From Candidatus Nanoarchaeia archaeon (GTDB taxonomy: Archaea; Nanobdellota; Nanobdellia; Woesearchaeales; UBA10216), in NCBI GenBank assembly GCA_028279045.1, contig JANQSZ010000023.1, forward strand, positions 248 through 64,247: a DNA stretch of 64,000 nt, given 5' to 3'. The translations under genes and the position numbers were made by a program. Below, piece by piece: positions 1-64,000 of this stretch (positions within the stretch are counted from its first letter, which is position 1; the number at the start of each line of letters is the position of its first letter). The notes beneath the pieces were generated by a model, which worked only from the letters and a program-made list of their open reading frames with translations, was not told the DNA's origin and did not search any database.

Positions 1-459
1 ACCTGGGATACTGGTCACGCAAACTTATGGCGAAAGTATTTCTCTGGCAGCGACGACGAATTCAAGAAATGGTACGTCAAGCAAGCAGAGGATTGGAAGA
101 ACAACAACATCATGGGTCACGTGCATGTTTCCGACAACTTCGGGTTTGAAGATGAGCACGTTGTTCCTGGCGAAGGTAACGTTCCCCTCAAAGAATTCAT
201 GTCGAAAATCCAAAGAGAAGTTGCAGAAGGTAAAATCGACCTCATCGCAGAGCCAAACCATCAAGACATCCGCGCGCTAAGAGGTGGTTGGCAACTATTC
301 GGAAGTTCGGTGTACGGTTTGCATGCCGGCGGAGGAGATAACTGGTCTGACATTCAATATTCTTATTTTGGAAGATCTTCTGCTCCAAATTTCTTGTACG
401 GAGAATCAGCTCCTGATCCGGAAGCATGGCAGTTCTGGTCTGGAACCAGATTAGAATAA
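1..459 (+). CDS. sugar phosphate isomerase/epimerase (xylose isomerase-like TIM barrel), 5' end cut by window edge
   Basis: Frame 1 is open from nt 1 (TWDTGHANLW...). HVHVSDNFGFEDEHVVPGEGNV matches the conserved metal-binding segment of xylose-isomerase-like TIM-barrel enzymes. Stop at 457-459. Confidence 0.5.
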   Translation, partial: TWDTGHANLWRKYFSGSDDEFKKWYVKQAEDWKNNNIMGHVHVSDNFGFEDEHVVPGEGNVPLKEFMSKIQREVAEGKIDLIAEPNHQDIRALRGGWQLFGSSVYGLHAGGGDNWSDIQYSYFGRSSAPNFLYGESAPDPEAWQFWSGTRLE

Positions 460-2013
460 TCACACTTGTTTTAGCAAATTTGTAGCCCGTTCTCCCAACA
501 GAAGTAAAAATCCAGCGAGTCGTGGCCCTTTCTCTTTGTTCAGCAGCACTTTGTACGATGCTGCAAAGAATTCTTTCGACGACAAGTCGTGTTTTTTAGC
601 AAGTTCATACAATTCTTGTGCAAGGTCGTCTTCCTTCCATATTTGTTGCGTCAGCAGCAAGTGCAAATCCCGCATTGCTTTCTTTTCTTGATCGCTCAAG
701 CTAGCAACCAGTTCTTTCTGCACGCTAAATCGGAAATCTTCAGGAGAGTAATTTTGTATCCAGTTCCATGCAACGTGTGCACGTTCAAGTAAGTGTTTTT
801 TGTCGTAATCCGACGACAGTTCTTTATCATAATACTTCAACAACCCTGCTTCATCATTCTCAACCATTTGCAATATCGTTGTCAAGTGTCGGTATGCCGC
901 TTGGTACGGTTGCTTACCCGGCTTCTCAGGATTTGAAAGTTCGTAAATTCTTTTTTTGTTATGAATTTCTTTTTGATTCTGACTTTCTTCTGTACCGTAA
1001 TACAATCGTTCAACCTGATCAAAGTATTCATACACTTGCAACACATCAAGATCAAAACTGATTGAAAATTCTGTTTCTGGTCGAGAACCTGCAAATAAAT
1101 AACGCAGCACAGCGGGTTGGTACACTTCAAGTACCTCTCCTAGAGAAAGCACATTTCCTTTGCTGCCGCTCATCTTCCCGCCTGTTCCTTTCAAGCCAAT
1201 GAACTCGTATTTTTTCTCGACAGGTGGTTCTTCTTTCCAAACAGCACGCATAATTTCGTTACCCGTGCTTCTGCTTCCGCCTTTTGTCATGTGTTCCTTG
1301 CCAGCAGCTTCAAAATCTACAGAATCATGATGCCAGCGCATTGGCCAGTCAACTCTCCAGGGCAATTTCACAATATGTTTCTCTTTGAAATTAATCGTAT
1401 CTGAATGTCCGCACTTGCACGTGTAATCTATTGTGTATTCCTCGTCGTAATTGGAAACTTTCGTAAAATCTCTATTACATTTTTCACAGTATACTTGCAG
1501 CGGAAACCATTCTTCAGGAAGTGGTTCTGATCGGTGATTGTCGAAGATTCCTCTTAGCACAGTACGTTGTGAAAGTGCGAATTTGATATCTTCTGTATAC
1601 ACACCAGTTTCATACCGTTCGCTTTCTCTAATGATTTTCGGCACAACACCAACTTTGTTCATGTCAGCTTCAAACGGTTCTTCAAAGTGTGCCGCATAGC
1701 TTTTATGGCACTCCCACGGGTCTGGCACTTTAGAAACAGGCATGCCAATATATTGCTCCCATTCTTCAGGAACGTTTGCAGGCACTTTCCGAAATCGATC
1801 GTAGTCATCCCATGAGTGATAGTGTACAACTTGCCGCCCCATTTTTTTCAAAGCGCACAGCAATAAGTGCGCTGTCATCGGCTCGCGGAAATTCCCAATG
1901 TGAATCGTTCCAGAAGGCGTGATTCGCGATGCTACTACGTATTCTTTCTTGTTACCGCGTAGTTCCAATACTTTCTGCGCAAGCTGATCAGTCCAAAATA
2001 CAGTATCGCTCAT
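460..2013 (-). CDS. lysS: lysyl-tRNA synthetase, class I (archaeal type)
   Basis: 517 aa with HIGH-type motif TIHIGNFRE and KMSKS-type motif GGKMSGSKGN. The Cys cluster CEKC...CKCGH is typical of class I LysRS. Confidence 0.85.
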   Translation of the reverse strand: MSDTVFWTDQLAQKVLELRGNKKEYVVASRITPSGTIHIGNFREPMTAHLLLCALKKMGRQVVHYHSWDDYDRFRKVPANVPEEWEQYIGMPVSKVPDPWECHKSYAAHFEEPFEADMNKVGVVPKIIRESERYETGVYTEDIKFALSQRTVLRGIFDNHRSEPLPEEWFPLQVYCEKCNRDFTKVSNYDEEYTIDYTCKCGHSDTINFKEKHIVKLPWRVDWPMRWHHDSVDFEAAGKEHMTKGGSRSTGNEIMRAVWKEEPPVEKKYEFIGLKGTGGKMSGSKGNVLSLGEVLEVYQPAVLRYLFAGSRPETEFSISFDLDVLQVYEYFDQVERLYYGTEESQNQKEIHNKKRIYELSNPEKPGKQPYQAAYRHLTTILQMVENDEAGLLKYYDKELSSDYDKKHLLERAHVAWNWIQNYSPEDFRFSVQKELVASLSDQEKKAMRDLHLLLTQQIWKEDDLAQELYELAKKHDLSSKEFFAASYKVLLNKEKGPRLAGFLLLLGERATNLLKQV

Positions 2014-2052
2014 AGACTAATGGGCTTCAGAATTGTATATAAAGGTTTGTGG

Positions 2053-2898
2053 CTATTCAGAGGGTATCTCAGTTTCTTGGAGAAAGTGCCAGCGTCCTCC
2101 AAGGCCTGTAAAATTTCCATCGGCGTCATAAAGAGATCTAGATCGAACCATTGTAGGGTCTGTCAGCCAATGTTGGTTTTCAAAAACAGTCTCTCCTCCC
2201 ATTTCAATGGATTGTGTGAACCCTCCAATACCAAAATGCCCATATTCAGTTGTGCGTACAGCGACTCTATCGCCAAGCAAGGATTCTACAAAATCAGTTT
2301 GTAGTGGACCAAAAACAGTAACGTATTCGCCACCAACAGCAAGGTCTGCATATGCACTTTCAGGTTCTTGTGCTGTAACGGAATAAGGAGCTACAAAGGT
2401 AACAAGGCCAGAGACTGTTTTCTCTCGTATAGGTTTTGCTGCTTCAAAAAACAGATGCAACCGTTTTGCAATTGCAAAAAGCGGGTTTCTCAGTCTCGGA
2501 TCAACAGTTTGTCTACTTTCAAAATATGATTCCCGTGTTCCGTCTTCGGAACGTGTTGCTTCCCATGTCGATTCGTAAAATTCATCAGGCAACCATCGAA
2601 AATCGCTTCTCGCACTGTGAACAACAACTGCGCGTTCGAAATCAGATTCAGGGGAGCTTACTTTGTACCGACTGATTTCTGTTTTGGGATCATAGTTGTG
2701 ATGAACAACAACATGCTTTCCAACCAAAGCTTCCAACTCTGATTCTTCAAAAAGTCCAGTCATTGGAAATCCGTTTGCAGGGTTTTCAAATTGTTCGTCA
2801 TAGGGAAAATCCAATCTGGCAGAAGGTGGTTCCGCCTCTGGATACAAAACATAATCTGTCAGAATTCCTTCATATACACTCATATCAATTAATTTCAT
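2053..2898 (-). CDS. hypothetical protein
   Basis: 281-aa ORF, tightly spaced after lysS. No family recognised from sequence. Confidence 0.45.
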   Translation of the reverse strand: MKLIDMSVYEGILTDYVLYPEAEPPSARLDFPYDEQFENPANGFPMTGLFEESELEALVGKHVVVHHNYDPKTEISRYKVSSPESDFERAVVVHSARSDFRWLPDEFYESTWEATRSEDGTRESYFESRQTVDPRLRNPLFAIAKRLHLFFEAAKPIREKTVSGLVTFVAPYSVTAQEPESAYADLAVGGEYVTVFGPLQTDFVESLLGDRVAVRTTEYGHFGIGGFTQSIEMGGETVFENQHWLTDPTMVRSRSLYDADGNFTGLGGRWHFLQETEIPSE

Positions 2899-2932
2899 TC
2901 AACAATCGAGAACTGCTTCAACTATAAAATTC

Positions 2933-3199
2933 TTATCCCCAGCGCCACCGCCAGTCCCCATCAGTCTTGATTTGGGACACCCAGACCAAGGAAATTGACA
3001 ACGCCAGGACACCAGCAGTGAAGTAGTCAGGTCGCTCTGCCAGCAAAGGAGTGAGCGATACGAGAAAAACACCAAACATCACTACAACAAACCATCCTTC
3101 CCAGGTTATGGGAACTGCTCCGTATCCGTAATGTTTCGGTCGAAACCAGTATTTGTTGCGAGCCATGTCACCTCTTACACCCTTCTGGGAACTACTCAA
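2933..3199 (-). CDS. small membrane protein (two predicted TM helices)
   Basis: 88 aa with two hydrophobic stretches and a basic N-terminus. Confidence 0.4.
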   Translation of the reverse strand: MSSSQKGVRGDMARNKYWFRPKHYGYGAVPITWEGWFVVVMFGVFLVSLTPLLAERPDYFTAGVLALSISLVWVSQIKTDGDWRWRWG

Positions 3200-3222
3200 A
3201 TAAGAATCTATCGAAAGAAAAG

Positions 3223-3297
3223 CGGGCCCAACGGGATTTGAACCCGCGACCTAAGGATTAAGAGTCCTCCACTCTGGCCAGGCTGAGCTATGGGCCC
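3223..3297 (-). tRNA. tRNA-Lys (anticodon CUU)
   Basis: Reverse complement folds as a cloverleaf: acceptor GGGCCCA/UGGGCCC, D-stem GCUC/GAGU, anticodon stem GAGGA/UCCUU, loop CUCUUAA, T-arm GCGGG-UUCAAAU-CCCGU, discriminator G. 75 nt, no intron. Confidence 0.8.
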
Positions 3298-3334
3298 ACA
3301 AGTAGTGTGCTTTAGGAGTGATTTAAAAAGATTT

Positions 3335-4675
3335 CTAGGAAATCAGGTCTACAACCTTATCTCTGATCTCTTCCATTTTCTCTTTGGAGCTGGATTCAAC
3401 GGTTAATCGCAATAATGGCTCGGTATTAGACGGCCGGAGATTCAACCACCAATCTGCAGCTTCAATACTCAACCCATCAAGGTGTAGTGTCTTCTCATCA
3501 GGAAATGCGCGCTCAACAATTTTCATTGCTTCTTCCTTGTCCTCAACGTCATAATTCAGCTCGCCGCTTCCGTGATACTTCTTGAGTGGCGCTACCAAAG
3601 CAGAAAGGTTCTTTCCTGTTTTTGTCATCAGCTCCAACAAATACAGCATGACAATCTCTGGAGATTCAATGTAGTAATTATCTTTCAAATAATAATGGCC
3701 AGACACTTCTCCAGCCAGCAACGCTCCTTCGTCTCGCATTTGCGCTTTGATGAATGAATGCCCGACACGTGTCATAATTGATCTCCCGCCGTTGTTCTCA
3801 ACAGTATCCCGCACAATTTTACTCTGCCGCAGATCGTACATCACCAAAGATCCAGGATGGTCGCTCAACACTTGTATTGCTAACAAACTCAGCACTTCTG
3901 CACTAGAAACATAGAATCCGTTCTCGTCAACAAACCCTACGCGATCAGCATCGCCGTCAAAAGCAATTCCAATGTCTGCTTTCTCTTCCCGCACTTTGTC
4001 CTGCAAGTCTTCCAGTGTTTCCAATTTCAACGGATTTGCTTCGTGGTTTGGAAACGTACTATCAAGTTCGAAATAGAGAGGAATCATGTCAGCTTCAACA
4101 TGTTTGAACAGTTCTGGCATTACCATGCCCGCCATGCCGTTGCCTGTGTCAATAACAATTTTAAACTTCTTCAGCGTCGAGACGTCAACGAATTTCAGAA
4201 TATGATTAACATAATCTTGCAGAATATCTTTCTGCGTAATTGTTCCGAGTTCTGTACTCGCAGGAAACTCATTCTTCTTAACTGCTTCTTCCATTGCATA
4301 GATACCAGTATCTCCGCTGATTGGAATTGCTTGTTCTCTTACAAACTTGAATCCGTTGTATTGCGCAGGGTTGTGTGATGCAGTTACGCTTGCACCGCCA
4401 GCGCAACCGTAGAATGCCGCTGCGAAATACAGCATTGGCGTAGTGACGAGTCCAATATCAATAATGTTTTTCCCGGATTCTAACAACGCCTTAGTAAATT
4501 CTCTGAATAGTGCAGGCGAAGACTCTCGCATATCTCTGCCGACGCAAATCGTTTTCCCTTCGATTTGTTGCGCAAACGCTTTCCCTATTTTGTATGCAAG
4601 TTCCTCGGTTATTTCGCTTCCCGCTATTCCGCGAATATCATATGCTTTGAATACACTCATATTAGATCCTTCCAT
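3335..4675 (-). CDS. phosphomannomutase/phosphoglucomutase (alpha-D-phosphohexomutase family)
   Basis: 446 aa. Active-site Ser loop TASHNP, metal-binding DGDADR and N-terminal AYDIRG are all present. Confidence 0.85.
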   Translation of the reverse strand: MEGSNMSVFKAYDIRGIAGSEITEELAYKIGKAFAQQIEGKTICVGRDMRESSPALFREFTKALLESGKNIIDIGLVTTPMLYFAAAFYGCAGGASVTASHNPAQYNGFKFVREQAIPISGDTGIYAMEEAVKKNEFPASTELGTITQKDILQDYVNHILKFVDVSTLKKFKIVIDTGNGMAGMVMPELFKHVEADMIPLYFELDSTFPNHEANPLKLETLEDLQDKVREEKADIGIAFDGDADRVGFVDENGFYVSSAEVLSLLAIQVLSDHPGSLVMYDLRQSKIVRDTVENNGGRSIMTRVGHSFIKAQMRDEGALLAGEVSGHYYLKDNYYIESPEIVMLYLLELMTKTGKNLSALVAPLKKYHGSGELNYDVEDKEEAMKIVERAFPDEKTLHLDGLSIEAADWWLNLRPSNTEPLLRLTVESSSKEKMEEIRDKVVDLIS

Positions 4676-5496
4676 TCCTGGATTGCTTGTTCGTACAATT
4701 CAAGTGTTCCTGTGTTGAGCCATTGACCACTAAAGGCGTATCCTGCAAGTTTTCCTTCCTGCGCCAATACCGGAAAGACATCTTTTTCCAGGTTGGTAAA
4801 TCCCTCTTTGATGTAGTCAAGGACTTCAGGCTCGAACATGTACAAGCCAGAATTAATAAGATTGCTCGGCGCTTCGTCCTTTGCAGGTTTCTCAACAAAA
4901 CGCAGAATGAAATTTCCTTTCATTTCCGCAACACCATACGCCGACGGGTCATCCACCGTCGTTAATGCAATAGTTGCAAGCGCACCTGATTCTTTGTGAT
5001 ACCGATACATATCAGTGAGATCAATATCTTTCAACTCATCCGAGTTAGTAACAATAAACGTTTCCTGTAGTTCCTCTTTCGCTAACCGTAGCGGACCTGC
5101 AGTTCCCAGTGGTTCTTTTTCCACAAGATAATCCACGTTAACACCAAATTTCTTACCATTTCCGATAACTTCTTTGATTTTGTCTGCTTTGTATCCTACA
5201 GAAAGCACAATATCCTTCACTCCATGCCTTTTGAACAAATCAAACAAGTGCTCAATTAACGTCCGGTCATGCACTGTAACGAGCGGCTTGGGAATTTCAA
5301 GCGTGAGTGGCTTGAGTCGCGTTCCTTTCCCGCCAGCCAGGATGACTGCTTTCTTGACCATGCCAGAGCCAAGCGCCTGTACAAGCAGCAATTCAACAGC
5401 ATGAGACCTATTCTTGATGTTATGACCATCAACTTTTGCATCAACTTCCTGGAGAAGACTTTGCTCGATCGTGAGCGTAACGCGTTCTTTCATCAC
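4657..5496 (-). CDS. sugar-1-phosphate nucleotidyltransferase with N-terminal ribbon-helix-helix (CopG-like) extension
   Basis: Residues ~45-279 carry the G-rich NTP-transferase loop AVILAGGKGTRLKPLT. Residues 1-45 (RVTLTIEQSLLQEVDAKV...) look like an RHH DNA-binding motif. Overlaps the upstream mutase gene by 19 nt, suggesting an operon. Confidence 0.7.
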   Translation of the reverse strand: MMKERVTLTIEQSLLQEVDAKVDGHNIKNRSHAVELLLVQALGSGMVKKAVILAGGKGTRLKPLTLEIPKPLVTVHDRTLIEHLFDLFKRHGVKDIVLSVGYKADKIKEVIGNGKKFGVNVDYLVEKEPLGTAGPLRLAKEELQETFIVTNSDELKDIDLTDMYRYHKESGALATIALTTVDDPSAYGVAEMKGNFILRFVEKPAKDEAPSNLINSGLYMFEPEVLDYIKEGFTNLEKDVFPVLAQEGKLAGYAFSGQWLNTGTLELYEQAIQEWKDLI

Positions 5497-5571
5497 ACTG
5501 TCAACAGTCGACGCCTATTTAAATATTTCGCAAAATAGTATGATAAAGTCATATAAAATCATGCAGAAATC

Positions 5572-5581
5572 TATTTAAACT
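5572..5581 (+). promoter_or_regulatory. TATA box (TTTAAA) about 26 nt upstream of the ATG at 5602; probable leaderless promoter
   Basis: AT-rich box CTATTTAAAC at the spacing typical of an archaeal TATA box relative to a transcription start at the start codon. Confidence 0.4.
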
Positions 5582-5601
5582 CACAAAAATTTGCAGTTTC
5601 T

Positions 5602-5910
5602 ATGGACAGCGAAGAACTAGGGGGGAACATTCAGCTTGTCGGTTTCCGCGAAACAGATGCAGCTGAGAAGATTGTTCTGAAGAAAATTGTCGGCAAGTGG
5701 TCAACCAGATTCTCTGAAATTTGCAGCAACTTCCAATTGCTCAAGCTAACCCTCAAAACAGTCCACAAGAAAGAGAAATCAGAACTGTATGAAGTTCACG
5801 CAATGGTCCAGGATAACGGCCAACCGCACGCTTCAGAAGTAACTGATCGCAATTTATTCTTAACTGTTGAATCTGCTCTACGCAAGATTGAGTCGAGTAT
5901 TCAGAAGTAG
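5602..5910 (+). CDS. ribosome hibernation factor-like protein (HPF/YfiA, sigma-54 modulation protein family)
   Basis: 102 aa. Pattern NIQLVG..ETDAAEKIV.KK...then ELYEVHAMV.DNGQ.HASE.TD.NLFL.V.SALRKIE parallels the HPF/RaiA beta-alpha-beta-beta-beta-alpha signature. Confidence 0.4.
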   Translation: MDSEELGGNIQLVGFRETDAAEKIVLKKIVGKWSTRFSEICSNFQLLKLTLKTVHKKEKSELYEVHAMVQDNGQPHASEVTDRNLFLTVESALRKIESSIQK

Positions 5911-5920
5911 CTTTATAAAG
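5909..5920 (+). promoter_or_regulatory. TATA box (gCTTTATAAAg) about 25 nt upstream of the SRP54 start
   Basis: TTTATAAA at 5912-5919 with ATG at 5942. The same motif recurs upstream of many genes in this window. Confidence 0.5.
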
Positions 5921-5941
5921 GAAAGCGTGTTTTGACGTACT

Positions 5942-7285
5942 ATGGTATTAGACAAGCTTGGAGATTCTTTGAAAGGAACACTGCAAAAGATTGCAGGTTC
6001 TGTGTTTGTAGATGAACGACTCATCAATGAACTTGTCCGCGACATCCAACGTGCACTCCTATCAGCCGATGTTAACGTCAAGCTTGTATTTACGCTAACA
6101 GATAACATCAAGAAAAGAATTACCAACGAACAAACTCCTGCATCCATTACAAAAAAGGAACACCTTATCAATATTGTGTACGAAGAATTAGTCAAGTTTC
6201 TCGGTGAAGAAGAATATAACATCGACACCAGCAAAAAACCATTCACCTTAATGCTCGTCGGCTTGTTCGGTTCAGGAAAAACAACAACCGCCGGCAAGTT
6301 AGGAAAACATTTTCAAAAACGCGGTTTGAAAGTTGCGATGATTTCAACAGATACATGGCGTCCTGCTGCATTCCAACAACTCAAACAAGTTGGTGATCAA
6401 GTGAATCTTCCTGTATTCGGCAACCCTGATGAAAAAGATCCTGTTGCCATCTACAATCAATTCAAAGATGAACTCGAACAATATGATATTGTGATTGTCG
6501 ACACAGCAGGTCGTGACGCACTTTCTGATGAACTGATTGAGGAAATCAAAAGTATCACTGAAGCAGTTCAACCAGATGAAAGCATGCTGGTTATTAGCGC
6601 AGACATTGGTCAGACTGCTGAAAAACAAGCAACAGCATTCCACGACACGTGTAATGTGAAAAGCGTTACAATCACAAAACTCGACGGTACTGCAAAAGGT
6701 GGAGGTGCGTTAAGCGCTTCTGCTGTTTCTGGTGCAAAAGTCGCATTCATCGGTGTCGGCGAACACGTTGATGATCTTGAAGCGTTCAACCCAAAACGTT
6801 TTGTTGGCCGTCTACTTGGCATGGGCGACATCGAAACACTTCTCGAAAAAGCAAAAGAAGCAATCGATGAAGATACTGCTGAAGATCTTGGTAAGAAATT
6901 TCTCAAAGGCGAGTTCAACATGCTTGATTTGTACGAGCAAATGGCTGCAATGAAAAAGATGGGGCCGTTAAGCAAAGTTGTTGACATGATTCCTGGCATG
7001 GGTAACATGGGTTTATCGAAAGATATGCTCGAGCAACAGCAAGGCAAAATTGAATCCTGGCGATACATCATGGATTCCATGACAAAAAGAGAATTAGAAG
7101 AACCCGATACCATTTCTGCCCAGCGCATCGACAGGATCGCAAAAGGATCTGGGCGTTCCATTAGCGACATTCGCGAATTAATGAAACAATACAAGCAAGC
7201 CAAGAAAATGGGAAAGATGATGAAGAATCCCAAGCAAATGGAAAAGATGATGAAGAAATTTGGCTCTGGTCAGTTTCAGGCGTAA
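5942..7285 (+). CDS. srp54: signal recognition particle protein SRP54
   Basis: 447 aa. GTPase motifs GLFGSGKTTTAGKLG, DTAGR and TKLDG, followed by a Met-rich C-terminal M domain (MGKMMKNPKQMEKMMKKF). Confidence 0.9.
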   Translation: MVLDKLGDSLKGTLQKIAGSVFVDERLINELVRDIQRALLSADVNVKLVFTLTDNIKKRITNEQTPASITKKEHLINIVYEELVKFLGEEEYNIDTSKKPFTLMLVGLFGSGKTTTAGKLGKHFQKRGLKVAMISTDTWRPAAFQQLKQVGDQVNLPVFGNPDEKDPVAIYNQFKDELEQYDIVIVDTAGRDALSDELIEEIKSITEAVQPDESMLVISADIGQTAEKQATAFHDTCNVKSVTITKLDGTAKGGGALSASAVSGAKVAFIGVGEHVDDLEAFNPKRFVGRLLGMGDIETLLEKAKEAIDEDTAEDLGKKFLKGEFNMLDLYEQMAAMKKMGPLSKVVDMIPGMGNMGLSKDMLEQQQGKIESWRYIMDSMTKRELEEPDTISAQRIDRIAKGSGRSISDIRELMKQYKQAKKMGKMMKNPKQMEKMMKKFGSGQFQA

Positions 7286-7341
7286 GACTTTCGATTATTT
7301 CTCACGAGTTCTTTTGAAGAATGAAACAAGAAAAGAAGTAT

Positions 7342-7468
7342 GCGCCCGCAATGGCGTATCTGGTCACGCCGCTAGATTCAGACTCTAGTGTCAGTAAGGA
7401 CTTCGGGGTTCAAATATCTTTCGGCTGCAGATATGGTTCGGAAGGTTGAAATTCCCCGTGCGGGCGCT
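7342..7468 (+). tRNA. tRNA-Leu (anticodon CAG) with a probable non-canonical intron of ~38 nt in the T-arm region; boundaries approximate
   Basis: Acceptor GCCCGCA/UGCGGGC, D-stem GGCG/CGCC, anticodon stem CUAGA/UCUAG with loop UUCAGAC, short variable hairpin GUC-AGUAAG-GAC. T-arm 5' half CGGGG-UUCAAAU is separated from its 3' half CCCCG by an insertion with an internal hairpin (ATATCT...AGATAT). Confidence 0.5.
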
Positions 7469-7477
7469 GTCTTCTAA

Positions 7478-7490
7478 ACATTTATAAAGC
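7478..7490 (+). promoter_or_regulatory. TATA box (TTTATAAA) 28-35 nt upstream of tRNA-Ser(GGA)
   Basis: CATTTATAAAGC at the correct distance from the tRNA 5' end. Confidence 0.5.
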
Positions 7491-7515
7491 AACTCCAGTT
7501 TTTTCAACGTATTTT

Positions 7516-7598
7516 GCCGGGATCGCGTAATCTGGTATCGCACAGGACTGGAACTCCTGGCCCTTCGGGGCGTCTGGGTTCAAATCCCAGTCCCGGCG
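7516..7598 (+). tRNA. tRNA-Ser (anticodon GGA)
   Basis: Acceptor GCCGGGA/UCCCGGC, 3-bp D-stem, anticodon stem CAGGA/UCCUG with loop CUGGAAC, long variable arm GCCCUUCGGGGCGU, T-arm CUGGG-UUCAAAU-CCCAG, discriminator G. Confidence 0.8.
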
Positions 7599-7658
7599 TC
7601 AGCAGGGAGTGGGGCTACGAAACGTAAGTTGAGTGTGTCCCAGTCCCGGCGTTTCAAA
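7599..7658 (+). repeat. conserved tRNA-Ser 3'-trailer module (copy 1): hairpin plus a 14-nt duplicate of the tRNA 3' end, abutting the downstream ATG
   Basis: TCAGCAGGGAGTGGGGCTACGAAAC...GTTGAGTGTGTCCCAGTCCCGGCGTT is about 85% identical to 21739-21794. CCCAGTCCCGGCG repeats tRNA positions 7586-7598, and GGGAGTGGG (7605-7613) can pair with CCCAGTCCC (7639-7647). Confidence 0.6.
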
Positions 7659-8252
7659 ATGACAAAAACACATATCATATTGGCGGTATTGGTTTTAACC
7701 CTCGCTGCATGCACGAGTCAGCAAAACCTAGAATCGCCGTACGTAGGAGAAGAAACGCGAGACATCAAGTATTTATCAGAAGCTGATGTTGAAGGTTTGC
7801 AAGCTGGCATCGGAACACCTCTTGGCGGTCTTGCTAAACCCGCTGAGTTGAATGGCTTGCCAGGCCCACGTCACGTATTGGACGCAGCAGATGCACTTGA
7901 CATAACACCGCAACAGGAAGAGTCAATCCAATTTATCTATGATGAAATGAACACCGATGCGAAGCTGTTGGGCGCTGATTTGATTGCAATTGAGCAGGAA
8001 ATCGATGACGGGTTGTCGAGCGGAATGATAACAGAAGAACAATTGGAAGTGTTGCTCAATGAAAGCGCAGAAATCTACGGTCAGCTACGATATGTTCATT
8101 TAGTTGCTCATCTCCAGACTGCAGACATTCTGTCCCAATCTCAGATTGATGCATACAATACTTTGCGAGGCTATGACAAAGCTGATCCTTGTGAGAACGT
8201 TCCAGAAGGCCACCCTCCTGAGATGTGGAAATTACACCACAATTGTCCTTAA
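7659..8252 (+). CDS. predicted lipoprotein, hypothetical (possible LTxxQ/Spy-like periplasmic fold)
   Basis: Start chosen at the second in-frame ATG (MTKTHIILAVLVLTLAAC..., lipobox LAAC). The upstream ATG at 7629 lies inside the conserved tRNA-trailer module. Confidence 0.55.
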   Translation: MTKTHIILAVLVLTLAACTSQQNLESPYVGEETRDIKYLSEADVEGLQAGIGTPLGGLAKPAELNGLPGPRHVLDAADALDITPQQEESIQFIYDEMNTDAKLLGADLIAIEQEIDDGLSSGMITEEQLEVLLNESAEIYGQLRYVHLVAHLQTADILSQSQIDAYNTLRGYDKADPCENVPEGHPPEMWKLHHNCP

Positions 8253-8259
8253 TATCACA

Positions 8260-8418
8260 ATGCTAAAATCACAACAAGCTAACTACGGCGCAGGAATCGC
8301 CATCGGAATAGGTATTGGTGTAGCATTCGGAGTTGCTCTGGACAATATTGGTTTAGGGATTGCAATTGGCTTGCCGATCGGTGTGGCAATGGGTTTTGCA
8401 ATGTCGAAGTTCAAATAG
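8260..8418 (+). CDS. small glycine-zipper membrane protein
   Basis: MLKSQQANYGAGIAIGIGIGVAFGVALDNIGLGIAIGLPIGVAMGFAMSKFK. The longer ORF-track version (from 8104) overlaps the preceding gene, so the internal ATG was chosen. Confidence 0.4.
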   Translation: MLKSQQANYGAGIAIGIGIGVAFGVALDNIGLGIAIGLPIGVAMGFAMSKFK

Positions 8419-8429
8419 ATTTTAACCCA

Positions 8430-8441
8430 TAATTTATAAAG
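8430..8441 (+). promoter_or_regulatory. TATA box (AATTTATAAAG) 23-30 nt upstream of the ATG at 8463
   Basis: Same cTTTATAAA-type box at leaderless spacing. Confidence 0.45.
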
Positions 8442-8462
8442 ACAAATTCTTTCCCACCTCCG

Positions 8463-9179
8463 ATGAAACTCGCATATCTACTACTTTTACTCACCCTTGC
8501 TACACTAGCATTTGGGTGTACGACCGACACCGTCAACGAACCAGCTCCTGTTGATCCTGATCCAGAACCTGAAGAAGAAACAGAAGTAGAAGTTGTTGAA
8601 GAGGAAGAAGCTGAAGTCGTTGATGAAGCAGAAACTCAAACTGTTGAACTTCCAATCGACATCACGCAAACAACTTCCTACACGCTCGATACTGCTGCAT
8701 CCACGCTCGGCTATTCCGCAACACGCTTGGCAGCAAATCCACATACAGGAACCGTAGACATTACTGAAGGAAGTTTGCTTGTCGAAAACAGCGTTGCTAC
8801 CGGCTCGTTCACAATTGATATGGATACGATCACTGATAACAGAGACAGTCAAATGTACTTAGCTCATGTCAAAGGAGATGACTTTTTTGCTGTCGATCAA
8901 TTCCCAACCTCAGCGTTAGAAATCACAAGCATTGCTCAGGACGGCGAAGGATTTGTTATCGTTGGCGATTTGACAATTCGAGATCAAACCCATGAAATTT
9001 CATTCCCTGCAACCGCTACGTTTAGCGATGAACGTGTTGAAGCGCACGCAGAGTTCGAGATTGACAGAACACGTTGGGGAATTGTATTTGATTCCGGTTC
9101 AATCTTTACCAATCTAGGAGATCGTGCAATCAAAGACGAGATCGAGTTTACTCTTGACGTTGTTTTTGTTCAAGAGTAA
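8463..9179 (+). CDS. YceI-like domain lipoprotein with acidic linker
   Basis: Signal peptide with Cys (LAFGC), Glu/Pro-rich linker, then YceI-like segments (GSFTIDMDTI..., VKGDDFFAVDQFPTSALEITSI, LTIRDQTHEISF). Confidence 0.65.
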   Translation: MKLAYLLLLLTLATLAFGCTTDTVNEPAPVDPDPEPEEETEVEVVEEEEAEVVDEAETQTVELPIDITQTTSYTLDTAASTLGYSATRLAANPHTGTVDITEGSLLVENSVATGSFTIDMDTITDNRDSQMYLAHVKGDDFFAVDQFPTSALEITSIAQDGEGFVIVGDLTIRDQTHEISFPATATFSDERVEAHAEFEIDRTRWGIVFDSGSIFTNLGDRAIKDEIEFTLDVVFVQE

Positions 9180-9192
9180 TTTATTTTTTTAA
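9180..9192 (+). terminator. oligo-T tract (TTTATTTTTTT) immediately after the stop of the 8463-9179 gene
   Basis: Archaeal terminators are oligo-T runs; this one lies between convergent genes. Confidence 0.35.
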
Positions 9193-10896
9193 TTCTTTGA
9201 CCAGCTGTTTGGTTGCCTTAACAGCTGCCTTTTCCTGTTTAGCTAGCGAAGCTTCTATACCTGTCAGCGATCTCCGACGTGGTTCGCCTTCAAGTCGGGC
9301 CATTTTCTTCTTCAAGTAGCTTGCGTCAAATCCTTCGCTCAGAGATTTGGTTTGGCGTTCAATTTTACGCAAAGCGACTTTAGAAAGCAGTTTGTCAGAC
9401 ACTGTTGCTTTCGAAACAGCAGAGATAGCCGCAGTTGTCTCCTTCTCCAATCGTTTGGCTTGTCGTTGCGTTGCGTATTCATGCAAGTCCAGCAACATGC
9501 GCTTTGATTGAAAGAGCGTAGCACGTTGTGCGTTCAACAATTGCTGTCGAGATGATTCTATTCTTCGATATCCAGTGTTGATTCCTTTCACTGTGTTACC
9601 CATCATCAATCTGGTTGGATCGACAGCAATCAGTTGCACAAACAGTTGTCGTGTATCATGCATGTCTTGTGGCGGTGTAACTTTCTTGATGTATCTCAAG
9701 AATCCCAATACAACAATCAATCGCAGTCCTGCAGAAAGCACAAACATGCTGAAATATATCGAGGATACGCCAGCGGGCGGTGTCCACGCCGGTAAAGTTG
9801 TAACAAGCAATCCGCCGAGTGTTGCTCCAACAAGCATTCCTATGCTCGTTACCACACTAATGTATGCAGTACTGTGTGCTCTCCTGTGTTTTGGAACCGC
9901 GTCAAATAAGTACGTCACGCTTCCTAGATTGAAGCCTGCCCAGATGAATCCGCCAAGCAGTTGAATAAATCCAAGATAGAACACGTTTGTTGATATCAGC
10001 CACAATAAAGGCAAAATAGGAGTGGCAAGTCCGGTGATGAGCACAATAGTCCGCGTTCCGAGTTTGTCTGCATGCCTCGACCAGTATAACGACATCAACG
10101 CATTCGCCAATACAGAGACGGCAATCAACAATGTATACGTCAGGTAACTCAGTCCTAAATCGCGAAGCATGTATACAGCAAAGAAAGGCGCCGATACGTA
10201 GATAGCGAGGTAAAAAAACAGCAAGAACAGCAAGAATTTACCAAACGCCGTTCCCAGAACGCCTTTTATCTCGGCACGTGCACTAACTTGCGGTACGTCT
10301 TCTTGTTTTGGATCATGAATTTGGGTAAAGAAATAGAAACTCGCTAATCGTGCTACAAAGGAAACAGTAAACAGACCAGCAAACATTTCAAAGAGGTATT
10401 CCTCTGGTGCGTACGACAACAAGAATCCTGCTGTGATAATAATGCCAAACGTAATGAACGAGTTCATCCGGGATGTTTTGCCAAAGAATCTATTCCGTTT
10501 CTCCAATGGTAGTAAATCTCCAACCCAGCTGTTCCAGAGCGGTGCCATTAATCCGTCAAATGCAGAAAACGCTATTCCTGTAATTACCACGAGCAGCGGA
10601 TTTCTCAGCCAGAGTGCTATAGCAATAAACACCAGCCACGTCAAGGATTGTAACGCAACCGCGATCAGGATAGTACGCTTTCTTGCTAGTTGTTTATGAA
10701 ATGCCAAAGAACTAGTCAGCTGTACCAGTGCATTCACTAGTTGTGGCAGAGAAGCAAGCAAACTAATGAGCAGAGGAGAAGCTCCTAACGCGATGATGAA
10801 CGGACTGAAGAACCGACCACGGATACCTGACGGTATGGTGTTTGATCGTGATTCATAACGAACATTCTTCAGACTCTTTCGCGTTAAATCATCCAT
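9181..10896 (-). CDS. MFS-type transporter with C-terminal cytoplasmic coiled-coil extension
   Basis: 571 aa with about 12 hydrophobic helices in the first ~430 aa, then a charged Lys/Ala/Glu-rich tail. Confidence 0.65.
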   Translation of the reverse strand: MDDLTRKSLKNVRYESRSNTIPSGIRGRFFSPFIIALGASPLLISLLASLPQLVNALVQLTSSLAFHKQLARKRTILIAVALQSLTWLVFIAIALWLRNPLLVVITGIAFSAFDGLMAPLWNSWVGDLLPLEKRNRFFGKTSRMNSFITFGIIITAGFLLSYAPEEYLFEMFAGLFTVSFVARLASFYFFTQIHDPKQEDVPQVSARAEIKGVLGTAFGKFLLFLLFFYLAIYVSAPFFAVYMLRDLGLSYLTYTLLIAVSVLANALMSLYWSRHADKLGTRTIVLITGLATPILPLLWLISTNVFYLGFIQLLGGFIWAGFNLGSVTYLFDAVPKHRRAHSTAYISVVTSIGMLVGATLGGLLVTTLPAWTPPAGVSSIYFSMFVLSAGLRLIVVLGFLRYIKKVTPPQDMHDTRQLFVQLIAVDPTRLMMGNTVKGINTGYRRIESSRQQLLNAQRATLFQSKRMLLDLHEYATQRQAKRLEKETTAAISAVSKATVSDKLLSKVALRKIERQTKSLSEGFDASYLKKKMARLEGEPRRRSLTGIEASLAKQEKAAVKATKQLVKELKK

Positions 10897-10929
10897 AGGC
10901 AGTTTTACAATTCACTAGCTTAAATAGTT

Positions 10930-11223
10930 TTAGACCGAGTGTATCAACACATCTGCAACAATAAAGATAATTGCCAGTCCGATGATTGGCGGAATTATGA
11001 ATCCGAATGTGAGTAGAATAACACTCCCTGCTCCAAGCGTGCCGAGCCAGCACTTCGGACAGGTAAATCCTTCTGAAGCCAGAAAAGAAAGCTCAAACAA
11101 GAATAAGCAGATTGCAGCAATCCGCCCAACCCACGTTGTTGAGACTAGCCCGATCACCACAGCAATAAACACTGCATAGTACATCATTGCTTTCGTACTA
11201 AATGCAAAAACTTTGAGGTCCAT
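10930..11223 (-). CDS. small integral membrane protein
   Basis: 97 aa, three hydrophobic helices. Confidence 0.4.
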   Translation of the reverse strand: MDLKVFAFSTKAMMYYAVFIAVVIGLVSTTWVGRIAAICLFLFELSFLASEGFTCPKCWLGTLGAGSVILLTFGFIIPPIIGLAIIFIVADVLIHSV

Positions 11224-11260
11224 TGATCAAGAAATAGGCCAGAGAGATTAAAATGTTACG

Positions 11261-11524
11261 CTAGTATTTCAGCAACACTCTACCAAAAACGTCTGACCGC
11301 TGCACTGGTCCAAGCGTAGCGCTGTGTCCTTCATTGTCTCCTTTCACAATGAATCCAGCTGGCGTGATATCAAGAATTCTTTTCAAGTACGTAATGCCGC
11401 GCTGCTTGAACACAATAACGTCATTTTTCTTCAGCATGCATTTCCCCCAGACAATAACTCTATCTCCTTCTTTGAATTTGGGTTCCATGCTATGCCCTGA
11501 AATTTTAAATCGAGAAAAAATCAT
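11261..11524 (-). CDS. sodX: NiSOD maturation endopeptidase (S26 signal-peptidase-like)
   Basis: 87 aa with the catalytic Ser motif GHSMEP and S26-like core GDRVIV...ILKR. Lies directly downstream of sodN with a 4-nt overlap. Confidence 0.65.
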   Translation of the reverse strand: MIFSRFKISGHSMEPKFKEGDRVIVWGKCMLKKNDVIVFKQRGITYLKRILDITPAGFIVKGDNEGHSATLGPVQRSDVFGRVLLKY

Positions 11525-11952
11525 TGTTTGGACTCAACAAATATCTTGCCAAGTTCATCAACCATTTGCTTCAGCTTCTCAGCTGCTTCAACGTTTATTT
11601 CTCTCTTGACGATAGAACATTGCTTTGCTGCCTTATGCACTTTCTCAGTCAAGTCAGGCCACTTTTCAAAATGCTCTGGCTTGAAGTAGTCTGTCCACAG
11701 CACAAGGATTTCATGCTTGCACTTTTGCGCAAACTCCTCTTTGACTGCAGTCATTCTCGCAATGGTGTGTTCTCTTTCAACAGTATCATCGCCAGACAAC
11801 TCCTTCAACTTGGTAGTCATCATATAGGCAGTTTGCGCAGCCCACTTCATGGAGTCTGGCTCGTAGACACCGCAAGGGATGTCACAGTGCGCATATGCCG
11901 TCTCTGGTTCGCTAAATTCAGTCTTTCGTAAAAATGAACTAATCATACTCAT
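11521..11952 (-). CDS. sodN: nickel-containing superoxide dismutase precursor
   Basis: 143 aa. Pro-peptide MSMISSFLRKTEFSEPETAYA is followed by HCDIPCGVYEP, matching the NiSOD nickel hook HCDLPCGVYDP. Remainder forms a four-helix bundle typical of NiSOD. Confidence 0.85.
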   Translation of the reverse strand: MSMISSFLRKTEFSEPETAYAHCDIPCGVYEPDSMKWAAQTAYMMTTKLKELSGDDTVEREHTIARMTAVKEEFAQKCKHEILVLWTDYFKPEHFEKWPDLTEKVHKAAKQCSIVKREINVEAAEKLKQMVDELGKIFVESKQ

Positions 11953-12036
11953 AATGAATCACCCAGCTGATGGGAAAGCGCTGCGCATAAAAAGATTTGC
12001 CCTGATTTATATACTAATCACGTGCCAGAATCAGCA

Positions 12037-12049
12037 ACCTTTAAAAAGC
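12037..12049 (+). promoter_or_regulatory. TATA box (CTTTAAAAAG) 24-33 nt upstream of tRNA-Glu
   Basis: AT-rich box at the correct spacing. Confidence 0.4.
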
Positions 12050-12071
12050 ACACCTATCTCCATTCTCTTGC

Positions 12072-12146
12072 GCCCCGTTGGTGTAGTCCGGCCAATCATC
12101 CGGCCCTTTCGAGGCTGGGACTCGGGTTCGAATCCCGAACGGGGCA
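12072..12146 (+). tRNA. tRNA-Glu (anticodon UUC)
   Basis: Acceptor GCCCCGU/ACGGGGC, anticodon stem CGGCC/GGCUG with loop CUUUCGA, T-arm UCGGG-UUCGAAU-CCCGA, discriminator A. Confidence 0.8.
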
Positions 12147-12181
12147 TATATCTTTTTAATTGAATTCTCATTACTCTTTTC

Positions 12182-13363
12182 ATGGAACCATTTGACAAGT
12201 CCACGGAACTATTGGATGAATTACGGTCTTCAAGTAGAGGCATGGAAATCCCAAATGGTGGCTTTTTTGCTTTGCGTCGTCCTGTAGTACAATTGGGCGG
12301 TACTGGTGCGCCATATCTTGACATGTTCAGTCTTGAGCTGCTTATGCAAGCTGTGACTCACGCAGTGCGTAATGAATTTGATGCTATTCCAAATCTTGTC
12401 ACTGCTGCATCTTTGAGAACGCAAAGGTACGATCCAGATATATTAGAGAAAGTAGTGGGTGATGGAGCCCGTTTTCATCGATGGACTTCTGCAGCTTTAC
12501 CAGATTTTTACTCGAAAGAGGATAAAGCACAATCAGAAGATGTACGATTTACCTCACAGAGTGAAGACTTTATGACTAAGACGCATGCATACGGTGCAAT
12601 TCTATATTCTCGTTGGAGTCCTGAAGGATCCGTTCTTCCAGATCCACGCGCGTCAAGAATTCTCAGCAGTATTGTCGAAATGGGGGCTAGCTTAAACCAT
12701 AATATGGAAAATGATAAATTTCACTGGACAGGCAAAAATTTAGTTTTCGAATATGCAGAAACCAACATACTGATTGGTCTTGCACTAGCTATGGAAGGAG
12801 ATATTGATACTGCCAGATATCGTTTAGATCAAGTAGACAAATTAATGGCTCCAGAGGGTATTATTGTACACAGACTGGAAAATGGTTTGGAATCAAATGA
12901 TTCATACCCTCAGACCAAGGATACTGCTCTGATGGGTCTTGCGCGTCTCACTGTTGGCGACGTAGAACGTGCGGTAGAAATTGCAGATTACATTGAACAC
13001 GTCAATCCTGAAAACGGAATTAGCATAGACCTTTTTACAGATCGTGAACAACGAGAACGAGTCAAAAATATCGGTGTTCCGATTCGAAACGGGTATCAAG
13101 CAACTGCTTGGCATGCTATGTTGTTGCACGGGTTAGGTCGTGACGAAGAAGCACGGGCTCGGTTGTCTTCAGTAAATCCTCTTGTTGAACATATTAATGG
13201 ATCAAGCCCTAGAGCTAGGTCAGCAACGTCGAGCATACTTCTTATGTCAATGGCGTACGCAGATTTGGCTCGCAATACAAGTTTCTTTACCGGCGTAATT
13301 GAAGGAGAATATGCTCAAAAATCTGAAATGCTTCCTCAGGCGCATTTACAAATCACAAATTAA
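12182..13363 (+). CDS. hypothetical protein
   Basis: 393-aa ORF with no confident family assignment. Confidence 0.45.
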   Translation: MEPFDKSTELLDELRSSSRGMEIPNGGFFALRRPVVQLGGTGAPYLDMFSLELLMQAVTHAVRNEFDAIPNLVTAASLRTQRYDPDILEKVVGDGARFHRWTSAALPDFYSKEDKAQSEDVRFTSQSEDFMTKTHAYGAILYSRWSPEGSVLPDPRASRILSSIVEMGASLNHNMENDKFHWTGKNLVFEYAETNILIGLALAMEGDIDTARYRLDQVDKLMAPEGIIVHRLENGLESNDSYPQTKDTALMGLARLTVGDVERAVEIADYIEHVNPENGISIDLFTDREQRERVKNIGVPIRNGYQATAWHAMLLHGLGRDEEARARLSSVNPLVEHINGSSPRARSATSSILLMSMAYADLARNTSFFTGVIEGEYAQKSEMLPQAHLQITN

Positions 13364-13625
13364 AATCATCAATAAATCCGCGAATAGTGTCATATCGCTG
13401 CAGGTACCGATATCCTCTATCAGTAAGCGCAATCACTTTCCGTCCTTTCTTGTCTTGTTCTTCTGTAACGAACTCCTTCGCAAGCAATTCTCCAAAGTAT
13501 TCTGCAAATCGTTGTGATGACAAATTAGAATACCGTAAAAGCGGTGTGGGCTTGATCGCATTATTGTGGTCAGCGATCACTTTGAGCATGTCGTGGATGA
13601 CTTCCAGACGGTCTCGTTTTCTCAT
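13353..13625 (-). CDS. winged-helix transcriptional regulator (small archaeal wHTH protein)
   Basis: 90 aa. Helix-turn-helix-like segment PTPLLRYSNLSSQRFAEYFGELLAKEFV and a basic wing (KKGRKVIALTDRGYRYL). Confidence 0.5.
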   Translation of the reverse strand: MRKRDRLEVIHDMLKVIADHNNAIKPTPLLRYSNLSSQRFAEYFGELLAKEFVTEEQDKKGRKVIALTDRGYRYLQRYDTIRGFIDDFNL

Positions 13626-14305
13626 TTACCCCCACCGGTTTTGTTCAACACACCATACAAAATTATCAAGAACAGCGTCGTTGACACTGCGTACACAATC
13701 AACTTGATATCTGGGAAGAATCGCGGCACCGCGAACCCTATAGTGTTTACAATCCAGAACACGAACAAAAGAATGTAAATGTAGTAGAATTGCGAGAATC
13801 CCTTTTTCTTCTTCGACGTATAGCGTAAATACACGCTCAGCACTGCCGCAGAAAGCAAGATTAATATCTGCGACAGGATAAACAATTCTGTGTAGCGGAA
13901 CACGACGCTAACTGTCGCTATCGCAAGTGCTGTTCCGTGAATAATCCATGTGTCTTGCGTCCTGCTTGTTCGCAATTTCTTCCAAATCAAACTAAACAGC
14001 AAATACAGTACTGCAGCACTGCTCACGTAAATGATTGCAAACGTCACTAAATTGAGATGCGGTCGCAAGTCAACATACCGACCGATTTGATTCACTATTC
14101 CAAAGAATCTGAAGAAGTATGAGAATGCAAAGAACAGAAACGTATAACGGAAATATTGAATACCTCGGTGTCCAGTTAATTGTGAAAGTTCTCGAGTCCG
14201 CCAGAAGATAAGAACACACGCAAGTATCACGACAGCAGCATATTCTGCTTCTATGAGCGGTGTCACCTTCAACAATACAGGATCAAACTGTGGTGGTAGT
14301 TCCAT
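13622..14305 (-). CDS. integral membrane protein (about 6 TM helices), hypothetical
   Basis: 227 aa, hydrophobic throughout. The 4-nt overlap with the wHTH gene suggests co-transcription. Confidence 0.5.
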   Translation of the reverse strand: MELPPQFDPVLLKVTPLIEAEYAAVVILACVLIFWRTRELSQLTGHRGIQYFRYTFLFFAFSYFFRFFGIVNQIGRYVDLRPHLNLVTFAIIYVSSAAVLYLLFSLIWKKLRTSRTQDTWIIHGTALAIATVSVVFRYTELFILSQILILLSAAVLSVYLRYTSKKKKGFSQFYYIYILLFVFWIVNTIGFAVPRFFPDIKLIVYAVSTTLFLIILYGVLNKTGGGK

Positions 14306-14440
14306 AATACATCACAATCGAGTCGAATATATAAACGTTAATAAAAGAAGTGGACCAGAGATGCACATTTCCCCTTCTTCCTGCTTATAAATGACTACCA
14401 CAATACACCTGTTGGACAAAGATGTCCGGAGGCGATTGAT

Positions 14441-14878
14441 ATGAGGAAAACAACAAGTGTGTTTGCAGTGATGCTCGTAGGTTTGTTATCAATTGGATTG
14501 GTATCAGCCTTTCATGGATTTGATAACTCTGAAACAAAGGAGGCAATTAAACAAGCAGTAGAGGACGACGACTACGATACATGGAAAGAACTGATGGCTA
14601 CCGCAGTACTATCAGAAGAGAGGTTTCAGAAAATGAAAGAACGACATGAAAAACATGAAGCAGTGCGAGAAGCAATCGAGGCAGAAGATTATGATGCCTG
14701 GGTTGCAGCGCACGGAGATCACCCTCTTGTAGACAAGGTTTCCGAGGAAGATTTTCCAAGGATAATCGAAATACATGAAGCAAAAGATGCAGGAGATTTC
14801 AAAACAGCTCGTATTTTACGCGGCGAGCTATTTGAGGAACTTGGCATTGAACCTCCCCCAACGCGTCGTGGGCATTAA
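14441..14878 (+). CDS. secreted hypothetical protein with repeated DYD(T/A)W motif
   Basis: 145 aa with an N-terminal signal peptide (MRKTTSVFAVMLVGLLSIGLVSA) and an acidic helical body. Confidence 0.5.
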   Translation: MRKTTSVFAVMLVGLLSIGLVSAFHGFDNSETKEAIKQAVEDDDYDTWKELMATAVLSEERFQKMKERHEKHEAVREAIEAEDYDAWVAAHGDHPLVDKVSEEDFPRIIEIHEAKDAGDFKTARILRGELFEELGIEPPPTRRGH

Positions 14879-14958
14879 TGCCCGCGATTTTTTCTTCACT
14901 AGCAAACCTGGGGAAGTGAAGGGCAACCTTCATATACTTCCCCAGTACCTTTTTTTCT

Positions 14959-15936
14959 ATGGATCTCGACAATATTGCATTGACATTTCCTGGACAGAAT
15001 TCTCATTTTCACGGTATGGGCTCTGATTTGTACATTTACGACGCTGCCCGAGTAGTTATTGACACCGCTACCGAAGTCATGGGCGACGTGCTAGGATTAA
15101 ATTTACGCGAAGTGATGTTTAGTGCAAATGATGAACGGTTAAGTCTCGGTCCTGTCGCACAAACTGCAATACACACAGGGAGCATGGCCACATACGCAGT
15201 GTTGAACGATATGTACGGCGACAAAATAAAAGCAGTTGCAGGGCACTCATTCGGTCAAGTAGCTGCAATGGTTTCTGCTGACGTGCTTTCTCCCCAAGAT
15301 GGATTAGTACTAGTTGAACGCCGGGCAACTTTCGCAGACAATTTGTTTCCTGCCACAGAAGAAGATCCTGTGTATATGATAACCATGCTCGGCACTGAGG
15401 CAAATACTGAATTTAAGGACCAGGTAGAACAAGAGTGTGAATATGTTTCTGCAGAGAAAGGGTATGTCGGGCTCGCAACAATAAATTCTCCCACAATGAT
15501 CGTTATTTCTGGAAATCCAGAGGCAGTGGAAACCGCAGCGAGTAATCTTCGTGCCCGGACAAAGAATCTTGATCGTGATCATCGGATACGATACATTCCA
15601 ACCGATATCAAAGGCCCATTCCACACACCCCTAATGGATGATGTGGAAACAGATTTAGCAGTCGTAATGCAAGACATGCAGTTTCACGAGCCGTCAAAAG
15701 TGGTAATTGTGAACGGCATTCCAATGACAACAGGATTAGATAGAGCATATTTGGAAAATACAACAACGGTTGTTGATTTCCGTGCATCACTTGAACATTT
15801 GTTTGCTAGTCCCAATTACCAACACATCATTCAATCAGCTCCCGGCGATGCACAAGGAAAGATTGCTCGTCGTGGTTATGACATGCGTGGCACAGAATTC
15901 CACCTTGCGGACGAACTTCTTAACTTAGCCCGTTAA
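14959..15936 (+). CDS. acyltransferase, malonyl-CoA:ACP transacylase (FabD)-like
   Basis: 325 aa. N-terminal FPGQNSHFHGMG matches the FabD FPGQGSQ motif, and GHSFGQ is the active-site Ser motif GHSxG. Confidence 0.65.
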   Translation: MDLDNIALTFPGQNSHFHGMGSDLYIYDAARVVIDTATEVMGDVLGLNLREVMFSANDERLSLGPVAQTAIHTGSMATYAVLNDMYGDKIKAVAGHSFGQVAAMVSADVLSPQDGLVLVERRATFADNLFPATEEDPVYMITMLGTEANTEFKDQVEQECEYVSAEKGYVGLATINSPTMIVISGNPEAVETAASNLRARTKNLDRDHRIRYIPTDIKGPFHTPLMDDVETDLAVVMQDMQFHEPSKVVIVNGIPMTTGLDRAYLENTTTVVDFRASLEHLFASPNYQHIIQSAPGDAQGKIARRGYDMRGTEFHLADELLNLAR

Positions 15937-18604
15937 TTTGTATGTACCAAGGTTCAGCATCTGTTGCAGAGCTAATTGTTTTTCGCATTGCCCCTCCAGG
16001 TCCGCTGCTTCCTTGTAGCCCAATTCTCCAGTAGTTCACTTGTCCTGATTTTTGATTATCTGATCCTCCAAAAGGATCTGTCTCAACTGTAAATACTACA
16101 TTCGCAGTATCACCACGTGTTGTTCGCCAGTGATTCAGCACATCAGTAATGTCAACACAATCATACCCATTGGAAGTCCAAGCGCTTGCAGTTGATTCGA
16201 CAGAGCCGCGGCCATACGCTTCAAGTGTAGCCATGTTGTCATTGGCAACGTCAATAAGAGAATCAATAGCAGTTACCGTTACCACATCTGACGGCGTTCC
16301 TTCAACGCTTTCTCGTGACGCACAGAATACTGCATCCGTAACTACAGCATTGACCGGTATTCCTGAGTATCCTATGCATTCAAAATATGTTCTGTAAGGG
16401 AAATACGTGTATCGTTGATCTGCCATGGCACAAGTAAGTTGTACTGGCGTTGTTCCTGAAATCGTAAAATCAACATAATCAGCGCGGCACCATGAGGAAG
16501 CAGTTCCACACGTTGCTCCAACGACAACAGGATCGTTCTCATCAATATTCACCGTTACCATCTCTGTTCTCCATCCCGTTACACCATTTGGTGTGGTTGT
16601 CCACGTATGTTCCTCAGTTCCATCAACAAGTAACCGGTAGACGTCTCCTGTTCCGTCATCATCTTCATCACAGTAGCGAACCGCAACATCATACGTTCCA
16701 CTGCCTTCAGGGAAATTAGCTAGAGTAGCAGTGGTTTCAGACGAGTGTGTTCCTTCGTGTCGTGCACATTCCCCGCCAGATGGGCTGCCACAAACACAGT
16801 TTGTTGTTGCCGTAAAGCCACCGGCATGCGTCAAATCTTCCATTTCAACAAAGTACGGTGCAGGTGCTGCTCCTGCTGAAACATCAAAGGAAATTAAGTA
16901 GTCAACAGTGTTCGCATTTGAGTCTGTATCTTCGCACCGGACATAGATAGTATACGCTTGTCCATCCGATAGTGGACCGTATGTATCCGAATGTGACGTT
17001 CCACCTGTAGTGCTAAATGTGTTCGCCATTACAGAAAAGTCTTCGCCGCCATCTGTATCCCATTTACATGTTGCTGCTTCATCAGTGTTAACAGAAATTG
17101 GTGTGCTTGTAGTTCCGCTAGCAAGCGTTCCCGACGGTGATCCGCCTGAGATAACTGGAGGTACGCCAGGTGCAACATCAAACGTTATGATAAAGTCTGC
17201 TGTGTTAGCGTTACCACTTGAGTCTTCGCAGCGTGCATAATAGGTGTATGCTTGTCCATCAACAAGGCCATTGAGTGATTCATTGTGTGTTATGCCGTCC
17301 GAAACAGTGAATGTGTTAGCCATCGAAGCATAATCTATTCCCGAGCTCGTGTCAAATTTACACGTAGCTGCTTCGTTGGTTGTAATGGTCAAATTTGTAT
17401 TAGTAGTTCCCGTCGGTAATGTTCCTGTTGGCAATCCATTGCTCAGAACAGGAGGAGTGACATCCGGCCCTATTTCAATTGTGAATGAGAGAACTGCATC
17501 AGTTGGGTTCTGGTTCAAGTTAATAGATTGGTCTTGACATCGCACATAATATATTTCCGTATCCCCGTCAGACAATCCAGATATGGAATCAGTATGTGTA
17601 ATCGAATTCGTTGTAACAAACAAGTTCGGCATGGAATCATATGCAGTTCCCGGTACAACATCATATCGGCAATCTGCAAGTTCATCTGTGCTCACAACTA
17701 AGTCCACGTTTGTAGTTCCCGACGGTAAAAATCCGCTTGGATCCAATTGAACGATCTGTGGTGGTGTTGTATCAGGTGGCCGAACCGTAAATTGAATGAC
17801 AAAATCGAGTGGGTTTTGATTTTGATTCGGAGATTGGTCTTCACATTTAGTGTAGTAGCGGTACGTTGTGTCCTCAACAAGGCCGCTGATTGTTTCACGA
17901 TGCTGTACACCGCCTGTTGTACTAAAATCACTGTCCATATCATCGTAATTTTCTCCAGGGTAAGGATGGAACTTACAATCTGCAGGTTCGTTTGTATCGA
18001 ATCCCATGATTACTTGAACAGTATCGCTTGGCAGTGAAGTATCAACAGGCAACGGATTGATCTGTACAGGAGGTGTCCAGTCTTCTGGGTCTGGTGCATC
18101 TTGTTCTTCTTGTTCAACATTTGCAATCAGTGTTCCTGACGCTGTGTGGGAATTAGCTGCGGAAGAGTCTTCGTGGTGCCACGACACTTCTATGTTGAAT
18201 TTAGCTTGTTCGAATGAAATGTCATTGATGTGCTCACAATCAGCTTCTGCAGATGCCCAATGATCGAGCGTGAACGCTTGCCTGTCACCTGTTCGCATTA
18301 ACACACCGCCAGGATCAATGAACACGCAACGTAATTCAAGCTCATCGCTGATTGCGGTTACATTCGTAACTCGTATCAAATCAGACCGATCATTCTCCAG
18401 TAAAATATACACTTCGTCTGCATTCGAGTCGATTCGTGCGTCCAGACATTCAATGTTCTGCGCAATAATGCATGATTCAGGTAAAACTTTGTCAACATCA
18501 ACTAATCCATAATAGTACACTACAGAGACTGTAGCCATGACTATCAAAATCGCCCAGCCGTAGGTGAGCATAAACTCCATCGCTGCTTGTGCTTTCATGG
18601 ACAT
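15920..18604 (-). CDS. giant pilin-fused surface protein (class III signal peptide + pilin domain + four ~70-aa Cys-containing repeats + C-terminal domain shared with the next gene)
   Basis: 894 aa. N-terminus MSMKAQAAMEFMLTYGWAILIV matches the EppA-type prepilin motif QxAMEF. Residues 30-150 align with the major pilin at 55327-55860 (LPE.C...C.D....ADEVYILLEN). Four internal repeats TxxC(K/R)(F/W/Y)D...MAN.F....G..H......L.DG..Y.YY.RC.D are present. Confidence 0.7.
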   Translation of the reverse strand: MSMKAQAAMEFMLTYGWAILIVMATVSVVYYYGLVDVDKVLPESCIIAQNIECLDARIDSNADEVYILLENDRSDLIRVTNVTAISDELELRCVFIDPGGVLMRTGDRQAFTLDHWASAEADCEHINDISFEQAKFNIEVSWHHEDSSAANSHTASGTLIANVEQEEQDAPDPEDWTPPVQINPLPVDTSLPSDTVQVIMGFDTNEPADCKFHPYPGENYDDMDSDFSTTGGVQHRETISGLVEDTTYRYYTKCEDQSPNQNQNPLDFVIQFTVRPPDTTPPQIVQLDPSGFLPSGTTNVDLVVSTDELADCRYDVVPGTAYDSMPNLFVTTNSITHTDSISGLSDGDTEIYYVRCQDQSINLNQNPTDAVLSFTIEIGPDVTPPVLSNGLPTGTLPTGTTNTNLTITTNEAATCKFDTSSGIDYASMANTFTVSDGITHNESLNGLVDGQAYTYYARCEDSSGNANTADFIITFDVAPGVPPVISGGSPSGTLASGTTSTPISVNTDEAATCKWDTDGGEDFSVMANTFSTTGGTSHSDTYGPLSDGQAYTIYVRCEDTDSNANTVDYLISFDVSAGAAPAPYFVEMEDLTHAGGFTATTNCVCGSPSGGECARHEGTHSSETTATLANFPEGSGTYDVAVRYCDEDDDGTGDVYRLLVDGTEEHTWTTTPNGVTGWRTEMVTVNIDENDPVVVGATCGTASSWCRADYVDFTISGTTPVQLTCAMADQRYTYFPYRTYFECIGYSGIPVNAVVTDAVFCASRESVEGTPSDVVTVTAIDSLIDVANDNMATLEAYGRGSVESTASAWTSNGYDCVDITDVLNHWRTTRGDTANVVFTVETDPFGGSDNQKSGQVNYWRIGLQGSSGPGGAMRKTISSATDAEPWYIQINGLS
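16880..17101. repeat. near-identical intragenic repeat shared by the two giant pilin-fused genes (copy 1)
   Basis: Encodes PISVNTDEAATCKWDTDGGEDFSVMANTFSTTGGTSHSDTYGPLSDGQAYTIYVRCEDTDSNANTVDYLISFDV. The counterpart at 20146-20370 is over 80% identical, and the antisense frames also match (…SPPSVSHLHVAAS…). Confidence 0.6.
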
Positions 18605-21600
18605 GTTGTTTTTGTTATGTATCCTGATGATCTTGTTGCGCCGACGATCGATCCATCAATGCCGTTTCCTGAGTAGTCTACTACTGTGCTGCCTGTTCCG
18701 TCAAGATGATATCCGGCTACAAGATCTGTTGTGTCACATCCAAAATCATTGACACCTGCTGCATGATTTGCTGCAAGTTCTGGTTGTGATAGTGCGCGAT
18801 CGTAAACTCTTACTTCGTCTATAAAGCCAGTGAAGTCGCTATCCAGTCCACCGCCCCATCCAGATCCTGTGTCTGCCCTTCCTATGGCAGCCCATTGAGC
18901 AGCGCCTGTTCCAGGTGTTGTTCCCGGTGCATTGCTGTTCACTTCATTCCCATTAATGTACACGCGCAGTGTCGTGCCATCCCAGGTTCCAGCAACGTGC
19001 TGCCAAATTCCTTGTGTGATCGTTCCGCCTTTGACTGTTCTTGCGCTTGATCGCCAGAAACCTAATTCAAGTTGATTTCCTTCAACATACATTGCGCGGT
19101 CTCCGGTGTTGATTCTTTCTTCGATAATGTTTCCATCGGCTGCGCTCGGGTTGATCCATGCTTCGTATGTAAACGATGCTGGTGTGGCGAGTGAACTAAT
19201 GTCAAGATAATCGCCTGATCCATCAAACTGAAATGCTTTACTTGTTGACGTGCTAATTACGTTCAACGTAACCTGTTGCGGTACACCTGCATTTCCTCCC
19301 GCACCATCTAGGTCGAAAGGTGTTGCTACAATATTGTATGTTCCAACTGCAGGTGTCCATACATGGTAGTTTCCGCTTGCATCGCCAGCGTACGCGTACG
19401 GTGCACTATCTTCGATTCTTGTGAGAACGTGCTGAGTCTCGAATACAACGCTTTCTACACTGCCGGAGGTAACTGCTTGTATATTCAAATTTGGATACAT
19501 TGCTAAGTCCACCGTTTCTGTTGCACTCATCGGATCATAACCAGAAATTGGCAAGTCTGTATCCGCATTAATCAAATACAATTCTGTTACAGCTGTTGTT
19601 TGTGCTTCCGACGCGTCGTTGATTTGAATGTACCAAGGATTATCTACAGTGGTTGAATTAATTGTTTTTCGAACTCGAGGGGATGAAGACGATTGTTCCC
19701 CGATTCTCCACCTGTGCGTACTGCCAGCAACTGCGTTGCTTGATCCTCCGAAAGGAGTTGCTTCGATGGAAAAGTACACGTTGGAGCTATCTCCCTTGGT
19801 AACTCTCCAATGATTCAACACATTCGTAATGTCAACACATTCGTAACCAGGCGTTGACCATCCACTCGTCGATATAACAGGACCTTTTGCTGTTCCTTCT
19901 AGCGTAGCCATGTTATCACTATCAACATTAATCACTTCATCGATAGCTGTAATTGTAATGGTGTCTGTTGGCGATCCTTCTGTTACATTCAATGCTGCAC
20001 AGAATACTGCGTCGTTAACCGTGTTTGATGCTGCTAAGCCAACGTAGCCGCGACATTCAAAATAAGTTCTGTATGGATAGTATGTGTATCGCTGATCTGC
20101 TTCTGTGTTGCAATACAGTCTGTGTGTTGTAAAAGTCGATACATCTACATCAAAACTAATCAACGCATCAGCAGGGTTTGCGTTACCAGAGCCATCTTCA
20201 CATCGTACATAGATAGTGTATGCTTGTCCGTTTTGCAATGGCGGATTGTACGTATCCGAGTGTGACGTTCCTCCAGTCGTACTAAACGTATTCGCCATTG
20301 CAGCGAATGCTTCTCCACCATCGGTATCCCATTTACATGTCGCAGCTTCGTTTGTCGTAACCGATATAGGTGTGCTTGTTGTTCCTGCAGCGAGTGTACC
20401 TGTAGGTAAGAGATCGCCGAGCACTGGTGGTGTGCTATCTGAGAGTTCAATTTCAACAGTGATTGTAAAGTCATCAGGATTAGAATTACCAGCCCCATCT
20501 TCACATCGTACATGATGGTCAATCATATCCCCGTCGTTAAATCCAGAGACAAGTGTGCTATGTGCTGTTCCGCCTGTGGTGTCAAAGTTGTTGGCCATCA
20601 AGACAAAACTAATTCCTGGGACAGGGTCCCATTTGCAAATAGCATTTTCATCAGTAGTCAATGCAATGTTCACATCTGTTGTACCGGGTGGTTGTGGTAC
20701 TGATGGGAGTCCATCGCTTCGTACTGGAGGATCAGTATCTGGAGGCAGTGCAACATCGAACGTAATGAGCTCCCCAGTTGGATTCATATTGTTGCTTGCA
20801 TCTCTGCAACGAACGTAGTAATTGTAAGTAACACCGTCAGAAACAGCAACGTCGAACTCAAACACATTACCTCCCATGTGAATAAATGTGTTTAACATCG
20901 ATGGGTATGGAATATCTGAGTCTTGGTTGAATCGACATGTCGCTAATTCATCCGTACTCACAGAAAGTGTTGCCGTCGTTGTGCCTGCTCCAAGTGTTCC
21001 CATCGGACCAATGACAGTGATAACTGGCGGATCCGGGTCAGGCGGAGGTGCAACGCCAACTGGTCGCACGTTGGCGAGCATTGTTCCTGTCGCAACATGC
21101 ACAAAGTCATCAGGCACCGAAGCACCCAGTGATGTTTCTGATCTCCAGTCTACTTTCAAATCAAACAGAACACGTTGTTCTCCGTAGTTTGCAAGCGATC
21201 CGCAATTGTCAAGGTGAAACAATTCTGTTTCTCCGTTTTCAACAAGCGTAGAGGTTGGTGTAAGAATATTACAAACCAATTCTCCATCTCTGGTTGTCGC
21301 GGTAATCTGATCGATGAGTACATTATGTCCTTTCAAATTGGTAATATCTAGAAAAACATCATTGCTTGCTTCATCAACAACAAAGTCCTTGCAATAGAGG
21401 TTTCCTCCAAGATCACATTCTTCTGGGAGTGCCTCTGAAGCGTCAATATCAGCGAAATATGCAATTCCCGCTATCACACCAACCGCGATCAAGATAGCCC
21501 ACCCATAGGTGATCAAGAATTCCATAGCATACTGTGCTCTAGCGATACTCTTCAACCTCTTTTTGCGCTTGCGCTTACTCCTTTTCTGGTATGTTTCATT

Positions 21601-21621
21601 TAAAAAGCTTTGCCGTCGCAA
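18595..21621 (-). CDS. giant pilin-fused surface protein paralog with C-terminal LamG/concanavalin-like domain
   Basis: 1008 aa. The ORF begins with TTG at 21619-21621. The QxAMEF prepilin motif (ARAQYAMEFLITYGWAILIAVGVIAG) sits about 30 aa in, so the true start is uncertain. It has a pilin-like domain, three Cys-containing ~70-aa repeats, a middle region homologous to the C-terminus of the 894-aa protein, and a C-terminal LamG-like segment (FDGSGDYLDIS...AWINPS...IDEVRVYDRALS). Overlaps the upstream paralog by 10 nt. Confidence 0.7.
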   Translation of the reverse strand: MRRQSFLNETYQKRSKRKRKKRLKSIARAQYAMEFLITYGWAILIAVGVIAGIAYFADIDASEALPEECDLGGNLYCKDFVVDEASNDVFLDITNLKGHNVLIDQITATTRDGELVCNILTPTSTLVENGETELFHLDNCGSLANYGEQRVLFDLKVDWRSETSLGASVPDDFVHVATGTMLANVRPVGVAPPPDPDPPVITVIGPMGTLGAGTTTATLSVSTDELATCRFNQDSDIPYPSMLNTFIHMGGNVFEFDVAVSDGVTYNYYVRCRDASNNMNPTGELITFDVALPPDTDPPVRSDGLPSVPQPPGTTDVNIALTTDENAICKWDPVPGISFVLMANNFDTTGGTAHSTLVSGFNDGDMIDHHVRCEDGAGNSNPDDFTITVEIELSDSTPPVLGDLLPTGTLAAGTTSTPISVTTNEAATCKWDTDGGEAFAAMANTFSTTGGTSHSDTYNPPLQNGQAYTIYVRCEDGSGNANPADALISFDVDVSTFTTHRLYCNTEADQRYTYYPYRTYFECRGYVGLAASNTVNDAVFCAALNVTEGSPTDTITITAIDEVINVDSDNMATLEGTAKGPVISTSGWSTPGYECVDITNVLNHWRVTKGDSSNVYFSIEATPFGGSSNAVAGSTHRWRIGEQSSSSPRVRKTINSTTVDNPWYIQINDASEAQTTAVTELYLINADTDLPISGYDPMSATETVDLAMYPNLNIQAVTSGSVESVVFETQHVLTRIEDSAPYAYAGDASGNYHVWTPAVGTYNIVATPFDLDGAGGNAGVPQQVTLNVISTSTSKAFQFDGSGDYLDISSLATPASFTYEAWINPSAADGNIIEERINTGDRAMYVEGNQLELGFWRSSARTVKGGTITQGIWQHVAGTWDGTTLRVYINGNEVNSNAPGTTPGTGAAQWAAIGRADTGSGWGGGLDSDFTGFIDEVRVYDRALSQPELAANHAAGVNDFGCDTTDLVAGYHLDGTGSTVVDYSGNGIDGSIVGATRSSGYITKTTCP
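20146..20370. repeat. near-identical intragenic repeat shared by the two giant pilin-fused genes (copy 2)
   Basis: Encodes PISVTTNEAATCKWDTDGGEAFAAMANTFSTTGGTSHSDTYNPPLQNGQAYTIYVRCEDGSGNANPADALISFDV, matching 16880-17101. Confidence 0.6.
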
Positions 21622-21655
21622 CGCTTAAAAACACGTTACTTACTCTAAACAGCAT

Positions 21656-21738
21656 GCCGGGAGTGGACGATCCGGTACGTCCAGTCGCCTCGAAAGCGAC
21701 CTCCGCAAGGTATCTGGGTTCAAATCCCAGTCCCGGCG
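21656..21738 (+). tRNA. tRNA-Ser (anticodon CGA)
   Basis: Acceptor and T-arm are identical to tRNA-Ser(GGA) at 7516 (GCCGGGA...CUGGG-UUCAAAU-CCCAG-UCCCGGC-G). Anticodon stem GUCGC/GCGAC with loop CUCGAAA, long variable arm. Confidence 0.8.
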
Positions 21739-21794
21739 TCAGGGGACTGGGGCTACGAAACACAGTTGAGTCTGTCCCAGTCCCGGCGTTACAC
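21739..21794 (+). repeat. conserved tRNA-Ser 3'-trailer module (copy 2)
   Basis: TCAGGGGACTGGGGCTACGAAACACAGTTGAGTCTGTCCCAGTCCCGGCGTT. GGGACTGGG (21743-21751) pairs perfectly with CCCAGTCCC (21776-21784), and the 14-nt tRNA 3' end is duplicated. An ATG follows 5 nt later. Confidence 0.6.
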
Positions 21795-22040
21795 ATGACA
21801 CAAAAAATCGAAACAGGTGTTGTCCATAAGCTACCTGCAGATTTGAAGAAAGCAGTAGCGGTCAAAGGCACGCTAGAACTCTGGAACGATATCACGCCCC
21901 TAGCTAGAAATGAATTCATCTGCTGGGTTGAAGATGCAAAGAAACCAGAGACCCGAGCTAAAAGAATCAAAAGAACCTGCGAAGAACTACACGAAGGAAT
22001 GCGCCGCCCTTGCTGTTGGCCTGGGTGCAAGCATCGTTAG
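21795..22040 (+). CDS. YdeI/OmpD-associated family protein (DUF1801-like)
   Basis: Start taken at the ATG after the trailer module (MTQKIETGVVHKLPADLKKAV...LARNEFICWVEDAKKPETRAKRIKRT). The upstream ORF-track start would run through the tRNA. Confidence 0.55.
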   Translation: MTQKIETGVVHKLPADLKKAVAVKGTLELWNDITPLARNEFICWVEDAKKPETRAKRIKRTCEELHEGMRRPCCWPGCKHR

Positions 22041-22200
22041 CTTTCTACCGAACAAAGAAAAGATAGTAACAACCAACAATAATCCCGAGCGCAAGCAGCA
22101 CTCGAATTGGTTTAGGGATGAAGGTAAGGTATGAAAACGCACTTCGTTCCCGAACGTTGAAATAGAATCTCATACAAGAGTAATTGTACTGCCCCTTAAT

Positions 22201-22219
22201 AAAATAATTGAAAAAAAAA
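22201..22219 (-). terminator. oligo-T tract (T9 on the minus strand) immediately after the stop of the DoxX-like gene
   Basis: Plus-strand GAAAAAAAAAT at 22210-22220 abuts the stop codon at 22220-22222. Confidence 0.45.
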
Positions 22220-22657
22220 TTAACGTTTCAGTGTAAACAACACAAAACTCATTGCTAACACCAAGTGCACGAGCATCTGTACTGGGTTACCAAAATGCAT
22301 CGTGAACGTCGCTACCAACAAAATTCCTGCCGGCACAAAACCAATTGGTTTCACTTTGTAATTCAGCAACAACGCCAGTCCTGTTCCGATCTCTGCTGCA
22401 ATCAATCCCCATGCAAGCAGTCCTGGCATAACAAATCCAAGGTTTGTCAGCATGCCAGTTACCATTCCATGGTTCATTGCAAACGGCTCTCCCAAAAACC
22501 CAAGTGCACCGAGTTTCATCAAGCCAGGAATAAGCATAACCATCGCAAGACCAACACGTTCAACCAAATCAATGTTCAGTTTTATAGAAACCGTCTCTGA
22601 AGTATTTACGTATTCTTCATCCATGTGTATTCCCCCATAATTGAATATGCATAGCAA
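22220..22657 (-). CDS. DoxX-family membrane protein
   Basis: 145 aa, four hydrophobic helices, DoxX-like. The true start may be the internal Met (MDEEY...) at 22624. Confidence 0.6.
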   Translation of the reverse strand: MLCIFNYGGIHMDEEYVNTSETVSIKLNIDLVERVGLAMVMLIPGLMKLGALGFLGEPFAMNHGMVTGMLTNLGFVMPGLLAWGLIAAEIGTGLALLLNYKVKPIGFVPAGILLVATFTMHFGNPVQMLVHLVLAMSFVLFTLKR

Positions 22658-22709
22658 GCTAACACCAGCTTTAAAAAGTACTCTCTAGGGGTTAAAGAAG
22701 AAATTAAAG

Positions 22710-22828
22710 TGCCGCTGCGGGGATCTGAACCCCGGACCTCGTGATGTCCCAGTTAGCTAGTCATCGGCAAAAGCCTCAGCACTCATTATTATGAGTCACG
22801 CGCTCTAACCAGGCTGAGCTACAGCGGC
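22710..22828 (-). tRNA. tRNA-Met (elongator) or tRNA-Ile2, anticodon CAU, with a ~44-nt intron at the canonical 37/38 position
   Basis: Reverse complement has acceptor GCCGCUG/CAGCGGC, D-stem GCUC/GAGC, anticodon stem CGUGA...UCACG and loop CUCAUAA. The loop is interrupted by TAATGAGTGCTGAGGCTTTTGCCGATGACTAGCTAACTGGGACA. T-arm CGGGG-UUCAGAU-CCCCG. Not an initiator (G1-C72, AU-containing anticodon stem). Confidence 0.7.
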
Positions 22829-22863
22829 ATTACACTAGAGTGCTTCTAGGGCGTTTATAAAGC

Positions 22864-23027
22864 TAGCGCTTCCACGTAACAAAGAGAAAGTATGCCATGT
22901 ACACTAGAACGAATGCTCCCCAGAGCCGAGATCCTTCAAGTTTCACCATAAATTGTAGCGCAAACAACAGCAATGCAGCAACCACAATGCTCATCGCCAT
23001 GACGTCTTTGCTCAACACGAATGTCAT
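22864..23027 (-). CDS. possible small membrane protein (54 aa)
   Basis: Unlisted short ORF MTFVLSKDVMAMSIVVAALLLFALQFMVKLEGSRLWGAFVLVYMAYFLFVTWKR directly downstream of the HIT gene. Hydrophobic; support is weak. Confidence 0.25.
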
Positions 23028-23431
23028 AGATGTTTCTTGATGGATTCAACGATTTTATCCATCTCCCCTTCTTCGTATTCTTTTTGCGGCCAGTGTTGCA
23101 GACCATCTCCCTTAAAGCGAGGGATGATGTGAAAGTGCGCATGATGCACTGTCTGTCCAGCTGCTGATCCAACATTTGTTGTGATGTTGACGCCTTGTGC
23201 TCCCATTGATTCCATGATTGCAGGACTCAACACCTTAATCACGTGCGCGTAGTCTTTCGCCAAGTCATCCGGCATATCTAGAAAAGTAGCGTGATGATCT
23301 TTCGGAATTACAAGCGTATGTCCTTGATGCACCGGCCCAATATCGAGCATCGCTACAAAGAAATCATCTTCGTAGATGAGCGCTGCCGGTACTTCTTTTG
23401 CTATGATTTTACAAAAAATACATCCTTCCAT
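23024..23431 (-). CDS. HIT-family nucleotide hydrolase (histidine triad protein)
   Basis: 135 aa with Zn-finger-like CIFCKI at the N-terminus and the histidine triad VHHAHFHIIPR. Confidence 0.85.
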   Translation of the reverse strand: MEGCIFCKIIAKEVPAALIYEDDFFVAMLDIGPVHQGHTLVIPKDHHATFLDMPDDLAKDYAHVIKVLSPAIMESMGAQGVNITTNVGSAAGQTVHHAHFHIIPRFKGDGLQHWPQKEYEEGEMDKIVESIKKHL

Positions 23432-23464
23432 ACACTAGTGAGAAGAATCCACCTTATTAAACTT

Positions 23465-24388
23465 TTAGATCCAGGAGCGGAGTTTCCAGATTTGCTTCAA
23501 CTGGTTACTCACACGGTGATGCGCCACAGAAATCAATACACCGATCACAATCATGAATCCGCCAACTACATCTTTCTCTGTCGGTAGTTCTCGAAAGATG
23601 AAAAACACGTACAAGATAACAATAAATGGATCAATAGTTCGAATGACAGCGGTTTTCGACACGTCAAGATGTTCATATGCTTTGAAGAACAAATAGAATG
23701 ACACGATAGCCGTCAATATTCCAGTAAAAAAGATAAGCGGAAGTAAATGCAGCGGCAACCAAATAAATTCAACAGAGTCGAACAGCGTCGTGACAAGTCC
23801 AACTCCTAAAGAGATGGAAAGCAGTGAGAAGATCACACGCATCTGAACTAAAACAAGTGGATGTGTATCCTTCACAAACATTTTCGATGCAAAATGATGT
23901 AATGCAGCAGCCAATGCTCCCATTACCGGAAGTAAAATCCACAGCCCAGATCCGTTTCCATTGGTATAACTCAGTACAACAGTTCCCGCAACCGCAAGGC
24001 CAGCTCCTAATATTTCCACTTTACTTAATCGTTCCTTCAAGAAAAGAACTCCCAGCAAGATAATGAACAACGTCCCCAGTCGCCAGATAAACGCAAGCAA
24101 GTTTGGGCCAATCAAGAACATTCCAGAGCTCCAACCAAGTGCAGCAAGCGCATTTGTTACTCCTAAAATCAATCCGTGCTTCCAATGTTTCTTCAGCACG
24201 CTATGAAAGTCCAAATCTTTTCGAACAAATACCAATATTGTTGCAGCGATTGCTCCGCCGATAAACCACTGCAGCATCATACTCCACGGGTTGGTATGTT
24301 CCAAAAATATTTTACCGAAAATAAACCCAGTGCTAATTATTAAAGAGCCTGCAATGACGTACAATATTCCAATGTGTTCTTTTTTCAT
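23465..24388 (-). CDS. EamA/DMT-family transporter
   Basis: Ten hydrophobic helices in two EamA-like halves. Start set at MKKEHIGIL (24388) because the longer ORF would overlap tRNA-Ala. Confidence 0.65.
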   Translation of the reverse strand: MKKEHIGILYVIAGSLIISTGFIFGKIFLEHTNPWSMMLQWFIGGAIAATILVFVRKDLDFHSVLKKHWKHGLILGVTNALAALGWSSGMFLIGPNLLAFIWRLGTLFIILLGVLFLKERLSKVEILGAGLAVAGTVVLSYTNGNGSGLWILLPVMGALAAALHHFASKMFVKDTHPLVLVQMRVIFSLLSISLGVGLVTTLFDSVEFIWLPLHLLPLIFFTGILTAIVSFYLFFKAYEHLDVSKTAVIRTIDPFIVILYVFFIFRELPTEKDVVGGFMIVIGVLISVAHHRVSNQLKQIWKLRSWI

Positions 24389-24393
24389 GAGAA

Positions 24394-24467
24394 TGGACCG
24401 AGCGGGATTCGAACCCGCAGTCTCCCCCAAGCCAAGGGGGCACGATACCGGATTTCGCCATCGGCCC
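24394..24467 (-). tRNA. tRNA-Ala (anticodon GGC)
   Basis: Reverse complement has acceptor GGGCCGA/UCGGUCC with the diagnostic G3:U70 wobble, anticodon stem CCCCC/GGGGG with loop UUGGCUU, T-arm GCGGG-UUCGAAU-CCCGC, discriminator A. Confidence 0.85.
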
Positions 24468-24491
24468 GCTAATTAAGAAATGTTAAGAAGT

Positions 24492-24504
24492 TGTTTATAA
24501 AGCT
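24492..24504 (-). promoter_or_regulatory. TATA box (GCTTTATAAACAA on the minus strand) 27-36 nt upstream of tRNA-Ala
   Basis: Same cTTTATAAA motif at the correct spacing. Confidence 0.45.
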
Positions 24505-24536
24505 ATGCTGTGCAAGCGTGTGCGGTTGCTCTTTGC

Positions 24537-25112
24537 TCACCAGCGATTCAGTTCGCGTGCTGCTTGAAGGCCGTTGTCCGCGAGTCGTCTGATCTCATCC
24601 GAAGTAACTTTTTCAAGCCGACCTTCAGTTCTTCGTAGAAAATAATCTCCTTCTAATCTACCCTCGTCTGTTGTGAGGTCATTAGGAAGTGTAACAACAG
24701 GGTCATCAGGTCTAACAGCGTTAGGATAACGGCTTATGGAAGCCACCACATAGTTGATGCCACCATGATATCCAGGTTTGAATCCACCAGAAACTTCTCT
24801 TCCCTGAAAAGAGTAAGCAACAGTGCGTGTAGTCTTGGGCATGAGATCAACAGCCTCTGGCGGAACATACTTCTTTAAGTCTCGTGGTGATTCACCAATC
24901 TCCAGTCCTGTTTTTGCAGTCCAGCGATCCATTTCATCTTGCGTAAAAACACGGCGAGAGCTTGATCTGGAGCCTCTGTAATTTTTCCGTCGATCTCTTT
25001 CAGCTTGTTCTGCCCAATATTTCTCTCGCTCTTTCGGCGTCATCCTTGCTTCCGGCGTTCCACGCCAAAGTCCGCCTTTAATTTTTCTTTTTTTACCCAT
25101 GTGCAACACCAA
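24537..25112 (-). CDS. hypothetical basic protein
   Basis: 191 aa with a Lys/Arg-rich N-terminus and a GGFKPGYHGGINYV segment. No family recognised. Confidence 0.45.
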   Translation of the reverse strand: MVLHMGKKRKIKGGLWRGTPEARMTPKEREKYWAEQAERDRRKNYRGSRSSSRRVFTQDEMDRWTAKTGLEIGESPRDLKKYVPPEAVDLMPKTTRTVAYSFQGREVSGGFKPGYHGGINYVVASISRYPNAVRPDDPVVTLPNDLTTDEGRLEGDYFLRRTEGRLEKVTSDEIRRLADNGLQAARELNRW

Positions 25113-25119
25113 TTAGCAT

Positions 25120-25521
25120 CTAAGATATCATTCGTTTAACCAATCCAGCGCCTATGCCAACACCATAATATATCGTTGATATTTTGTTGACGACCTGGAT
25201 AGAGCCTTCATAGGCTTCAACATTCTCTCCGATTGCCTCATGAAAGCGATCTCGTGATTTCGGTTCAGAAGTATAGTAATGACCATCTAGTCTGGATTGT
25301 TCTCCTCTCGGTGCGAGCAAAGAATCAAGTGTGCCTGCTGCGGAACGAGCTAGCATCAGTGCGGTGTTTATACTGGCAATTTTTCGTTCTGTGAAGAATC
25401 CTTCATTCCCTCTTCCGCGGTTATAACCAGCCAAAAAAGAGCCCACAACTGCATTCGTAATGGCAGCGTTTGGCAATGTCGAATCGACAACGTCCATTAT
25501 TGTCTCTCTACGGTTTGAGAT
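25120..25521 (-). CDS. hypothetical protein
   Basis: Start moved to an internal Met (MISNRRETIMDVV...) because the longer ORF overlaps the histone gene. Confidence 0.35.
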   Translation of the reverse strand: MSNRRETIMDVVDSTLPNAAITNAVVGSFLAGYNRGRGNEGFFTERKIASINTALMLARSAAGTLDSLLAPRGEQSRLDGHYYTSEPKSRDRFHEAIGENVEAYEGSIQVVNKISTIYYGVGIGAGLVKRMIS

Positions 25522-25552
25522 CATAGAATAGGCGAACCAACTCAGCTTTAAA

Positions 25553-25765
25553 TTACTTATGTGCAATGCGAATATCTGCGTCGTGAATGGTCTTTCTTCC
25601 CGCATGTCGAGCAACATCAGCTGCTCGCTTTGCAAGTTCTTCTCCACGGTCCGTTAACACAGAAACAAACGCTTCTACAGCCTCGGCACTCACGCGTTTC
25701 GCCCCTGCATTCATCAGAATTCGTGCTGCAGGTGCGTTCGGAATTGCGTTTGATCGCTTTGGCAT
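25553..25765 (-). CDS. archaeal histone (HMf-like histone fold)
   Basis: 70 aa: MPKRSNAIPNAPAARILMNAGAKRVSAEAVEAFVSVLTDRGEELAKRAADVARHAGRKTIHDADIRIAHK matches the archaeal histone consensus (LP.API.RI...AGA.RVS..A......E.....A...A.HAGRKTV...DI.LA). Confidence 0.8.
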   Translation of the reverse strand: MPKRSNAIPNAPAARILMNAGAKRVSAEAVEAFVSVLTDRGEELAKRAADVARHAGRKTIHDADIRIAHK

Positions 25766-25807
25766 AGATCGAAATCTACATCAATCCCTTATAAACGTTG
25801 TGGTACA

Positions 25808-25820
25808 AACCTTTAAATGC
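25808..25820 (+). promoter_or_regulatory. TATA box (CTTTAAATG) 24-30 nt upstream of the GluRS start
   Basis: AT-rich box at leaderless spacing. Confidence 0.4.
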
Positions 25821-25841
25821 TCGAATTCTTCCACTTCAGGG

Positions 25842-27497
25842 ATGGAACAGACAATTCGCAAATACGCTCTGCAAAATGCCCTTTTTCACGGCGGCAAAGC
25901 TCAGCAAGGTGCAGTCATCGGAAAAGTGCTGCAAGAGCATCCTGAGCAGAAAGCAAACGTGAAAGAGCTTGCTCCGCAAGTTGGCAAGATTGTTGCAGAA
26001 GTAAACGCACTTTCTTTAGAAGATCAAAAAGCAGAACTCGCTGGCCTAGCTCCAGAACTCATGGAAAAAAAGAAAGGAGAAAAGAAATCACTTCCCGAAT
26101 TAAGAAATGTCGATGGAAAAGTTACAACGCGTATTCCACCAGAACCAAGCAAGTATCTCCACTTAGGTCATGCGCTAAGTTTTCTTATCAATCAAATGTA
26201 TGCTGAAAAGTACGACGGTACAGCAATCGTTCGTTTAGAAGATACCAATCCTGAAAAAAGTACACAAGAGTATGTGGAAGAAGTCATAAAAGATTTGACA
26301 TATCTTGGCATCACACAAAAACCAACATACGTAAGCGATGACATGCCAAACATGTTGAAGTACGCAGATCAACTAATCGATCAACACGACGCATACATTT
26401 GCAGTTGCGATAGAGAAACGTCCAGCAAGTTAAGAAAAGCAGGACAAGCATGCGAGCACAGAAACCGCACCGTCGAGCAGAACACGAAAGAGTGGAAGGA
26501 TATGCAGTCTGGAAACGTCCCCGAAGGTGCAATGGTACTTCGGTTCAAAGGAAACATGGAATCCAACAATCATGCGATGCGCGATCCTGCTATTTGGCGA
26601 ATTACGAAAACAAAACATTACAAACAAGGAAACAAATACAACGTCTGGCCGCTCTATGATTTTGAAAATGCTGTTGAAGATGCATCAACCGGCGTCACTC
26701 ACGTGTTGAGAAGCATCGAATTTGGAGAGATGCGTGTTGAATTACAAAACGCAATCAAAAAAGCTCTCGATCTTCCTCTACAAGAGTTCACGCAATACGG
26801 CAGGTTCATGGTAAAGGATGCACTAACAAAAGGTCGTGAAATCCGCGAACTCATTCAATCAGGAGAAATTCAGAGTTGGGATGATCCGCGCTTGATGACA
26901 ATTCGAGCATTACAGCGTCGAGGCATTCAACCAGAAGCGTTTCGCGAATTGGCAGTAGAAGTTGGCTTGTCAAAAACACCAACAACGCTAGATTTTAGTT
27001 TGATCGCTGCAGTCAACAGAAAAATTGTTGACGCCACAGCAAATAGGTACTTCTTTGTGAAGGATCCAGAAGAAGTCATCATCACAGGAGCACCAAAACA
27101 ATCTCTGCTCCTCAAAGAACATCCAGGAAAAGAAACACGTTCGCGAAGTTTTGATACTGATAACGAATATCTTGTTGAAAAGGACGCAATTACCGATGAA
27201 TTGATTCGTTTGATGGATTGCATCAACGTCAAAAAAGAAAGTGAAGTGATTCGCTTCGACAGTATTGAGCACGAAAAGTTCAAAGATGCAGGAAGCAAAA
27301 CAATTGTGTGGCTTCCAAAGAATGCAAAAAATATTCCTGTAGAAATCTTGATGCCCGACGCAACGAAAATAAAAGGGTTTGCTGAAGAACACATCCGCAA
27401 CGAAGATATTGGAAATGTTGTTCAGTTTGTCAAGTTTGGTTTCTGCAAGTTAGAGGAAAAAGCAGACATATACAGATTCATATTCAGCCACGAGTGA
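25842..27497 (+). CDS. gltX: glutamyl-tRNA synthetase, archaeal type
   Basis: Start at MEQTIRKY. The ORF-track start at 25587 lies inside the opposite-strand histone gene. HIGH motif as HLGH (KYLHLGHALSF). Class I Glx-RS catalytic and anticodon-binding architecture, about 550 aa. Confidence 0.85.
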   Translation: MEQTIRKYALQNALFHGGKAQQGAVIGKVLQEHPEQKANVKELAPQVGKIVAEVNALSLEDQKAELAGLAPELMEKKKGEKKSLPELRNVDGKVTTRIPPEPSKYLHLGHALSFLINQMYAEKYDGTAIVRLEDTNPEKSTQEYVEEVIKDLTYLGITQKPTYVSDDMPNMLKYADQLIDQHDAYICSCDRETSSKLRKAGQACEHRNRTVEQNTKEWKDMQSGNVPEGAMVLRFKGNMESNNHAMRDPAIWRITKTKHYKQGNKYNVWPLYDFENAVEDASTGVTHVLRSIEFGEMRVELQNAIKKALDLPLQEFTQYGRFMVKDALTKGREIRELIQSGEIQSWDDPRLMTIRALQRRGIQPEAFRELAVEVGLSKTPTTLDFSLIAAVNRKIVDATANRYFFVKDPEEVIITGAPKQSLLLKEHPGKETRSRSFDTDNEYLVEKDAITDELIRLMDCINVKKESEVIRFDSIEHEKFKDAGSKTIVWLPKNAKNIPVEILMPDATKIKGFAEEHIRNEDIGNVVQFVKFGFCKLEEKADIYRFIFSHE

Positions 27498-27506
27498 GGT
27501 GATCAT

Positions 27507-27701
27507 ATGCCATTAGTTGTAGTGAAATCCCAAATTGCAGGAATCGTTAAGAAGATTAACGACGAGAAAGGGTATCGTGTAGACAACGTCACGACAGACT
27601 TCGCACCAGAACTGGATAGAAAAGTGCGCCAGTTAATCGAGACTGCTGTTGAGCGTGCTCATGCAAACAACCGTAGAACATTAATGGGAAGAGATGTTTA
27701 G
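27507..27701 (+). CDS. histone-fold protein (archaeal histone-like, extended N-terminus)
   Basis: 64 aa: ...IAGIVKKINDEKGYRVDNVTTDFAPELDRKVRQLIETAVERAHANNRRTLMGRDV follows the histone-fold spacing. SD-like GAGGTGA lies 7 nt upstream, so it is probably co-transcribed with gltX. Confidence 0.5.
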   Translation: MPLVVVKSQIAGIVKKINDEKGYRVDNVTTDFAPELDRKVRQLIETAVERAHANNRRTLMGRDV

Positions 27702-27858
27702 GAGACGTTAAGCAATTCTTGGATTCTTCCGAGGAGTTTTGCTTTGTCTTCCTCCTTCATCTCTGAATCCATAACTTTTTTCTTGTAGGCTTCAAGCTGT
27801 TCACGGATCTCTTCTTTCTTCGCAGCTTTGTTCAACGCTTTCAGAACTCGTAAATCAT

Positions 27859-28209
27859 TCATTTGATTGGCGGCGGAGCCTTCGCACCAAGGTCTGGCAT
27901 CGGATTCCGTCCTGTCCGTGCAGCAAGTTTTGGTAAGTGTTCATGGTGCAACTCGAGCAGCTTCAAGATTGCTTTTGCAATATCTTCATTCTGCCCGATC
28001 AGCGTATCAAGTTTCGCAGACAAGTTAATTTTGGAGTCAGATTCCAAATCAACGTTGGCTTGCTTAACAATTTTTAGTAGTTTCTGTATAGAATCGTTCA
28101 ATTCGTTGATTGATTGCTTCAAATCAGGTGATGCAGCGTCAACTTTATCGTCACGTAATGCATTCAGCTTAGAACGAACTGCATCTAATTGCTCTTTTGT
28201 TTCATCCAA
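27859..28209 (-). CDS. coiled-coil protein, hypothetical
   Basis: 116 aa, heptad-like pattern throughout. Confidence 0.4.
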   Translation of the reverse strand: MDETKEQLDAVRSKLNALRDDKVDAASPDLKQSINELNDSIQKLLKIVKQANVDLESDSKINLSAKLDTLIGQNEDIAKAILKLLELHHEHLPKLAARTGRNPMPDLGAKAPPPIK

Positions 28210-28256
28210 GGTATCACACTCTTTTCTCTAACTAGTGCAACCTCGGTTTATATAAC

Positions 28257-28835
28257 TTACGCAACTTTATCAGAATCAAATCGATCAATAGTTCGAAGCT
28301 TAGCGCGAATGTCATCAACTGTTGCAGGGTCCTTTCCATCAAACCCCTTAATAGCCTGATGATAGTGTATACGTGCTGTCTCAAGCTGTCCTTCTCTGAT
28401 CAGCAAATTTCCAAGAAGTTCATGAGCTCGAGGGTTGTAGGCATCGTCGATTACAGCATCTTCCAAGAAAGTCATAGCTGATGCGTCATCACCAAGTTCC
28501 ATGGATATTTCTGCTCGCATTCTCAAGATTGTCGATCGTTGAATTGGGTCAGTTTCATAGTAGTAGGAATCTTCAAGTGCTTCCTCAGCCCGCTCCCAAT
28601 CTCCAAATTGCATGGAGATATCAGCCCGTTGAGTGTACTTAGCAGTGCCTTTTGGGTCAATGTTGAAGGCAAAATCAAAGAGTACACGAGCACTTTTTAG
28701 GTATCGCTCATAGATATCAAAATCAGAAGCAAGGTAGTGATCTGCTAGTGCGTGGATCTGCAAAGCTCTACTTCTCACAGCCTCCAGCGTACCTTCTGCG
28801 TCCTTGAATGCCTCTTCATAGCTAATATCTGCCAT
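28257..28835 (-). CDS. tetratricopeptide (TPR) repeat protein
   Basis: 192 aa with four or five 34-residue units of the W-LG-Y-A-F-P signature (AEEALEDSYYYET..., AMTFLEDAVIDDAYNPRAHELLGNLLIREGQLETARIHYHQAIK). Confidence 0.7.
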   Translation of the reverse strand: MADISYEEAFKDAEGTLEAVRSRALQIHALADHYLASDFDIYERYLKSARVLFDFAFNIDPKGTAKYTQRADISMQFGDWERAEEALEDSYYYETDPIQRSTILRMRAEISMELGDDASAMTFLEDAVIDDAYNPRAHELLGNLLIREGQLETARIHYHQAIKGFDGKDPATVDDIRAKLRTIDRFDSDKVA

Positions 28836-28855
28836 AGAAGGAGCGCACTAATCAG

Positions 28856-28869
28856 CCCTTTATAAAGCT
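28856..28869 (-). promoter_or_regulatory. TATA box (GCTTTATAAAGGG on the minus strand) 24-33 nt upstream of the TPR gene
   Basis: Same motif at the correct spacing. Confidence 0.45.
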
Positions 28870-28914
28870 TACGGTTAGTAGTCACTATTGAGTGGTAATT
28901 GTAGGGAAGCTACC

Positions 28915-30558
28915 CTACATCATACCTGGCATGCCTGGTGGCATTCCACCCATTCCACCCATATCAGGAGCAGGCGCACCAGATCCGCTTGATGCAATAA
29001 CATCATCAATACGCAAGATCATAGTTGCTACTTCCGAACTTGAGCTTACAGCTTGTGTCTTCACCTTGAGTGGTTCCAACACGCCAAGCTGCCATGAGTC
29101 AACTACCTTACCAGTAAACACATCGATACCTGCCCATTTCTGACCACCGTCATGCGCTGATTTCAATTCTGTCAACACATCAATTGGGTCAAGGCCAGCA
29201 TTTTCTGCGAGTGTAATTGGAATGACTTCAATTGCATCTGCAAAGGAAAGTACTGCCAATTGCTCGCGTCCAGAAAGTGATTGTGCATATTGTCGAAGTC
29301 CTTTTGCAAGTGCAACTTCAGGTGCACCTCCGCCAGCAACAACTTTGCCGCTCAAAATTGCAGCACGCAAGTCACCAATTGCATCTTCAACAGCGCGCTT
29401 AACTTCATCAACAATGTGATTCGTTCCGCCGCGAATAAGCATAGTAACTGCTTTTGCGTTAGGACAATCTTGTACAAACGTCATGTCTTCATCGCCAACA
29501 TGCTTTGAATCAACACTGCCTGCACTACCAAGGTCTGTTCCACTCAATTCTTTCAAGTTTGAAACAACTTTGCCGCCAGTAGCACGTGCAAGTTTTTCCA
29601 TGTCTGACTTGCTAACTCTTCGTACAGCGTAAATTCCTTTCTTTGCAAGGAAGTGTTGTGCAATGTCATCAATACCTTTCTGACAGAATAACACATTTGC
29701 TCCTGATGCTGCAATCTTCTCAACTTTTTCTTGCAACATTTTTTCTTCCATATCAAGGAATGCTTGAAGCTGTGCAGGATCATTGATCTGCACTTTTGTA
29801 TCTGTTTCAGGACTCTTAACTTCAATTGCCACATCAACAAGTGCAACTTTTGCATTTGCAACATGATCTGGCATGTTTGGATGAACTTTCTCCTTGTCCA
29901 GAATAATACCTTGGACAAGTGAGCTCTCCTCGACGCTGCCGCCGACTTTCTTTTCAATCTTGATGTTTTCTTTATCGATAGCAGTTTCACTGCCAGTTTT
30001 ATCAATAACGCCAACAACTGCTTTAACAGCCATTTCTGAAAGGTGTGAACGTACGTGTTCTGCACTCTTCCCTGTCATTGCTGTAGCTGCAATCTTGTTC
30101 AGAATATCAGTATCCGTCTCCAAGACCGGTTCTGCCATGCCATTAAGGATTTCAATTGCCTTTTCAGAAGCAAGTTTGTAACCTCTTGCGATTACAGTTG
30201 GATGAATTTGCTTGTCAATAAGTGATTCTGCGTTTGTTAGCAAATCACCAGCAAGAATAACTGCAGTTGTCGTACCATCGCCAACTTCTTCTTCTTGTGT
30301 TTTTGCAATTTCTACAATCATTTTTGCAGAAGGGTGGTCAATGTTCATTTCTTCGAGAATAGTGACGCCGTCATTACTGATGACAACATCTCCCAAACTG
30401 TCTACCAACATCTTGTCCATTCCTTTTGGACCCAGAGTTGTGCGAACTGCATCAGCAACTGCCTTTGCAGCTTGAATATTCATGCGTTGTGCATTTCTTC
30501 CTGTTGTTTTTTGAGCTCCTTCACTCAAAACGAAAATTGGTTGTATTTGTTGTGTCAT
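28915..30558 (-). CDS. ths: thermosome subunit (group II chaperonin)
   Basis: 547 aa with [15 protein letters not shown], the ATP-binding motifs of the Cpn60/TCP-1 family and a Gly-Met tail ([13 protein letters not shown]). Confidence 0.9.
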
Positions 30559-30567
30559 TATTCCTCC

Positions 30568-30906
30568 TTAGCCAAAGTAGTCTTGCTTGGCTTTTGTGCT
30601 GTTCTTTTTGTGATGATGATGGTCTTTCTCTGCTGCCTTAAGCGCAGCTGGTTTCTCAATCGGTCCGAACTTTTCTTCGAACTTCTTGACATTTTCAGAA
30701 AGTACAGAAATCAGTTCCTTCATCAAATAGGGCTCTACCTTTATGATAGAGTGGCTCGCAACTAAGCGAGGCTGTTGATTGTTCATGTCTACCCGCGGAG
30801 TAATACTCTTAAAGTCGATCACAAATCGCAATGGACTATGAGAAATACTCACTTCGTCAGCAGCAAATTCGCTGCCATTTTCTACATCTACTCGTGTTTC
30901 TGCCAT
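30568..30906 (-). CDS. hypothetical protein with His-rich C-terminus
   Basis: 112 aa. The 9-nt gap to the thermosome gene suggests co-transcription. Confidence 0.45.
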   Translation of the reverse strand: MAETRVDVENGSEFAADEVSISHSPLRFVIDFKSITPRVDMNNQQPRLVASHSIIKVEPYLMKELISVLSENVKKFEEKFGPIEKPAALKAAEKDHHHHKKNSTKAKQDYFG

Positions 30907-30977
30907 TAAAATCCCCTAGTTTCGCTGTCAACTGGTACTATATAAAGGTTGTGTTTATTCCAATACGATAAACAACA

Positions 30978-30990
30978 TCCTTTATAAACC
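30978..30990 (+). promoter_or_regulatory. TATA box (CCTTTATAAACC) 24-31 nt upstream of the ATG at 31012
   Basis: Same motif at the correct spacing. Confidence 0.45.
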
Positions 30991-31011
30991 CGTTCCCGCC
31001 TCTGAACCGCT

Positions 31012-31806
31012 ATGAATACCCAAGTTGCAGCCTACTCTGAAAGGAAGAGCACTTCAGTAATAGCAGGTTCTCACATGGTTCACATTGGTGCAACAATTGA
31101 CTACTTGTCAGATTCATCGGGTTTAAGCAATGCAGCAGTGAAGTACGTTCCTGATTTTGTAAATCGCGCAGTGAGAGAAACTGTAGAAGTGCGTCGTTCC
31201 ATCACAGATCTTGCAGCGTTTGTTGCCCCTCAAGAAGTAGAGTTTGTGATTAATGATCTTGCTGATGCGTTCAGAGGGTTAGATAATGGTCAAGCTTCCT
31301 CAGCACTAGGAGAAAGTATGGGGGGTGCATCGTTAATTGATGTGATCACATATGTCAAACCAAAACCCATCGCAACGCGATTCATGTTGGCAGTAACAGA
31401 CTATACGCGCCAAGGCGATCAGAGTGATAAAGAGGAAGCTCAAGTGTACATTTACGGAGTGGGCGATGTATTTGGATATCTTGTTGAAGGAGGTAAGCAG
31501 CAGAGAGTTCCTGTGAATCAGAACGTTTTGACTTCCCAGGGTGAGCTGCCAAGTTTATTCACCAGAGATACGCCAGCTCCCGTACCTACACCAGTTACGA
31601 TACGCTCAGGTAGTGCACTGGGGTTGTTTTCTCGAGAGTTTGGTTTACTAGATGAAGAACAAATCGTCAGTGTCCTAACAAGTGCGGAAACTGCAGAAAC
31701 TGCGGTCAACTATTTGAGAGATGAATTGGAAGGGAAAGTTCGCACAGGAGAAGATCCTAAATTGTATCCAGAAGATAACGCATTGCTTGTTCGTTTCTAT
31801 GACTAA
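31012..31806 (+). CDS. hypothetical protein
   Basis: 264-aa soluble protein; no family recognised. Confidence 0.45.
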   Translation: MNTQVAAYSERKSTSVIAGSHMVHIGATIDYLSDSSGLSNAAVKYVPDFVNRAVRETVEVRRSITDLAAFVAPQEVEFVINDLADAFRGLDNGQASSALGESMGGASLIDVITYVKPKPIATRFMLAVTDYTRQGDQSDKEEAQVYIYGVGDVFGYLVEGGKQQRVPVNQNVLTSQGELPSLFTRDTPAPVPTPVTIRSGSALGLFSREFGLLDEEQIVSVLTSAETAETAVNYLRDELEGKVRTGEDPKLYPEDNALLVRFYD

Positions 31807-32207
31807 TTCTTTCCCCGGTACCAACCAATGACAACCGGAGTTGCAATGATAGCACCTACTGCAATCCAGAAAAACGGATCGATATAGTATGCAAGAATAT
31901 CTACTGGTGCGCCTGCAATAAGTATCGTCGGCAAAATCAGTGCTGAATCAAGTAGCAAACCAACGCCAAAGAACACTAATCCCAAATACAGTCCATTCTG
32001 CAGGGTTGGTTTTTCTTTGTTGAAGAACCACCACGATATTGCACCGATAATGACGATACCAACCAGAATGTTAACTATCCACAGCGTTGCACCGACTTCC
32101 TCCCCGCCAAACACGTCAATTCCAAGTAAGCCTGCAACAGCAACGCCTGCTACAAAAGATACAATGTATGTTGCAATTCCAACAAGTATGGCAAGTTTCC
32201 AGTTCAA
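31803..32207 (-). CDS. integral membrane protein (4 TM helices)
   Basis: 134 aa. The 4-nt overlap with the upstream giant gene suggests an operon. Confidence 0.5.
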   Translation of the reverse strand: MNWKLAILVGIATYIVSFVAGVAVAGLLGIDVFGGEEVGATLWIVNILVGIVIIGAISWWFFNKEKPTLQNGLYLGLVFFGVGLLLDSALILPTILIAGAPVDILAYYIDPFFWIAVGAIIATPVVIGWYRGKN

Positions 32208-35200
32208 TCTTTTTTCCTCCCGTGGAATATGGCAAAGACAACAATTGCGATTATCAAGAGCGCAATGCCAATGAAAATTTCGAATGGGAATCGTGCTGGT
32301 TCATCAGGTATTGGTTCTGGAGGTTCAGGTTCAGGCTCTTCTTCTGCAATTTCTGGCGGTGCTGATGGCACATCAACGACTTCAACTTCTTCTTCAACTT
32401 CAACACCGATTGCAAATGTACTGAATCCTGGTGAGCGTGCTTCAAACACGTGGTTGAGCGAATCAGAGCTCACGAATTCTGTAGGGAGTGATTGCCATGC
32501 TCCTGTTGAGTATCGATACAAGATAACGTCTGCTACCGCTGCTCCTCGTTCACTTAGCCAGGTACGGTCAACGCTGAACGTAAGTACAACGTCATCGATT
32601 GCAGAACTTGGTATCTGCACGCTAATGTCAATAAACTCGTACACTTCTGCATCTAAGCTTCCGCCTTCGTCCGGTGCAGTATTTAATGTTGTAATGGCAA
32701 AGTCTGCGTTTTGCGCGATTGCTTTCATGTCAATGTCAATGTTGCGCAGTGCAATCTTTTCATTCGGAATAGCAAATGAGGTTGTTCCAACAGGCAGTTC
32801 TGTGTAGAACCGTGAGTACGTTACTCCTTTTGGTATGACCGCTGCGCCGCCACCGCCTCCTCCGCCAGAACTACCGCCGCCTCCACCGCCGCCGCTGCTT
32901 GAACTGCTCGGTGAAGTGCTTGCGAGGTATGATGAGAATCCTAGTCCGACGGCATCTGGTACAACACATGTTGTCGTTGTTGTACCTTCAACACAATCCA
33001 GGTTGTCCGTTACTGTTTGACAGTTTTCTCCAGAATCATCACAGTGTTGGATAACGTCGCCTGCTTCTGGAATAACAACAGTTACTTCCTCAACACCAGT
33101 CTTTTGTTTCAAGTTTTGGTATTGATTAGCATCAAAGCCAACGTAGTCATCTGCATTGACAAATTCAGATACATTGAGTGTTTGTTTTTCAAAGATATCC
33201 AGACCACTAAAGGTAATTTGTGATGAGTTATCTGGTTGTGAGATCGTGATGTTCAGATCACTCAGGTGTTCTGTGGATGCTTTCAATGCATACTGCCCGC
33301 TGTAGTTTGTCAAGTTAAGTTGCGGCATGTGTATGACCCATCCGTCTGGAATGTCAAGTTTGAACGTAACGTTTGAATGGCCTGTTGACGTGGTAACATT
33401 ACTACATCTACTGATTGCACAGTTTCCAGCAACATCACAGGATTGAAACTTATAGAAATAAGTAGTATTCGCACTCAATCCGTTAATATCTGCAACGTGG
33501 TGCGGTCTGTAATCAGTTAAGCTCTCATCATCAAGCAAGCCACCGTCCAAGATAGTTGTGTTGATGTTCTGACAGCTGCTGTTCTGGTTATAGAACAGAA
33601 CACTACCGTTTGCTGGTTCGTTAGTGTTGAAAATGAACGAGAGTTGTGTTGGTACTTTATTGTTGATCTTGGTCGATACAAAACTTGGCGAACTGCTGTC
33701 ATCCTCTGCGCTTGAGAAGCTTCCATCACAGAAGAATGGATCGTACGCGCAATCCAAGTCGTCGCAATCAGTCAGTCCGTCACCGTCGTTATCCACCGAG
33801 TCAACGCATGCTGGTCCGAATTCTCCTGGGAAGAATCCAAACTGTTTGAACTTAGTACATTGTGGGTCATCACGATCTTCAGGGTTTGCACAATCCACGA
33901 GTTCCGCGTCAATTCCTTTGAAGTCTGCTGTGTTTGGCCCGACAGTATCATTTACGTTTGTCGTACTTCCACCTGCATCAGCTGCAGTAGCATAGGTGCG
34001 CCATCCTTCTTCAGTGTTTACGTTTGATTTTGCCACAAAGGTATCCTTATCAATTCCAAACATTGCGATGCCGATTTCTCCACACGCAACTTGTCTATCG
34101 GTCTTGAACGGTACGTTACTTGCAACCCATGATCCGCTGCTACATTGTTGCGTTAGCGTTGTTACAGTAACATCTCCTGTTTGGTCTATTTGGGATACGA
34201 GTTTGAACAAGTACTCAAATCCTGCAAGACTAGTGTCGTCATCTGCTGTACATCCTCCCGTTTCAGTTCCGTCGGTGTCAAGATAAATATAGTATCGTGA
34301 TGTGTTTTCTCCTTGTCCTGTCCCTCCTGATGAGAGCGGTTGGTTCTTACAGTAAGATGATCCTGAAAGATCTGCAAGTTGGATACCGTAAATATATGCG
34401 TTTTCTGTCTTGAGCACACCCATTCCGTTGATGTCCACGAATTCTGAGCTAACATCGCCTGGTGGATCGATTGCTAGGATTACTGGCGGTCCTGATTCCA
34501 GGTCGCTAAAGAATTGTTGTTGGAATTGATCATCGCAGAATCCAGGTGCAGTGAGCACGCGAGTTGCGTTTGTACCGTCACCTGCAGTTGCTGATTCATT
34601 AGCATGTTCTCCAAGATTACCGTCGATAGCGACAGTTGCGACTTGACTCGTTGTCGAAACAATGGTGTTACCCAAAGTTCCATCAAGGTTGAGTTGATCA
34701 GTTGACACTTCCCAAAGCGCTTCAAGTTCTCCTGTTGTTGTGTTCAAGAAATAATGAACAGTGCTGCTATCACAAACACTCGTTCCGTACTGATCACAAA
34801 CACCTGCTTCACAACTAGCATTCGTGTAGTTGTATTGCATCAGTCGCGTTCCTTCGCAGTAGAGATAACTCACATTCTGATCAAAGGTTTGTGCGCTTTC
34901 GTTAGATTGAATCATGTATAAGTATGACGACGCTGAACTCAAGTTGTACGTCGAGACACCGGTTCCTTCAATAGGTTTCTGCAATCCAAATGCAATCCAT
35001 TGTGTTCCTGGTTGATGGAAATCTTCTGGGCTCGTTGATCCGTTCAATGCTTTGAGTGGTCCGAAAGGTTGTGTTTCCCAGACGCAATTGCTGTTAGCTT
35101 GACAAGACGCAATGTCTCCATCATCATCTGGGCATCCTCCGATGAAATTGGCTGGTGCACACAAACCGGCTTGCCAGACACAGCTTCCTGCAGCAAGTGT

Positions 35201-37447
35201 TGTTGCGTTTCCTAAACAGGTATCTTCTGCCATGTGATTTTGGAAGCAAGGGCTAACACAGCTTTCAAAGAAGTGTCCTTCAAAGTCGCCGCCAATATCA
35301 TCACCTTGCCAGTAACATCCGATTGCTTCGCACGCGCCTTGGCTTGCTTGTGCAGTGCTGTTATCTTCACATCGCACAAAATGTATTCCGTCACAGAATG
35401 ATTGGTCGCTGTTCCACGCACATCCTGGTGCAGTATTACAATCGCCTTCGTTTCCTTGACTGAAGCAGCTGCTCATTTGTGTTTGATTGAACACACAGAA
35501 TGTATCTGTTTCATACACACAAACATCTCCACCACCAGTAGCTTCACAAGCAGCTTGGTCGCTTTGTAGTGAGAAGTTCAAGAAACATTGTTCGCTAACA
35601 GGTCCGCAGTAGTTGAATCCTGTATCATCAGTGAGCCATGAACAAGCCGCAACTGCTGTACAGTTTCCTTGTGCTGCATCTTCTGCACCGTACGTAAATG
35701 GATCGTACTGGAAGCAATTACTCGTGTCAAAGGAAGATCCTGCGCAGAATGCATCTGAATTACATTTTGAGTCTGCGCAATCTGTTTTATCATTACCGTC
35801 GTTATCAATTCCATCGTAGCAAATTTCAAAGACACCATTTTCTGGTTTACAGAAAAATCCGTCGCTATCCCATGTACATCCGCCGTTTGCCGGCGAGGCA
35901 CCACAAGAGTTTGTATCAGGACACTGTGTGCAGTCTTGCAGACATCCTTTCTGTCCTTGGTCAATACAATGACTCGTTACGTTATCCCACTTACAGTCAG
36001 CAGGAGAGTTTGTACATGCTGATTCAGCGTCCTGGTGGAGGTTGCAATCACCACAGAAGCTTTCACAACTAGCTCCTGTAAAGCCACCGATTGGTTCGCA
36101 CCATCCGAAGCCATTGAAGGCGTTGGTGTCGTTTCTCATAGTACAACCAGCTTGAGAACCGGTACAGGCGTTGTTAGCCGCGTCTTGATCTGCCCATGCA
36201 CTACCATTTGATTGGTATTCACAAGCAAAGCACTCATGGCTACAGTCTACAAGAGATATGACCGTTAGATCTACTCCGCCGCTCCCAATTGCGTCAAAGT
36301 CCAGTACTTTAATTCCGAATTCACACCAGCTTTCACTGGTAAATTCGTTCAAGATTGGATTATATGTTGTTTCTGTCTGCCACGTTCCTCCGACGAGCTT
36401 ACAGCTGTTTTCATTGCTGATGTCATCGAAGTGTTCGAATTCTGATCCATCAAAGAAAAGATCAGTACATTTGTCTGTGGTGTTATCCCATCCACATGGC
36501 ATGAACCAGGTTTCTGCAAGGTCTAGACAAGCGGTTTGATTTGAAACATAGTCGCCTGAACTGCAGCTAAAGGTTGGTGGATCAGTAAGTTCTTCAAAAC
36601 TTCGGGATTTGTTGATCATGCACGTATTATTGTTTGGGTGCCAGCTACACAATCCTGTTCCTTCAGTATATGGTTGGTTTTCACAAAAGGATTGATTGAG
36701 AATAGATGTACAATTAAATCCAGCGCCAGGGACAAAGTCTGCTTGCGGCGTACATTTACCAAAGGATCCGATGTCTGCGTCCCATAAACAAACAGTATCT
36801 GAGACATTTGCACATGCTTGCTCTGGGAGGATTCCACATTCTGCTGGCGGTATGTCTTGGAAATCATCGAGGTCGCAGAACCCTTGTTGGTCCAACCAAT
36901 CACAGGAAGGATTCATTTGAGCTAAGCACGTGTCAATGATGCCATGCTGTCCACATTCAAGACCGACGCGGAAGGATGAGTTTCCAGATGCGTTGTTGAA
37001 CTGCCAATACAGCGTTGCATTGACATCTAAATTAGACGAGTTGATGTACAATGCACCGTATTGATCAGTATCTCCTAAGTAGATAGCGATCAGGTCAAGG
37101 CCTGTTGTAGTAATTGTACCGCCGTTAACATATGATTGTCCTCCGAAGGAAGTATAGTTGACATACGGGTTCCGGAACCATTCGTCGAGGAAATCTTGGT
37201 GGCTTTCTGCCCAATATCCTAGATAGTAAATAGACGCGTTGCTTGTCGCGGTAAATGTGAGCTGTCCAGAAACATTATCCATCTGCACATGGCCGTTCTC
37301 CATGACAGTCATGCTGGTGAAGTTGAAGTATGAGGAAGAATTTGCTGTTACGTCTTCAAGCACTGCATTCCCTGTGAAGGTAGCGCCAGTAACAACTGTA
37401 GTTAACAGAACGAATACACCTATAGCAATAACGCTAAACTTTTTCAA
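32204..37447 (-). CDS. giant Cys-rich cell-surface protein with signal peptide, Gly/Ser linker and C-terminal TM anchor
   Basis: 1747 aa. Signal peptide MKKFSVIAIGVFVLLTTVVTGATFTGNA, about 100 Cys in EGF/laminin-like spacing, and repeated CxD...DGxDxxDCxDxxC modules. Linker SSSSGGGGGGGSSGGGGGGG, acidic Pro/Glu stretch, then C-terminal helix FEIFIGIALLIIAIVVFAIFHGRKKD. Confidence 0.7.
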   Translation of the reverse strand: MKKFSVIAIGVFVLLTTVVTGATFTGNAVLEDVTANSSSYFNFTSMTVMENGHVQMDNVSGQLTFTATSNASIYYLGYWAESHQDFLDEWFRNPYVNYTSFGGQSYVNGGTITTTGLDLIAIYLGDTDQYGALYINSSNLDVNATLYWQFNNASGNSSFRVGLECGQHGIIDTCLAQMNPSCDWLDQQGFCDLDDFQDIPPAECGILPEQACANVSDTVCLWDADIGSFGKCTPQADFVPGAGFNCTSILNQSFCENQPYTEGTGLCSWHPNNNTCMINKSRSFEELTDPPTFSCSSGDYVSNQTACLDLAETWFMPCGWDNTTDKCTDLFFDGSEFEHFDDISNENSCKLVGGTWQTETTYNPILNEFTSESWCEFGIKVLDFDAIGSGGVDLTVISLVDCSHECFACEYQSNGSAWADQDAANNACTGSQAGCTMRNDTNAFNGFGWCEPIGGFTGASCESFCGDCNLHQDAESACTNSPADCKWDNVTSHCIDQGQKGCLQDCTQCPDTNSCGASPANGGCTWDSDGFFCKPENGVFEICYDGIDNDGNDKTDCADSKCNSDAFCAGSSFDTSNCFQYDPFTYGAEDAAQGNCTAVAACSWLTDDTGFNYCGPVSEQCFLNFSLQSDQAACEATGGGDVCVYETDTFCVFNQTQMSSCFSQGNEGDCNTAPGCAWNSDQSFCDGIHFVRCEDNSTAQASQGACEAIGCYWQGDDIGGDFEGHFFESCVSPCFQNHMAEDTCLGNATTLAAGSCVWQAGLCAPANFIGGCPDDDGDIASCQANSNCVWETQPFGPLKALNGSTSPEDFHQPGTQWIAFGLQKPIEGTGVSTYNLSSASSYLYMIQSNESAQTFDQNVSYLYCEGTRLMQYNYTNASCEAGVCDQYGTSVCDSSTVHYFLNTTTGELEALWEVSTDQLNLDGTLGNTIVSTTSQVATVAIDGNLGEHANESATAGDGTNATRVLTAPGFCDDQFQQQFFSDLESGPPVILAIDPPGDVSSEFVDINGMGVLKTENAYIYGIQLADLSGSSYCKNQPLSSGGTGQGENTSRYYIYLDTDGTETGGCTADDDTSLAGFEYLFKLVSQIDQTGDVTVTTLTQQCSSGSWVASNVPFKTDRQVACGEIGIAMFGIDKDTFVAKSNVNTEEGWRTYATAADAGGSTTNVNDTVGPNTADFKGIDAELVDCANPEDRDDPQCTKFKQFGFFPGEFGPACVDSVDNDGDGLTDCDDLDCAYDPFFCDGSFSSAEDDSSSPSFVSTKINNKVPTQLSFIFNTNEPANGSVLFYNQNSSCQNINTTILDGGLLDDESLTDYRPHHVADINGLSANTTYFYKFQSCDVAGNCAISRCSNVTTSTGHSNVTFKLDIPDGWVIHMPQLNLTNYSGQYALKASTEHLSDLNITISQPDNSSQITFSGLDIFEKQTLNVSEFVNADDYVGFDANQYQNLKQKTGVEEVTVVIPEAGDVIQHCDDSGENCQTVTDNLDCVEGTTTTTCVVPDAVGLGFSSYLASTSPSSSSSGGGGGGGSSGGGGGGGAAVIPKGVTYSRFYTELPVGTTSFAIPNEKIALRNIDIDMKAIAQNADFAITTLNTAPDEGGSLDAEVYEFIDISVQIPSSAIDDVVLTFSVDRTWLSERGAAVADVILYRYSTGAWQSLPTEFVSSDSLNHVFEARSPGFSTFAIGVEVEEEVEVVDVPSAPPEIAEEEPEPEPPEPIPDEPARFPFEIFIGIALLIIAIVVFAIFHGRKKD

Positions 37448-37509
37448 TACATCAACCCCTTTTACCCAACTATGGTTTCAATCAGAGTTTAAATAGTATA
37501 AAAACGTTT

Positions 37510-38820
37510 CTATCTGTTACTGCGAAAGTTAGGATTTCTGTTCCACTTATGTACTCGGGTGGATTCAGAGCGAGCTCCTTCGCGGTCATCACGCCGTCTT
37601 CCTCTACCAGTACGAGGTCCTCTGTTGTTTCCGCGTCCAGGTCCACGTCGTGCGTAATTGTTGCGAGGTCCTGCAGCATTCCGTGCAAAGTTTTTGTTCA
37701 CTTTGAACGCTACTTTTGGAAACTGAACCTTGTCTGCCTTCTTGACATCCATGTGGTATCGGTGTAGAATTTCATTGAACGCTTCATAATCTCGTGGTTC
37801 AAGGAGTGTGATTGCAGTTCCTGATGCTCCTGCTCGTGCTGTTCGTCCGACTCTATGCACGTATTCTTGCGGATCATTTGAGAGTCCATAGTTGAATACA
37901 TGTGAGACATACTTGATGTCCAGTCCCCGTGCAGCAACTGCCGATGCTACCAAGATTTCTGGCTTTCCTTTGTTGAAGTTCTCAACAATTCTCAACCGTT
38001 TAGCTTGTGGTAGTTTACCATGCAGTGCTTCTGCTCGAATTCCTTGATCTTTCAAGTTCCGAGTCAGTGATTCTACATTTCCTCTCGTTGCGCAAAAGAT
38101 AATCACGCGGTCAGTGTCTTCTTTCTTCAGCAAATGCACCAGTAGAGAAAATTTCTCATGCGGTTGCACGTCGTAATATTTTTGTTCAAGAAAGTCTTCT
38201 TTGACATGAGCAGCTGCTTTTGCTGTCTCAGGATTGTTCATGTGTTTCCGCTTCAGGTGGTTAATCTCGTCGGAAATAGTAGCTCCAAACAACAATACCT
38301 GCTTGTTCTTCGGTGCTTGTGACATGATTCTCTCAATATCATTGATGAATCCCATGTCAACCATTTTGTCAGCTTCATCCAACACTACACAAGTAATGTC
38401 TTTCAATCCAACATTTCCTTGTTGCATGTGATCTAAGAATCGTCCTGTTGTCGAAACAACAATCTCTGCTTTTCGCATGTCACGAATTTGTGGTTCATAT
38501 CCAACGCCGCCGTACACAGTAGCAATGTTACAATGTACATGCTTTGCAAACTTGGCAAGTTCTGCACTAATTTGCACTGCCAGTTCTCGTGTTGGTGCAA
38601 GAATCAATACCTGCAATCCTTTGTTTGGCTGAATTTTCTCAATAACAGGAATCCCAAACGCTGCTGTTTTACCAGATCCAGTGTTGGAAATAGCTACCAA
38701 GTCTTTTCCCGATAACACAATAGGAATTGCTAATTTCTGAATTTTTGTTGGCGATGTGATGCCATGATCTTTTAATGCTCTAATAACTTCAGGTCTAATA
38801 TTTAGTAGTTCAAATGTCAT
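37510..38820 (-). CDS. DEAD-box ATP-dependent RNA helicase with C-terminal Arg/Gly/Asn-rich tail
   Basis: Q-motif region, GSGKTAAF, PTRELA, DEAD, SAT and HRVGRTARAG motifs, plus an RGG/RNR-rich tail. Confidence 0.85.
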   Translation of the reverse strand: MTFELLNIRPEVIRALKDHGITSPTKIQKLAIPIVLSGKDLVAISNTGSGKTAAFGIPVIEKIQPNKGLQVLILAPTRELAVQISAELAKFAKHVHCNIATVYGGVGYEPQIRDMRKAEIVVSTTGRFLDHMQQGNVGLKDITCVVLDEADKMVDMGFINDIERIMSQAPKNKQVLLFGATISDEINHLKRKHMNNPETAKAAAHVKEDFLEQKYYDVQPHEKFSLLVHLLKKEDTDRVIIFCATRGNVESLTRNLKDQGIRAEALHGKLPQAKRLRIVENFNKGKPEILVASAVAARGLDIKYVSHVFNYGLSNDPQEYVHRVGRTARAGASGTAITLLEPRDYEAFNEILHRYHMDVKKADKVQFPKVAFKVNKNFARNAAGPRNNYARRGPGRGNNRGPRTGRGRRRDDREGARSESTRVHKWNRNPNFRSNR

Positions 38821-38833
38821 ATTTTTTCTCCGT

Positions 38834-38880
38834 AATGTAGGGTTTTTTGGTGAAACAGAATGAGCTTAATCCAAAAACCC
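38834..38880 (-). promoter_or_regulatory. 10-bp inverted repeat/hairpin (GGGTTTTTGG...CCAAAAACCC) between the Kazal-protein stop and the helicase start; possible terminator or 5'-UTR structure
   Basis: Perfect stem with a 20-nt loop, T-rich on both arms. Confidence 0.3.
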
Positions 38881-38940
38881 TCTGTCTCTTCTACGTTATA
38901 AGAGTATGAGGTCAGCGTCCCTTTATAAGGCTTCCGGTAG

Positions 38941-39675
38941 TCACTTCTTCTTGCGTTTTCGTGGCTTCTTCGCTGCCGAAGCAGGAATCGCAGTCTTCAC
39001 TGGCTTCTTTTTGTCTTTTCCTGCGAGTAAGAAAGCTCCTCCAATAGCGAGAAGGATGATAAGCAATACAATTGAAACAGCTCCTGAAGAAAGCTCTCCT
39101 TCACTTGGTACCTGTGGTTCAGGTTCCTCAACTTCTTCTGGCTGTTCTGGTTCCGTATCCTCTACAACAACTTCAAATGCAGGTGGTGTTGGTGGCAAAT
39201 CTGCTGTTCTACAAGGACATTCCCCTGCACATTCAACACCCACGTTGTCCAGTTCACTAAAGCATTCGTTGCTGTACGTCTGTCCATTTTCTCCACAGAC
39301 CGGCTGATAGTTTTCAGGACAGAAGTCATTATCTTCTTGGATGTCCTGCGGCGCTTCAATGTTTGGTTCTGCTGTTTCTTGCACATTCACATACCCAACG
39401 CCATTAAACACAACGTCAACGAGTTGATATCGTCCTGGTTCATCAAAGGTAACTTCTGTACTTTCTCCTGGTTCAAATCGCTCAGAAGTAAAGTACATTG
39501 TGCGGATGCGCAATACAGAATACGAAGGGTTGTCGTTTACAAATGTAACCGTTTCGCCTTGATTGATTATGATTTCTTCGGGTTCAACAGTACCAGGTGT
39601 TAATGTCATGGTTTGAGCAGCGACAAATGAGCTCAGTAACAGAAACAGTACACTTACGATAATCGCTTTCCCCAT
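38941..39675 (-). CDS. secreted membrane-anchored protein with Kazal-type protease-inhibitor domain
   Basis: Signal peptide MGKAIIVSVLFLLLSSFVAAQ. Kazal signature CPENYQPVCGENGQTYSNECFSELDNVGVECAGECPC (C-x7-C-x6-Y-x3-C). C-terminal TM helix plus KKPRKRKKK tail. Confidence 0.6.
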   Translation of the reverse strand: MGKAIIVSVLFLLLSSFVAAQTMTLTPGTVEPEEIIINQGETVTFVNDNPSYSVLRIRTMYFTSERFEPGESTEVTFDEPGRYQLVDVVFNGVGYVNVQETAEPNIEAPQDIQEDNDFCPENYQPVCGENGQTYSNECFSELDNVGVECAGECPCRTADLPPTPPAFEVVVEDTEPEQPEEVEEPEPQVPSEGELSSGAVSIVLLIILLAIGGAFLLAGKDKKKPVKTAIPASAAKKPRKRKKK

Positions 39676-39712
39676 ACAGCTCTTCGAGCTGAGTAGCTAT
39701 ATAAAGGTTACG

Positions 39713-40519
39713 CTAGAATAAATTCGCAAACCAGTCAAGAATACTACCAAAAAATCCTTTTGGTGGCTCAGGTTCTTCGATGAGCTCTGGAATAGGTTCC
39801 TCGATAAGTTCCGGCTCAGGTTCTGGCTCTGCAACCGTACACCGATGATTTTCAGCAACAGTTCCTTCTGGACAATCAAGCGCTTCACATCCAATAGTGA
39901 TACTACATTTTTCATTGTCAGCACAATCATCATGCGTGTTACAACTTGGCACGACAAGTTTCTGTTCTTCTTCAGCTTCAGGAAACAATCCTCGCAATCC
40001 TGGTTCGGTGATTTCCGGTTCGTCGAGATCGCCAACAACTTCAACTTCGTCGCTTTCTATTTCGTTTTCAGTGTGCTGCGCAAGTGCAACTGCTGCTTTC
40101 CTCGTGTCAGCACCCGAGTGCCCAGCAACAACAATAATGACGTTGCCGTCTTCTTCAAATGTCTTGATCACAGAAAGTCCTTCATTCAATCCAAGCATGC
40201 AATCATCGTCTTCCATGTACTCCATGACTAACGGATTGTTACACCCATTTCCGACAAGAATCAGATTTGAATCAAGTGTTGCTTCTGAAAGTAATGTCGC
40301 TTTAATGTCTGCGTACGGTGCGTTCACTTTCAAGTTGGTAGCAATTTCCAATGCTGCAAGCGTATCCGAACTTGGTGATTCATCACCAACAACAATTTCT
40401 CCATCGAAATCTTCGCCAACAATGAACGGCGAAGGGTATTCAGAAAGGTCATACGCTGCTACAGAAGTAGCCATAACCAACAACACGAACACAAAAATGA
40501 ATTTCATACGTATTCTCAA
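39713..40519 (-). CDS. secreted hypothetical protein with C-terminal Cys-rich module and acidic Pro/Glu tail
   Basis: Signal peptide MKFIFVFVLLVMATSVAA. Cys-rich module CNTHDDCADNEKCSITIGCEALDCPEGT...HRCT followed by EPEPEPELIEEPIPELIEEPEPP. Confidence 0.5.
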   Translation of the reverse strand: MRIRMKFIFVFVLLVMATSVAAYDLSEYPSPFIVGEDFDGEIVVGDESPSSDTLAALEIATNLKVNAPYADIKATLLSEATLDSNLILVGNGCNNPLVMEYMEDDDCMLGLNEGLSVIKTFEEDGNVIIVVAGHSGADTRKAAVALAQHTENEIESDEVEVVGDLDEPEITEPGLRGLFPEAEEEQKLVVPSCNTHDDCADNEKCSITIGCEALDCPEGTVAENHRCTVAEPEPEPELIEEPIPELIEEPEPPKGFFGSILDWFANLF

Positions 40520-40531
40520 GATTCAACCTAT

Positions 40532-41215
40532 TTAAGATTTTTGTACTTTCTCTACGACTTTCAGCAAATCAGTGATGTTTCTCAACTCATAGTCTGCTTT
40601 TGAATCTTTTGCAGGTCGCAAAGCGCCATATCGCGCAAACACAGATGTGATGCCAAGCTTGTTCGCTCCTCGGATGTCGCGTTCTGCCCAGTCCCCCACC
40701 ATCATGCATTCATCAGGAGTTACTTTCAGCATCTTCATTGCTTTTTCAAACGGTTCTGGATTTGGCTTGTATTTCTTAGTATCCTCAAACGTTACCACAA
40801 CGTCAAAGAAGTCATGCAATTTCAATTCTACAAGTCGTATCCATGCTTTCAAGCGCGGCGCGTCAGTTACAATTGCGAGTTTCAATCCTTGTTCTCGTAA
40901 TTTGATCAGCGTCGGCATAACCGTTCCGTAAGGCTCCATGATGCCTGCTTGTTGTTTCCGGTATGCAACAATGCCGCTCGCTAGAATTTTATACTCAACT
41001 TTCTTGTCAACTTTCTGTAAAAACTTCTGAAAGATTTCGTGATGTTCAATTCCGTATTTGTCATACAATTCATACAATGTTCTGCGAGCTTTAATTTGGT
41101 CCATCGGCAGTCCTGCTGCAATCATTGCATTCAGTGCAGCGTCAACAGAACTCTTTTTCACGTGCATAAAGTCAATAAGTGTGTTGTCAAGATCGAATAG
41201 AACTGCTTTCAACAT
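40532..41215 (-). CDS. HAD-superfamily hydrolase (subfamily IA, phosphatase-like)
   Basis: Motif I LFDLDNTL at the N-terminus, motif II TD (IVTDA), motif III K, and motif IV GDWAERD. Confidence 0.8.
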   Translation of the reverse strand: MLKAVLFDLDNTLIDFMHVKKSSVDAALNAMIAAGLPMDQIKARRTLYELYDKYGIEHHEIFQKFLQKVDKKVEYKILASGIVAYRKQQAGIMEPYGTVMPTLIKLREQGLKLAIVTDAPRLKAWIRLVELKLHDFFDVVVTFEDTKKYKPNPEPFEKAMKMLKVTPDECMMVGDWAERDIRGANKLGITSVFARYGALRPAKDSKADYELRNITDLLKVVEKVQKS

Positions 41216-41302
41216 GCTATTTCCAAATCTTCCTTCTTAATAAGGTTTATTGTCTTTTAATCGGATAACAAGTTTTTTATATCCTCCTAGAATAGTGGAC
41301 GT

Positions 41303-41977
41303 ATGTCATTCATGGACAACCTGGCAGATTCGTTTCGAATGCTTATCCTGCGTGAAGATGCGGTAAAACGCATCGCAAATACAGGGGGTCTAGGTGGCGG
41401 AATTTTGTTCTACGCGCTTATGGCAACGGTAGCCTATGTTTTTTCTTTACTTATCCAGTTTGGATTCCTCGGCGCATTTGCTGGGTTTTTGTCTCCAGAA
41501 GAAGTTGCAATGTCCATGGCCGACATGGTGTTCTCGCTTATACTAGCACCATTCCAAATTATTGGAAGTGTCATTGGGCTATTCATCGGCGTCGGTATTA
41601 CCTTCCTCTTTGCTAAACTGCTTGGCGGCAACGGGCTCTACACAAACCTTGTCAAGTTATACGCATTTCTAGGCGGTGCACAATCCGTCGTTTCCTTGGT
41701 TGTCACGCCAGTGGCCTTGCTTTTCGTATTCCTAATAATGGCGGCTCTGGCAGAACCAGCACTTCTCGTGCTCGTCATCATCCTGGCGATTGTTGCTATC
41801 GTCGCACTCATTGTTTGGCAATTCGCCTTGCAAATCATGGTAGTGAGCGTGATCATGCGCATGTCAAAGGGCCGCGCATTCCTCGCAATCATTTTACCAG
41901 CAATTATCATTGTCTTCATCATGCTGATCGTTGTGCTGTTCATTGTAGCAGTTATTGGTTCTTTAGCAACCCTTTAA
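41303..41977 (+). CDS. Yip1-like multi-pass membrane protein
   Basis: 224 aa with about five hydrophobic helices after a soluble N-terminal segment. Confidence 0.45.
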   Translation: MSFMDNLADSFRMLILREDAVKRIANTGGLGGGILFYALMATVAYVFSLLIQFGFLGAFAGFLSPEEVAMSMADMVFSLILAPFQIIGSVIGLFIGVGITFLFAKLLGGNGLYTNLVKLYAFLGGAQSVVSLVVTPVALLFVFLIMAALAEPALLVLVIILAIVAIVALIVWQFALQIMVVSVIMRMSKGRAFLAIILPAIIIVFIMLIVVLFIVAVIGSLATL

Positions 41978-41983
41978 CCTCAA

Positions 41984-41996
41984 AAGCTTTATATAC
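41984..41996 (+). promoter_or_regulatory. TATA box (GCTTTATATAC) with downstream Shine-Dalgarno-like AGGTG 5-9 nt before the ATG at 42031
   Basis: TATA lies 36-44 nt upstream of the ATG, and AGGTG sits at 42022-42026. This gene appears to have a short leader rather than being leaderless. Confidence 0.4.
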
Positions 41997-42030
41997 CAAG
42001 TTCTCTGTTAGTAGTTAAAAAGAGGTGTAA

Positions 42031-42840
42031 ATGGAGTTTCCGGTAAAGAAACCTGGTCCACAGAACTTAGGCAAGTACCCTAAGGAAGAGCTGGATCTTG
42101 CATACAAATTCGCAAAGCAAGCGTATGATGAATTTGGCGATATTGTCAAAGCCATCGTGCTCTTCGGCTCTGCAGCCAGAAATGCAGCAAAGCCAACCGG
42201 AGATATTGATATTCTCATTATTGTTGATGACGTTACTATTGATTTTTCCCGCGATATTGTAGAAACATATCGCATCATTACACAGAAACTTGTTGCAGAT
42301 ATCAGTCCGCGCCTCCACGTCACAACATTAAGAATCACTTCGTTCTGGGAGTATGTACGCGCTGGTGATCCTGTCGCAATTAACGTATTGCGGGATGGTA
42401 TCGCACTCCTCGACACCGGTTTCTACGACCCACTCCGCTCATTGTTAGCACGAGGCCGTATCAGGCCAACTAACGAAGCGATCTGGACATATTTTAGCCG
42501 TGCTCCGAAGACATTAAACAATTCTCGTTGGCACATTATGCAAGCTACACTTGATTTGTACTGGGCTGTCATAGATTCTGCCCATGCAGCGTTAATGGCA
42601 CAGGGCGAGACACCACCAAGTCCGGAACACGTAGCAGATATGCTCGAGGAAAAACTTGCAAAGAAGAAACTCATCGGCAAGAAAGAAGCAGATATCATGC
42701 GAAAGTTCTACAAGCTCCAAAAAGACATTATGTATCGTAATGTCAAGATCATTACCGGTCAAGAGTACGAAGATTATCTGAAAGATGCAGAGGCATTTGT
42801 AAAGGCAGTCGAAGCATTCATTAATGATAAGAAAAAGTAG
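42031..42840 (+). CDS. nucleotidyltransferase-domain protein (minimal NTase fused to C-terminal helical HEPN/KNTase-like domain)
   Basis: Polymerase-beta-like motif GSAARNAAKPTGDIDILII and a second acidic residue (DD) at the N-terminus. The C-terminal alpha-helical domain carries an R-x-H segment (NSRWHIMQATL). Confidence 0.6.
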   Translation: MEFPVKKPGPQNLGKYPKEELDLAYKFAKQAYDEFGDIVKAIVLFGSAARNAAKPTGDIDILIIVDDVTIDFSRDIVETYRIITQKLVADISPRLHVTTLRITSFWEYVRAGDPVAINVLRDGIALLDTGFYDPLRSLLARGRIRPTNEAIWTYFSRAPKTLNNSRWHIMQATLDLYWAVIDSAHAALMAQGETPPSPEHVADMLEEKLAKKKLIGKKEADIMRKFYKLQKDIMYRNVKIITGQEYEDYLKDAEAFVKAVEAFINDKKK

Positions 42841-42846
42841 AGTTCT

Positions 42847-43425
42847 ATGTTCGATCTGGACAAAAAATCACAACTAGCAAAGAAGGATCGCTCTAAAAAA
42901 GGCAGCGTTGACGCTCAGATCAAGCCTCTTATTACTGCGATAAACAAACATCCTGATTACTATACCACAAGCAGTTGCGCAGGCAGAATCGTTCTTTTCT
43001 CCCCCGATAGAAAGGATCGCTTCAACATGTTGCTTGTTTCTCATTCCCGAATATCCTTAAAGCGGCTCAACGAAGCGCTAGAAAACATTCCGAAAAGCGA
43101 TGTTTATCTCCGTCAGGAGTCGTTCATCTTGCACGTTGCATGCCGCAATATGGATGCAGCAGAGAAGCTTCTCAAGCTTGCTCAATCACATGGATTAAAA
43201 CGTGCAGGAATTATTAGTACTAAGAGAATTATCGTCGAGTTAGTCAGTACAGAACACTTCGATTCGATTATAGCTGAAAATGGACATGTGCTCATTGATC
43301 AAATATATCTAAAAGTTCTTTTATCGAGAGCACATGAGAAAATGAAAAAAAATAAAATAAAAACAAGTTACTTCTGTAGAAGTTTTATTGCCAAGATGAT
43401 TGCCAAGACAATCACGACTAGGTAA
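42847..43425 (+). CDS. taw3: tRNA wybutosine-synthesizing protein 3 homolog (Taw3/TYW3-like methyltransferase)
   Basis: 192 aa. The SSCAGRI motif and surrounding pattern (YYTTSSCAGRIVLF...FILHVAC) match TYW3. Confidence 0.65.
   Translation: MFDLDKKSQLAKKDRSKKGSVDAQIKPLITAINKHPDYYTTSSCAGRIVLFSPDRKDRFNMLLVSHSRISLKRLNEALENIPKSDVYLRQESFILHVACRNMDAAEKLLKLAQSHGLKRAGIISTKRIIVELVSTEHFDSIIAENGHVLIDQIYLKVLLSRAHEKMKKNKIKTSYFCRSFIAKMIAKTITTR
43340..43367 (-). terminator. oligo-T run (on the minus strand) immediately after the stop of the 43368-45074 gene
   Basis: The plus-strand A-rich tract AAATGAAAAAAAATAAAATAAAAACAAG is T-rich on the minus strand, directly 3' of the stop at 43368-43370. Confidence 0.4.
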
Positions 43426-45074
43426 AGCAAGCCGATCAAAGCAAGGTACAATCCACTTGATGTGAATGAACCTGTTTCTTCTGGCTCAGCAACAACATTG
43501 CCTGTAGGCGTTGTTACTTCGTTACCATCGCTTGGAATCACAACTACTTCAACATCTTCTGGCTCCTCTGTTTCTTCAGGGGTTGTTGGAGTCGTAGGAG
43601 TTGTTGGTGTTGTAGTTCCAGTTGTACATTCTGCCTTTGTTAGGAAGATTGCGTCTTGGTTACTCTCTTCGTTGACATCGTAGAACGTTTCTACAAAGAT
43701 TCTGTATGTTCCAACAGGTAAGTCGGATGGAATCGGTACAACAAAACGTACTGTTTCATCGTCGTCTTCATCAAAGTTATCGATTTCTCGACTTACTTCG
43801 TTAAAGGTTGAAAGTTCTCTTTCACCTTGAACGTGAACAAATACTTCATCTTCGTCACGGCTTCCGATGTTCTTGATTCGAACTGTCAATTCTGAAGTTG
43901 ATTGACAAGTGACAACTTCTGGGCTTAGTGACAAGCTTCGGATGTCGATTTCGTGCGTTTGTCGGTCAACTTCGATGGTAAATTCAATCAATTCACCGTG
44001 AGCTGCGCCGAATTCATCGTCTGCAGTCAATCGCATTTCTCCGTCGTAGTCATCGCCATCAGCATCATCTTCAACATCAGCGTCAACCATGTCTTCTTCT
44101 TCGTCTTCTGCTTTAAGATCGCCAAAGTCAAGGTCTTCGTCAATGTCAAGGTCGTCTACTTCGATAACAACTTCAACATCTTCAAGTTCAACATCTTCGT
44201 CGTCGCCGAATTCATTTTCAACTTCAACAGTGAATTGCAAAATGTCGCCTGGCTTAACATCTTTAACAGTGTCGCCATCGTCAACATCTTCGTTTTCATC
44301 GCCAAAGTCTACTTCGACATTCTTGTAGGAAAGTCTGTTTTCAGCTTGCATGTTAACTTGAGTTGATGCACTTGTTGGGTTTCCGTCTACAGTTCCGCTC
44401 CATGAGATTGTTGCTACATGGAATGCAGTTTCAATCAAATTAGCGTCAACAGCGTCCAGGTTTTCTGGAATACGGAAGAGAACAGTTGCAGTTGCACTGT
44501 CGCCAGGAGCAACAGTAGTAACGTCAAATTCGATGGTAGGTTTCAAAAGAGTTTCAGTGTACTTACCAATAGTTGAAACAGAAGCATCAAGGTTTGTTAG
44601 CGTATCAGCAGCGTTGTTTGTAATAGTAACAGTCTGCGTCAAGTTAACTTCTCGATCATCTCTGTCATCATGGTTAGGGTTTGAACGTCTTTGGTTTGAC
44701 CCACCGTAGTTGATTGTGTCGTCAACAGTGATTGCAGGGCCTGTTACTGTAATAGTAAATTCAGCTGCAGTAGAACTGTCATCGTCACTTGCGTTGATCT
44801 TAACATCATATGTTCCAGCATCGCCAGTGGAAGGTGTCCACGTAAGTGAAGCTGTGGTTTCGCCAGTCACATGAGCAAATGCTGCATTTGTTGGCTTAGT
44901 TTCAGCGACCATAACTAGGTCTCCGTTGTCCGCTGCTGAACTTGAAAAGTCAACAACAAGTTCCTGACCTTCTTCAACAGTTTGATCTAAAACTGCGTCA
45001 ATGGTAGGATCTGCTGCTACAAAACTCGCAAGAAATACAGCTAGGACAATACTTAATATTGTAAATCGTTTCAT
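43368..45074 (-). CDS. acidic repeat-rich cell-surface protein with signal peptide and C-terminal TM anchor
   Basis: 568 aa. Signal peptide MKRFTILSIVLAVFLASFVAA, Ig-like beta-rich N-terminal half, long Asp/Glu repeat stretch, TPTTPTTPTTPEETEEPEDVE linker, and C-terminal helix LYLALIGLLYLVVIVLAIILAIKLLQK. Confidence 0.6.
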   Translation of the reverse strand: MKRFTILSIVLAVFLASFVAADPTIDAVLDQTVEEGQELVVDFSSSAADNGDLVMVAETKPTNAAFAHVTGETTASLTWTPSTGDAGTYDVKINASDDDSSTAAEFTITVTGPAITVDDTINYGGSNQRRSNPNHDDRDDREVNLTQTVTITNNAADTLTNLDASVSTIGKYTETLLKPTIEFDVTTVAPGDSATATVLFRIPENLDAVDANLIETAFHVATISWSGTVDGNPTSASTQVNMQAENRLSYKNVEVDFGDENEDVDDGDTVKDVKPGDILQFTVEVENEFGDDEDVELEDVEVVIEVDDLDIDEDLDFGDLKAEDEEEDMVDADVEDDADGDDYDGEMRLTADDEFGAAHGELIEFTIEVDRQTHEIDIRSLSLSPEVVTCQSTSELTVRIKNIGSRDEDEVFVHVQGERELSTFNEVSREIDNFDEDDDETVRFVVPIPSDLPVGTYRIFVETFYDVNEESNQDAIFLTKAECTTGTTTPTTPTTPTTPEETEEPEDVEVVVIPSDGNEVTTPTGNVVAEPEETGSFTSSGLYLALIGLLYLVVIVLAIILAIKLLQK

Positions 45075-45211
45075 TGTATTGTACCCCCGAATTGGTAATT
45101 TGTAATCATTTACCAGTGGTATTTTGAGATCAGTATATAAACCTTTCGGTTATATTCATACTTCTCATTAGAATAGGAGTATCCTCGAGTAGTATAAAAA
45201 TGTTATGCGGC

Positions 45212-45691
45212 CTATTTATTGCCGCAATAGAAAATGCTTTCCACAGAGGGGTCGAATCCGGGTTCTTCAGGTTCCGCAGCTGGTTGCTGAGGTTCCTCCT
45301 TTGGCTCATGAAGGGTCTGCTGTTGCTCAGGAACGGGCTCGGGTTTCGGGGGAGCCGGCTCGGGTGGGCGAGAAGTGTGGGCAGCAACAGCAGCCCGTAC
45401 TGCGTCTTGCAGTTGTTGATTAAATGAGGCCATCTGTATATTCAGCTTCTGGATCTCCTTTCGGGATGTCTCCTGAAGCTCGGCCATCTCTTGTCTCATA
45501 CTATTGACTTGATTGTAGAGTGCTTGTACTTCTCGCTCACTCTGAGTTAGTTCTGATTCTTGAGTCAACTTTTCTCCAAGCACCATAGATTGGGCCTGGT
45601 CATATGCTTGATCATTAGGTAATCCAAGATTGTGTTCTTTCAACACAGAAATCATGTTGTTTACGCGAGTTATGTCTTGTACGCCTTCCAT
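45212..45691 (-). CDS. coiled-coil protein with Pro-rich C-terminus, hypothetical
   Basis: 159 aa with heptad pattern for ~100 aa followed by a PEPAPPKPEPVPEQQ...PAAEPEEP tail. Confidence 0.4.
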   Translation of the reverse strand: MEGVQDITRVNNMISVLKEHNLGLPNDQAYDQAQSMVLGEKLTQESELTQSEREVQALYNQVNSMRQEMAELQETSRKEIQKLNIQMASFNQQLQDAVRAAVAAHTSRPPEPAPPKPEPVPEQQQTLHEPKEEPQQPAAEPEEPGFDPSVESIFYCGNK

Positions 45692-45734
45692 ATACCAGTA
45701 TACTAAATAGGTACTTTATATACTTTTCGGTATA

Positions 45735-45854
45735 CTACAGTGCATCCATTTCTTTTTTCAACTTAACCAGACAGTCTGGGCAGATCTTCTTGGGATCTGT
45801 AGAATCAGCTTCCTTCTTGCAACGAATGCAGAGATGCATACCCCTACTAGCCAT
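45735..45854 (-). CDS. possible small zinc-ribbon protein (39 aa)
   Basis: Unlisted ORF MASRGMHLCIRCKKEADSTDPKKICPDCLVKLKKEMDAL with CxxC...CxxC spacing. Support is weak. Confidence 0.3.
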   Translation of the reverse strand: MASRGMHLCIRCKKEADSTDPKKICPDCLVKLKKEMDAL

Positions 45855-45921
45855 CTCCCCTATTTAAACAATCTGCAAACCTTTATAGGTAACCCCAGAA
45901 GTCCAAAGAACGGTGTTGTGA

Positions 45922-46209
45922 ATGAGTGTAATAGAACCGCAAAGGATACCTTTAACAGAAGTAATAAGAGAAATCGAACGCGATCAAATACCAATGACTG
46001 AACCAGCAGAACAGTTTCTCAGCAGCGTTAACCCAGATGACTATACCTTAGATGCCTACAATGCATCATCTACCAGCATCCGGGATGTCAAGATAGCAAG
46101 GCTAAACAACAATAGTGTCAGACCAGTAGGATCACTCATCTACTGGAGAGGACGCGTAAGCTACATGCCAAGACAATGCGACCAGAAATATACAACCAAG
46201 GGCAGCTAA
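45922..46209 (+). CDS. hypothetical protein (N-terminal part of a possibly frameshifted gene)
   Basis: 95-aa ORF whose 3' end overlaps the next ORF by 34 nt in a different frame. Confidence 0.35.
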   Translation: MSVIEPQRIPLTEVIREIERDQIPMTEPAEQFLSSVNPDDYTLDAYNASSTSIRDVKIARLNNNSVRPVGSLIYWRGRVSYMPRQCDQKYTTKGS

Positions 46210-46568
46210 TCGCAATTGACCCATACATTAGTACACATCTGCAAGCACTTCATCACGACCTCCAGCAGCCAGATCCAGAAAAACATCTGCTGAGAGGTGC
46301 GTGCAAAGAATTTTCAGTTGACCCAGATAGTTTGGATATCTTACTAGGCTTGAACAATATTAAAGACTGGCAAATACTGACAAAAAGAAAGCCAGGACGT
46401 GAATACACAGGAGTTCTACCCGGGTCCGATCTTTGTGTCGGAGGCAACATTAAGGAAGCGATTGTTATGGATTATGATGGCGAAGATATTGGATTCGTTA
46501 CTCACAAAGACGGAGCATTGCATTTCACACGAATTACAGAACCGTTAACGTACGGCAACGAATACTAA
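46176..46568 (+). CDS. hypothetical protein (C-terminal part of a possibly frameshifted gene)
   Basis: 130-aa ORF. See the previous entry. Confidence 0.35.
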   Translation: MRPEIYNQGQLIAIDPYISTHLQALHHDLQQPDPEKHLLRGACKEFSVDPDSLDILLGLNNIKDWQILTKRKPGREYTGVLPGSDLCVGGNIKEAIVMDYDGEDIGFVTHKDGALHFTRITEPLTYGNEY

Positions 46569-47006
46569 ATCCACACCAACATCAATTTCTTTTTGCACAG
46601 TTAAATTCTTCCGAATCAATTCCACATGTTTCTCAAATTCATTTGCTTTCTTCAACAAACTCACAATAACATACTTCCGAGAAACCCGTTTCATTTCCAG
46701 CAACGCATTCGGAAAGTGATGAAACGCCGTAACGCAAATAACACAATCAAAACTCTTGTCAGCAAACGGCAACGCATCTGCAGTCCCTTCCACGACGGGA
46801 AAAGATGCCTGCTTCAATAATTCCCGTGCAGGATCAATACCAATAACATCCCAGCCCAGCACATCGGAAAGCCCGGTTCCGCATCCAACATCCAGAACTT
46901 TTCCAGGATCAGCAACATTCTGCTTGATCACGTCAAACTTCTTCAGCTGTTCTTCGCCATGCAACTCATTGTAATTCGCTGCCGTTGCATCATAATAGTT
47001 TTCCAT
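46545..47006 (-). CDS. class I SAM-dependent methyltransferase
   Basis: Motif I VLDVGCGTG and post-I acidic D (GIDPAREL). Start set at MENYYDATAANY; the longer ORF-track N-terminus is not supported. Confidence 0.65.
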   Translation of the reverse strand: MENYYDATAANYNELHGEEQLKKFDVIKQNVADPGKVLDVGCGTGLSDVLGWDVIGIDPARELLKQASFPVVEGTADALPFADKSFDCVICVTAFHHFPNALLEMKRVSRKYVIVSLLKKANEFEKHVELIRKNLTVQKEIDVGVDLVFVAVR

Positions 47007-47037
47007 CTCAGAAAGAAACAATTGTGCATTCAAGAAG

Positions 47038-47457
47038 TTATCGACAAATTGCAGGATCGCCAACGCATGGCTTGCCGTAAATCGGAATAACACTGCCTTC
47101 ATCATCCCGTAACGAAATAACGAAGTCTTCGTCCACACCAAGCTGTTGCTTGAGCGAATTGTAATCAGATTGCGCAAATTTTTCTAATCGCAGCGGATCA
47201 ATTTGATTATTTATCACAAATCCAATGCTATTCTCCGTCGGACTAGAGAGTGCAATCATATTGATGATACTTTCATCTTGTTGACGTGATTGCTCCGATG
47301 ATGCGAGGTCAAACAAAAATAACAACACCAAAATGACACCGAATGCAATCACAACATTGTATTTGTCAGAGTGCTTGTTGTAATGCTCAACATGCGCAGC
47401 GCGCTTTGTTGTTTTCTTTGCTGTTCTCTTCGCTGTCCGTTTCTTAGCTCGTGCCAT
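47038..47457 (-). CDS. hypothetical single-pass membrane protein with basic N-terminus
   Basis: 139 aa. N-terminus MARAKKRTAKRTAKKTTKRAAH, then one TM helix. Confidence 0.4.
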   Translation of the reverse strand: MARAKKRTAKRTAKKTTKRAAHVEHYNKHSDKYNVVIAFGVILVLLFLFDLASSEQSRQQDESIINMIALSSPTENSIGFVINNQIDPLRLEKFAQSDYNSLKQQLGVDEDFVISLRDDEGSVIPIYGKPCVGDPAICR

Positions 47458-50400
47458 TAGTCAAACACATCAATTACTAATTTGATCAGTTCTCCTTCGT
47501 ACCAAACATCACGCGTTACTCGCACGGAGTTCGCAGCGTCAATTTCTGCTTCTGCTGGAACTTCTTGCGGCGTATATGGTACACCTGTACAACATTGTAC
47601 TTCTTCTCCGCCAGGGTAATCAAATCTGAAGTCTTTTTGTTGATCATTACACAATTGCATCACCGTCGTGTCAAAGAAGTTACAATTGTTTACTCCTTGA
47701 CATACTGGATGACAGGTATTGTCTGACGCAAACGTACAGTCTGATTCACATTCAGACGGTCCGACGCCCATAGTGTCATCGTGTTGCACATTCTCGAATG
47801 GTCCAACTAAAATTGCTCCCGATACAGTGTTAGTGTACGGTGATCGTGAAAAGACTAAGTTATATGTCGAGTCATCGTCAACAACCAGCACATAATCTCC
47901 ATTCGAATCAGTAAACGTAATGAATCCTGTTGATTCTGCTTGCACACGCACATTAGCAATTGGCAAGCCTGAGTTGAAATCAGTTATTTGTCCGTAAATA
48001 CTTCCGACAGTTCCGCCCCAAACTCCTGGACTTGCTGATCGACATACTTCTTGTCTGCCGCTATCGCCAGTTAACACATCTTGGTATGATGCTTGATAAT
48101 TAGTCTGGATAACACCGTCAGTTCGTGAGTTCTTTAGTGCTTCCTTGATGCATGTTTCTGATGCTGATCCGCCACCGCATGCTTCTCGAGCAATGTCATC
48201 AACACTTCGGTAACATTGTCCGCCGAACACACAATCTGAAACACGTAAACAACATGCTTCGTCATCACTGTCTTCACAAATTTCGTTTGTTGGTGGCGTT
48301 GCACCGCCGAGGTCTCCATCAAATGGTCCGTCAAGAGGTTGAGTGTTATGTGCAGGTGTTTCACATGCAGATTCGTCTACAGGCTTAAGCCATTGGAATC
48401 TATGAACGTTTTCATCCTGGTCGTCTCCACAACAGAGTCCAGGACTTCCGTCGTGATCAGGAATACCGTACTTCAATTCAATACCGCCAAGTCCTGCACT
48501 TGCCGCAGCACAGGTGTTACACGCTTGCGCATTACCCGTCGAGTCAGGATCGTGTACTGAGGAAGTACAACTTTCAAGTATACCGTTTCCGTTGAGATCT
48601 GTAAGATGATACTCAATATAATCACAGCCACCAGCAGTTCCACAATCAGCAGCGTTTTGACAAGCGTCAGTACCTCCGCCACCAGCTGCAACAGCACCAC
48701 AGGCACCTGCACCGCACGAGCCAATCAGACCTGGTGTACACGTACTGTCTGGTTGCGAAGGATCGTTACCTGGTGAACCGTCAGGATCTGTTCCAGCCAC
48801 ATCCTGATATTCACAATCAACATTTGATGTTGCACAGTTAAGGCCAGATGCAAATGTTTCTGTTACCGTATCACCGTCTAAACAACTGTCAGCAACTGCT
48901 ACGGAAACACAGTTTCCAGCAACGCAAGCTCCTGTGTAATCTTGACAAGTTCCGTAGGTTCCTGGGGCATTTCCACTGTCTGGGTTATTATCGTATGAAT
49001 TGTAAATAGGATCTGTTGCGCAGTTTTCTGCAGCGAGTACTATAACATCACACTGGCCAGATCCGACATTACAATAGTTGTCATGATTTTCTCTATCAGA
49101 GCCAATACAGGTCCAGCCGTCGCCAATATCACAATTGGTTGATACGGCTATTTGCGTATCACAAAAACCTGTTTGACCACCGTTGCAAAAGTATTCATAT
49201 TCTTCAGAGGTCTGTCCATTGCATTGAAAGAAGTTTGCTTGATTAGTACATGATGAATCACAGGTTACACAATCAGGTGCACACGAGCCAACGGTCTCCG
49301 GTCCTTCACAAACACCGTCACCGCAGTTCGTTTCATCATCATCGTATGGGTCTCCTGCACAGCCAACGTCAGCAAGATCATCATCAAAGTCTCCGTCGTT
49401 GTCAATACCATCATTACATTCTGTCTCACACGATGCTGCATTAATACATCTGTTCTCATCGCCGCCGCCACAATCAGGATCAGCACAAGATCTCGTTTGA
49501 TGTCGGTCATCTACATTACATGTCCAGGCACCACACGCTTGGTTACTCCAACCGCTGCAGGAAGCAGTATTACAAGATCCACCGTCACAATCATTAGGAC
49601 AGGATCCAGCTGTCTCACCAGCCTCACAAATATAGTCATTATCACAACTAGGAGGTGGAGGAGCACATGCTGCATCATTCACACATCTGTTTTCATCACC
49701 GCTTCCACAATCAGGATCTGAACAACTTCTTGATTGATGCCGTTGATCTACACAAGACCAGCCGTCACACGCTTGATTGTTCCAACCGCTACAGGATGCT
49801 GTATTACACGATCCGCCGTCACAATCGCTTGGACAGGAACCAGCTGTCTCACCAGCCTCACAAACATAATCTCCGTCGCAACCAGGAGGACATGCTCCAC
49901 AGTCAGCAGAACACGTTGAACAGGATTCACCACCATTACACGAACCATCACCACACCATGGTGGAGGAGGCGGACAAACACCACAATCAGCAGAACACGT
50001 TGAACATGTCTCACCACCATTACACGAACCATCACCACATCCTGGCGGCGGAGGCGGACAAACACCACAATCAGCAGAACATGATGAGCACGTTTCACCG
50101 CCATTACACGAACCATCAGGACACGACGGCGGAGGAGGTGGTGAATTACAACCAACAGCGCCACCAGGTACTCCCCAACAGCCGTTTCCGTTACAACTCA
50201 AAGCAAAAGATTCTGAACAATCTTGATTTCTCCAGTACAGATCGCCACTACCGTGACAAACAAAACCTTGGGTGGAGGCGCAAGCCCACTCGCAAGATGG
50301 AGTGCAGGCTGATGATCCCGCAAATCCATGATCACAGTCTTCACCAGGGTCCACATCAAAGTCACCACAAATACCTCCACCTACAGGAGGACATCCAGCA

Positions 50401-50744
50401 CAACTCGGCATCATGCTACAATCATGAGGCACTGTATTAACGGCGATACTTCCAAGAGCACATGCACCCCACGGTTCGCAGACTTCCCATACTTCATTGT
50501 TACAAACACGTTCAGGTAGTGCACAGCAGAAATTAGGGGTAAAATAGTGATTACAGATAACTCCTGTGTTTCCTGGCAAGGTACAATCTATACCACCGCT
50601 TATGTGATCAGCTTGAGCTTGTTCAGCGTTAATTGTAAAAAGTATGATAAATAATAGAGAAATACCTATAATACTAACTTGTTTGGTGTGTTGATGCATA
50701 AACTGGAATAACATTATACAATTCCTTTTACGGTAATACTCCAA
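47457..50744 (-). CDS. giant Cys-rich secreted protein with CPPPPP-CGDGSCNGGE-CS-CSADCG repeats and C-terminal carboxypeptidase-regulatory-like domain
   Basis: 1095 aa. N-terminal signal/TM VSIIGISLLFIILFTINAEQAQA. Three tandem copies of CPPPPPxCGDGSCNGGE(T/S)CS(T/S)CSADCG(V/A)CPP and two copies of SCSGW(N/S)NQAC..W.C.(D/V)..RHQ.RSC.DPDCG. C-terminal ...GQITDFNSGLPIANVRVQAESTGFITFTDSNGDYVLVV. Confidence 0.7.
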   Translation of the reverse strand: MEYYRKRNCIMLFQFMHQHTKQVSIIGISLLFIILFTINAEQAQADHISGGIDCTLPGNTGVICNHYFTPNFCCALPERVCNNEVWEVCEPWGACALGSIAVNTVPHDCSMMPSCAGCPPVGGGICGDFDVDPGEDCDHGFAGSSACTPSCEWACASTQGFVCHGSGDLYWRNQDCSESFALSCNGNGCWGVPGGAVGCNSPPPPPSCPDGSCNGGETCSSCSADCGVCPPPPPGCGDGSCNGGETCSTCSADCGVCPPPPPWCGDGSCNGGESCSTCSADCGACPPGCDGDYVCEAGETAGSCPSDCDGGSCNTASCSGWNNQACDGWSCVDQRHQSRSCSDPDCGSGDENRCVNDAACAPPPPSCDNDYICEAGETAGSCPNDCDGGSCNTASCSGWSNQACGAWTCNVDDRHQTRSCADPDCGGGDENRCINAASCETECNDGIDNDGDFDDDLADVGCAGDPYDDDETNCGDGVCEGPETVGSCAPDCVTCDSSCTNQANFFQCNGQTSEEYEYFCNGGQTGFCDTQIAVSTNCDIGDGWTCIGSDRENHDNYCNVGSGQCDVIVLAAENCATDPIYNSYDNNPDSGNAPGTYGTCQDYTGACVAGNCVSVAVADSCLDGDTVTETFASGLNCATSNVDCEYQDVAGTDPDGSPGNDPSQPDSTCTPGLIGSCGAGACGAVAAGGGGTDACQNAADCGTAGGCDYIEYHLTDLNGNGILESCTSSVHDPDSTGNAQACNTCAAASAGLGGIELKYGIPDHDGSPGLCCGDDQDENVHRFQWLKPVDESACETPAHNTQPLDGPFDGDLGGATPPTNEICEDSDDEACCLRVSDCVFGGQCYRSVDDIAREACGGGSASETCIKEALKNSRTDGVIQTNYQASYQDVLTGDSGRQEVCRSASPGVWGGTVGSIYGQITDFNSGLPIANVRVQAESTGFITFTDSNGDYVLVVDDDSTYNLVFSRSPYTNTVSGAILVGPFENVQHDDTMGVGPSECESDCTFASDNTCHPVCQGVNNCNFFDTTVMQLCNDQQKDFRFDYPGGEEVQCCTGVPYTPQEVPAEAEIDAANSVRVTRDVWYEGELIKLVIDVFD

Positions 50745-51180
50745 ATGAGCTTGCTACATATTGCTGATTTCCAATTGGGCCAGCGATGAAAAAGTCACCT
50801 TGAAGTCTCATACCCGGCGTGACGTCTTGGATGAGTACGCGCGCCGTGCCCGTTGCTGCTTGTTGATCAAGATTGTAGATAGGTGCTCCACCAGGACGTT
50901 CAGGTTGTTCGATTCGAATAGTAGCTCCATTATTCTCTAAGACTATAAACTCATTGTTTGCTTCAACAACACTTCCTTCCACAGCAGCACGCCATTGCGT
51001 AATAATAGGATTCAATAGCAAGTCTCGTTCAAGCGGTAAAGTATCTTGAGCTTGAATCTCCTGAACAGGTTGTTCAGATTGCATTCCTTGACCGATTGCA
51101 ATACCAATAACAAACGCAACAATACCTATGGCTACAGCCATAAGTAAGGATTTAGAATTACCTAGTTTAGATGAAATCAT
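50728..51180 (-). CDS. secreted hypothetical protein
   Basis: 150 aa with an N-terminal TM/signal (LLMAVAIGIVAFVIGIAIG). Confidence 0.45.
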   Translation of the reverse strand: MISSKLGNSKSLLMAVAIGIVAFVIGIAIGQGMQSEQPVQEIQAQDTLPLERDLLLNPIITQWRAAVEGSVVEANNEFIVLENNGATIRIEQPERPGGAPIYNLDQQAATGTARVLIQDVTPGMRLQGDFFIAGPIGNQQYVASSFGVLP

Positions 51181-51329
51181 GTGTACATCTCCCCTTTTCT
51201 ATGATAAACACCAATAGAAACAGTGTAATCCCAGAAATATATAAAGTCTTATAACTACTGAGAAGTGAATTTTGTTGGGGTAGGCACCACGATTTTAGCG
51301 AAACTCATCTGATCGGTTTTAAAAATCCA

Positions 51330-52202
51330 TCACTCATGAAACAAAGCAGGATTCACGAAGAACAATGGGACAGGATCAACTTTGGTTCCCCCGATGCTGT
51401 TCGTCACATGAAGGTGCGGGCCGGTGGAGCACGGATCTGTGGTAGCATCTGCTACTCTGGCCACAAGCATCCCTTGCTGAATATTATCACCAGCATTTAC
51501 TTCCCAAAGGTCCACATGAGCGTAATTTTCTATACGTCCATCATTTGTACGTACAGTCAGTAAGCCTGTTGAGCCACCCGGAATACCACAGTAATTATTT
51601 GAGTCAGCATATCCTGCTTGAAGGACACTTCCACCACTCATGGCATGAACCTTCGCACCTTTATTCCCCCTAAGGTCTGCGGCACAAGCCAGCCCGGCAT
51701 TTATGTGCCCCGTACAACCTCTGTCCACGGTGATCTGGCCGGTGAGCGGATACAACAACCCATTCTGTGGTGGTGGAGTCGCAGTAGCGGTTGGCGTAGG
51801 AGTAGGACTTGGTGTAGGCATAGGAGTCGGAGTTGCTGTCGGTCTCGGCGTAGGAGTTGCCGTCGGAGGTTGTGTTGGAGTCGGTGTTGGAGGAATAGAA
51901 GTTGGCGTTGGTGTAGGAACATACGTTGGTGTAGGTTCCGGAGTGTTTGTAGGATCAGGAGTAGGAGAGTATGCTGGTTCAGCCGTAGCTGAAGGTGTTG
52001 CAGATGCAGTGACTGTTGCTTCAAGTGTTGGACTTGCCGTTGGATCAACTGTTGCAGAAGCAGTAGGTTCAGGAACGGGAGTGTCAGTAGGAGTCGCTGT
52101 CGGAGTGGCATTGCTACCAGGCGAGCAAGCTGCAGCAAGATACAGCGCCGTACCAAAAGCCAAGACCTTCATTCTGTGAGGAATAAGATGTTCGAGTCCC
52201 AT
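51330..52202 (-). CDS. M23-family (LytM/lysostaphin-like) metallopeptidase with Thr/Pro-rich linker
   Basis: Signal peptide, about 90 aa of (P/T/A) linker, then an M23 core with HxxxD-like segment (YAHVDLW) and HxH (GPHLHV). Confidence 0.7.
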   Translation of the reverse strand: MGLEHLIPHRMKVLAFGTALYLAAACSPGSNATPTATPTDTPVPEPTASATVDPTASPTLEATVTASATPSATAEPAYSPTPDPTNTPEPTPTYVPTPTPTSIPPTPTPTQPPTATPTPRPTATPTPMPTPSPTPTPTATATPPPQNGLLYPLTGQITVDRGCTGHINAGLACAADLRGNKGAKVHAMSGGSVLQAGYADSNNYCGIPGGSTGLLTVRTNDGRIENYAHVDLWEVNAGDNIQQGMLVARVADATTDPCSTGPHLHVTNSIGGTKVDPVPLFFVNPALFHE

Positions 52203-52221
52203 ACCAGTTTCAACTCAAATC

Positions 52222-52234
52222 TCCTATATAAGCT
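52222..52234 (-). promoter_or_regulatory. TATA box (GCTTATATAGGAG on the minus strand) 23-30 nt upstream of the M23 peptidase ATG
   Basis: AT-rich box at leaderless spacing. Confidence 0.4.
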
Positions 52235-52276
52235 TTTCGGTACTTGATAGTGGTGACATGGATTGTCTATAAAGCA

Positions 52277-53365
52277 CTAAGGAGTCCCAACTTGCTCGTT
52301 CAGTCCAGCATCAGTCAAGTTGTAGTCAGACAGGTGTTGAGCATCAATCTTCAGTCCGTACGCAAACGTGTCTGGCGTTCCCGGCATTCCTCCACCGCCA
52401 GCATCTGTAATACCCACTAAGTAGAACAAGTCGAATGGATCACTCTGGCAGGTATTTGGATGGAAGAAACAATAGTCAACATAACTTTGCATCTCTTCAG
52501 AATTACCATGCTCAAACGGAACCGGATTTACTAAACTCGTAATTCCACAACAAACCGATCCAGTTGTATCATCATAGAATCGCTCAAGATAACTTGGCCC
52601 TTCTTCATCGTAACGATATGCTTGCGTATCAACAAACTCTGCAGTTGCAGACGTATTCCACGTTTCAATATTTGATTCATTAATCTTATTTGTCAAGTCT
52701 TCGCCAAATAAAGTATTCTCTCCGATCATGTACATCGGATCGTCTAATTCTTCAATGTTGAAATGCAACGTCAAGTTAAACGACGTGTTCCAGTACGCAA
52801 CATCTGACGCAACCATAACATGGAACGTCGCATTCACACCAACAGCAAACGGTCCGGTGTCGTTATCTTGAAATAGAATAATATTGAAATCATTATAGTC
52901 GTTAAAGAATGTCGTGTTGATGAACAGGATGTCGGTTGATGCATTTTCAATCTGACGCAACCGGTAAGTCAAGTTATTATCCCTCATGATTGGCGTATCT
53001 TTCAATCCAGCTCCGGTACGTCCAATCAACGCATCAGATTCAACCCCACCAATAGTACCATTCAGCAACACTTCTTCAAAAATATCGTTTAGTTCTTGTC
53101 GATTATTCAAGTAGTTTCCCGTCGAGTTAACATACAACGCAGTTGTTTTCAACGCTGCAATACTGCTATGAATTAATGACCGTTCCAAGTACGCAAACTT
53201 CAAATTTTTCAAGTAATCGTCTGCAGTTTGCACTCTACTTTTAGTAATCGGCACTTTATCTTTTAACGTAACAAATGTCTGCGAACTAAATGCGACAATG
53301 ATGAATCCAACAAGCATGATTGCGATAAACGTAAAGAAAATACCGCGTTTGTTCATTGTTGCCAC
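52277..53365 (-). CDS. pilin-like protein with class III-type N-terminus (minor pilin/pilus-associated), gene 5 of 5
   Basis: 362 aa. N-terminus MATMNKRGIFFTFIAIMLVGFIIVAF (basic, then hydrophobic) and an Asn/Thr-rich extracellular body. Overlaps the upstream gene by 13 nt. Confidence 0.5.
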   Translation of the reverse strand: MATMNKRGIFFTFIAIMLVGFIIVAFSSQTFVTLKDKVPITKSRVQTADDYLKNLKFAYLERSLIHSSIAALKTTALYVNSTGNYLNNRQELNDIFEEVLLNGTIGGVESDALIGRTGAGLKDTPIMRDNNLTYRLRQIENASTDILFINTTFFNDYNDFNIILFQDNDTGPFAVGVNATFHVMVASDVAYWNTSFNLTLHFNIEELDDPMYMIGENTLFGEDLTNKINESNIETWNTSATAEFVDTQAYRYDEEGPSYLERFYDDTTGSVCCGITSLVNPVPFEHGNSEEMQSYVDYCFFHPNTCQSDPFDLFYLVGITDAGGGGMPGTPDTFAYGLKIDAQHLSDYNLTDAGLNEQVGTP

Positions 53366-53847
53366 ACGCGCACCTCCCCGACGAATGGACCCCAGAACAT
53401 TGATTTGTTCGGCGTACCAGAAAGAATAACTTTTGATGAGATCAATAAACCAGAACTGTTTCGCTCAACACCGGTTTCGTACATGATGGCATCATCAACC
53501 CGAACAGAATACCCGTACTGCGGCGGTATTCTTCCAATAGTGATACTTTCAGTAAACGTCTCTGCCAGCGTAAATTCCTCCCGGATGTAAAACTCACCAA
53601 TTTGTTCAAACAATGAATTTTCCAAATTGCGTATGTCACCATCCCGTCGCATTTGTTGAATCTCTGGCGTATTCGTATTCCGTACTGTCTGCGTTGCCAT
53701 TCCCTTAGCAAGGTCATCTGCAAAGAACACCGCTTGTTCCTGTTCCGGTCTATAGGATGTGAGAAATAACAGAAGTAGCAGACCTGCCGCTATGATCACC
53801 GTCGCTATAAACGCGTCCAGTGTCAAAAAATATCCTTTCTTTTTCAT
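53353..53847 (-). CDS. pilin-like protein with class III signal peptide, gene 4 of 5
   Basis: N-terminus MKKKGYFLTLDAFIATVIIAAGLLLLLF. Overlaps neighbours at both ends. Confidence 0.55.
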   Translation of the reverse strand: MKKKGYFLTLDAFIATVIIAAGLLLLLFLTSYRPEQEQAVFFADDLAKGMATQTVRNTNTPEIQQMRRDGDIRNLENSLFEQIGEFYIREEFTLAETFTESITIGRIPPQYGYSVRVDDAIMYETGVERNSSGLLISSKVILSGTPNKSMFWGPFVGEVRVWQQ

Positions 53848-54251
53848 GAACAGGCAAAGTTTCCGATTCGTGCTTTTCCGCTACCAATAGCAGCACGATC
53901 AGGTGAAATATTAATCAGATTACCATCTTCGTCTTGCAGATGGATACAAAAGTCTCCTTTAATTCCGAGTTGTTTCCGTATTTCGTCATACGGCAGATCT
54001 GCAAATTCTTGCAGTCGATCTTTATCGATTTGTTTTCCTTCAATAAATCCAAACGGATCGTCTCCTTCTAACACTTCTGGAATCGTCTCTCCTTCTGCTT
54101 TCAGTTCTTCAACGCGGTTGTTTTGTACTGCAAACGTCAAGAACCACAGTGCTACAATAATTAAAACGACGAAGATGATGATTGCAACGATTGCATCCAG
54201 CGACCACCCTTGTCCGAGCTTGTTCATGGACATTCGCCCCGATTCAAACAA
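53844..54251 (-). CDS. pilin-like protein with class III signal peptide, gene 3 of 5
   Basis: N-terminus MSMNKLGQGWSLDAIVAIIIFVVLIIVALW. Confidence 0.55.
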   Translation of the reverse strand: MFESGRMSMNKLGQGWSLDAIVAIIIFVVLIIVALWFLTFAVQNNRVEELKAEGETIPEVLEGDDPFGFIEGKQIDKDRLQEFADLPYDEIRKQLGIKGDFCIHLQDEDGNLINISPDRAAIGSGKARIGNFACS

Positions 54252-54655
54252 ATGAAGTGTCCACGTTTCTCAATATGATTCATTCCTTTATTCAACACAC
54301 CAGATACGTTCCTTCGCACTGCTTGCACGTACGTCAGTTTGGGCTCTTCAAAATATTCTATTTTAATCTCACTAAAATTACCCGTCCCAATATCACTCGC
54401 GTTAATGAGCGTAAGATTGTAATCCCGACCTCGCAGGGATTTAACCAACGAGAAGTCTCGTGTATACCCATCTTCTGCGCGCATCGCAAGTTCAATTTCT
54501 GAAAATGCGATGAAAGAAACATCTTGCAACAATTCAGCACTTCGACGTTCATGCGTAGCGGCAAGTCTATTGCTCAATGTAAGAAAGAACAGTACTAAAA
54601 TGATAAACATCATCGAGATGATGATGGCGCTTTCGATTGTCGCTTGCCCTTTCAT
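54224..54655 (-). CDS. pilin-like protein with class III signal peptide, gene 2 of 5
   Basis: N-terminus MKGQATIESAIIISMMFIILVLFF (KG-Q-x-T-x-E). Confidence 0.6.
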   Translation of the reverse strand: MKGQATIESAIIISMMFIILVLFFLTLSNRLAATHERRSAELLQDVSFIAFSEIELAMRAEDGYTRDFSLVKSLRGRDYNLTLINASDIGTGNFSEIKIEYFEEPKLTYVQAVRRNVSGVLNKGMNHIEKRGHFICLNRGECP

Positions 54656-55293
54656 CGTCCTTCAAGTGATTGTATAATCTCGACATCTTTTTGTGTAATT
54701 TGACAATCACCGTTGTAGTCGCATTCATTGCAGTTGTCGTAGTCTCCTTGACAACCAGGACCACCACAGTGATTCGTATCTGTGCTATCAATATCAGCTC
54801 CGTTTCCCGACGGATCTAAATTTGTAGAGATAACACATTCATCGTTCATTGATATGATTACAAATGGAAACCGGTTCGGCGTCACCATTGCTTGGATGCG
54901 CGCATTTTTCACACCAGGAGTAACATCTGCTGCATCAAAAGACCCAACCATGTTGATTTGCGATGGAAACGCGTGATCGTTAACAACTTCTCCAACCCGA
55001 TGCGCAATGACAAATTCATTAATGCGCGGGTCTGTAGTCCAGTCAGTAAGTATTTCCATACTCTCAACATTGTCTGGAAGTGATTGTGTTAACGTTATTC
55101 TGGACGGCGAACCTTGATAGTACACTAATTCGCCGGTATTAACAACTTCTCTACCGAAGGAGAAGATCTGATCGCTCGATATTCTCTCATTCTGATTATC
55201 AGCAAAACGATAGAACGTATAAATTGTTGGTACGAGCACAAGAAGTATGATAGACGCTACCATTAAGTATTCAAGTGAGGATTGAGCTTTCAT
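54652..55293 (-). CDS. archaeal pilin, EppA-substrate type (QxSxEYL motif), gene 1 of 5
   Basis: N-terminus MKAQSSLEYLMVASIILLVLVP is a textbook DUF361-type class III signal peptide. Confidence 0.65.
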   Translation of the reverse strand: MKAQSSLEYLMVASIILLVLVPTIYTFYRFADNQNERISSDQIFSFGREVVNTGELVYYQGSPSRITLTQSLPDNVESMEILTDWTTDPRINEFVIAHRVGEVVNDHAFPSQINMVGSFDAADVTPGVKNARIQAMVTPNRFPFVIISMNDECVISTNLDPSGNGADIDSTDTNHCGGPGCQGDYDNCNECDYNGDCQITQKDVEIIQSLEGR

Positions 55294-55297
55294 CGTT

Positions 55298-55324
55298 CTA
55301 AAAAAAAGAAAAGGAAAAAAAAGA
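55298..55324 (-). terminator. oligo-T tracts (on the minus strand) between the major pilin gene and the minor pilin operon
   Basis: Plus-strand A-rich run CTAAAAAAAAGAAAAGGAAAAAAAAG is T-rich on the minus strand directly after the major pilin stop. This could attenuate read-through into the minor pilins. Confidence 0.4.
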
Positions 55325-55326
55325 AA

Positions 55327-55860
55327 TTACTGTTCGATGTCTCCGAGGATCTGACCATTCATTGTGTGTGTGAATGAGTCAGTCGAGTCAGATGCATACC
55401 AGCCAATGGTAATGTCGAACTTCTGCTTACCAGTTCCAACCAAAGTAGCGGTTAGACCACAAGTGTCTAGTGTAAGGTCTGCGGTACCTCCGTTAGGAAT
55501 GTACTTACCCCATTTAGCACCGAAGTCTTGGGTTGCATTAGCTTCTCCGTTACCGAAGTCGTTGTTACATGTTACTCCAACTTCTGCATCTTGGCTTGTT
55601 ACTGTAACAGTATCAAGGATGATTCCTTCACCCATACCGTTTTGTAATAACAAGTATATCTCGTCTGCACTTGCATCAAGTTTGTAGTCATTACAAGCTA
55701 CTCCTTGTTGTAGTTCACAACGATCTGGTAAAAGCGTCTCCGGACTTAGTACACCAAAGTAAGCCAAAGCTCCAATGACAACTAAAACCACGAGAATAGC
55801 CCAACCATAGGTCATTAAGAACTCCATAGCTGCCTGACCACGTTTTAGTCCTTTTAGCAT
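55327..55860 (-). CDS. archaeal type IV major pilin candidate (class III signal peptide, QAAMEF motif)
   Basis: 177 aa. N-terminus MLKGLKRGQAAMEFLMTYGWAILVVLVVIGALAYFGV. The mature domain is homologous to the N-terminal domains of the giant proteins at 15920-21621. Confidence 0.75.
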   Translation of the reverse strand: MLKGLKRGQAAMEFLMTYGWAILVVLVVIGALAYFGVLSPETLLPDRCELQQGVACNDYKLDASADEIYLLLQNGMGEGIILDTVTVTSQDAEVGVTCNNDFGNGEANATQDFGAKWGKYIPNGGTADLTLDTCGLTATLVGTGKQKFDITIGWYASDSTDSFTHTMNGQILGDIEQ

Positions 55861-55989
55861 TATATCACCTTCTTTTTTATAGTAATGAATATACTAATTC
55901 GTATACCTATCGTGCTTTTCCTATTTAAACCTTGTGGTTTTTAAACAGAAGTAGAACTAGAAGCCAACTTAAAAACGCAAAAGAACGAT

Positions 55990-56100
55990 TTACAGTGCCA
56001 TCCAGCGCCGTGCAATTTCTCGAGCTTCATCAACACTTGTTGCTGGGCTCGTCTCTAAAATTCTATCAGTAAGCTCAGTTAACCTATCCATCTTGTCCAT
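55990..56100 (-). CDS. possible small protein (36 aa)
   Basis: Unlisted ORF MDKMDRLTELTDRILETSPATSVDEAREIARRWMAL in the 320-nt divergent intergenic region. Support is weak. Confidence 0.2.
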   Translation of the reverse strand: MDKMDRLTELTDRILETSPATSVDEAREIARRWMAL

Positions 56101-56181
56101 TTTACCACCCCTGGTATCTGCATTTTAATGCAACATTCAATATTTAAACCTTCCTGTCCCATATAAACGAAAACCTTATAT

Positions 56182-57498
56182 ATGACACCATTGGAAAGTG
56201 ACGTTATGTCTAAGAATGCAGAACGCTGGGCACGTATGGACGCACGCAGAGAAGAAGCGACAGCTACTCATGGCAGTATCGAATACATGGATCTTGAGAA
56301 GCAGTGGCAATATACCAAAGGACACATTGGAGATTTCAGCCACATTGCAAAAAACAAACTAGAGAGTGCAGGATTGATTACCGCTGCTTACGGAACACTT
56401 GGCGTTGCACGATTAAAGCGCGTGAAGCCAAAAGACGTTGTAAAGGTACTAGGACTGGGCGGCATAGGTCTTGCAGCAGCAATATGGGTATCGTCAACAG
56501 GGCCAGACCGGGAGCCATCATCGTCACTCATCCAGGCAATTGCAACAGAAACACCTCAACCTAATTATGCTTCTGAAGTCGTTGAAACACCTACCCCGCC
56601 AAATGAAGGTCCAACATTAGAAAGCATTGCATCACAATCACTCAACGAACAATTCAGAAATCCTGGTTCCTTCTTACAATATATTGGTAACGATCTTGCA
56701 GAAGCAAATGGTATTGACGATGTCTTGTTTGGACAGAACGTTGAAAACACATCACGTTTCTTCGGTCTCGAAATCAGTTCAGAAAATGTGCGGACCGGTG
56801 ACATTCTCTATTTATTTGATCCTAACCGAGCGCCGCGTGTTGCAAGTGTTGCAAACACGTTTGCAGTTGTTGACAACGACCACGGCTACATTCTTGATGA
56901 CAACAACACTGTTCAACTACTTCCTTTAGAAGACATCACACAAGAAAACACAATTCTCAGAGTGCGTCGTCCAAATATCGGCGCAGTGAATGCAGTTACT
57001 ATTCCAGATTCTGTAATTAGTGATAAAGCATTTTATGATAACGGATTTGAAGAAGCAGATATTATTGATTACACTTCAAGCGGACACCCCATTCTAAAAA
57101 TTCCGTTCATGTACGTGCAAGACATCGAAGAGGTTGCAGGTATCACCGGAATTGATTGGGAATACATCGCAGCAATCTGGAATGTTGAATCAAGATTTGA
57201 TAGGAACGCGCATAACGCAGCAACAAATGATTGGGGATTGCCACAAGGGAATATCAGCACATTACGATTCTTCCTGGAAACAGGAATTTACACAGGTCCC
57301 GATGGTGCAACCAGCGTCGCTGATTCGCTAAGAGAGTCTCGGCCAGCAGCTGGGTTTACTGCAGTGCACATTCTGAATGCTTTAGGCAGACAGCCAGAAA
57401 ACGGAGATGCAGCGCAAGTGTTTACAAATTACAATGGTGCTGACACCCATATTGATCGTTATCTCGATGCCATGGATAAATACCTTGAAGCTCAGTAA
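56182..57498 (+). CDS. membrane-anchored protein with C-terminal lytic transglycosylase (SLT/GH23 lysozyme-like) domain
   Basis: 438 aa. N-terminal TM VVKVLGLGGIGLAAAIWVSS, Pro/Thr linker, and C-terminal AAIWNVESRFDRNAHNAATNDWGLPQGN matching the SLT signature (ES.F...A.S..GA.GLMQ). The true start may be the second Met at 56206, given the TATA at 56177-56184. Confidence 0.55.
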   Translation: MTPLESDVMSKNAERWARMDARREEATATHGSIEYMDLEKQWQYTKGHIGDFSHIAKNKLESAGLITAAYGTLGVARLKRVKPKDVVKVLGLGGIGLAAAIWVSSTGPDREPSSSLIQAIATETPQPNYASEVVETPTPPNEGPTLESIASQSLNEQFRNPGSFLQYIGNDLAEANGIDDVLFGQNVENTSRFFGLEISSENVRTGDILYLFDPNRAPRVASVANTFAVVDNDHGYILDDNNTVQLLPLEDITQENTILRVRRPNIGAVNAVTIPDSVISDKAFYDNGFEEADIIDYTSSGHPILKIPFMYVQDIEEVAGITGIDWEYIAAIWNVESRFDRNAHNAATNDWGLPQGNISTLRFFLETGIYTGPDGATSVADSLRESRPAAGFTAVHILNALGRQPENGDAAQVFTNYNGADTHIDRYLDAMDKYLEAQ

Positions 57499-58970
57499 GC
57501 TTTTGCAAAATAGGTTTGCGGTCCTTTCTTTCCACAATTCAAACAACTTCCAGAATCAGCATTAAACGGAACAACACGTGTTGTTATTCCGCCAGTTTTT
57601 TCTTTAATATCTTCTTCGCAATCTTCTTTACCGCAAAAGAATGCAGAGCTCCATTTTTCTTCTTCTGCATTTTTTTTCAAATCTTCAATTGTCGTCGCAT
57701 CCCGAATATTGCTGTCAAGGAATTTTTTCTGCACATCAAAAAGAGATTTCTGCATTTCTTCAAGTGCAGAACGAACTTGTTGAGCAACATCGTCCATGGC
57801 AACCGTTTGTTTCTCGCCAGTGTCACGTCGTGCAACCACAACTTGATTGTTATCAACATCTCGTGGCCCGATTTCGATCCGAATCGGCACTCCTTTCATT
57901 TCCCAGTCGTTAAATTTCCATCCTGGTTTGTGATCGCGTAAATCAAGTTCAACACTATACTCGTTCAAACTCGTTTTCAATTTTTCAGCTGCAGCAATTA
58001 CTTTCTCTCGCGTATCCTCAAACAATATTGGAACAATAGCAACGTGTAGCGGTGCTACGTTCGGCGGCAAAACAAGTCCTTTGTCATCGCCGTGCGCCAT
58101 AATAATAGCTCCAATCAAACGCGTAGAAACTCCCCAGCTAGTCTGCCATGGAATTTGTTCTTTGCCATCTCGTCCTTGAAACCGCAGCCCAAATGGTTTT
58201 GCAAAGTTCTGCGCCAAGTGATGCGATGTTCCCATCTGCAATGCTTTGCCGTCAGGCATCATCGCTTCCAAAGTAGTCGTAAAATCAGCACCTGCAAATT
58301 TTTCTTTTTCTGTTTTCTTTCCAATGATAACAGGAATTGCAAACTCTTGTTCAATCGTATCACGATACAAATGCAATATTTGCATCACTTCCTCTACCGC
58401 ATCTTTCTGCGTTTCATGCACCGTATGTCCTTCCTGCCACAAGAATTCCCGTGTTCGCAAGAATGGACGCGGATACTTGAACTCCCATCGCACAACAGAA
58501 CACCATTGATTGTACAAAAATGGCAGATCTCTCCAGCTGCGCAACCATTTCGAGTACGAATCGTACATGATTGTTTCAGACGTCGGTCTGATTGCAAGTC
58601 TTTCATTTAGCGGGCTATCACCTGCATGCGTTACCCATGCTACCTCTGGCGAGAATCCTTCAACGTGATCAGATTCTTTAGTCAATAAGGATTCTGGAAT
58701 AAAGAGTGGGAAGTACACATTCTTGTGACCGGTTTCCTTGAACTTGCCATCTAAATGACTCTGGATTTTTTCCCAAATTGCAAAACTACCTGGCCGAAGC
58801 ACCATACAGCCAGAAACCAGACTATAGTCAGCCAACTCTGCTTTGGTAACTACTTGTGTATACCATTCCGAGAAGTCTTCTTTCTTCCCAACCGTAATGC
58901 CAAGCGTATCTTCTGCCATAGGAGAAAGCGCTTGTGGAACGTATTTAAAGGTTTTTATAGGTAGCCGCAA
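57492..58970 (-). CDS. proS: prolyl-tRNA synthetase, archaeal/eukaryotic type
   Basis: 492 aa. Class II motifs, anticodon-binding domain and the C-terminal Zn-binding extension ending CLNCGKKGPQTYFAKAY, which is characteristic of archaeal-type ProRS. Confidence 0.85.
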   Translation of the reverse strand: MRLPIKTFKYVPQALSPMAEDTLGITVGKKEDFSEWYTQVVTKAELADYSLVSGCMVLRPGSFAIWEKIQSHLDGKFKETGHKNVYFPLFIPESLLTKESDHVEGFSPEVAWVTHAGDSPLNERLAIRPTSETIMYDSYSKWLRSWRDLPFLYNQWCSVVRWEFKYPRPFLRTREFLWQEGHTVHETQKDAVEEVMQILHLYRDTIEQEFAIPVIIGKKTEKEKFAGADFTTTLEAMMPDGKALQMGTSHHLAQNFAKPFGLRFQGRDGKEQIPWQTSWGVSTRLIGAIIMAHGDDKGLVLPPNVAPLHVAIVPILFEDTREKVIAAAEKLKTSLNEYSVELDLRDHKPGWKFNDWEMKGVPIRIEIGPRDVDNNQVVVARRDTGEKQTVAMDDVAQQVRSALEEMQKSLFDVQKKFLDSNIRDATTIEDLKKNAEEEKWSSAFFCGKEDCEEDIKEKTGGITTRVVPFNADSGSCLNCGKKGPQTYFAKAY

Positions 58971-59004
58971 TACATATAAATCACCATAGATAGAATATAC
59001 TCAT

Positions 59005-59604
59005 ATGAGAAAACACATCCAGAAAGCAGGCCAGAATGAAATGCTGCTGGGATTGTTTGATCTCTGTGTTGAGAAGAAGTGGTATCTCTTCACTCTTCTT
59101 GTTGTGATGATTGCGTTGGTGTTTTTCACTTCTCAGACAGCGAAGTTTATCATGTTAATTTTGATGGGAGCGCTTGCAAGCGTCTCAACAATGTACAAGA
59201 AGTTCATTCGTATCCCGCCATTCTTGGAGTTCATGACGGTAACAACAGTATTCGTTGGTATAGCCTATGGCCCAGTCGTTGGCGCGATCTACGGAGCAAC
59301 GGTATCGGTGCTCAGCGAGGTTATCAACACCTGTATTGATGCGTTCATCATCGGTTACGTACCGGCACGCGCAGTTGTTGGCGCAACATCAGGATTAGTC
59401 TACGCTACATTCCCAGATCTCGGCGTGGTCTGGCTCGGTATTATCATGACGATCATCTACAACGGTGTTGGTCAGCCGCTCTACTTATTACAAAGTGACA
59501 TCGAACTCAGAATTAAAGCATGGACGTTCATCATTGGAAATTTCTTTGCAAACATTATTGTGTTTGCTACGCTAGGATTGTTCTTAGAAAGTGTGTTGCT
59601 TTAA
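59005..59604 (+). CDS. integral membrane protein, paralog A
   Basis: 199 aa with about six TM helices. Paralogous to 60174-60791 (shared pattern ...YGP(V/I)(V/P)G(A/I)I(Y/V)G...). Confidence 0.5.
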   Translation: MRKHIQKAGQNEMLLGLFDLCVEKKWYLFTLLVVMIALVFFTSQTAKFIMLILMGALASVSTMYKKFIRIPPFLEFMTVTTVFVGIAYGPVVGAIYGATVSVLSEVINTCIDAFIIGYVPARAVVGATSGLVYATFPDLGVVWLGIIMTIIYNGVGQPLYLLQSDIELRIKAWTFIIGNFFANIIVFATLGLFLESVLL

Positions 59605-59855
59605 CCAATATAGTCAATCTTCACTTTACATCCATGCTCAGCGTGTTTCTCACAATAAAATTTGGAACATTTCTCACAAGTAAGTGCGGTAATGTGCTTG
59701 CATTGCTCACATCGTCCGCCCGGCATCGCAACCATATGCTCCTCACTTTTCGGAAAATAGTGGTACACGGTCTTTCTATCATTTCGCGCTGTTGTAAACC
59801 GTGATTTGAGTTTTTTCTTGCGAGATGGCATGCTACACACTGATGTTTGACACAA
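59601..59855 (-). CDS. small zinc-finger protein (AN1/HIT-like Cys/His cluster)
   Basis: 84 aa with CEQCKHITALTCEKCSKFYCEKHAEHGC. Confidence 0.5.
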   Translation of the reverse strand: MCQTSVCSMPSRKKKLKSRFTTARNDRKTVYHYFPKSEEHMVAMPGGRCEQCKHITALTCEKCSKFYCEKHAEHGCKVKIDYIG

Positions 59856-60056
59856 ATCCAGAGATAAAAAACAGTATGACGACTACACCAAACGCCATCA
59901 GTAAGCGAAGCCAGAATCGTCGTGATTGAAAGAGTTGGATTTTCATAGTCTTGTGATACCTTGCTGCGTTATAAAACCTTGCACAAAAAATTTGTCGCTT
60001 TAGCCGTGGAGCTTTACGCTCCACTTGCGTCAGCGTCAACCGATGTCCGGTTGATA

Positions 60057-60130
60057 TGAGCCCGCGAGGATTCGAACCCCGGTCAATCGGTCCGAAGCCG
60101 ACCGCACTATCCAGACTATGCTACGGGCCC
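60057..60130 (-). tRNA. tRNA-Arg (anticodon UCG)
   Basis: Reverse complement has acceptor GGGCCCG/CGGGCUC, D-stem GCAU/GUGC, anticodon stem GUCGG/CCGAU with loop CUUCGGA, T-arm CGGGG-UUCGAAU-CCUCG, discriminator A. Confidence 0.8.
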
Positions 60131-60173
60131 ATATCCAGCAAAAAGAACAAACTATTTAAAAAGCTTTAGCCGA

Positions 60174-60791
60174 ATGAGACAAATGTCAAGCCTTCTCAAG
60201 CAGTGGAAAGAGCACGCTGCATCTCGTTATCCAGCAGGGCGAAAAGTACTTCAGTTTTATCAGGATCACACATTCTCAGCTTCTGCTTCAATTATCATTT
60301 TGCTCGGTTTGATTTTCTTTTCCGGGCTCGTAAAGATGCTCATCATCGGTGCATTCTTTATTGTGCTCGGTGCGTTTTCAATGATTTACAATCGCTGGCT
60401 CAAATTGTCAATCGGTATCGAATTAATCATGCTTGGGTTTATCATGATGACGGTTCTCTACGGTCCCATCCCCGGTATTATTGTCGGTATGATTGCGCTG
60501 TTCTGGGCAGAAGTAATGACAGGTCGTTTTACATACTCGACTGTCGTAAGTTTTATCGGTATTGGTATTGTTGGTTTTCTGATTCCGCTTTTACCATTCC
60601 AAGACAACATCACAATGCTCGGTATTTTAGCAACAATCATCTATGACGCGATCATTGTACCCGGCTATATTCTTCTCGGTAGCGAACCATGGCGGTCGTT
60701 CTTGTTCGGCGTAGGCCACATCATTTTCAACATCTGGGTGTTCTTTGGTATCGCGCCCTGGCTGCTAACAATTTTAGAAGTTATTGTGTAG
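60174..60791 (+). CDS. integral membrane protein, paralog B
   Basis: 205 aa with about six TM helices. See 59005-59604. Confidence 0.5.
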   Translation: MRQMSSLLKQWKEHAASRYPAGRKVLQFYQDHTFSASASIIILLGLIFFSGLVKMLIIGAFFIVLGAFSMIYNRWLKLSIGIELIMLGFIMMTVLYGPIPGIIVGMIALFWAEVMTGRFTYSTVVSFIGIGIVGFLIPLLPFQDNITMLGILATIIYDAIIVPGYILLGSEPWRSFLFGVGHIIFNIWVFFGIAPWLLTILEVIV

Positions 60792-61059
60792 AAATAAGCG
60801 TAATCTCTAACGTCGAAACCCGTACTCGTCTTCCTTCGTTGCTTGTAAATTCTTCAGAATCAGTTTTCATACTTTCAATCTTAACAAGTTCAGGAAGAAA
60901 TCGCTTTTCAACTGCCTCTGCTACATCAACACAGCGAGAAATGAATTTGCCTCGTGCCTTAAGGATCACTGTTTTCTCATCCTTCGACACAAATTGCATC
61001 ACCACCGCAGTTACATAATTCATGAACGGCTTAGTGCCAATGAGGATGGATTCCGTCAT
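60781..61059 (-). CDS. albA: DNA/RNA-binding protein Alba
   Basis: 92 aa. ILIGTKPFMNYVTAVVMQF...VILKARGKFISRCVDVAE matches the Alba consensus (...liG.KpvmnYV.a....f......v.lkARG.aIs.AVdvaE). Confidence 0.8.
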   Translation of the reverse strand: MTESILIGTKPFMNYVTAVVMQFVSKDEKTVILKARGKFISRCVDVAEAVEKRFLPELVKIESMKTDSEEFTSNEGRRVRVSTLEITLISTQ

Positions 61060-61292
61060 CGTTTGCGGACTCTAGAGAGATAACCGGCAATCATATTGCG
61101 CATCTTAGGAGGCATCTCTTCAGATTCCATGGGGTTCTTACGAAAGGTCTCCCTGTTCTCTTCAAACAGTTCAGCAGCCATTTGTTTAATTAGTGCTTGT
61201 TTTCGCAAATGTATAACCCCAACAATCTCTGTTTACCTGCAAATTATTTAAAGCTTTGCAGTAATCCATCATAGTACTCAAGGTGAGGGACA

Positions 61293-61631
61293 ATGAAACA
61301 AGTCATCCTAGCACGGCAAGATCTGAAGCTTCCAAAGGGCAAATTAGCTGTCCAGGTAGCGCATGCAGCGGTTATCGCTGTAGAAAAGTGCTCCCAGGCT
61401 GATTACAATGCCTGGAGTAATGAAGGCAGCAAGAAAGTTGTTCTCAAAGTAGCTGACGAAAAAGAACTTCTGGAATACAAGCGAAAAGCAGGGCAAAAGA
61501 AACTCCCTCTTGCACTGATCACAGATGCCGGCAAAACAGTCATAGCTCCTGGCACGAAAACAGTACTTGCCATCGGCCCTGCAGAAGATGACGTTATTGA
61601 TTCTTTAACTGGCCATCTCAAGATGGTTTAG
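61293..61631 (+). CDS. pth2: peptidyl-tRNA hydrolase, archaeal/eukaryotic Pth2 type
   Basis: 112 aa with LKLPKGKLAVQVAHAAV, PGTKTVLAIGP and TGHLKMV matching PTH2. Confidence 0.8.
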   Translation: MKQVILARQDLKLPKGKLAVQVAHAAVIAVEKCSQADYNAWSNEGSKKVVLKVADEKELLEYKRKAGQKKLPLALITDAGKTVIAPGTKTVLAIGPAEDDVIDSLTGHLKMV

Positions 61632-62665
61632 AACAGGAAGAATCCTGAAAAGAAGATTCCTGCCACAGATACCATTCCTAGATAAACAACCTGTGAAGAA
61701 ATCAAAAAGATAGGGAAGTATTTCATTCCTCCTCGTACAGATCCTGTGCTGATGATAGACACAATAGCAGCCGAGAAAAACGACATCGTTGCTAATGATA
61801 AATGTGAAAATTGTTGAAATACCCCAATATCAATTTCAAAATCTGAAAAATTTATAGGGAGCAAGTCTGCTGCCGATGCACCAGTTCCGATTTTATCCGC
61901 AAATCCTTGTACAATTTGCACAAAGAAGTACGAAAGCGTAAACAGTAGTGGCGCTACAACCACGACAATTGCAAACAAAAAGATAACGTACGTCAGATTT
62001 GTGGCTCGCATGTCTTCTTTGAGCTCTCTCGTCTCTTCCAGGTTCTCAACAACACGATCAATCAGATCAGCGACTTTCCCGCCACTTCGAATTCCTTCGA
62101 TAATCAAGTCAAATGATCGCCGCATAAGAGGTGAATTGTACTTCATAGTAAACTCTCGCAGCGCTTCATCCACATCCTGGCCAGTCATAACTCTTTTCGC
62201 CGCAAGCCGAACTTCATTCGCCAGCACGCCAAACTCGGGTTTAATCGCGCTCCACAATGCTTTCTCGAAAGGCATTCCACCTTTCAAGTTTTCCGATACA
62301 TAACGAAGAAAATCAGGCAGCACAACTTCCATTTGCTTTGTTCTCTGGAAAATAATCAGTTCAAAGTAGAAGTACAATGTTCCTGTAAAGAGTGATATGG
62401 CTCCGAGCGTTACAAATGTGAAGCTCAGCAACGTTACAACAAAAACTGTAAGTGGGCCTGCCTCCCCTGACGAGATATAGCGAGGATAAACCCATAAAAG
62501 GAAAAACAAGACTGCTGTAAACAAACCACCATAGAAAATCGATCCAAACAAAGAGTACGGAACTTCTGTCATTCCGGTCTTTAGAAAGTACCCACGGAGA
62601 TGCCGTCTGATCAGCTTCGGTACAAACGCTTTTCCGAATTCCTCAGGATACAGTATTTGCCACAT
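61628..62665 (-). CDS. type II secretion system F-domain membrane protein (TadC/FlaJ-like) of the pilus assembly machinery
   Basis: 345 aa. TM helices flank a cytoplasmic T2SSF-like domain (…RLAAKRVMTGQDVDEALREF…IIEGIRSGGKVADLIDRV…). Confidence 0.65.
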   Translation of the reverse strand: MWQILYPEEFGKAFVPKLIRRHLRGYFLKTGMTEVPYSLFGSIFYGGLFTAVLFFLLWVYPRYISSGEAGPLTVFVVTLLSFTFVTLGAISLFTGTLYFYFELIIFQRTKQMEVVLPDFLRYVSENLKGGMPFEKALWSAIKPEFGVLANEVRLAAKRVMTGQDVDEALREFTMKYNSPLMRRSFDLIIEGIRSGGKVADLIDRVVENLEETRELKEDMRATNLTYVIFLFAIVVVVAPLLFTLSYFFVQIVQGFADKIGTGASAADLLPINFSDFEIDIGVFQQFSHLSLATMSFFSAAIVSIISTGSVRGGMKYFPIFLISSQVVYLGMVSVAGIFFSGFFLF

Positions 62666-63525
62666 CAGAGATCCACCGTCGGTCGAATTGATTTAATGAT
62701 AAACACAAAGCTCATTTGAAATACGCCGAGTGCAAACAACACAATATACACCATAGGTGTTGTGATCGTGATACCGACAATACTTGCTAGAATAAACATC
62801 ATCGCTAGTCCTAAGGAAGGCATAACAACTGCGAGGACCATGTAGAACAACAAGACGCTGCTCAGTTTCTTTCCATACGCCTTGATTTCAATTTGCTGTT
62901 CCACAGTAATTGCATGCAACGTATTCCGGAGCGCTTTAGAAACTTCAGTTCCTGTCTTCAGCGCCAACAAAATTTGCCAAATGATTTTCTTGAATCGTTC
63001 TGAACTAGAGTATGTTCTCGCGTTGGAAAGTGCAATTTCCATCGGCGTCCCGGTATTAATCTCGTCAACAATCTCTTTGAAGTATTTACCTGCAACTCCA
63101 TAGCTGTGGGATGCATCGATAAGCGTGTTAAACATCGGTGTTCCTGATTCTAGTTTCACAAGAATGTATCGTCCTGCAAACAGCACATCTTTGTCGATTT
63201 CACGCTGTCTTTTCTTGATGTATCCCGACGGGGTGTTCATCAAAAAGAAGAACGATCCCAAAAAAGAAAAAACACCAACGAGGACAAGCATCACGAGTAC
63301 ATCAAGCGGATGGCGGTCTCGCGAAAACAGAAAGAATGCAATGGCAACCAGTCCGATAGAAAGGAATCCTGCGAGCTGCAGCGATCTCTTCACGAATTGT
63401 TCTGGCGTGTACCGAAGGTGGGCAATACGAATTTTCTTTCGTAACCCAGGGAACTTCAGTGCAATGATGTGTACAATGTCCATTTTACAGCTTGAGTCGT
63501 CCTGTGTAGTACTTTGACATGACAA
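62665..63525 (-). CDS. type II secretion system F-domain membrane protein (TadB/FlaJ-like), separate gene
   Basis: 286 aa with a T2SSF-like domain (…YFKEIVDEINTGTPMEIALSNA…LKTGTEVSKALRNT…). Its start overlaps the stop of the previous gene by 1 nt, so the two single-domain genes resemble a split FlaJ or a TadB/TadC pair. Confidence 0.65.
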   Translation of the reverse strand: MSCQSTTQDDSSCKMDIVHIIALKFPGLRKKIRIAHLRYTPEQFVKRSLQLAGFLSIGLVAIAFFLFSRDRHPLDVLVMLVLVGVFSFLGSFFFLMNTPSGYIKKRQREIDKDVLFAGRYILVKLESGTPMFNTLIDASHSYGVAGKYFKEIVDEINTGTPMEIALSNARTYSSSERFKKIIWQILLALKTGTEVSKALRNTLHAITVEQQIEIKAYGKKLSSVLLFYMVLAVVMPSLGLAMMFILASIVGITITTPMVYIVLFALGVFQMSFVFIIKSIRPTVDL

Positions 63526-64000
63526 GTCCGATCTCGTTCACGTCGTTCATATTTCTGTTCACGAGCCATTTCAGGATGTTTTTCTTCTCTGCCAGGTTTT
63601 TTTCAATGGCAGCTACATCCATTCCCGTGTAGAGTTGTAAAATTTCATACAGTCGCGTTGGTTTAGCAACTTCAACAAACTGGTCCTTCACAGGATTATG
63701 CTGAATAAACACGTGCGGCGAGCTATCTGGCATGATCTCTGCGATTTGCAGTGATCGGCGCTTACCTGTTCGTCGGTTTCTGCTCTGTACTAATATCAAT
63801 CCAATCGACGTCAGCAACGGTTTAGGAATGTCAATTGGTGGATTCGTCAAACGCACAACAGTTTCTTCGGCATTGTTTGCGTGCAGCGTAGCATATACCG
63901 AGTGACCAGTGTGCATCGCTTCAAACAGTACTTCTGCCTCTCGTTTACGACGGACCTCTCCCATAATAATTCGGTCAGGACGCATACGTAATGCGTTAAC
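63485..64000 (-). CDS. type IV pilus/archaellum-family secretion ATPase (FlaI/CpaF/VirB11-like), C-terminal part only; gene continues beyond the window
   Basis: Frame is open to the window edge. RPDRIIMGEVRRKREAEVLFEAMHTGHSVYATLHA is the conserved His-box/C-terminal region of this ATPase family. Confidence 0.8.
   Translation of the reverse strand, partial: VNALRMRPDRIIMGEVRRKREAEVLFEAMHTGHSVYATLHANNAEETVVRLTNPPIDIPKPLLTSIGLILVQSRNRRTGKRRSLQIAEIMPDSSPHVFIQHNPVKDQFVEVAKPTRLYEILQLYTGMDVAAIEKNLAEKKNILKWLVNRNMNDVNEIGLVMSKYYTGRLKL

Follow-up and report, generated by a model that had tools for sequence, protein, structure and literature searches.

What is the short module that lies between a tRNA-Ser gene and the start codon of the next gene at two separate places in this archaeal DNA? 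An earlier note had described it behind both tRNA-Ser genes of the window (the whole stretch that was analysed, 64,000 nucleotides long), and a repeat search, alignment and RNA folds confirmed that both genes carry it. At locus A, tRNA-Ser(GGA) occupies 7516-7598 of the plus strand (ARAGORN 7515-7600; Rfam tRNA 55.8 bits at 7516-7598), with G7598 as discriminator and no encoded CCA. At locus B, tRNA-Ser(CGA) lies on the plus strand at 21656-21738 (ARAGORN 21655-21740) and is atypical in having G8 and a weak variable stem. As had been claimed, the acceptor stem and the T arm of the two tRNAs are identical. Judged from the sequence and by comparison with other promoters of the window, tRNA-Ser(GGA) has a TATA box, TTTATAAA (7481-7488, plus strand), which ends 27 nt before the 5' end of the tRNA and is the sole promoter-like element 5' of the gene that starts at 7659. 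The same comparison gave a TATA-like box, CTTAAAAA (21624-21631, plus strand), which ends 24 nt before the 5' end of tRNA-Ser(CGA).

The module is a unit of 50-53 bp directly after the tRNA-Ser discriminator and consists of an insert of 35-38 bp followed by an exact 15-bp repeat of the tRNA tail. The earlier note had counted a 14-nt duplicate of the tRNA 3' end; the duplication is real, and the exact repeat is 15 nt long. This repeat, TCCCAGTCCCGGCGT, corresponds to tRNA positions 60-73 plus one base, that is T60, the 3' strand of the T stem, the 3' strand of the acceptor stem, G73 and one further base, and it is exact at both loci. At locus A the first copy (7585-7599), the 38-nt insert (7600-7637) and the second copy (7638-7652, copied discriminator G7651) follow one another on the plus strand, the second copy forming the 3' strand of a predicted tRNA-like helix. 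At locus B, also on the plus strand, the corresponding positions are 21725-21739, 21740-21774 for a 35-nt insert, and 21775-21789 with G21788 as copied discriminator. There are exactly four copies of the 13-mer CCCAGTCCCGGCG in the window (7586, 7639, 21726 and 21776) against 0.38 expected; 0 of 100 shuffles of the window reached four, and the repeat search found no third copy of the repeat beyond the two at each locus. The insert in turn carries an inverted copy of CCCAGTCCC, so that the order in the DNA is X-X'-X. At locus B this inverted copy, GGGACTGGG (21743-21751), is a 100% complement of each flanking copy; at locus A it reads GGGAGTGGG (7605-7613), has one mismatch and is accompanied by the core GGGGCTACGAAAC..GTTGAGT. 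The segment GGGGCTACGAAAC is present in the window only at 7611 and 21749. The layout given in the earlier note is right as to this common core and needs two amendments: locus A has an extra CA after TCAG, and the base between GTTGAGT and TGT is variable (G or C). Overall 31 of 38 aligned insert columns are identical and 7 differ, with zero changes in the second repeat copy of either locus. The homology between the loci stops abruptly on both sides, just 5' of the T arm (the block begins TCTGGG) and after GGCGTT.

At both loci the module is predicted to fold into a stable hairpin beside an intact cloverleaf (-28.0 and -25.3 kcal/mol, z-scores -5.4 and -3.2). The first 12 positions of the helix follow the 7+5 register of an acceptor/T-arm helix, and in the predicted folds of both loci the 3' strand C61'-C72' is paired in the tRNA register and G73' is unpaired. 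At locus A the strand GCAGGGA/GTGGG faces C61'-C72' with 10 of 12 pairs and two mismatches. The locus B strand consists of GUC, a 2-nt bulge and GGGACUGGG, giving 9 contiguous pairs (partners GGGACUGGG/CCCAGUCCC) and 3 more beyond the bulge. Owing to the CA indel, G71'C72' are thus paired in two different ways at the two loci. The predicted folds therefore contain what is expected of a t-element, a helix of about 12 bp equivalent to acceptor plus T stem with an unpaired discriminator-like base. The T-loop motif GGTTCRANYCC is missing from the module at both loci; in place of a T-loop there is a loop of 24-25 nt, GCTACGAAAC..GTTGAGT(C/G)TGT, with an irregular extension and tandem G.A pairs. The best similarity of the hairpin arms to a T-loop is 5 of 9 positions, which is not significant, and Rfam at permissive thresholds gave no tRNA-like or other match in the module. 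Three of the four substitutions and all indels between the loci fall in loops or unpaired parts. The corresponding test gave p=0.02 and is biased, since a pair-breaking substitution re-classifies its position as unpaired; with the locus B fold alone as reference the excess in loops is not significant (p ~0.13, hand calculation), and the comparison is one of two module copies (n=2). The earlier note had also pointed out that GGGACUGGG can enter two mutually exclusive pairings, with the tRNA 3' end or with the copy. Both pairings can indeed be formed, but at locus B the one with the tRNA's own 3' end is less stable by 4.6 kcal/mol (-59.6 versus -64.2).

The gene behind locus A (7659-8252, plus strand) encodes a 197-aa lipoprotein-like protein without Pfam hit, and its ATG at 7659 lies 7 nt beyond the copied discriminator and begins a signal peptide of the lipoprotein type. 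The gene behind locus B (21795-22040, plus strand) encodes an 81-aa protein of the OmdA/YdeI family; its ATG at 21795 lies 6 nt after the copied discriminator and the OmdA domain begins at residue 12. Both ATGs are credible starts, in agreement with the earlier remark that a start codon closely follows each module. Exact-protein look-ups of the two genes with alternative starts gave no recorded match, and the GC content of both genes is native.

Neither a TATA box nor a Shine-Dalgarno (SD) sequence was found for these two genes, and there is no oligo-T terminator between tRNA-Ser and ATG at either locus; the module is followed by TTT at locus A and by no T run at locus B, while other tRNAs of the window have T4-T5. 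The host is a Woesearchaeota-like archaeon whose genome has BHB (bulge-helix-bulge) tRNA introns and mostly leaderless genes. In work on Thermococcus and Nanoarchaeum, transcripts are counted as leaderless when the leader is at most 8 nt, and transcription starts about 23 nt after the TATA box (PMC4247193). In a visual count about 13 of 27 gene upstream regions have a TATA box that ends ~22-26 nt before the ATG, which fits leaderless transcripts, and a few have an SD. Only three of these 27 regions lack both TATA box and SD and contain a tRNA or a tRNA mimic instead; they belong to an EamA transporter gene and to the two module-linked genes. The EamA case serves as comparator (junction 24380-24467 on the minus strand, tRNA-Ala(GGC) at 24394-24467): the ATG follows 5 nt after the tRNA and both TATA box and SD are absent. 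An ATG-started ORF within 12 nt of a tRNA end is seen at 3 of 125 other tRNAs, as against 2 of 2 copied ends.

The earlier note had offered a 3'-trailer or RNase Z-like processing element, a co-transcription or attenuation leader and an att-like footprint as possible roles. Because TATA box, SD and oligo-T are absent and the 7+5 register of the helix is kept, we favour 3'-trailer processing of the RNase Z type together with co-transcription, whereas attenuation is not supported. We put at roughly 0.4 the probability that tRNA and mRNA are co-transcribed, that the module acts as a tRNA-like t-element and that tRNase Z cuts after the copied discriminator to free a leaderless mRNA. The tRNA promoter would then give a single transcript of tRNA, module and mRNA, a suggestion based on the lack of TATA box, SD or oligo-T terminator in between. 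tRNase Z would cut the tRNA after G73, as is standard for tRNA genes without encoded CCA, and, putatively, a second time after the copied G73' of the tRNA-like helix. The second cut would leave an mRNA with a 6-7 nt leader, counted as leaderless, which is the usual form of mRNA in the host genome; tRNA-Ala apparently does likewise for the EamA gene. As to origin, one DNA-level insertion or duplication may have occurred in a tRNA-Ser gene whose 3' end was next to a start codon beforehand. It may have come about through site-specific insertion in which a 15-bp target was duplicated, or else through template switching by fold-back, and may then have been copied into the second tRNA-Ser gene via the identical 3' ends. 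We thus infer that the module is a lineage-specific insertion that keeps, and does not invent, tRNA-punctuated expression. Against the processing model, the module is unnecessary, as a tRNA directly abutting the ATG would serve equally, and the helix, which tRNase Z would have to accept, is irregular in the place of the T-loop.

Processing at tRNA ends has precedents, the mitochondrial tRNA punctuation model being a parallel for tRNA-processed co-transcripts. tRNase Z and RNase P of Haloferax cut tRNA-like t-elements (PMC4326828, PMC3296008), and in plant mitochondria mRNA 5' ends are marked by stem-loops resembling acceptor stems (PMC1920247). Like the t-element upstream of the Haloferax volcanii 5S rRNA and the plant mitochondrial stem-loops (PMC4326828, PMC3296008, PMC1920247), the module is an acceptor/T-arm mimic that ends in a discriminator-like base and lies directly 5' of an RNA whose 5' end tRNase Z would make. 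In contrast to them it is an exact 15-nt copy of the neighbouring tRNA's tail with an inverted copy, lacks the GGTTCRANYCC T-loop, stands in tandem after a real tRNA and would yield a leaderless mRNA, the cleavage being putative. Co-transcripts of tRNAs with mRNAs and sRNAs have been described in Thermococcus and Nanoarchaeum; in these cases (Thermococcus kodakarensis tRNA-Lys/TK0306 and tRNA-Arg/sR44; Nanoarchaeum) the downstream gene is served by the tRNA promoter, and the 5' end of its RNA results from cleavage by the tRNA 3' endonuclease, as proposed here (PMC4247193). The tRNA-Ala/EamA pair looks like a plain case of this kind, whereas the two Ser loci interpose a tRNA-end mimic between tRNA and mRNA. 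If the processing reading is true, an archaeon with a tiny genome and mostly leaderless genes expresses promoterless genes from tRNA promoters, the cleavage site being supplied by a tRNA-like helix built from a copy of the tRNA's own tail. t-element punctuation, so far a matter of haloarchaeal rRNA and plant mitochondria, would then extend to archaeal mRNAs, and an insertion at a tRNA 3' end would be tolerated because it re-creates the processing signal.

The earlier note had named a lack of conservation in related genomes as the result that would count against its proposal, and this is largely what we observed. A metagenome scan with the tRNA 3' half returned at least 120 loci, about 115 of them other archaeal tRNA-Ser genes with the same 3' half, and among the matches listed the module is present in 0 of these ~115. 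It is absent from the nearest relative (L073). No SRP54 homologue exceeds 70% identity, and contigs L125-L127 no longer show synteny. In 185,579 species-representative genomes the module core had two hits only, both chance bacterial matches. IMG/VR viral contigs, searched with the module core, with the attP-like dyad and with the tRNA half, yielded either no match or a single one due to chance, which lies in a high-GC coding region with no tRNA. Our confidence in a selected function is lower because the module is missing from the other sampled tRNA-Ser loci.

The module, found in one lineage only, could be an inert scar of DNA insertion at the tRNA 3' end, with the hairpin as a by-product without selected role, an explanation that we consider possible if rather doubtful. 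The scar might stem from a decayed integrative element (attL and attR with the interior deleted), from a transposon-type insertion with a 15-bp target duplication, or from fold-back template switching, for which the X-X'-X layout is typical; in each case it would have reached the second tRNA-Ser gene by gene conversion. Its lineage-specific occurrence, with absence from all sampled relatives among the matches listed, agrees with this. So do short downstream copies of the same tRNA-Ser 3' end in other archaeal lineages (L080 at +88, L016/L089/L103 at +86 and L024 at +152), which have no adjacent element genes and indicate that such scars are recurrent. The duplications of L080 and of the L016 type are found in Methanomicrobia-like contigs. 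The limits of the homology between the loci, from the T arm to GGCGTT, are those expected if copying was primed by the identical tRNA ends. However, a scar leaves unexplained why the second repeat copies are perfect when 7 of 38 insert columns differ, and why the copied ends lie 6-7 nt before the ATG of promoterless, SD-less genes when only 3 of 125 other tRNAs are similarly placed. Two separate decays to the same remnant of 35-38 nt are also implausible, so that a copying step must be assumed. If the module is a scar only, recombination at the 3' ends of tRNAs produced it as an ordinary by-product.

Archaeal proviruses and plasmids are flanked by partial duplications of tRNA 3' ends, which can persist as att remnants and are usually longer than 15 bp. 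An att-like footprint, one of the earlier suggestions, is a good account of the origin of the module: a direct repeat of the tRNA 3' part bounds the insert (exact 15 bp at both loci) beyond an intact tRNA gene, and the junction is dyad-symmetric (9-8-9). The partners of such a footprint were not found. Neither element genes nor an attP turned up among ~50 window ORFs and the viral contigs scanned, and no attP-like partner is present in IMG/VR. As the earlier note had stated for mobile-element genes, domains of integrase, Cas1 and transposase were undetected in the ~50 scanned ORFs of the 64-kb window, which also speaks against the scar. Compared with att remnants, moreover, just 35-38 bp separate the repeats, and the same remnant stands at two tRNAs.

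We regard it as improbable that the module is a live recombination site whose retention is due to continued use by an element in another part of the genome. The dyad would then be the core of a tyrosine recombinase site, or the T-loop plus 15 bp a target of the casposase/Cas1 type, and a matching attP would read ...GTTGAGTNTG-TCCCAGTCCCGGCGT-CAGGGGACTGGGG... The dyad CCCAGTCCC-GGCGTCAG-GGGACTGGG is formed by the tRNA end and the insert, and at locus B it is a perfect 9-8-9 inverted repeat, which we take to resemble recombinase core sites. At locus A, however, the dyad is degraded to a 10-nt spacer and one mismatch. Moreover, neither recombinase nor Cas1 genes were found in the 64-kb window and no matching element in viral contigs. 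The casposase target of Aciduliprofundum boonei consists of an 18-bp T-loop 'leader' and a 15-bp target-site duplication that overlaps tRNA-Pro (PMC5137440). The repeat at our loci begins in parallel at the border of T-loop and T stem (T60), which corresponds to the 14-15 bp target-site duplication beside the T-loop region seen with casposons; as in casposon integration, a 15-bp duplicated segment lies directly downstream of the tRNA T-loop region and the insert is of CRISPR-spacer size (PMC5137440, PMC10359463). Unlike a casposon, the insert has no terminal inverted repeats, its ends sharing CA..TG only, the window holds no casposase/Cas1 or PolB gene by Pfam, the two inserts are mutually homologous, and the tRNA shares 14 nt with the duplicated segment, compared with 5 bp in A. 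boonei. The casposon of Methanosarcina mazei excises precisely and leaves no footprint (PMC10359463), which also argues against a live site. It is very improbable that the module is the product of a Cas1/casposase-type integrase, with the T-loop as 'leader', the tRNA tail as 'repeat' and the insert as a captured, spacer-sized fragment. If this were true, a one-unit, proto-CRISPR-like repeat-spacer-repeat would stand at a tRNA gene of a DPANN archaeon.

A non-canonical tRNA intron would make the 'complete' tRNA of the gene finders an illusion created by the 5' end of the intron, the 50-53 nt between the repeats being cut out by the splicing endonuclease, for example at position 59/60. Elsewhere in this genome tRNA-Leu(CAG) carries a perfect hBHBh' intron at 59/60 (and a tRNA-Met an intron at the canonical site), and the repeat of the Ser loci begins exactly at T60. 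In addition, the Leu intron has GTTGAA at its 3' end, similar to the GTTGAG that precedes the second copy, and an excised 50-mer would form a rod-like circle. We nevertheless hold such an intron to be very unlikely and reject the BHB version: a strict BHB scan (two 3-nt bulges, 4 bp apart), in which the tRNA-Leu intron comes out perfectly (h=5, h'=9), found no tRNA-yielding motif common to the two Ser loci. The best hand-built version has a bulge of 5 nt where 3 nt are expected, and its h' and H are separated by 15 nt. Splicing is also unnecessary, since the first copy completes the unspliced tRNA, and that conformer is the more stable (-64.2 versus -59.6 kcal/mol).

As a terminator or attenuator, the hairpin would block or tune read-through from the tRNA into the downstream gene, its pairing alternating between two partners, the tRNA 3' end and the copy; in favour are the two mutually exclusive pairings of GGGACUGGG. 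We give this very little credence. An archaeal intrinsic terminator is contradicted by the lack of oligo-T after the hairpin at both loci, when other tRNAs of the window have T runs, and termination would silence downstream genes that have no other promoter. The attenuation proposed earlier is likewise unsupported, as there is no T run and the weaker alternative pairing would unfold a finished tRNA.

Extremely improbable is a split-tRNA donor, in which each module would supply a leader and positions 60-73 for trans-splicing to separately encoded 5' fragments of the UGA and GCU Ser tRNAs. Two modules would match the two Ser isoacceptors (UGA and GCU) not seen in the window, but no BHB can be built, no complement of the module occurs in the 64-kb window (both strands, up to 2 mismatches), and tRNA-Ser(UGA) and tRNA-Ser(GCU) are intact in relatives. 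The split sites described so far are, to our knowledge, in the anticodon and D arms or close to them rather than at 59/60. DPANN archaea are nonetheless known for split tRNAs (PMC3218864).

Four other candidates were considered and dropped. The R'' (RYYYAAC) and R' (GTTRRRY) sites of an integron attC form the outer ends of its imperfect hairpin; here GTTGAGT fits GTTRRRY, but it and ..GAAAC are separated by 3-4 nt at the hairpin apex and do not lie at the base, so that attC was rejected. A K-turn/L7Ae reading of the tandem G.A pairs was set aside, as no 3-nt bulge is conserved between the loci. A MITE was rejected because terminal inverted repeats are absent, and a cargo island because a third copy of the repeat is missing and the GC content of the downstream genes is native.

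Locus A was also recovered in an independent Logan assembly of SRR20820731, in which one contig (L001) ends ...GGCGTCAG and another (L124) begins GCGTCAGCAGGGAGTGGGGCTACG... If the module is only a scar it is mainly a caution for gene callers, as spurious ORFs cross it and assemblies break there. A look-up of the YceI protein led to an independent contig that confirms locus A.

Both tRNA-Ser genes of the window, tRNA-Ser(GGA) at 7516-7598 (+; called by ARAGORN and Rfam) and tRNA-Ser(CGA) at 21656-21738 (+; called by ARAGORN), have identical acceptor stems and T arms and differ in their D, anticodon and variable arms. As the earlier note had claimed, each is followed by the same module, which reads TCAG(CA)GGGA(G/C)TGGGGCTACGAAAC, 3-4 variable nucleotides, GTTGAGT(G/C)TG and then, unchanged at both loci, TCCCAGTCCCGGCGT for a second time. 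In full, the exactly repeated stretch spans 15 nt, from T60 at the end of the T-loop to the discriminator G73 and a single T beyond it; for the 13-mer CCCAGTCCCGGCG the window has four occurrences, where 0.38 are expected by chance. Between the repeats lie 38 nt at the GGA gene (locus A) and 35 nt at the CGA gene (locus B), with 31 of 38 aligned columns identical, and the similarity is sharply bounded, beginning with TCTGGG just before the T arm and ending after GGCGTT. Each insert holds the reverse complement of CCCAGTCCC, that is, of the T-stem 3' strand and the first four acceptor bases, perfectly at locus B as GGGACTGGG and with a single mismatch at locus A as GGGAGTGGG, and the DNA therefore has the layout X - X' - X. 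Locus A was recovered in an independent Logan assembly of SRR20820731, with a break exactly at the repeated tRNA end, indicating that the module is not an assembly artefact. No Rfam family matches the module, even at E=10. The tRNA-Ser(CGA) gene itself is atypical, with G8 for U8 and a variable arm of only 2 bp; it falls below the gathering threshold of the Rfam tRNA model (top clan match tRNA-Sec, 28.3 bits), in the ARAGORN model its acceptor stem has 8 positions, including a G.G mismatch, and its T stem 4 bp, and its match to the GGA gene and relatives is confined to acceptor stem and T arm. Just upstream of it lie two very large ORFs, 18595-21621 (-; 1008 aa, with an archaeal pilin-like N-terminus, ..FLITYGWAILIAVGVIAG..) and 15920-18604 (-; 894 aa).

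In the predicted minimum-free-energy fold of tRNA plus module the cloverleaf stays intact and is followed by a long imperfect hairpin (-28.0 kcal/mol, z-score -5.4 at locus A; -25.3 kcal/mol, z-score -3.2 at locus B), the 3' strand of which is the copied tRNA tail pairing in tRNA register. At locus A, GCAGGGA-GTGGG, a near-match to the real 5' strands GCCGGGA and CTGGG, pairs with CCCAG-TCCCGGC with two mismatches, and the locus B helix consists of nine contiguous pairs, a 2-nt bulge and then three more pairs (GUC with GGC). The copied discriminator G is left unpaired. Past these 12 positions the helix is irregular (AC/GU, tandem G.A/A.G, AAC/GUU, a loop of 3-4 nt), and a T-loop is absent from the hairpin at both loci. 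The alternative proposed earlier, in which GGGACUGGG pairs with the tRNA's own tail, costs 4.6 kcal/mol in stability at locus B (-59.6 kcal/mol, against -64.2 with the module's own hairpin).

An ATG does lie close behind each module as previously noted, 6-7 nt past the second copy, at 7659 and 21795, and both are credible starts. The product of the first gene is lipoprotein-like, 197 aa long and without a Pfam match, and that of the second is an 81-aa OmdA/YdeI-family protein with a domain match from residue 12; the GC content of both is ordinary. Spurious long ORFs cross the tRNA-Ser genes and modules (21591-22040 (+), 21596-22030 (-) and 7629-8252 (+)), so that automatic gene calling could mis-start the downstream genes; no alternative products of this kind are on record in the protein collection. 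We surveyed the upstream regions of 27 genes by visual counting. In about 13 of them a TATA box ends ~22-26 nt ahead of the ATG, pointing to leaderless transcripts (leader of 8 nt or less; PMC4247193), and several others have a TATA box farther off and a GGTGA/GGAGG Shine-Dalgarno (SD) sequence. The genes behind the two modules have neither TATA box nor SD sequence, the expected TATA position being taken by the GC-rich module. No oligo-T tract lies between tRNA-Ser and ATG at either locus, unlike at tRNA-Lys, tRNA-Glu and tRNA-Met, which are followed by T runs; the stretch from tRNA to ATG thus holds no promoter, SD sequence or terminator. A parallel is found at 24380-24467 (-), where a genuine tRNA-Ala(GGC) ends 5 nt before the start codon of a gene for an EamA-family transporter (23465-24385), which also has no TATA box or SD sequence. 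By its sequence this pair looks like a plain tRNA-punctuated leaderless mRNA. Since only 3/125 other tRNAs (window and fetched loci) are followed within 12 nt by an ATG that opens an ORF of 60 aa or more, coincidence is unlikely to have put both copied tails in such a position.

The source organism is an archaeon. The window tRNAs are of archaeal form and GC-rich, TTTATAAA-type TATA boxes lie ~24-27 nt 5' of their genes, and the best non-self matches of SRP54 (5942-7285) are in Woesearchaeota/'Nanoarchaeota' MAGs, at 70% identity or less. Among ~50 window ORFs scanned against Pfam are genes for aminoacyl-tRNA synthetases, a thermosome subunit, SRP54, pilus formation and secretion, and others; none of them matched an integrase, Cas1 or transposase, in line with the earlier note. 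The module core was not found in 185,579 species-representative genomes, in which two matches were chance bacterial ones, and IMG/VR likewise gave no match. Scanning metagenomes with the 23-nt tRNA 3' half gave at least 120 loci of haloarchaea, methanogens and DPANN-like archaea; among the matches listed, none of ~115 evaluable tRNA-Ser loci has the module, and the closest by tRNA sequence (54/60 identical bases, 5' part) has a plain T-run after the tRNA in its place. SRP54-based synteny is gone already at 69-70% identity. Because it is missing from these genomes, IMG/VR and metagenome matches, the module is apparently specific to this lineage.

We propose that tRNA, module and mRNA would form one transcript from the tRNA promoter, that tRNase Z would free the tRNA by a cut after G73, and that a second tRNase Z cut, just 3' of the copied discriminator G73' in the tRNA-like helix, would produce mRNAs starting with UUUCAAAAUG and UUACACAUG. 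Such tRNA-like signals have precedents: a t-element 5' of 5S rRNA is a substrate of tRNase Z and RNase P in Haloferax (PMC4326828, PMC3296008), t-elements and acceptor-stem-like stem-loops occur at mRNA 5' ends in plant mitochondria (PMC1920247), and tRNA-mRNA and tRNA-sRNA co-transcripts occur in Thermococcus and Nanoarchaeum (PMC4247193). Taken singly, none of the ingredients is new, neither partial tRNA 3'-end duplications nor tRNA-like processing signals nor co-transcripts of tRNA and mRNA; what appears to be new is their combination, a t-element-like helix built out of the exactly duplicated tail of the adjacent tRNA behind both tRNA-Ser genes, placed, as we infer from a single MAG, to give leaderless mRNAs in a DPANN-type archaeon.

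The origin of the module is best explained by a DNA event in a tRNA-Ser already abutting a start codon; minus one period, the tRNA-Ser would lie 6-7 nt from the ATG, like tRNA-Ala. This event could have been a site-specific insertion with 15-bp duplication, to which the A. boonei casposase target (T-loop 'leader' plus 15-bp target-site duplication; PMC5137440) is a striking formal parallel, or a fold-back template switch yielding X-X'-X. Identical tRNA ends would suffice for spread to the second tRNA-Ser, by repair synthesis primed in the donor T arm, running through the insert and re-annealing via the second copy, and the module would be tolerated or kept since a tRNA-like end was restored beside the ATG. 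We give this combined account of origin and processing a probability of about 0.4. A selected RNA role is favoured by second copies that are perfect in both loci, yet with inserts differing at 7/38 columns, by 3/4 substitutions and all indels lying outside pairs, by the CA indel leading to two different pairing solutions for G71'C72' of the copied tail, and by both copies being placed as the real tRNA end is in the tRNA-Ala case. Against selection, the substitution pattern, with the locus B fold as reference, is not significant (p ~0.13; a p of 0.02 computed otherwise is inflated), there are only two module copies with none in relatives, the hairpin lacks a T-loop, and the proposed job does not need the module. 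A purely inert scar is somewhat less probable than the combined account.

Short partial copies of the tRNA-Ser tail also lie downstream of the gene in a few other lineages, on archaeal metagenome contigs that share the tRNA-Ser 3' half (L080 at +88; L016, L089 and L103 at +86; L024 at +152), suggesting that this tRNA end becomes duplicated recurrently. They form no hairpin with the copy, abut no start codon and have no adjacent element genes; no integrase stands next to L016. At L080 (805-1060) the spacer has the T-loop region copied inverted and direct (GATTTGAAC/GTTCAAATC), L016 has the palindrome GATTTTCAA/TTGAAAATC, and the L024 copy is a tandem partial duplication. That the module is a recombination site still active is improbable. 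The module is no attC site, since GTTGAGT fits the attC consensus GTTRRRY but lies at the hairpin apex, not at its base, and no MITE, since the insert ends have only CA..TG in common. An intron (a strict scan for bulge-helix-bulge (BHB) motifs finds none common to both Ser loci), an attenuator or terminator (the latter ruled out by the absent oligo-T tract) and a donor of a split-tRNA 3' half are each very improbable.

The strict BHB scan revealed an uncalled tRNA-Leu(CAG) at 7344-7467 (+), between SRP54 and tRNA-Ser(GGA), with a 38-nt intron (7415-7452) at the non-canonical position 59/60 in the T-loop and a perfect hBHBh' motif, CGGGG[TTCA](AAT)...[TGAA](ATT)CCCCG. ARAGORN and Rfam missed it, and ARAGORN calls only the version spliced in silico. 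Its 17-nt leader (7334-7350) and trailer (7459-7475) show 82% complementarity, which lengthens the acceptor stem first by GC/GC, then by a 3x3 internal loop and finally by AGAAG/CTTCT. It has no obvious TATA box 5' of it, so that its transcript may be shared with SRP54 and matured via the extended helix. A tRNA-Met(CAT) at 22710-22828 (-) is interrupted at the canonical site by a 44-nt intron, with a relaxed BHB only (H = CTCA/TGGG, no h'); the strings CUGA and GAUGA in this intron recall C/D boxes. After tRNA-Arg(TCG), at 59990-60056 (-), the two perfect hairpins TCAACCG-GACAT-CGGTTGA and GTGGAGC-GTAAA-GCTCCAC follow each other, and the gap from this tRNA to the next ORF is unusually long.

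Follow-up and report, generated by a model that had tools for sequence, protein, structure and literature searches.

The sodN and sodX-like genes described here very probably constitute a functional two-gene nickel superoxide dismutase (NiSOD) module in a Woesearchaeota-like (DPANN) archaeon, as judged from profile matches, alignments and structural models. Both genes lie in a 64-kb stretch of DNA, hereafter called the window. Their coordinates, together with those of the neighbouring features, are collected in Table 1.

Table 1. Features of the sodN-sodX region, with positions counted from the first nucleotide of the window
Feature	Position	Strand	Description and basis
sodX-like peptidase gene	11261..11524	-	87 aa; Pfam profiles, alignment, AF2 model
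Box B, GHSMEP	11480..11497	-	residues 10-15, predicted nucleophile Ser12; re-translated from raw sequence
Box D, K48-R49	11378..11383	-	predicted general base Lys48; re-translated from raw sequence
sodN	11521..11952	-	143-aa NiSOD precursor; ORF translation and Pfam/NCBIfam profiles
Nickel hook, HCDIPCGVYEP	11857..11889	-	precursor residues 22-32, mature residues 1-11; re-translated from raw sequence
Leader (pro-peptide), MSMISSFLRKTEFSEPETAYA	11890..11952	-	residues 1-21, ending A-Y-A; read from translation
ATGA overlap, sodN TGA / sodX ATG	11521..11524	-	4 bp; ORF coordinates; putative translational coupling
Shine-Dalgarno-like GGTGAT	11958..11963	-	5 nt before first sodN ATG; read from sequence, putative function
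TATA-like boxes, TATATAAA (12006..12013) and CTTTTTAT (11987..11994)	within 11987..12013	-	A/T-rich; read by eye
tRNA-Glu(UUC)	12072..12146	+	divergent neighbour of sodN, 119-bp shared spacer
tRNA-Glu box, TTTAAAAA	12040..12047		24 nt before tRNA start; read from sequence
Orphan membrane ORF	10930..11223	-	97 aa, between sodX and MFS gene; three helices, CPKC motif
MFS transporter gene	9181..10896	-	beyond the 97-aa ORF; charged C-terminal tail of ~170 aa

The enzyme and its putative maturation protease

The identity of SodN as a NiSOD, already proposed in a sequence-only reading of this DNA, was upheld by the curated equivalog model, the intact hook residues and a modelled fold that matches 1t6u, the NiSOD of Streptomyces coelicolor. 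The 143-aa protein reached 131.6 bits with Pfam Sod_Ni (PF09055; E=3.3e-38, cutoff 25) and 143.4 bits with the NCBIfam equivalog of sodN, TIGR02753 (cutoff 90), covering positions 5-144 of the 145 in that profile. The phmmer comparison with 1t6u (E=1.5e-21) placed precursor residue 22 at mature residue 1. Re-translation confirmed that the hook HCDIPCGVYEP stands right after a 21-aa pro-peptide, as had been claimed, and in the alignment the His1-Cys2-Cys6 hook is present and matches residues 1-9 of 1t6u. The hook residues H1, C2, D3, P5, C6, G7 and Y9 are intact in SodN and invariant in an alignment of 127 sequences. Beyond the hook, the same alignment shows little or no variation at R39, E45, W59, D61, Y62, K64 and H67 (S. 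coelicolor numbering), and SodN has all of them. The AF2 model, built with 40 homologues (pLDDT 89.8), presents helices at residues 33-51, 58-89, 101-117 and 121-142 and a flexible N-terminus. When this model was compared with the PDB by Foldseek, the top 16 matches were all NiSOD, with TM-scores normalised to the target (TMt) of 0.87-0.93 and a TMt of 0.89 for 1t6u.

Regarding the known enzymes of S. coelicolor and S. seoulensis (1t6u, 1q0d), whose cognate peptidase is SodX (SCO5255), the same hook H-C-D-x-P-C-G-V-Y and the same four-helix bundle are found. As is predicted for the window protein, removal of the leader exposes His1 in these bacteria, and a small cognate S26 peptidase is likewise encoded beside sodN. 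However, the window SodN is only ~37% identical to the Streptomyces NiSOD over the mature region and carries a 6-residue insertion in the loop between helices 1 and 2. The leader of the Streptomyces enzyme has ~14 aa, compared with the 21 aa of the window protein. Moreover, Glu17 and Arg47, which in Streptomyces are second-sphere residues and hydrogen-bond partners of His1, are replaced by Ala and Phe. The position of Glu17 is occupied by Ala in 117 of the 127 relatives and that of Arg47 by Tyr, Phe or Trp in 110 of them; judging by this alignment, the Ala and the aromatic residue are a trait of the clade and no argument against membership of the NiSOD family. Two extra cysteines that distinguish SodN from the Streptomyces protein, C57 and C91 of the mature form, are likewise conserved (120/127 and 126/127 sequences).

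The length of the leader depends on the start codon, since it comprises 21 aa from the first ATG and 19 aa from the second one, where the public gene call P0001, an identical protein of 141 aa, begins. The leaders of the 127 relatives have a median of 21 aa, and A/V-x-A precedes His1. The tetrapeptide most commonly found before His1 is TAYA, with small residues at positions -3 and -1. The end of the SodN leader fits the -3/-1 small-residue rule of S26 peptidases.

The gene downstream of sodN encodes an 87-aa protein that matched both Peptidase_S24 (32.8 bits) and Peptidase_S26 in Pfam above the respective cutoffs. In this way, both Pfam families put forward in the sequence-only reading, Sod_Ni and Peptidase_S26, were recovered above their cutoffs (131.6 and 31.1 bits). 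The threshold of the curated SodX equivalog TIGR02754 was missed (35.2 vs 63.25 bits), although profile positions 2-89 of 90 were matched, and generic signal peptidase I models scored marginally above the TIGR02754 score for this protein. A word-based homology search returned only six other relatives, with 34-44% identity, one of which is annotated by JGI as 'nickel-type superoxide dismutase maturation protease'. Twelve of 13 SodX homologues match TIGR02754 at E<1e-3, the best of them at 6.5e-17. No variation was seen in the 13-member alignment at S12, M13, P15, G20, K48, R49, G62, D63 or G81, and the conservation of N64 reaches at least 90%.

Furthermore, the SodX-family profile matches the signal peptidase SpsB of S. 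aureus, with S12 on the catalytic Ser and K48 on the Lys of its 'KR' motif; GHSMEP corresponds in this alignment to 'GESM.P' of SpsB, a box whose Ser is Ala in PDB 4wvg. The AF2 model of SodX (pLDDT 78.9) is all-beta, and its best PDB match is SpsB (TMq 0.77, the TM-score normalised to the query), followed by LexA and UmuD. The protein thus shares the GxSMxP, KR and GDN motifs and the core beta fold with type I signal peptidases (S26; SpsB, 4wvh) and with LexA/UmuD (S24). In contrast to type I signal peptidases, it has only 87 aa and lacks the large domain II insertion and the N-terminal membrane anchor; no hydrophobic N-terminal segment was found in its sequence. On its predicted function and its context, the 87-aa gene is classed here as SodX-like despite failing the curated score threshold.

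The earlier description of a downstream, overlapping S26-like peptidase of the SodX type agrees with the Ser and Lys boxes, the S26/S24 fold and the position beside sodN in 9/9 loci. It should be noted that this SodX-type reading stands beside a TIGR02754 score under the cutoff (35.2 vs 63.25).

Genomic context and host

The 4-bp overlap between sodN and sodX was also present in loci L001, L008, L009, L010 and L011, unlike the S. coelicolor pair, which is separated by an intergenic region (PMC3919588). In each of the nine distinct related loci that were inspected (L002-L008, L010 and L011), the gene immediately 3' of sodN was S26-like (87-112 aa as ORFs), for the most part with this overlap of 4 bp. 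These include Peribacteria (L002), Woesearchaeota (L003 and L005), Patescibacteria (L006) and Curtissbacteria (L007), in addition to L004, L008, L010 and L011. The count of nine includes neither L001 nor L009.

The two TATA-like boxes upstream of sodN could be a candidate archaeal promoter of sodN-sodX. A scan for sigma-70 promoters and terminators gave hits at chance level, and the sigma-70 model is not appropriate for an archaeon. The host is archaeal and shows putative archaeal promoter features, unlike Streptomyces.

The module had been placed between an MFS transporter and tRNA-Glu. The tRNA-Glu, on the opposite strand, does adjoin sodN, but on the other side it is the 97-aa ORF that adjoins sodX, and the MFS gene lies beyond it. 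The 97-aa ORF and the MFS gene run in the same direction as sodN-sodX, separated by gaps of 33-37 bp. Pfam and NCBIfam gave no match to the 97-aa protein, nor did the JGI metagenome scan return a relative of it. Neither gene was retained as part of the module, because neither adjoins sodN-sodX in any other locus examined.

A search for nickel uptake genes elsewhere in the genome had also been suggested; no nickel transporter (NiCoT, HupE/UreJ, Nik or CbiM) was recognisable in the 64-kb window, among ORFs of at least 150 aa and the immediate neighbours of sodN-sodX. In marine cyanobacteria a candidate nickel permease gene is found near sodN-sodX, whereas no recognisable nickel-transporter family adjoins the window module. 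It seems improbable that sodN, sodX, the 97-aa ORF and the MFS gene form one four-gene operon in which both membrane proteins supply nickel to the NiSOD. If this were true, a DPANN cell without NiCoT, Nik or Cbi importers would take up nickel by a non-canonical route.

Concerning the host, the window contains genes with strong matches to archaeal profiles, namely lysS_arch (class-I LysRS, 546 bits), the thermosome (804 bits) and gltX_arch (486 bits), as well as SRP54, a ProRS whose C-terminal domain is of the archaeal/eukaryal kind, TYW3 and a PACE-CTERM-like S-layer protein. Rfam also detected a 119-nt tRNA at 22710..22828 on the minus strand, missed by ARAGORN, with an intron after its CAU anticodon; an intron in a tRNA is an archaeal trait. 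Many proteins labelled 'Candidatus Woesearchaeota archaeon' or 'Nanoarchaeota archaeon' share 64-70% identity with the SRP54 of the window. The named matches in this range belong to Woesearchaeota, Nanoarchaeota or an unspecified 'archaeon', with one exception labelled 'bacterium', and one public contig of 65,931 bp holds both SodN and SRP54. Based on the archaeal informational genes, the intron-bearing tRNA and the SRP54 relatives, the host is a Woesearchaeota-type DPANN archaeon without a close sequenced relative. The archaeal context assumed in the sequence-only reading was borne out, since archaeal genes flank the module and SRP54 has its best relatives in Woesearchaeota/Nanoarchaeota, a DPANN group of small genomes. 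For such a group, the minimal genome proposed in that reading is plausible.

Origin of the module and alternative explanations

NiSOD has been described in 26 archaeal genera by Sutherland et al. (bioRxiv 10.1101/2021.01.12.426412; Geobiology 2021). These authors proposed multiple transfers from bacteria to archaea, among which Woesearchaea would have received the gene twice from Patescibacteria and Poseidoniales once, and the published NiSOD trees report robust deep nodes (bioRxiv 10.1101/2021.01.12.426412). A later study listed NiSOD in DPANN, including Woesearchaeota and Aenigmarchaeota (PMC10783094, 2023). The published DPANN and Patescibacteria NiSODs correspond to the same enzyme, the same DPANN type of host and a mixed clade that contains cyanobacteria (bioRxiv 10.1101/2021.01.12.426412; PMC10783094), and the same inference of a transfer from bacteria to archaea was drawn for those of Woesearchaeota, Aenigmarchaeota and Patescibacteria. 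The claims that NiSOD is rare in archaea and of horizontal origin agree with these phylogenies (bioRxiv 10.1101/2021.01.12.426412; PMC10783094).

The best 120 homologues of SodN were a mixture of DPANN, Patescibacteria and cyanobacteria with 47-63% identity to the query, and the nearest other protein in a database of 5.8 billion sequences was at most 62-65% identical. In a neighbour-joining (NJ) tree of 127 taxa, the window SodN grouped with six probably archaeal sequences, beside cyanobacteria, with a bootstrap of 8%. In a bootstrap set of 46 taxa, the cyanobacterial cluster was the commonest sister of SodN (77/200 replicates, a statistically unsupported position), and other groups took this place in the rest. 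The NJ trees recovered a Woesearchaeal cluster (95% bootstrap) and an Aenigmarchaeal one (98%); SodN belonged robustly to neither, and any placement of it stayed below 40%. The contexts of three of the six tree neighbours look archaeal, with a GluRS carrying the archaeal/eukaryal-type C-terminal domain, an FKBP26-type FKBP and TrmB/DUF7343; the GluRS in these contexts is only 38% identical to that of the window.

Naming a donor from the tree was discarded because of the 8% support with 127 taxa and the sister group that shifted between replicates with 46 taxa. No donor can be named, since the identity to DPANN, Patescibacteria and cyanobacteria is alike (52-65%) and the bootstrap is below 40%. 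DPANN archaea possibly acquired NiSOD independently once more in the host lineage, perhaps from a cyanobacterial-type donor.

The composition of both genes was compared with 44 genes of the window in terms of GC, GC3 and synonymous-codon likelihood. The z-scores of sodN and sodX were -0.01 and -0.97 for GC, 1.6 and 1.0 for GC3, and 0.1 and 0.5 for codon usage, and the GC profile was flat (0.42-0.47). A compositional island was ruled out because all these values lie within 1.7 sd of the 44 genes. With up to 3 mismatches allowed, no copy of the 3' end of tRNA-Glu was found across the window, the search for direct or inverted repeats flanking sodN-sodX in 7-16 kb gave nothing relevant, and no integrase domain was detected among window ORFs of at least 150 aa or the scanned smaller neighbours of the pair. 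The host-like GC and codon usage, together with the lack of an integrase or att repeat, indicate that any transfer is old. A transfer into archaea that is old in the host lineage is credible. As regards GC, codons and repeats, the window itself holds no local trace of a recent transfer.

Three other explanations were weighed against a functional module of archaeal residence. A bacterial sodN-sodX pair, from Patescibacteria or cyanobacteria, might have been joined chimerically into an archaeal contig during assembly or binning, and the closest homologues do include both groups at about the archaeal level of identity, NiSOD being rare in archaea (bioRxiv 10.1101/2021.01.12.426412). Nevertheless, the pair is flanked on both sides by archaeal genes in the same window, is typical of the window in GC, GC3 and codon usage, and has an upstream spacer in common with the archaeal-style promoter of tRNA-Glu. 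An independent Logan assembly of run SRR20820731 gave the same junction of sodN, sodX, the 97-aa ORF and the MFS gene. Furthermore, sodN-sodX is also present in several other Woesearchaeota and Aenigmarchaeota MAGs, and published high-quality archaeal genomes carry the NiSOD module too (bioRxiv 10.1101/2021.01.12.426412). Such an artefact is extremely unlikely, in line with the earlier judgement that the archaeal flanks speak against contamination from a bacterial contig, to which the host-like composition and the reproduced junction can now be added.

It is also very improbable that the genes arrived recently as a mobile cassette, brought by an integrative element targeting the adjacent tRNA. 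The tRNA-Glu does adjoin sodN, and in L011 a tyrosine integrase, a TraG-like ATPase and AbiEii are located just upstream of sodN, with a 16-nt exact repeat flanking sodN-sodX. However, integrating elements usually insert on the 3' side of a tRNA, and sodN is on the 5' side of tRNA-Glu. Neither copies of its 3' end (up to 3 mismatches) nor flanking direct repeats occur in the window, the ORFs of at least 150 aa and the scanned smaller neighbours include no integrase domain, and the composition and codon usage of the pair are host-like. An element integrated at tRNA-Glu was ruled out by the lack of 3'-end copies or relevant repeats in 7-16 kb. Regarding L011, a tRNA-Ser-like sequence (called by neither ARAGORN nor Rfam) has the integrase immediately at its 3' end and sodN-sodX on the opposite side, a position that ruled out this integrase as a sign of sodN-sodX cargo. 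In the other loci no tRNA was called, save a distant tRNA-Gly in L004.

With a similarly small probability, the 87-aa gene could be a generic or decayed signal-peptidase fragment, SodN being matured by another protease or inactive. The score under the equivalog cutoff, the marginally higher scores with signal peptidase I models and the ten sodN-bearing cyanobacteria that lack sodX (PMC8346466) would be in favour of this. By contrast, relatives keep the overlap of 4 bp with sodN, each of the nine distinct related loci inspected has a small S26-like gene right behind sodN, and the match to the 90-position SodX profile runs from end to end, with 12 of 13 family members matching TIGR02754. The protein lacks the membrane anchor of true signal peptidases, its catalytic boxes are invariant, and the SodN leader ends in A-x-A.

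Proposed mechanism and meaning

Considering the preferred reading, that of a functional NiSOD module, sodN and sodX would be co-transcribed from a putative promoter of archaeal type, located in the 119 bp between sodN and the divergent tRNA-Glu, and the ATGA overlap observed could couple their translation. SodN would be made as an inactive 143-aa precursor. The soluble 87-aa SodX, with Ser12 and Lys48 as catalytic residues, is predicted from homology and the conserved gene order to cut after Ala21 at the A-x-A motif, so that His22 would become residue 1. This protease would probably be cytoplasmic, with one dedicated substrate. Nickel would then be bound by the free N-terminal amine, the Cys2 amide and the thiolates of Cys2 and Cys6, and by the His1 imidazole when oxidised, and this binding would fold the nine-residue hook onto the four-helix bundle. 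The ligands and the fold predict a cycling between Ni(II) and Ni(III) that converts superoxide to O2 and H2O2, a chemistry established for the Streptomyces enzyme. The module may serve as an iron-free superoxide defence for an oxygen-exposed archaeon with a small genome. The gene family would have entered archaea from bacteria, by a transfer old enough for the full adaptation of the genes to the host.

That NiSOD requires a cognate peptidase is established (Eitinger 2004, cited in PMC3919588; PMC8346466). The same sodN-sodX pair is present in marine cyanobacteria (Prochlorococcus/Synechococcus), in which the activity is peptidase-dependent and NiSOD is often the sole SOD in small genomes. There are zero occurrences of sodX in both papers on archaeal NiSOD (bioRxiv 10.1101/2021.01.12.426412; PMC10783094).

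The inter-domain acquisition of archaeal NiSOD, including that of Woesearchaeota, is already published (2021 and 2023), and the mechanism is ordinary. The present module extends the short list of archaeal NiSODs by a divergent, intact member and leaves the picture of 2021-2023 unchanged; the co-transfer of a conserved protease is a small addition rather than a new concept, indicating that the maturation protease travels with NiSOD across the boundary between bacteria and archaea. The pair could be used as a candidate archaeal NiSOD/SodX pair for expression, and its presence could mark oxygen exposure in the host lineage. SOD genes are common in DPANN and CPR genomes from oxic groundwater (PMC9938205), and the finding supports an iron-free superoxide defence that ultra-small DPANN archaea have in common with CPR bacteria where both live near oxygen.

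Clade-wide residues of the nickel superoxide dismutase

The nickel superoxide dismutase (NiSOD) encoded by sodN carries two additional cysteines, C78 and C112 of the precursor, which correspond to C57 and C91 when the mature protein is numbered from His22 as residue 1. Both are conserved in the DPANN/Patescibacteria/cyanobacterial NiSOD clade, where C57 is kept in 120 of the 127 aligned sequences and C91 in 126 of the 127; the corresponding residues of the S. coelicolor enzyme are Ala51 and Met85. C57 and C91 could form a disulfide or another redox feature specific to the clade. The second coordination sphere also differs between the two groups, since Glu17 and Arg47 of Streptomyces are replaced in this clade by Ala and an aromatic residue, respectively.

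Neighbours of sodN-sodX

The genes and other features discussed here are collected in the table below. The transporter of the major facilitator superfamily (MFS) and the small membrane ORF adjoining it are read in the same direction as sodN-sodX, with gaps of 33-37 bp. The MFS protein extends about 170 aa past the transporter core in a highly charged, coiled-coil-like C-terminal tail, and the 97-aa ORF is an orphan, with no family match and no relative in a scan of JGI metagenomes. On the strand opposite sodN, the 135-aa ORF gave tblastn matches in all the related loci. These arise solely from the conserved frame of sodN, which the ORF shadows, so the ORF was rejected as an artefact and is no gene.

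Concerning the 119-bp spacer between sodN and the divergent tRNA-Glu(UUC), the distance of the TTTAAAAA box from the tRNA is typical for archaeal TATA elements. Given this box, the spacer appears to hold two divergent candidate archaeal promoters, one for tRNA-Glu and the other for sodN.

Features of the analysed stretch (positions in the window)
Feature	Position	Strand	Remarks
tRNA-Ser(GGA)	7515..7600		3' end is the first TCCCAGTCCCGGCGT copy
MFS transporter	9181..10896	-	
97-aa membrane ORF	10930..11223	-	three helices, CPKC motif; adjoins MFS gene
135-aa ORF	11524..11931	+	antisense to sodN
TTTAAAAA box	12040..12047	+	24 nt upstream of tRNA-Glu
Large proteins	15920..21621	-	
119-nt tRNA	22710..22828	-	Rfam match, 54.7 bits
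EamA-HIT gene pair	23024..24430	-	
Large protein	32204..37447	-	
244-aa protein	38941..39675	-	Kazal-type serine-protease-inhibitor domain
Large protein	43368..45074	-	
Large protein	47457..50744	-	
Peptidase_M23 domain protein	51330..52202	-	
SLT lytic-transglycosylase-like protein	56182..57498	+	weak match, slightly under Pfam gathering score

Related loci, repeats and tRNA genes

The gene for an EamA transporter and that of a HIT-family protein are adjacent in the window and in two related loci on other contigs, L008 (4465-6297) and L010 (2619-4468). The pair lies 2-6 kb from sodN-sodX in these loci versus about 11 kb in the window, and the protein identities amount to only 33-47%.

A further related sodN-sodX locus, L011, comes from JAIYMJ010000030.1, a MAG contig that is probably archaeal; the features of interest occupy positions 4649-7461 of L011. 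Close upstream of its sodN-sodX are a tyrosine integrase, a TraG-like ATPase and AbiEii. A tRNA-Ser-like sequence (~5957-6085, minus strand), called neither by ARAGORN nor by Rfam, has its 3' end next to the integrase. A 16-nt exact repeat, AATAGCCAGATTATGC, stands on both sides of sodN-sodX (6065-6080 and 7446-7461), and upstream of sodN some 75 nt (6127-6203) form an almost perfect hairpin.

The window itself contains an exact 15-nt direct repeat, TCCCAGTCCCGGCGT, at 7585-7599 and 7638-7652, the second copy being 53 nt beyond the first, at the beginning of an ORF (7629..8252). The repeat resembles the att-type scar that integration or excision at tRNA-Ser would leave.

As for the 119-nt tRNA, ARAGORN made no call at this position; its sequence shows the anticodon CAU and then an intron of some 45 nt, so that it reads as an archaeal tRNA-Met/Ile2 with an intron.

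Large proteins and murein-hydrolase-type domains

The window also encodes a set of very large proteins, mostly unannotatable. One of 1008 aa contains Laminin_G_3 and one of 1095 aa gives weak CarboxypepD_reg matches; two others measure 894 and 1747 aa, and the set includes a 568-aa PACE-CTERM-like S-layer protein. The 244-aa Kazal protein also gave a weak, sub-threshold cupredoxin-like match, a combination that is unusual for an archaeon. The set of large proteins is probably located at the cell surface, and such a set is typical of DPANN host-attachment repertoires. Furthermore, Peptidase_M23 and the weakly matched SLT are murein-hydrolase-type domains of bacteria, found here in a DPANN archaeon, and the proteins that carry them are possibly directed at a bacterial partner or prey.

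Follow-up and report, generated by a model that had tools for sequence, protein, structure and literature searches.

Two tandem genes of a DPANN archaeon encode unusually large modular type IV pilins, probable pilus-displayed adhesins

Analysis of a 64-kb stretch of DNA from a Candidatus Nanoarchaeia archaeon (64,000 nucleotides, hereafter the window) revealed two tandem genes, p1 and p2, that each combine a full type IV pilin module with a large extracellular body. This fusion, proposed in an original prediction made from the sequence, is real in both genes as judged by homology and predicted fold. The two proteins follow the modular-pilin principle known from bacteria but are archaeal and unusually large, and we consider it fairly probable that they are minor modular type IV pilins which serve this DPANN archaeon as pilus-displayed, glycan-binding adhesins.

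The list of open reading frames contained both long frames on the minus strand, where the original prediction had placed them (Table 1). The length of 1008 aa given for p2 was accurate in that the frame is open up to a TTG at position 21621, but a start at TTG 21555, which yields 986 aa, is likelier. Translation thus probably begins with a 7-aa leader (MKSIARA) rather than with the 29-aa leader that the upstream codon would produce; the TTTTTAAA element lies between these two TTG codons. The NCBI annotation starts p2 at MEF (976 aa), by which the signal peptide is lost. In the case of p1, the NCBI start at ATG 18598 gives a 4 nt overlap (ATGA) with the stop codon of p2, and ATG 18604 gives an overlap of 10 nt, so that the two genes overlap, as had been claimed, whichever start is used. 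The latter codon, chosen in the original prediction, may be the right one, since its 5-aa leader (MSMKA) suits the family better. The pair is surrounded by housekeeping genes, approximately 34 kb away from the pilin operon. Protein homology searches found no close orthologue of either protein elsewhere, and no further paralogues of their body domains were found within the 64-kb window.

Type IV pilus machinery is encoded in the same window: a pilin operon of six genes and, near it, two T2SSF genes and the C-terminal end of a T2SSE ATPase gene (Table 1). The operon opens with a stand-alone pilin of 177 aa. The five ORFs that follow, which had no family match in Pfam or NCBIfam, are presumed from their N-termini to be minor pilins or accessory subunits. 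A prepilin peptidase (A24-type) was not seen among the window proteins that were scanned.

Table 1. Position and description of the two modular pilin genes, their domains and the pilus-related genes of the window.
Feature	Coordinates	Strand	Description
p1 (gene 1), modular pilin	15920..18604	-	894 aa (ATG 18604) or 892 aa (ATG 18598)
p1 class III signal and N-terminal helix	18491..18604	-	MSMKA/QAAMEF, then hydrophobic helix
p1 globular pilin module	18104..18490	-	eight-strand beta-sandwich (predicted fold)
p1 FN3-like repeats	16868..18076	-	four, ~100 aa each
p1 Cys-rich beta domain	16463..16867	-	~135 aa
p1 orphan shared domain	15923..16462	-	C-terminal copy
p2 (gene 2), modular pilin	18595..21555	-	986 aa counted from TTG 21555
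p2 class III signal and N-terminal helix	21442..21555	-	MKSIARA/QYAMEF (R -2, A -1, Q +1, E +5), then hydrophobic helix
p2 globular pilin module	21046..21441	-	four conserved Cys, H-x-A-x-G motif near its end
p2 FN3-like repeats	20137..21036	-	three, ~100 aa, two Cys each, after Pro/Asp-rich linker
p2 orphan shared domain	19606..20136	-	~177 aa, Cys-rich, ends PWYIQIN
p2 domain without family match	19231..19605	-	~125 aa
p2 LamG / concanavalin A-like lectin domain	18775..19224	-	PF13385
tRNA-Ser gene	21655-21740		beyond the far TTG 21621 of p2
Five ORFs with class III-like N-termini	52277..55293	-	213, 143, 135, 164 and 362 aa; N-termini read directly
Stand-alone pilin, first gene of pilin operon	55327..55860	-	177 aa; presumed major pilin
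Two T2SSF (TadB/TadC-like) platform genes	61628..63525	-
T2SSE secretion/pilus ATPase, C-terminal part	63485..64000	-	runs off the window end

In EppA-type signals, a short leader with positive charge and with Gly or Ala as its last residue precedes Gln at +1, Glu at +5 and about 20 hydrophobic residues (PMC3875500). We found a short basic leader, Gln at +1, Glu at +5 and more than 20 hydrophobic residues in both p1 and p2, and the predicted QAAMEF and QYAMEF N-termini with their hydrophobic stretch can be read directly from the two proteins. The last leader residue is Ala in p1 and p2, and Gly in the stand-alone pilin (..LKRG/QAAMEF). Across the family alignment, mature residues 1-19 were nearly invariant (QAAMEFxxTYGWAIL), which is expected if the helices pack into one filament core. 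The search with DUF361 and class III models suggested by the original prediction went against it, as eight pilin-like N-termini had no match to such a Pfam model even at E ≤ 10; NCBIfam yielded no such match either. The N_methyl motif (PF07963 / IPR012902) had no match in p1 or p2 in the Pfam search. One homologue carries the JGI label 'UPF0333 family', which is an annotation only.

Resemblance to the presumed major pilin continues beyond this helix. The first ~165 aa of p1 and p2 matched the whole 177-aa stand-alone pilin in BLASTP with E values of 4e-28 and 9e-28, respectively, and the globular parts alone still matched it at E 1e-16 to 1e-18 (z = 23-27 versus shuffled sequences). The homology therefore spans the globular part instead of being restricted to the signal and transmembrane helix, a restriction that the original prediction had named as an outcome incompatible with its proposal. 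The AlphaFold2 model of p1 residues 1-170, built from a 119-sequence alignment, reached a pLDDT of 91.8 and consists of a helix (residues 2-32) and an eight-strand sandwich, an arrangement of N-terminal alpha-helix and beta-sandwich head that is also present in solved archaeal pili; the best Foldseek match of this model in the PDB was an archaeal type IV pilus. By sequence comparison, the pilin modules of p1 and p2 are paralogues of the presumed major pilin.

These modules belong to a very large pilin family, of which at least 6643 members were detected at E ≤ 1e-5, together with at least 576 matches in genomic sequence; almost without exception they come from Woesearchaeota/Nanoarchaeota MAGs. 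This distribution and the archaeal markers of the window point to a probably Woesearchaeota-type source organism. Almost all of the family proteins measure 150-220 aa, and a minority is long (359-758 aa), several of these with LamG domains. The long members include P0176 (359 aa, one LamG), P0091 (601 aa, two LamG), L015 (758 aa) and L054 (673 aa). These four Woesearchaeota pilins have the same pilin module as p1 and p2 (QAAMEF..TYGWAIL, conserved Cys) and likewise bear C-terminal grafts, but their bodies are shorter and unrelated, without the FN3-like stalk or the shared 180-aa domain described below, and none of them was found as a tandem pair. As to their surroundings, two T2SSF genes and the C-terminal part of an ATPase gene lie immediately upstream of L015, and L054 has as neighbours a major pilin of 160 aa and a LamG-containing class III protein of 655 aa, both loci belonging to other Nanoarchaeia/Woesearchaeota MAGs; P0091 lies among housekeeping genes, like p1 and p2. 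Glycosidase-like motifs were noticed by eye in the L015 pilin. With 892-986 aa, p1 and p2 are longer than each of the 170 class III ORFs (maximum ~755 aa) counted in 80 related genome loci, a sample biased towards stand-alone pilins; at this size they may be sterically difficult to accommodate in a filament.

Beyond the pilin module, both proteins continue into the repeats listed in Table 1. The original prediction of three or four Cys-containing repeats held, each repeat in both proteins having two conserved Cys, but their period is about 100 aa and not about 70 aa as it had proposed. Matches to FN3-type Pfam models were weak (Pur_ac_phosph_N, E 0.008; Y_Y_Y, E 0.01-0.03), as was the match of a repeat profile to the FN3 domain of chitinase A1 (PDB 1k85, E 0.029); precomputed PF00041/PF16656 labels are attached to homologues of these repeats. 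The repeats are most closely related to multidomain proteins that CPR and other bacteria secrete via Sec, and in which glycoside hydrolase, lyase, peptidoglycan-binding and LamG domains are found. The last repeats of p1 and p2 are 74% identical to each other. The block at positions 16880-17101 and 20146-20370, reported as more than 80% identical between the two genes, indeed reaches 81% at the protein level; the recent duplication or gene conversion deduced from it is, however, contradicted by the divergence at synonymous sites. DNA identity over this block is 72%, and the same codon is used at only half of the identical residues. On this codon evidence we ruled out recent gene conversion between p1 and p2, and the sequences point to an old paralogy under purifying selection.

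Regarding the distal domains, the region of ~180 aa said to be shared by the two genes is present in both proteins (56-58% identical), and no relatives of it were found in two metagenome scans, Pfam or PDB sequence searches. Similarly, Pfam, NCBIfam and PDB sequence searches returned nothing significant for the ~125-aa domain of p2. A CBM6/CBM35-like reading of p1 residues ~578-712, made by eye, was dropped, having neither a Pfam match nor a PDB sequence match. The AlphaFold model of p1 residues 572-892, for which the alignment contained two sequences, had a pLDDT of 42.5 and was too poor for a fold search. In agreement with the original prediction, p2 carries a C-terminal LamG domain (Laminin_G_3), which scored 101.9 bits against a cut-off of 27.6 (E 4.9e-29) and covered model positions 1-150 of 151. 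This domain has a relative in the PDB (4qvs, E 3e-9); the remaining ~59 aa of p2 form a tail with Cys-Pro at its end. Membership in TafC (haloarchaeal Tat-fimbriae subunit, NF052521) was rejected at 32.9 bits versus a cut-off of 410, the match being limited to the LamG region. Since the three other distal domains have no assignment, LamG is the one feature that argues for glycan binding.

The statement that such an architecture had not been described proved too strong, because modular pilins are known in bacteria, and archaeal pilus loci have been reported to contain large proteins that combine a class III signal with adhesin-like domains (PMC4858521; bioRxiv 10.64898/2026.04.22.720090). An InterPro survey collected more than 1200 bacterial modular pilins, many of them from CPR, with PF13385 and FN3 among the common modules (PMC8179133). 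In Streptococcus sanguinis, PilB combines a pilin with a vWA module (PMC8179133, PMC9934059), and PilC, composed of a pilin, an Ig-like module and a glycan-binding ConA-like lectin, forms a tip complex with the modular pilin PilB (PMC9934059). Under the definition of Raynaud et al. (2021), p1 and p2 are modular pilins, with a pilin module joined to PF13385 in p2 and to FN3-like repeats in both. They share with the bacterial proteins a class III signal and pilin module, a short linker and domains that are not pilus-specific and, with PilB and PilC in particular, the encoding of two modular pilins together and the use of LamG/ConA-like and FN3/Ig-like modules; adhesion to glycans from the pilus tip would be a further common trait, predicted only in the case of p1 and p2. 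In contrast to the bacterial proteins, they have an archaeal module (Gln +1, EppA-type signal, beta-sandwich head) that lacks the N_methyl/IPR012902 motif and is clearly paralogous to the major pilin, and their bodies extend ~720-820 aa beyond this module with six or seven domains, PilC being 52.8 kDa in total. The published survey was based on the N-terminal IPR012902 / PF07963 N-methylation motif, so that archaeal modular pilins such as p1 and p2, which are without PF07963, were out of its reach.

Two bacterial proteins, P0065 (1223 aa) and P0092 (886 aa), share the repeats of p1 and combine N_methyl PF07963 with LamG or FN3. These modular pilins of CPR/Patescibacteria are like p1 and p2 in having a pilin N-terminus, Cys-containing FN3-like repeats, LamG and a comparable size, and CPR/Patescibacteria resemble the organism that carries p1 and p2 in being ultrasmall, probably episymbiotic and present in similar habitats. 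They differ in their PF07963 motif, in the pilin family used and in the assembly machinery. As the homology is found only in body modules, it suggests module sharing or convergence and not orthology.

Among archaeal filaments, the Epd pili of Methanococcus maripaludis have Gln +1, Glu +5 and a short leader in common with p1 and p2 (PMC3875500). Likewise, two platform genes adjoin the ATPase both in this window and in the Epd system (archaeal type IV filament 'system 1'). Unlike Epd pilins, p1 and p2 gave no match to Pfam DUF361 and have a leader that ends in Ala. The major pilins of M. maripaludis are tiny, with ~55-65 aa in the mature form, whereas the family of p1 and p2 has a beta-sandwich head of ~125 aa, and the bodies of p1 and p2 are much larger than any described for Epd.

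Placement on a pilus has to be weighed against other roles for the two proteins. Instead, p1 and p2 could be processed by the prepilin peptidase but stay outside the long pilus, as membrane-anchored surface adhesins or within a short pseudopilus or bindosome-like structure, which we judge unlikely but quite conceivable. Such a role would agree with their bulk, which is above that of every class III ORF in the 80 related loci, and with their location amid housekeeping genes and far from the pilus operon, P0091 being placed similarly. Class III signals also occur on large archaeal proteins that form no filament, as in the Sulfolobus bindosome, whose sugar-binding proteins are, like p1 and p2, large archaeal proteins exported and anchored via a pilin-type signal (PMC4858521; bioRxiv 10.64898/2026.04.22.720090). 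However, both proteins retain a complete globular pilin module that is under selection, with its conserved Cys and motifs, their N-terminal helix hardly differs from the one in the major pilin, and long relatives were found inside pilus loci. Bindosome substrates are known to have only the signal and helix of a pilin and not its globular module, and the retention of this module in p1 and p2 argues for co-assembly with pilins.

It is highly improbable, in our opinion, that the pilin-like N-terminus acts as an export signal only and that the bodies, once cleaved off or shed, function as secreted or S-layer-associated proteins which bind or process carbohydrates. The relationship of the repeats to Sec-secreted proteins with glycoside hydrolase and lyase domains, together with the motifs seen in L015, would be in line with this idea, but Pfam, NCBIfam and PDB sequence searches revealed no catalytic domain in either protein, and a conserved globular pilin domain is not needed for export alone. 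Moreover, mature p1 and p2 would still carry their hydrophobic helix, which prepilin peptidases do not remove, and would therefore not be released. We find it hardly credible that p1 and/or p2 are the main subunits of a second pilus type, a separate thick and decorated filament, even though both keep Glu +5 and the full pilin module, and archaea often have stand-alone pilin genes at a distance from those for assembly (PMC4858521). In such a filament, 700-800 aa extra per subunit would need to find room around a helical core measuring a few nanometres, and the obvious filament builders are the abundant short members of the family; also, no close orthologues of p1 and p2 were found elsewhere, unlike what a core structural subunit would show. 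To our knowledge, there is no filament whose subunits each carry 700-800 aa of extra mass.

For p1 and p2 as minor modular pilins, we infer signal cleavage, pilus assembly, filament position, ligand and biological role along the following lines. Both proteins, bearing a class III signal, would insert into the membrane through their N-terminal helix, and a prepilin peptidase would cut in front of Gln +1. The ATPase and the two platform proteins of the window would then build them into the filament of the 177-aa major pilin, which should be feasible because their pilin module is paralogous to that subunit. Since the bulk is attached at the C-terminal end of the pilin module, the pilus tip would be the most likely position; the proteins could also be spaced sparsely along the shaft, given that the module is connected through a Pro-rich linker to a stalk made up of three or four FN3-like repeats. 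Binding would be carried out by the distal modules, namely the orphan domain in both proteins, the beta domain in p1, and the ~125-aa domain and LamG in p2, with glycans on a partner cell or surface as the likely target. The overlapping genes would be co-expressed, and the two proteins could act as a pair. A bolder version, speculative and rather doubtful, is that p1 and p2 form a two-winged tip complex on the Woesearchaeota type IV pilus, in which the orphan 180-aa domain serves as a new module for host recognition; stalk and lectin modules would have been exchanged with CPR bacteria that share the habitats. If this were true, the orphan domain would set partner specificity in DPANN symbiosis.

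Pili-like appendages that link ultrasmall cells to their hosts have been imaged in groundwater (PMC7906910). From their sequences, p1 and p2 are good candidates for host attachment and, as pilins whose long stalk presents lectin-type and orphan domains, they offer concrete, clonable candidates for the attachment of DPANN archaea to their partners. The gain is incremental, in that a known principle is extended and no new one is revealed. The Woesearchaeota/Nanoarchaeota family to which the two pilin modules belong is missed by motif-based surveys, and the relatedness of the p1 and p2 repeats to CPR surface proteins hints at common, perhaps exchanged, adhesion modules.

The central idea of the original prediction, a pilin fused to a large body, proved sound and the feature is real. 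The first ~165 residues of p1 and p2 (the products of gene 1 and gene 2; P0001 and P0003 as called by NCBI) cover the whole 177-aa stand-alone protein presumed to be the major pilin (E 4e-28 and 9e-28). We then trimmed the sequences to begin at 'LPExC', which takes away signal and helix, and repeated the comparison with 300 shuffles as a control. As these globular parts still aligned end to end (E 1e-16 to 1e-18, z = 23–27), the likeness is not limited to the signal and transmembrane helix. The module conserves four Cys, an Asn-Gly turn and, towards its end, an H-T-x-x-G motif across 119 family members. With the alignment of these members, AlphaFold2 modeled p1 residues 1–170 (mean pLDDT 91.8) as a helix at residues 2–32 plus an eight-strand beta-sandwich, whose top Foldseek match in the PDB was the archaeal type IV pilus of Pyrobaculum calidifontis (8fk7, E 1e-4); the Sulfolobus Aap filament was also among the matches. 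With K/R at −2, A/G at −1, Q at +1 and E at +5, the signals show the features given for the Methanococcus maripaludis pilins that EppA processes (PMC3875500). The proposed HMM search gave no Pfam class III/DUF361 match at E ≤ 10.

ORF calling confirmed two long overlapping ORFs. Gene 1 has in-frame ATGs at 18604 and 18598, leaving MSMKA or MKA before QAAMEF and overlapping the gene 2 stop codon by 10 nt or 4 nt (ATGA), respectively. NCBI calls the 892-aa form; since leaders of its relatives are mostly 5–7 aa, the longer form is no less likely. For gene 2, the start first proposed (TTG 21621), that of a mechanical ORF, would give a very basic 29-residue leader and is unlikely. We took the in-frame TTG at 21555, which places MKSIARA before QYAMEF; between the two TTGs lies a TTTTTAAA element. 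The NCBI version begins at MEF (976 aa) and lacks the class III signal peptide. Beyond the far TTG is a tRNA-Ser gene, and two ORFs overlapping it are probably spurious.

Coordinates of the features discussed (positions in the window unless a locus is named)
Feature	Position	Strand	Length
Gene 1, longer form	15920-18604	-	894 aa
Gene 2, as taken	18595-21555	-	986 aa
Gene 2, mechanical ORF	18595-21621	-	1008 aa
tRNA-Ser gene	21655-21740		
ORF over tRNA-Ser	21591-22040	+	
ORF over tRNA-Ser	21596-22030	-	
Rfam tRNA match	22710-22828	-	119 nt
Presumed surface protein	32204-37447	-	1747 aa
Presumed surface protein	43368-45074	-	568 aa
Presumed surface protein	47457-50744	-	1095 aa
Cupredoxin-like/Kazal protein	38941-39675	-	244 aa
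M23 peptidase, pilin operon flank	51330-52202	-	
Weak SLT lytic-transglycosylase match, pilin operon flank	56182-57498	+	
Presumed major pilin	55327-55860	-	177 aa
Long pilin, locus L015	3682-5958	+	758 aa
Second class III protein, locus L054	9823-11790	+	655 aa

After the pilin module, both proteins continue through Pro/Asp-rich linkers into Cys-containing repeats, four in p1 and three in p2, as anticipated, but with a period of ~100 rather than ~70 aa and two invariant Cys in each (TDExAxC ... YYVRCED). FN3-type matches were weak throughout. The repeats are clearly homologous (E down to 1e-250) to those of Sec-secreted multidomain proteins, many with LamG, glycosidase or peptidoglycan-binding domains, and up to 57% identical to repeats of metagenome surface proteins. 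Most proteins sharing them are metagenome sequences without a name, and among the few with one are Paceibacterota/Patescibacteria (CPR), Nanoarchaeota and Thaumarchaeota. In p1, a Cys-rich beta region of ~135 aa and then a 180-aa domain follow; in p2, the 180-aa domain precedes a domain of ~125 aa and a C-terminal Laminin_G_3 (101.9 bits). The predicted shared region (57–58% identical) and the LamG domain were thus both recovered. Neither the shared domain nor the ~135-aa and ~125-aa regions had relatives in Pfam, NCBIfam, PDB sequences, the repeat-sharing proteins or two metagenome scans. The model of p1 residues 572–892 was too poor for use (pLDDT 42.5), and a CBM6-like look of residues 578–712, noted by impression, was without support.

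A block more than 80% identical between the genes had been taken as a sign of recent duplication or gene conversion. The identity holds for the protein (81%), but recent origin does not: because DNA identity is 72%, only 50% of the identical residues use the same codon and the pilin modules are 32% identical, the pair is old. Conservation of the last repeat and of the shared domain reflects constraint, not recent conversion.

To judge from its markers (class I LysRS, thermosome, SRP54 and an intron-containing tRNA), the window is archaeal. An Rfam tRNA match, not reported by ARAGORN, is probably an intron-containing archaeal tRNA. The right end holds two T2SSF platform genes, a number typical of archaeal 'system 1' according to a recent survey, and the part of a T2SSE ATPase gene that encodes its C-terminus. 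A few kb from there, six ORFs with class III-like N-termini form an operon, the 177-aa pilin first. One of the genes flanking this operon encodes an M23 peptidase whose linker is long and rich in Pro/Thr, the other a protein whose Pfam SLT match is weak and sub-threshold; peptidoglycan-cutting enzymes beside archaeal pilus genes would fit interaction with bacterial cells. The genes for p1 and p2 are ~34 kb from this locus, between the tRNA-Ser gene and an acyltransferase gene. Three other large presumed surface proteins have no domain in common with p1/p2: those of 1747 and 568 aa have a transmembrane anchor at their C-terminal end, and that of 1095 aa has a Cys-rich N-terminal region. Another protein has both a cupredoxin-like region and a Kazal-type serine protease inhibitor domain, the latter mostly known from animals.

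In species-representative genomes, the motif AMEF[LM][MLI]TY had at least 598 matches (576 confirmed), and nearly all records listed were Woesearchaeota, Nanoarchaeota or Nanoarchaeia MAGs. Many other motif-bearing MAGs were labeled 'uncultured Methanosarcinales' and one Saccharibacteria, probably through taxonomic mislabeling or bin contamination. A profile search returned at least 6643 proteins at E ≤ 1e-5, the best 120 all of 150–225 aa. Within 80 kept loci, a sample biased towards stand-alone pilins, 96/102 family members measured 120–200 aa and two were long (L015, 758 aa; L054, 673 aa); among 170 ORFs with Q at +1 and E at +5, 148 were <250 aa, 11 of 250–400, 8 of 400–600, 3 of 600–800 and none >800 aa. 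Further long members were P0176 (359 aa, one LamG) and P0091 (601 aa, two LamG), the latter encoded among housekeeping genes. The long pilin of L015 follows an ATPase C-terminus, two T2SSF genes and a CCA-enzyme gene, and that of L054 is divergent from a 160-aa pilin. From these members and their loci, domain grafting onto the Woesearchaeota-type pilin recurs, in some cases in physical linkage with pilus genes, and p1 and p2 are its largest examples found. The pilin operon of L054 also encodes a protein with a different class III N-terminus (SQSSLEFLILAGV), a LamG, a weak FN3-like (Pur_ac_phosph_N) match and a weak, below-threshold DUF7266 match, which shows LamG grafts on a second pilin-like family. 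The L015 pilin has Cys-rich CDNNIDDDCDGLIDC segments and no Pfam match; NEEEW and TEFG in its C-terminal region recall motifs of clan A glycoside hydrolases, so this pilin may carry an enzyme.

Raynaud et al defined modular pilins from S. sanguinis PilB and found >1200 such proteins with 264 architectures, several CPR examples included; PF13385 and FN3 belong to the frequent modules. The survey's query was the bacterial IPR012902 motif, and archaea are not mentioned (PMC8179133). S. sanguinis PilC, a pilin with an Ig-like module and a ConA-like lectin, binds glycans and, according to a model, forms a tip complex together with PilB and PilA (PMC9934059). Two proteins, P0065 (1223 aa) and P0092 (886 aa), join the repeats of p1 to LamG or FN3 and are bacterial counterparts of p1/p2, with similar repeats but the bacterial N_methyl pilin motif. 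Since the repeats recur in CPR proteins and bacterial-type pilins, adhesion modules seem to be shared between bacteria and archaea. In surveys of archaeal pilus loci, large signal-peptide proteins 'could be minor pilins or adhesins' (PMC4858521); we found no published description of modular pilins in DPANN or Woesearchaeota, literature coverage being incomplete.

We weighed two main readings. It is unlikely, though a real prospect, that p1 and p2 are membrane-anchored or bindosome-like surface adhesins using the pilin signal for export and anchoring only. Somewhat favored is that the pilin module would co-assemble with the major pilin, probably at the tip, and that the repeat stalk would display the lectin-type and orphan binding domains. 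p1 and p2 are an archaeal, very large variant of an already known design.
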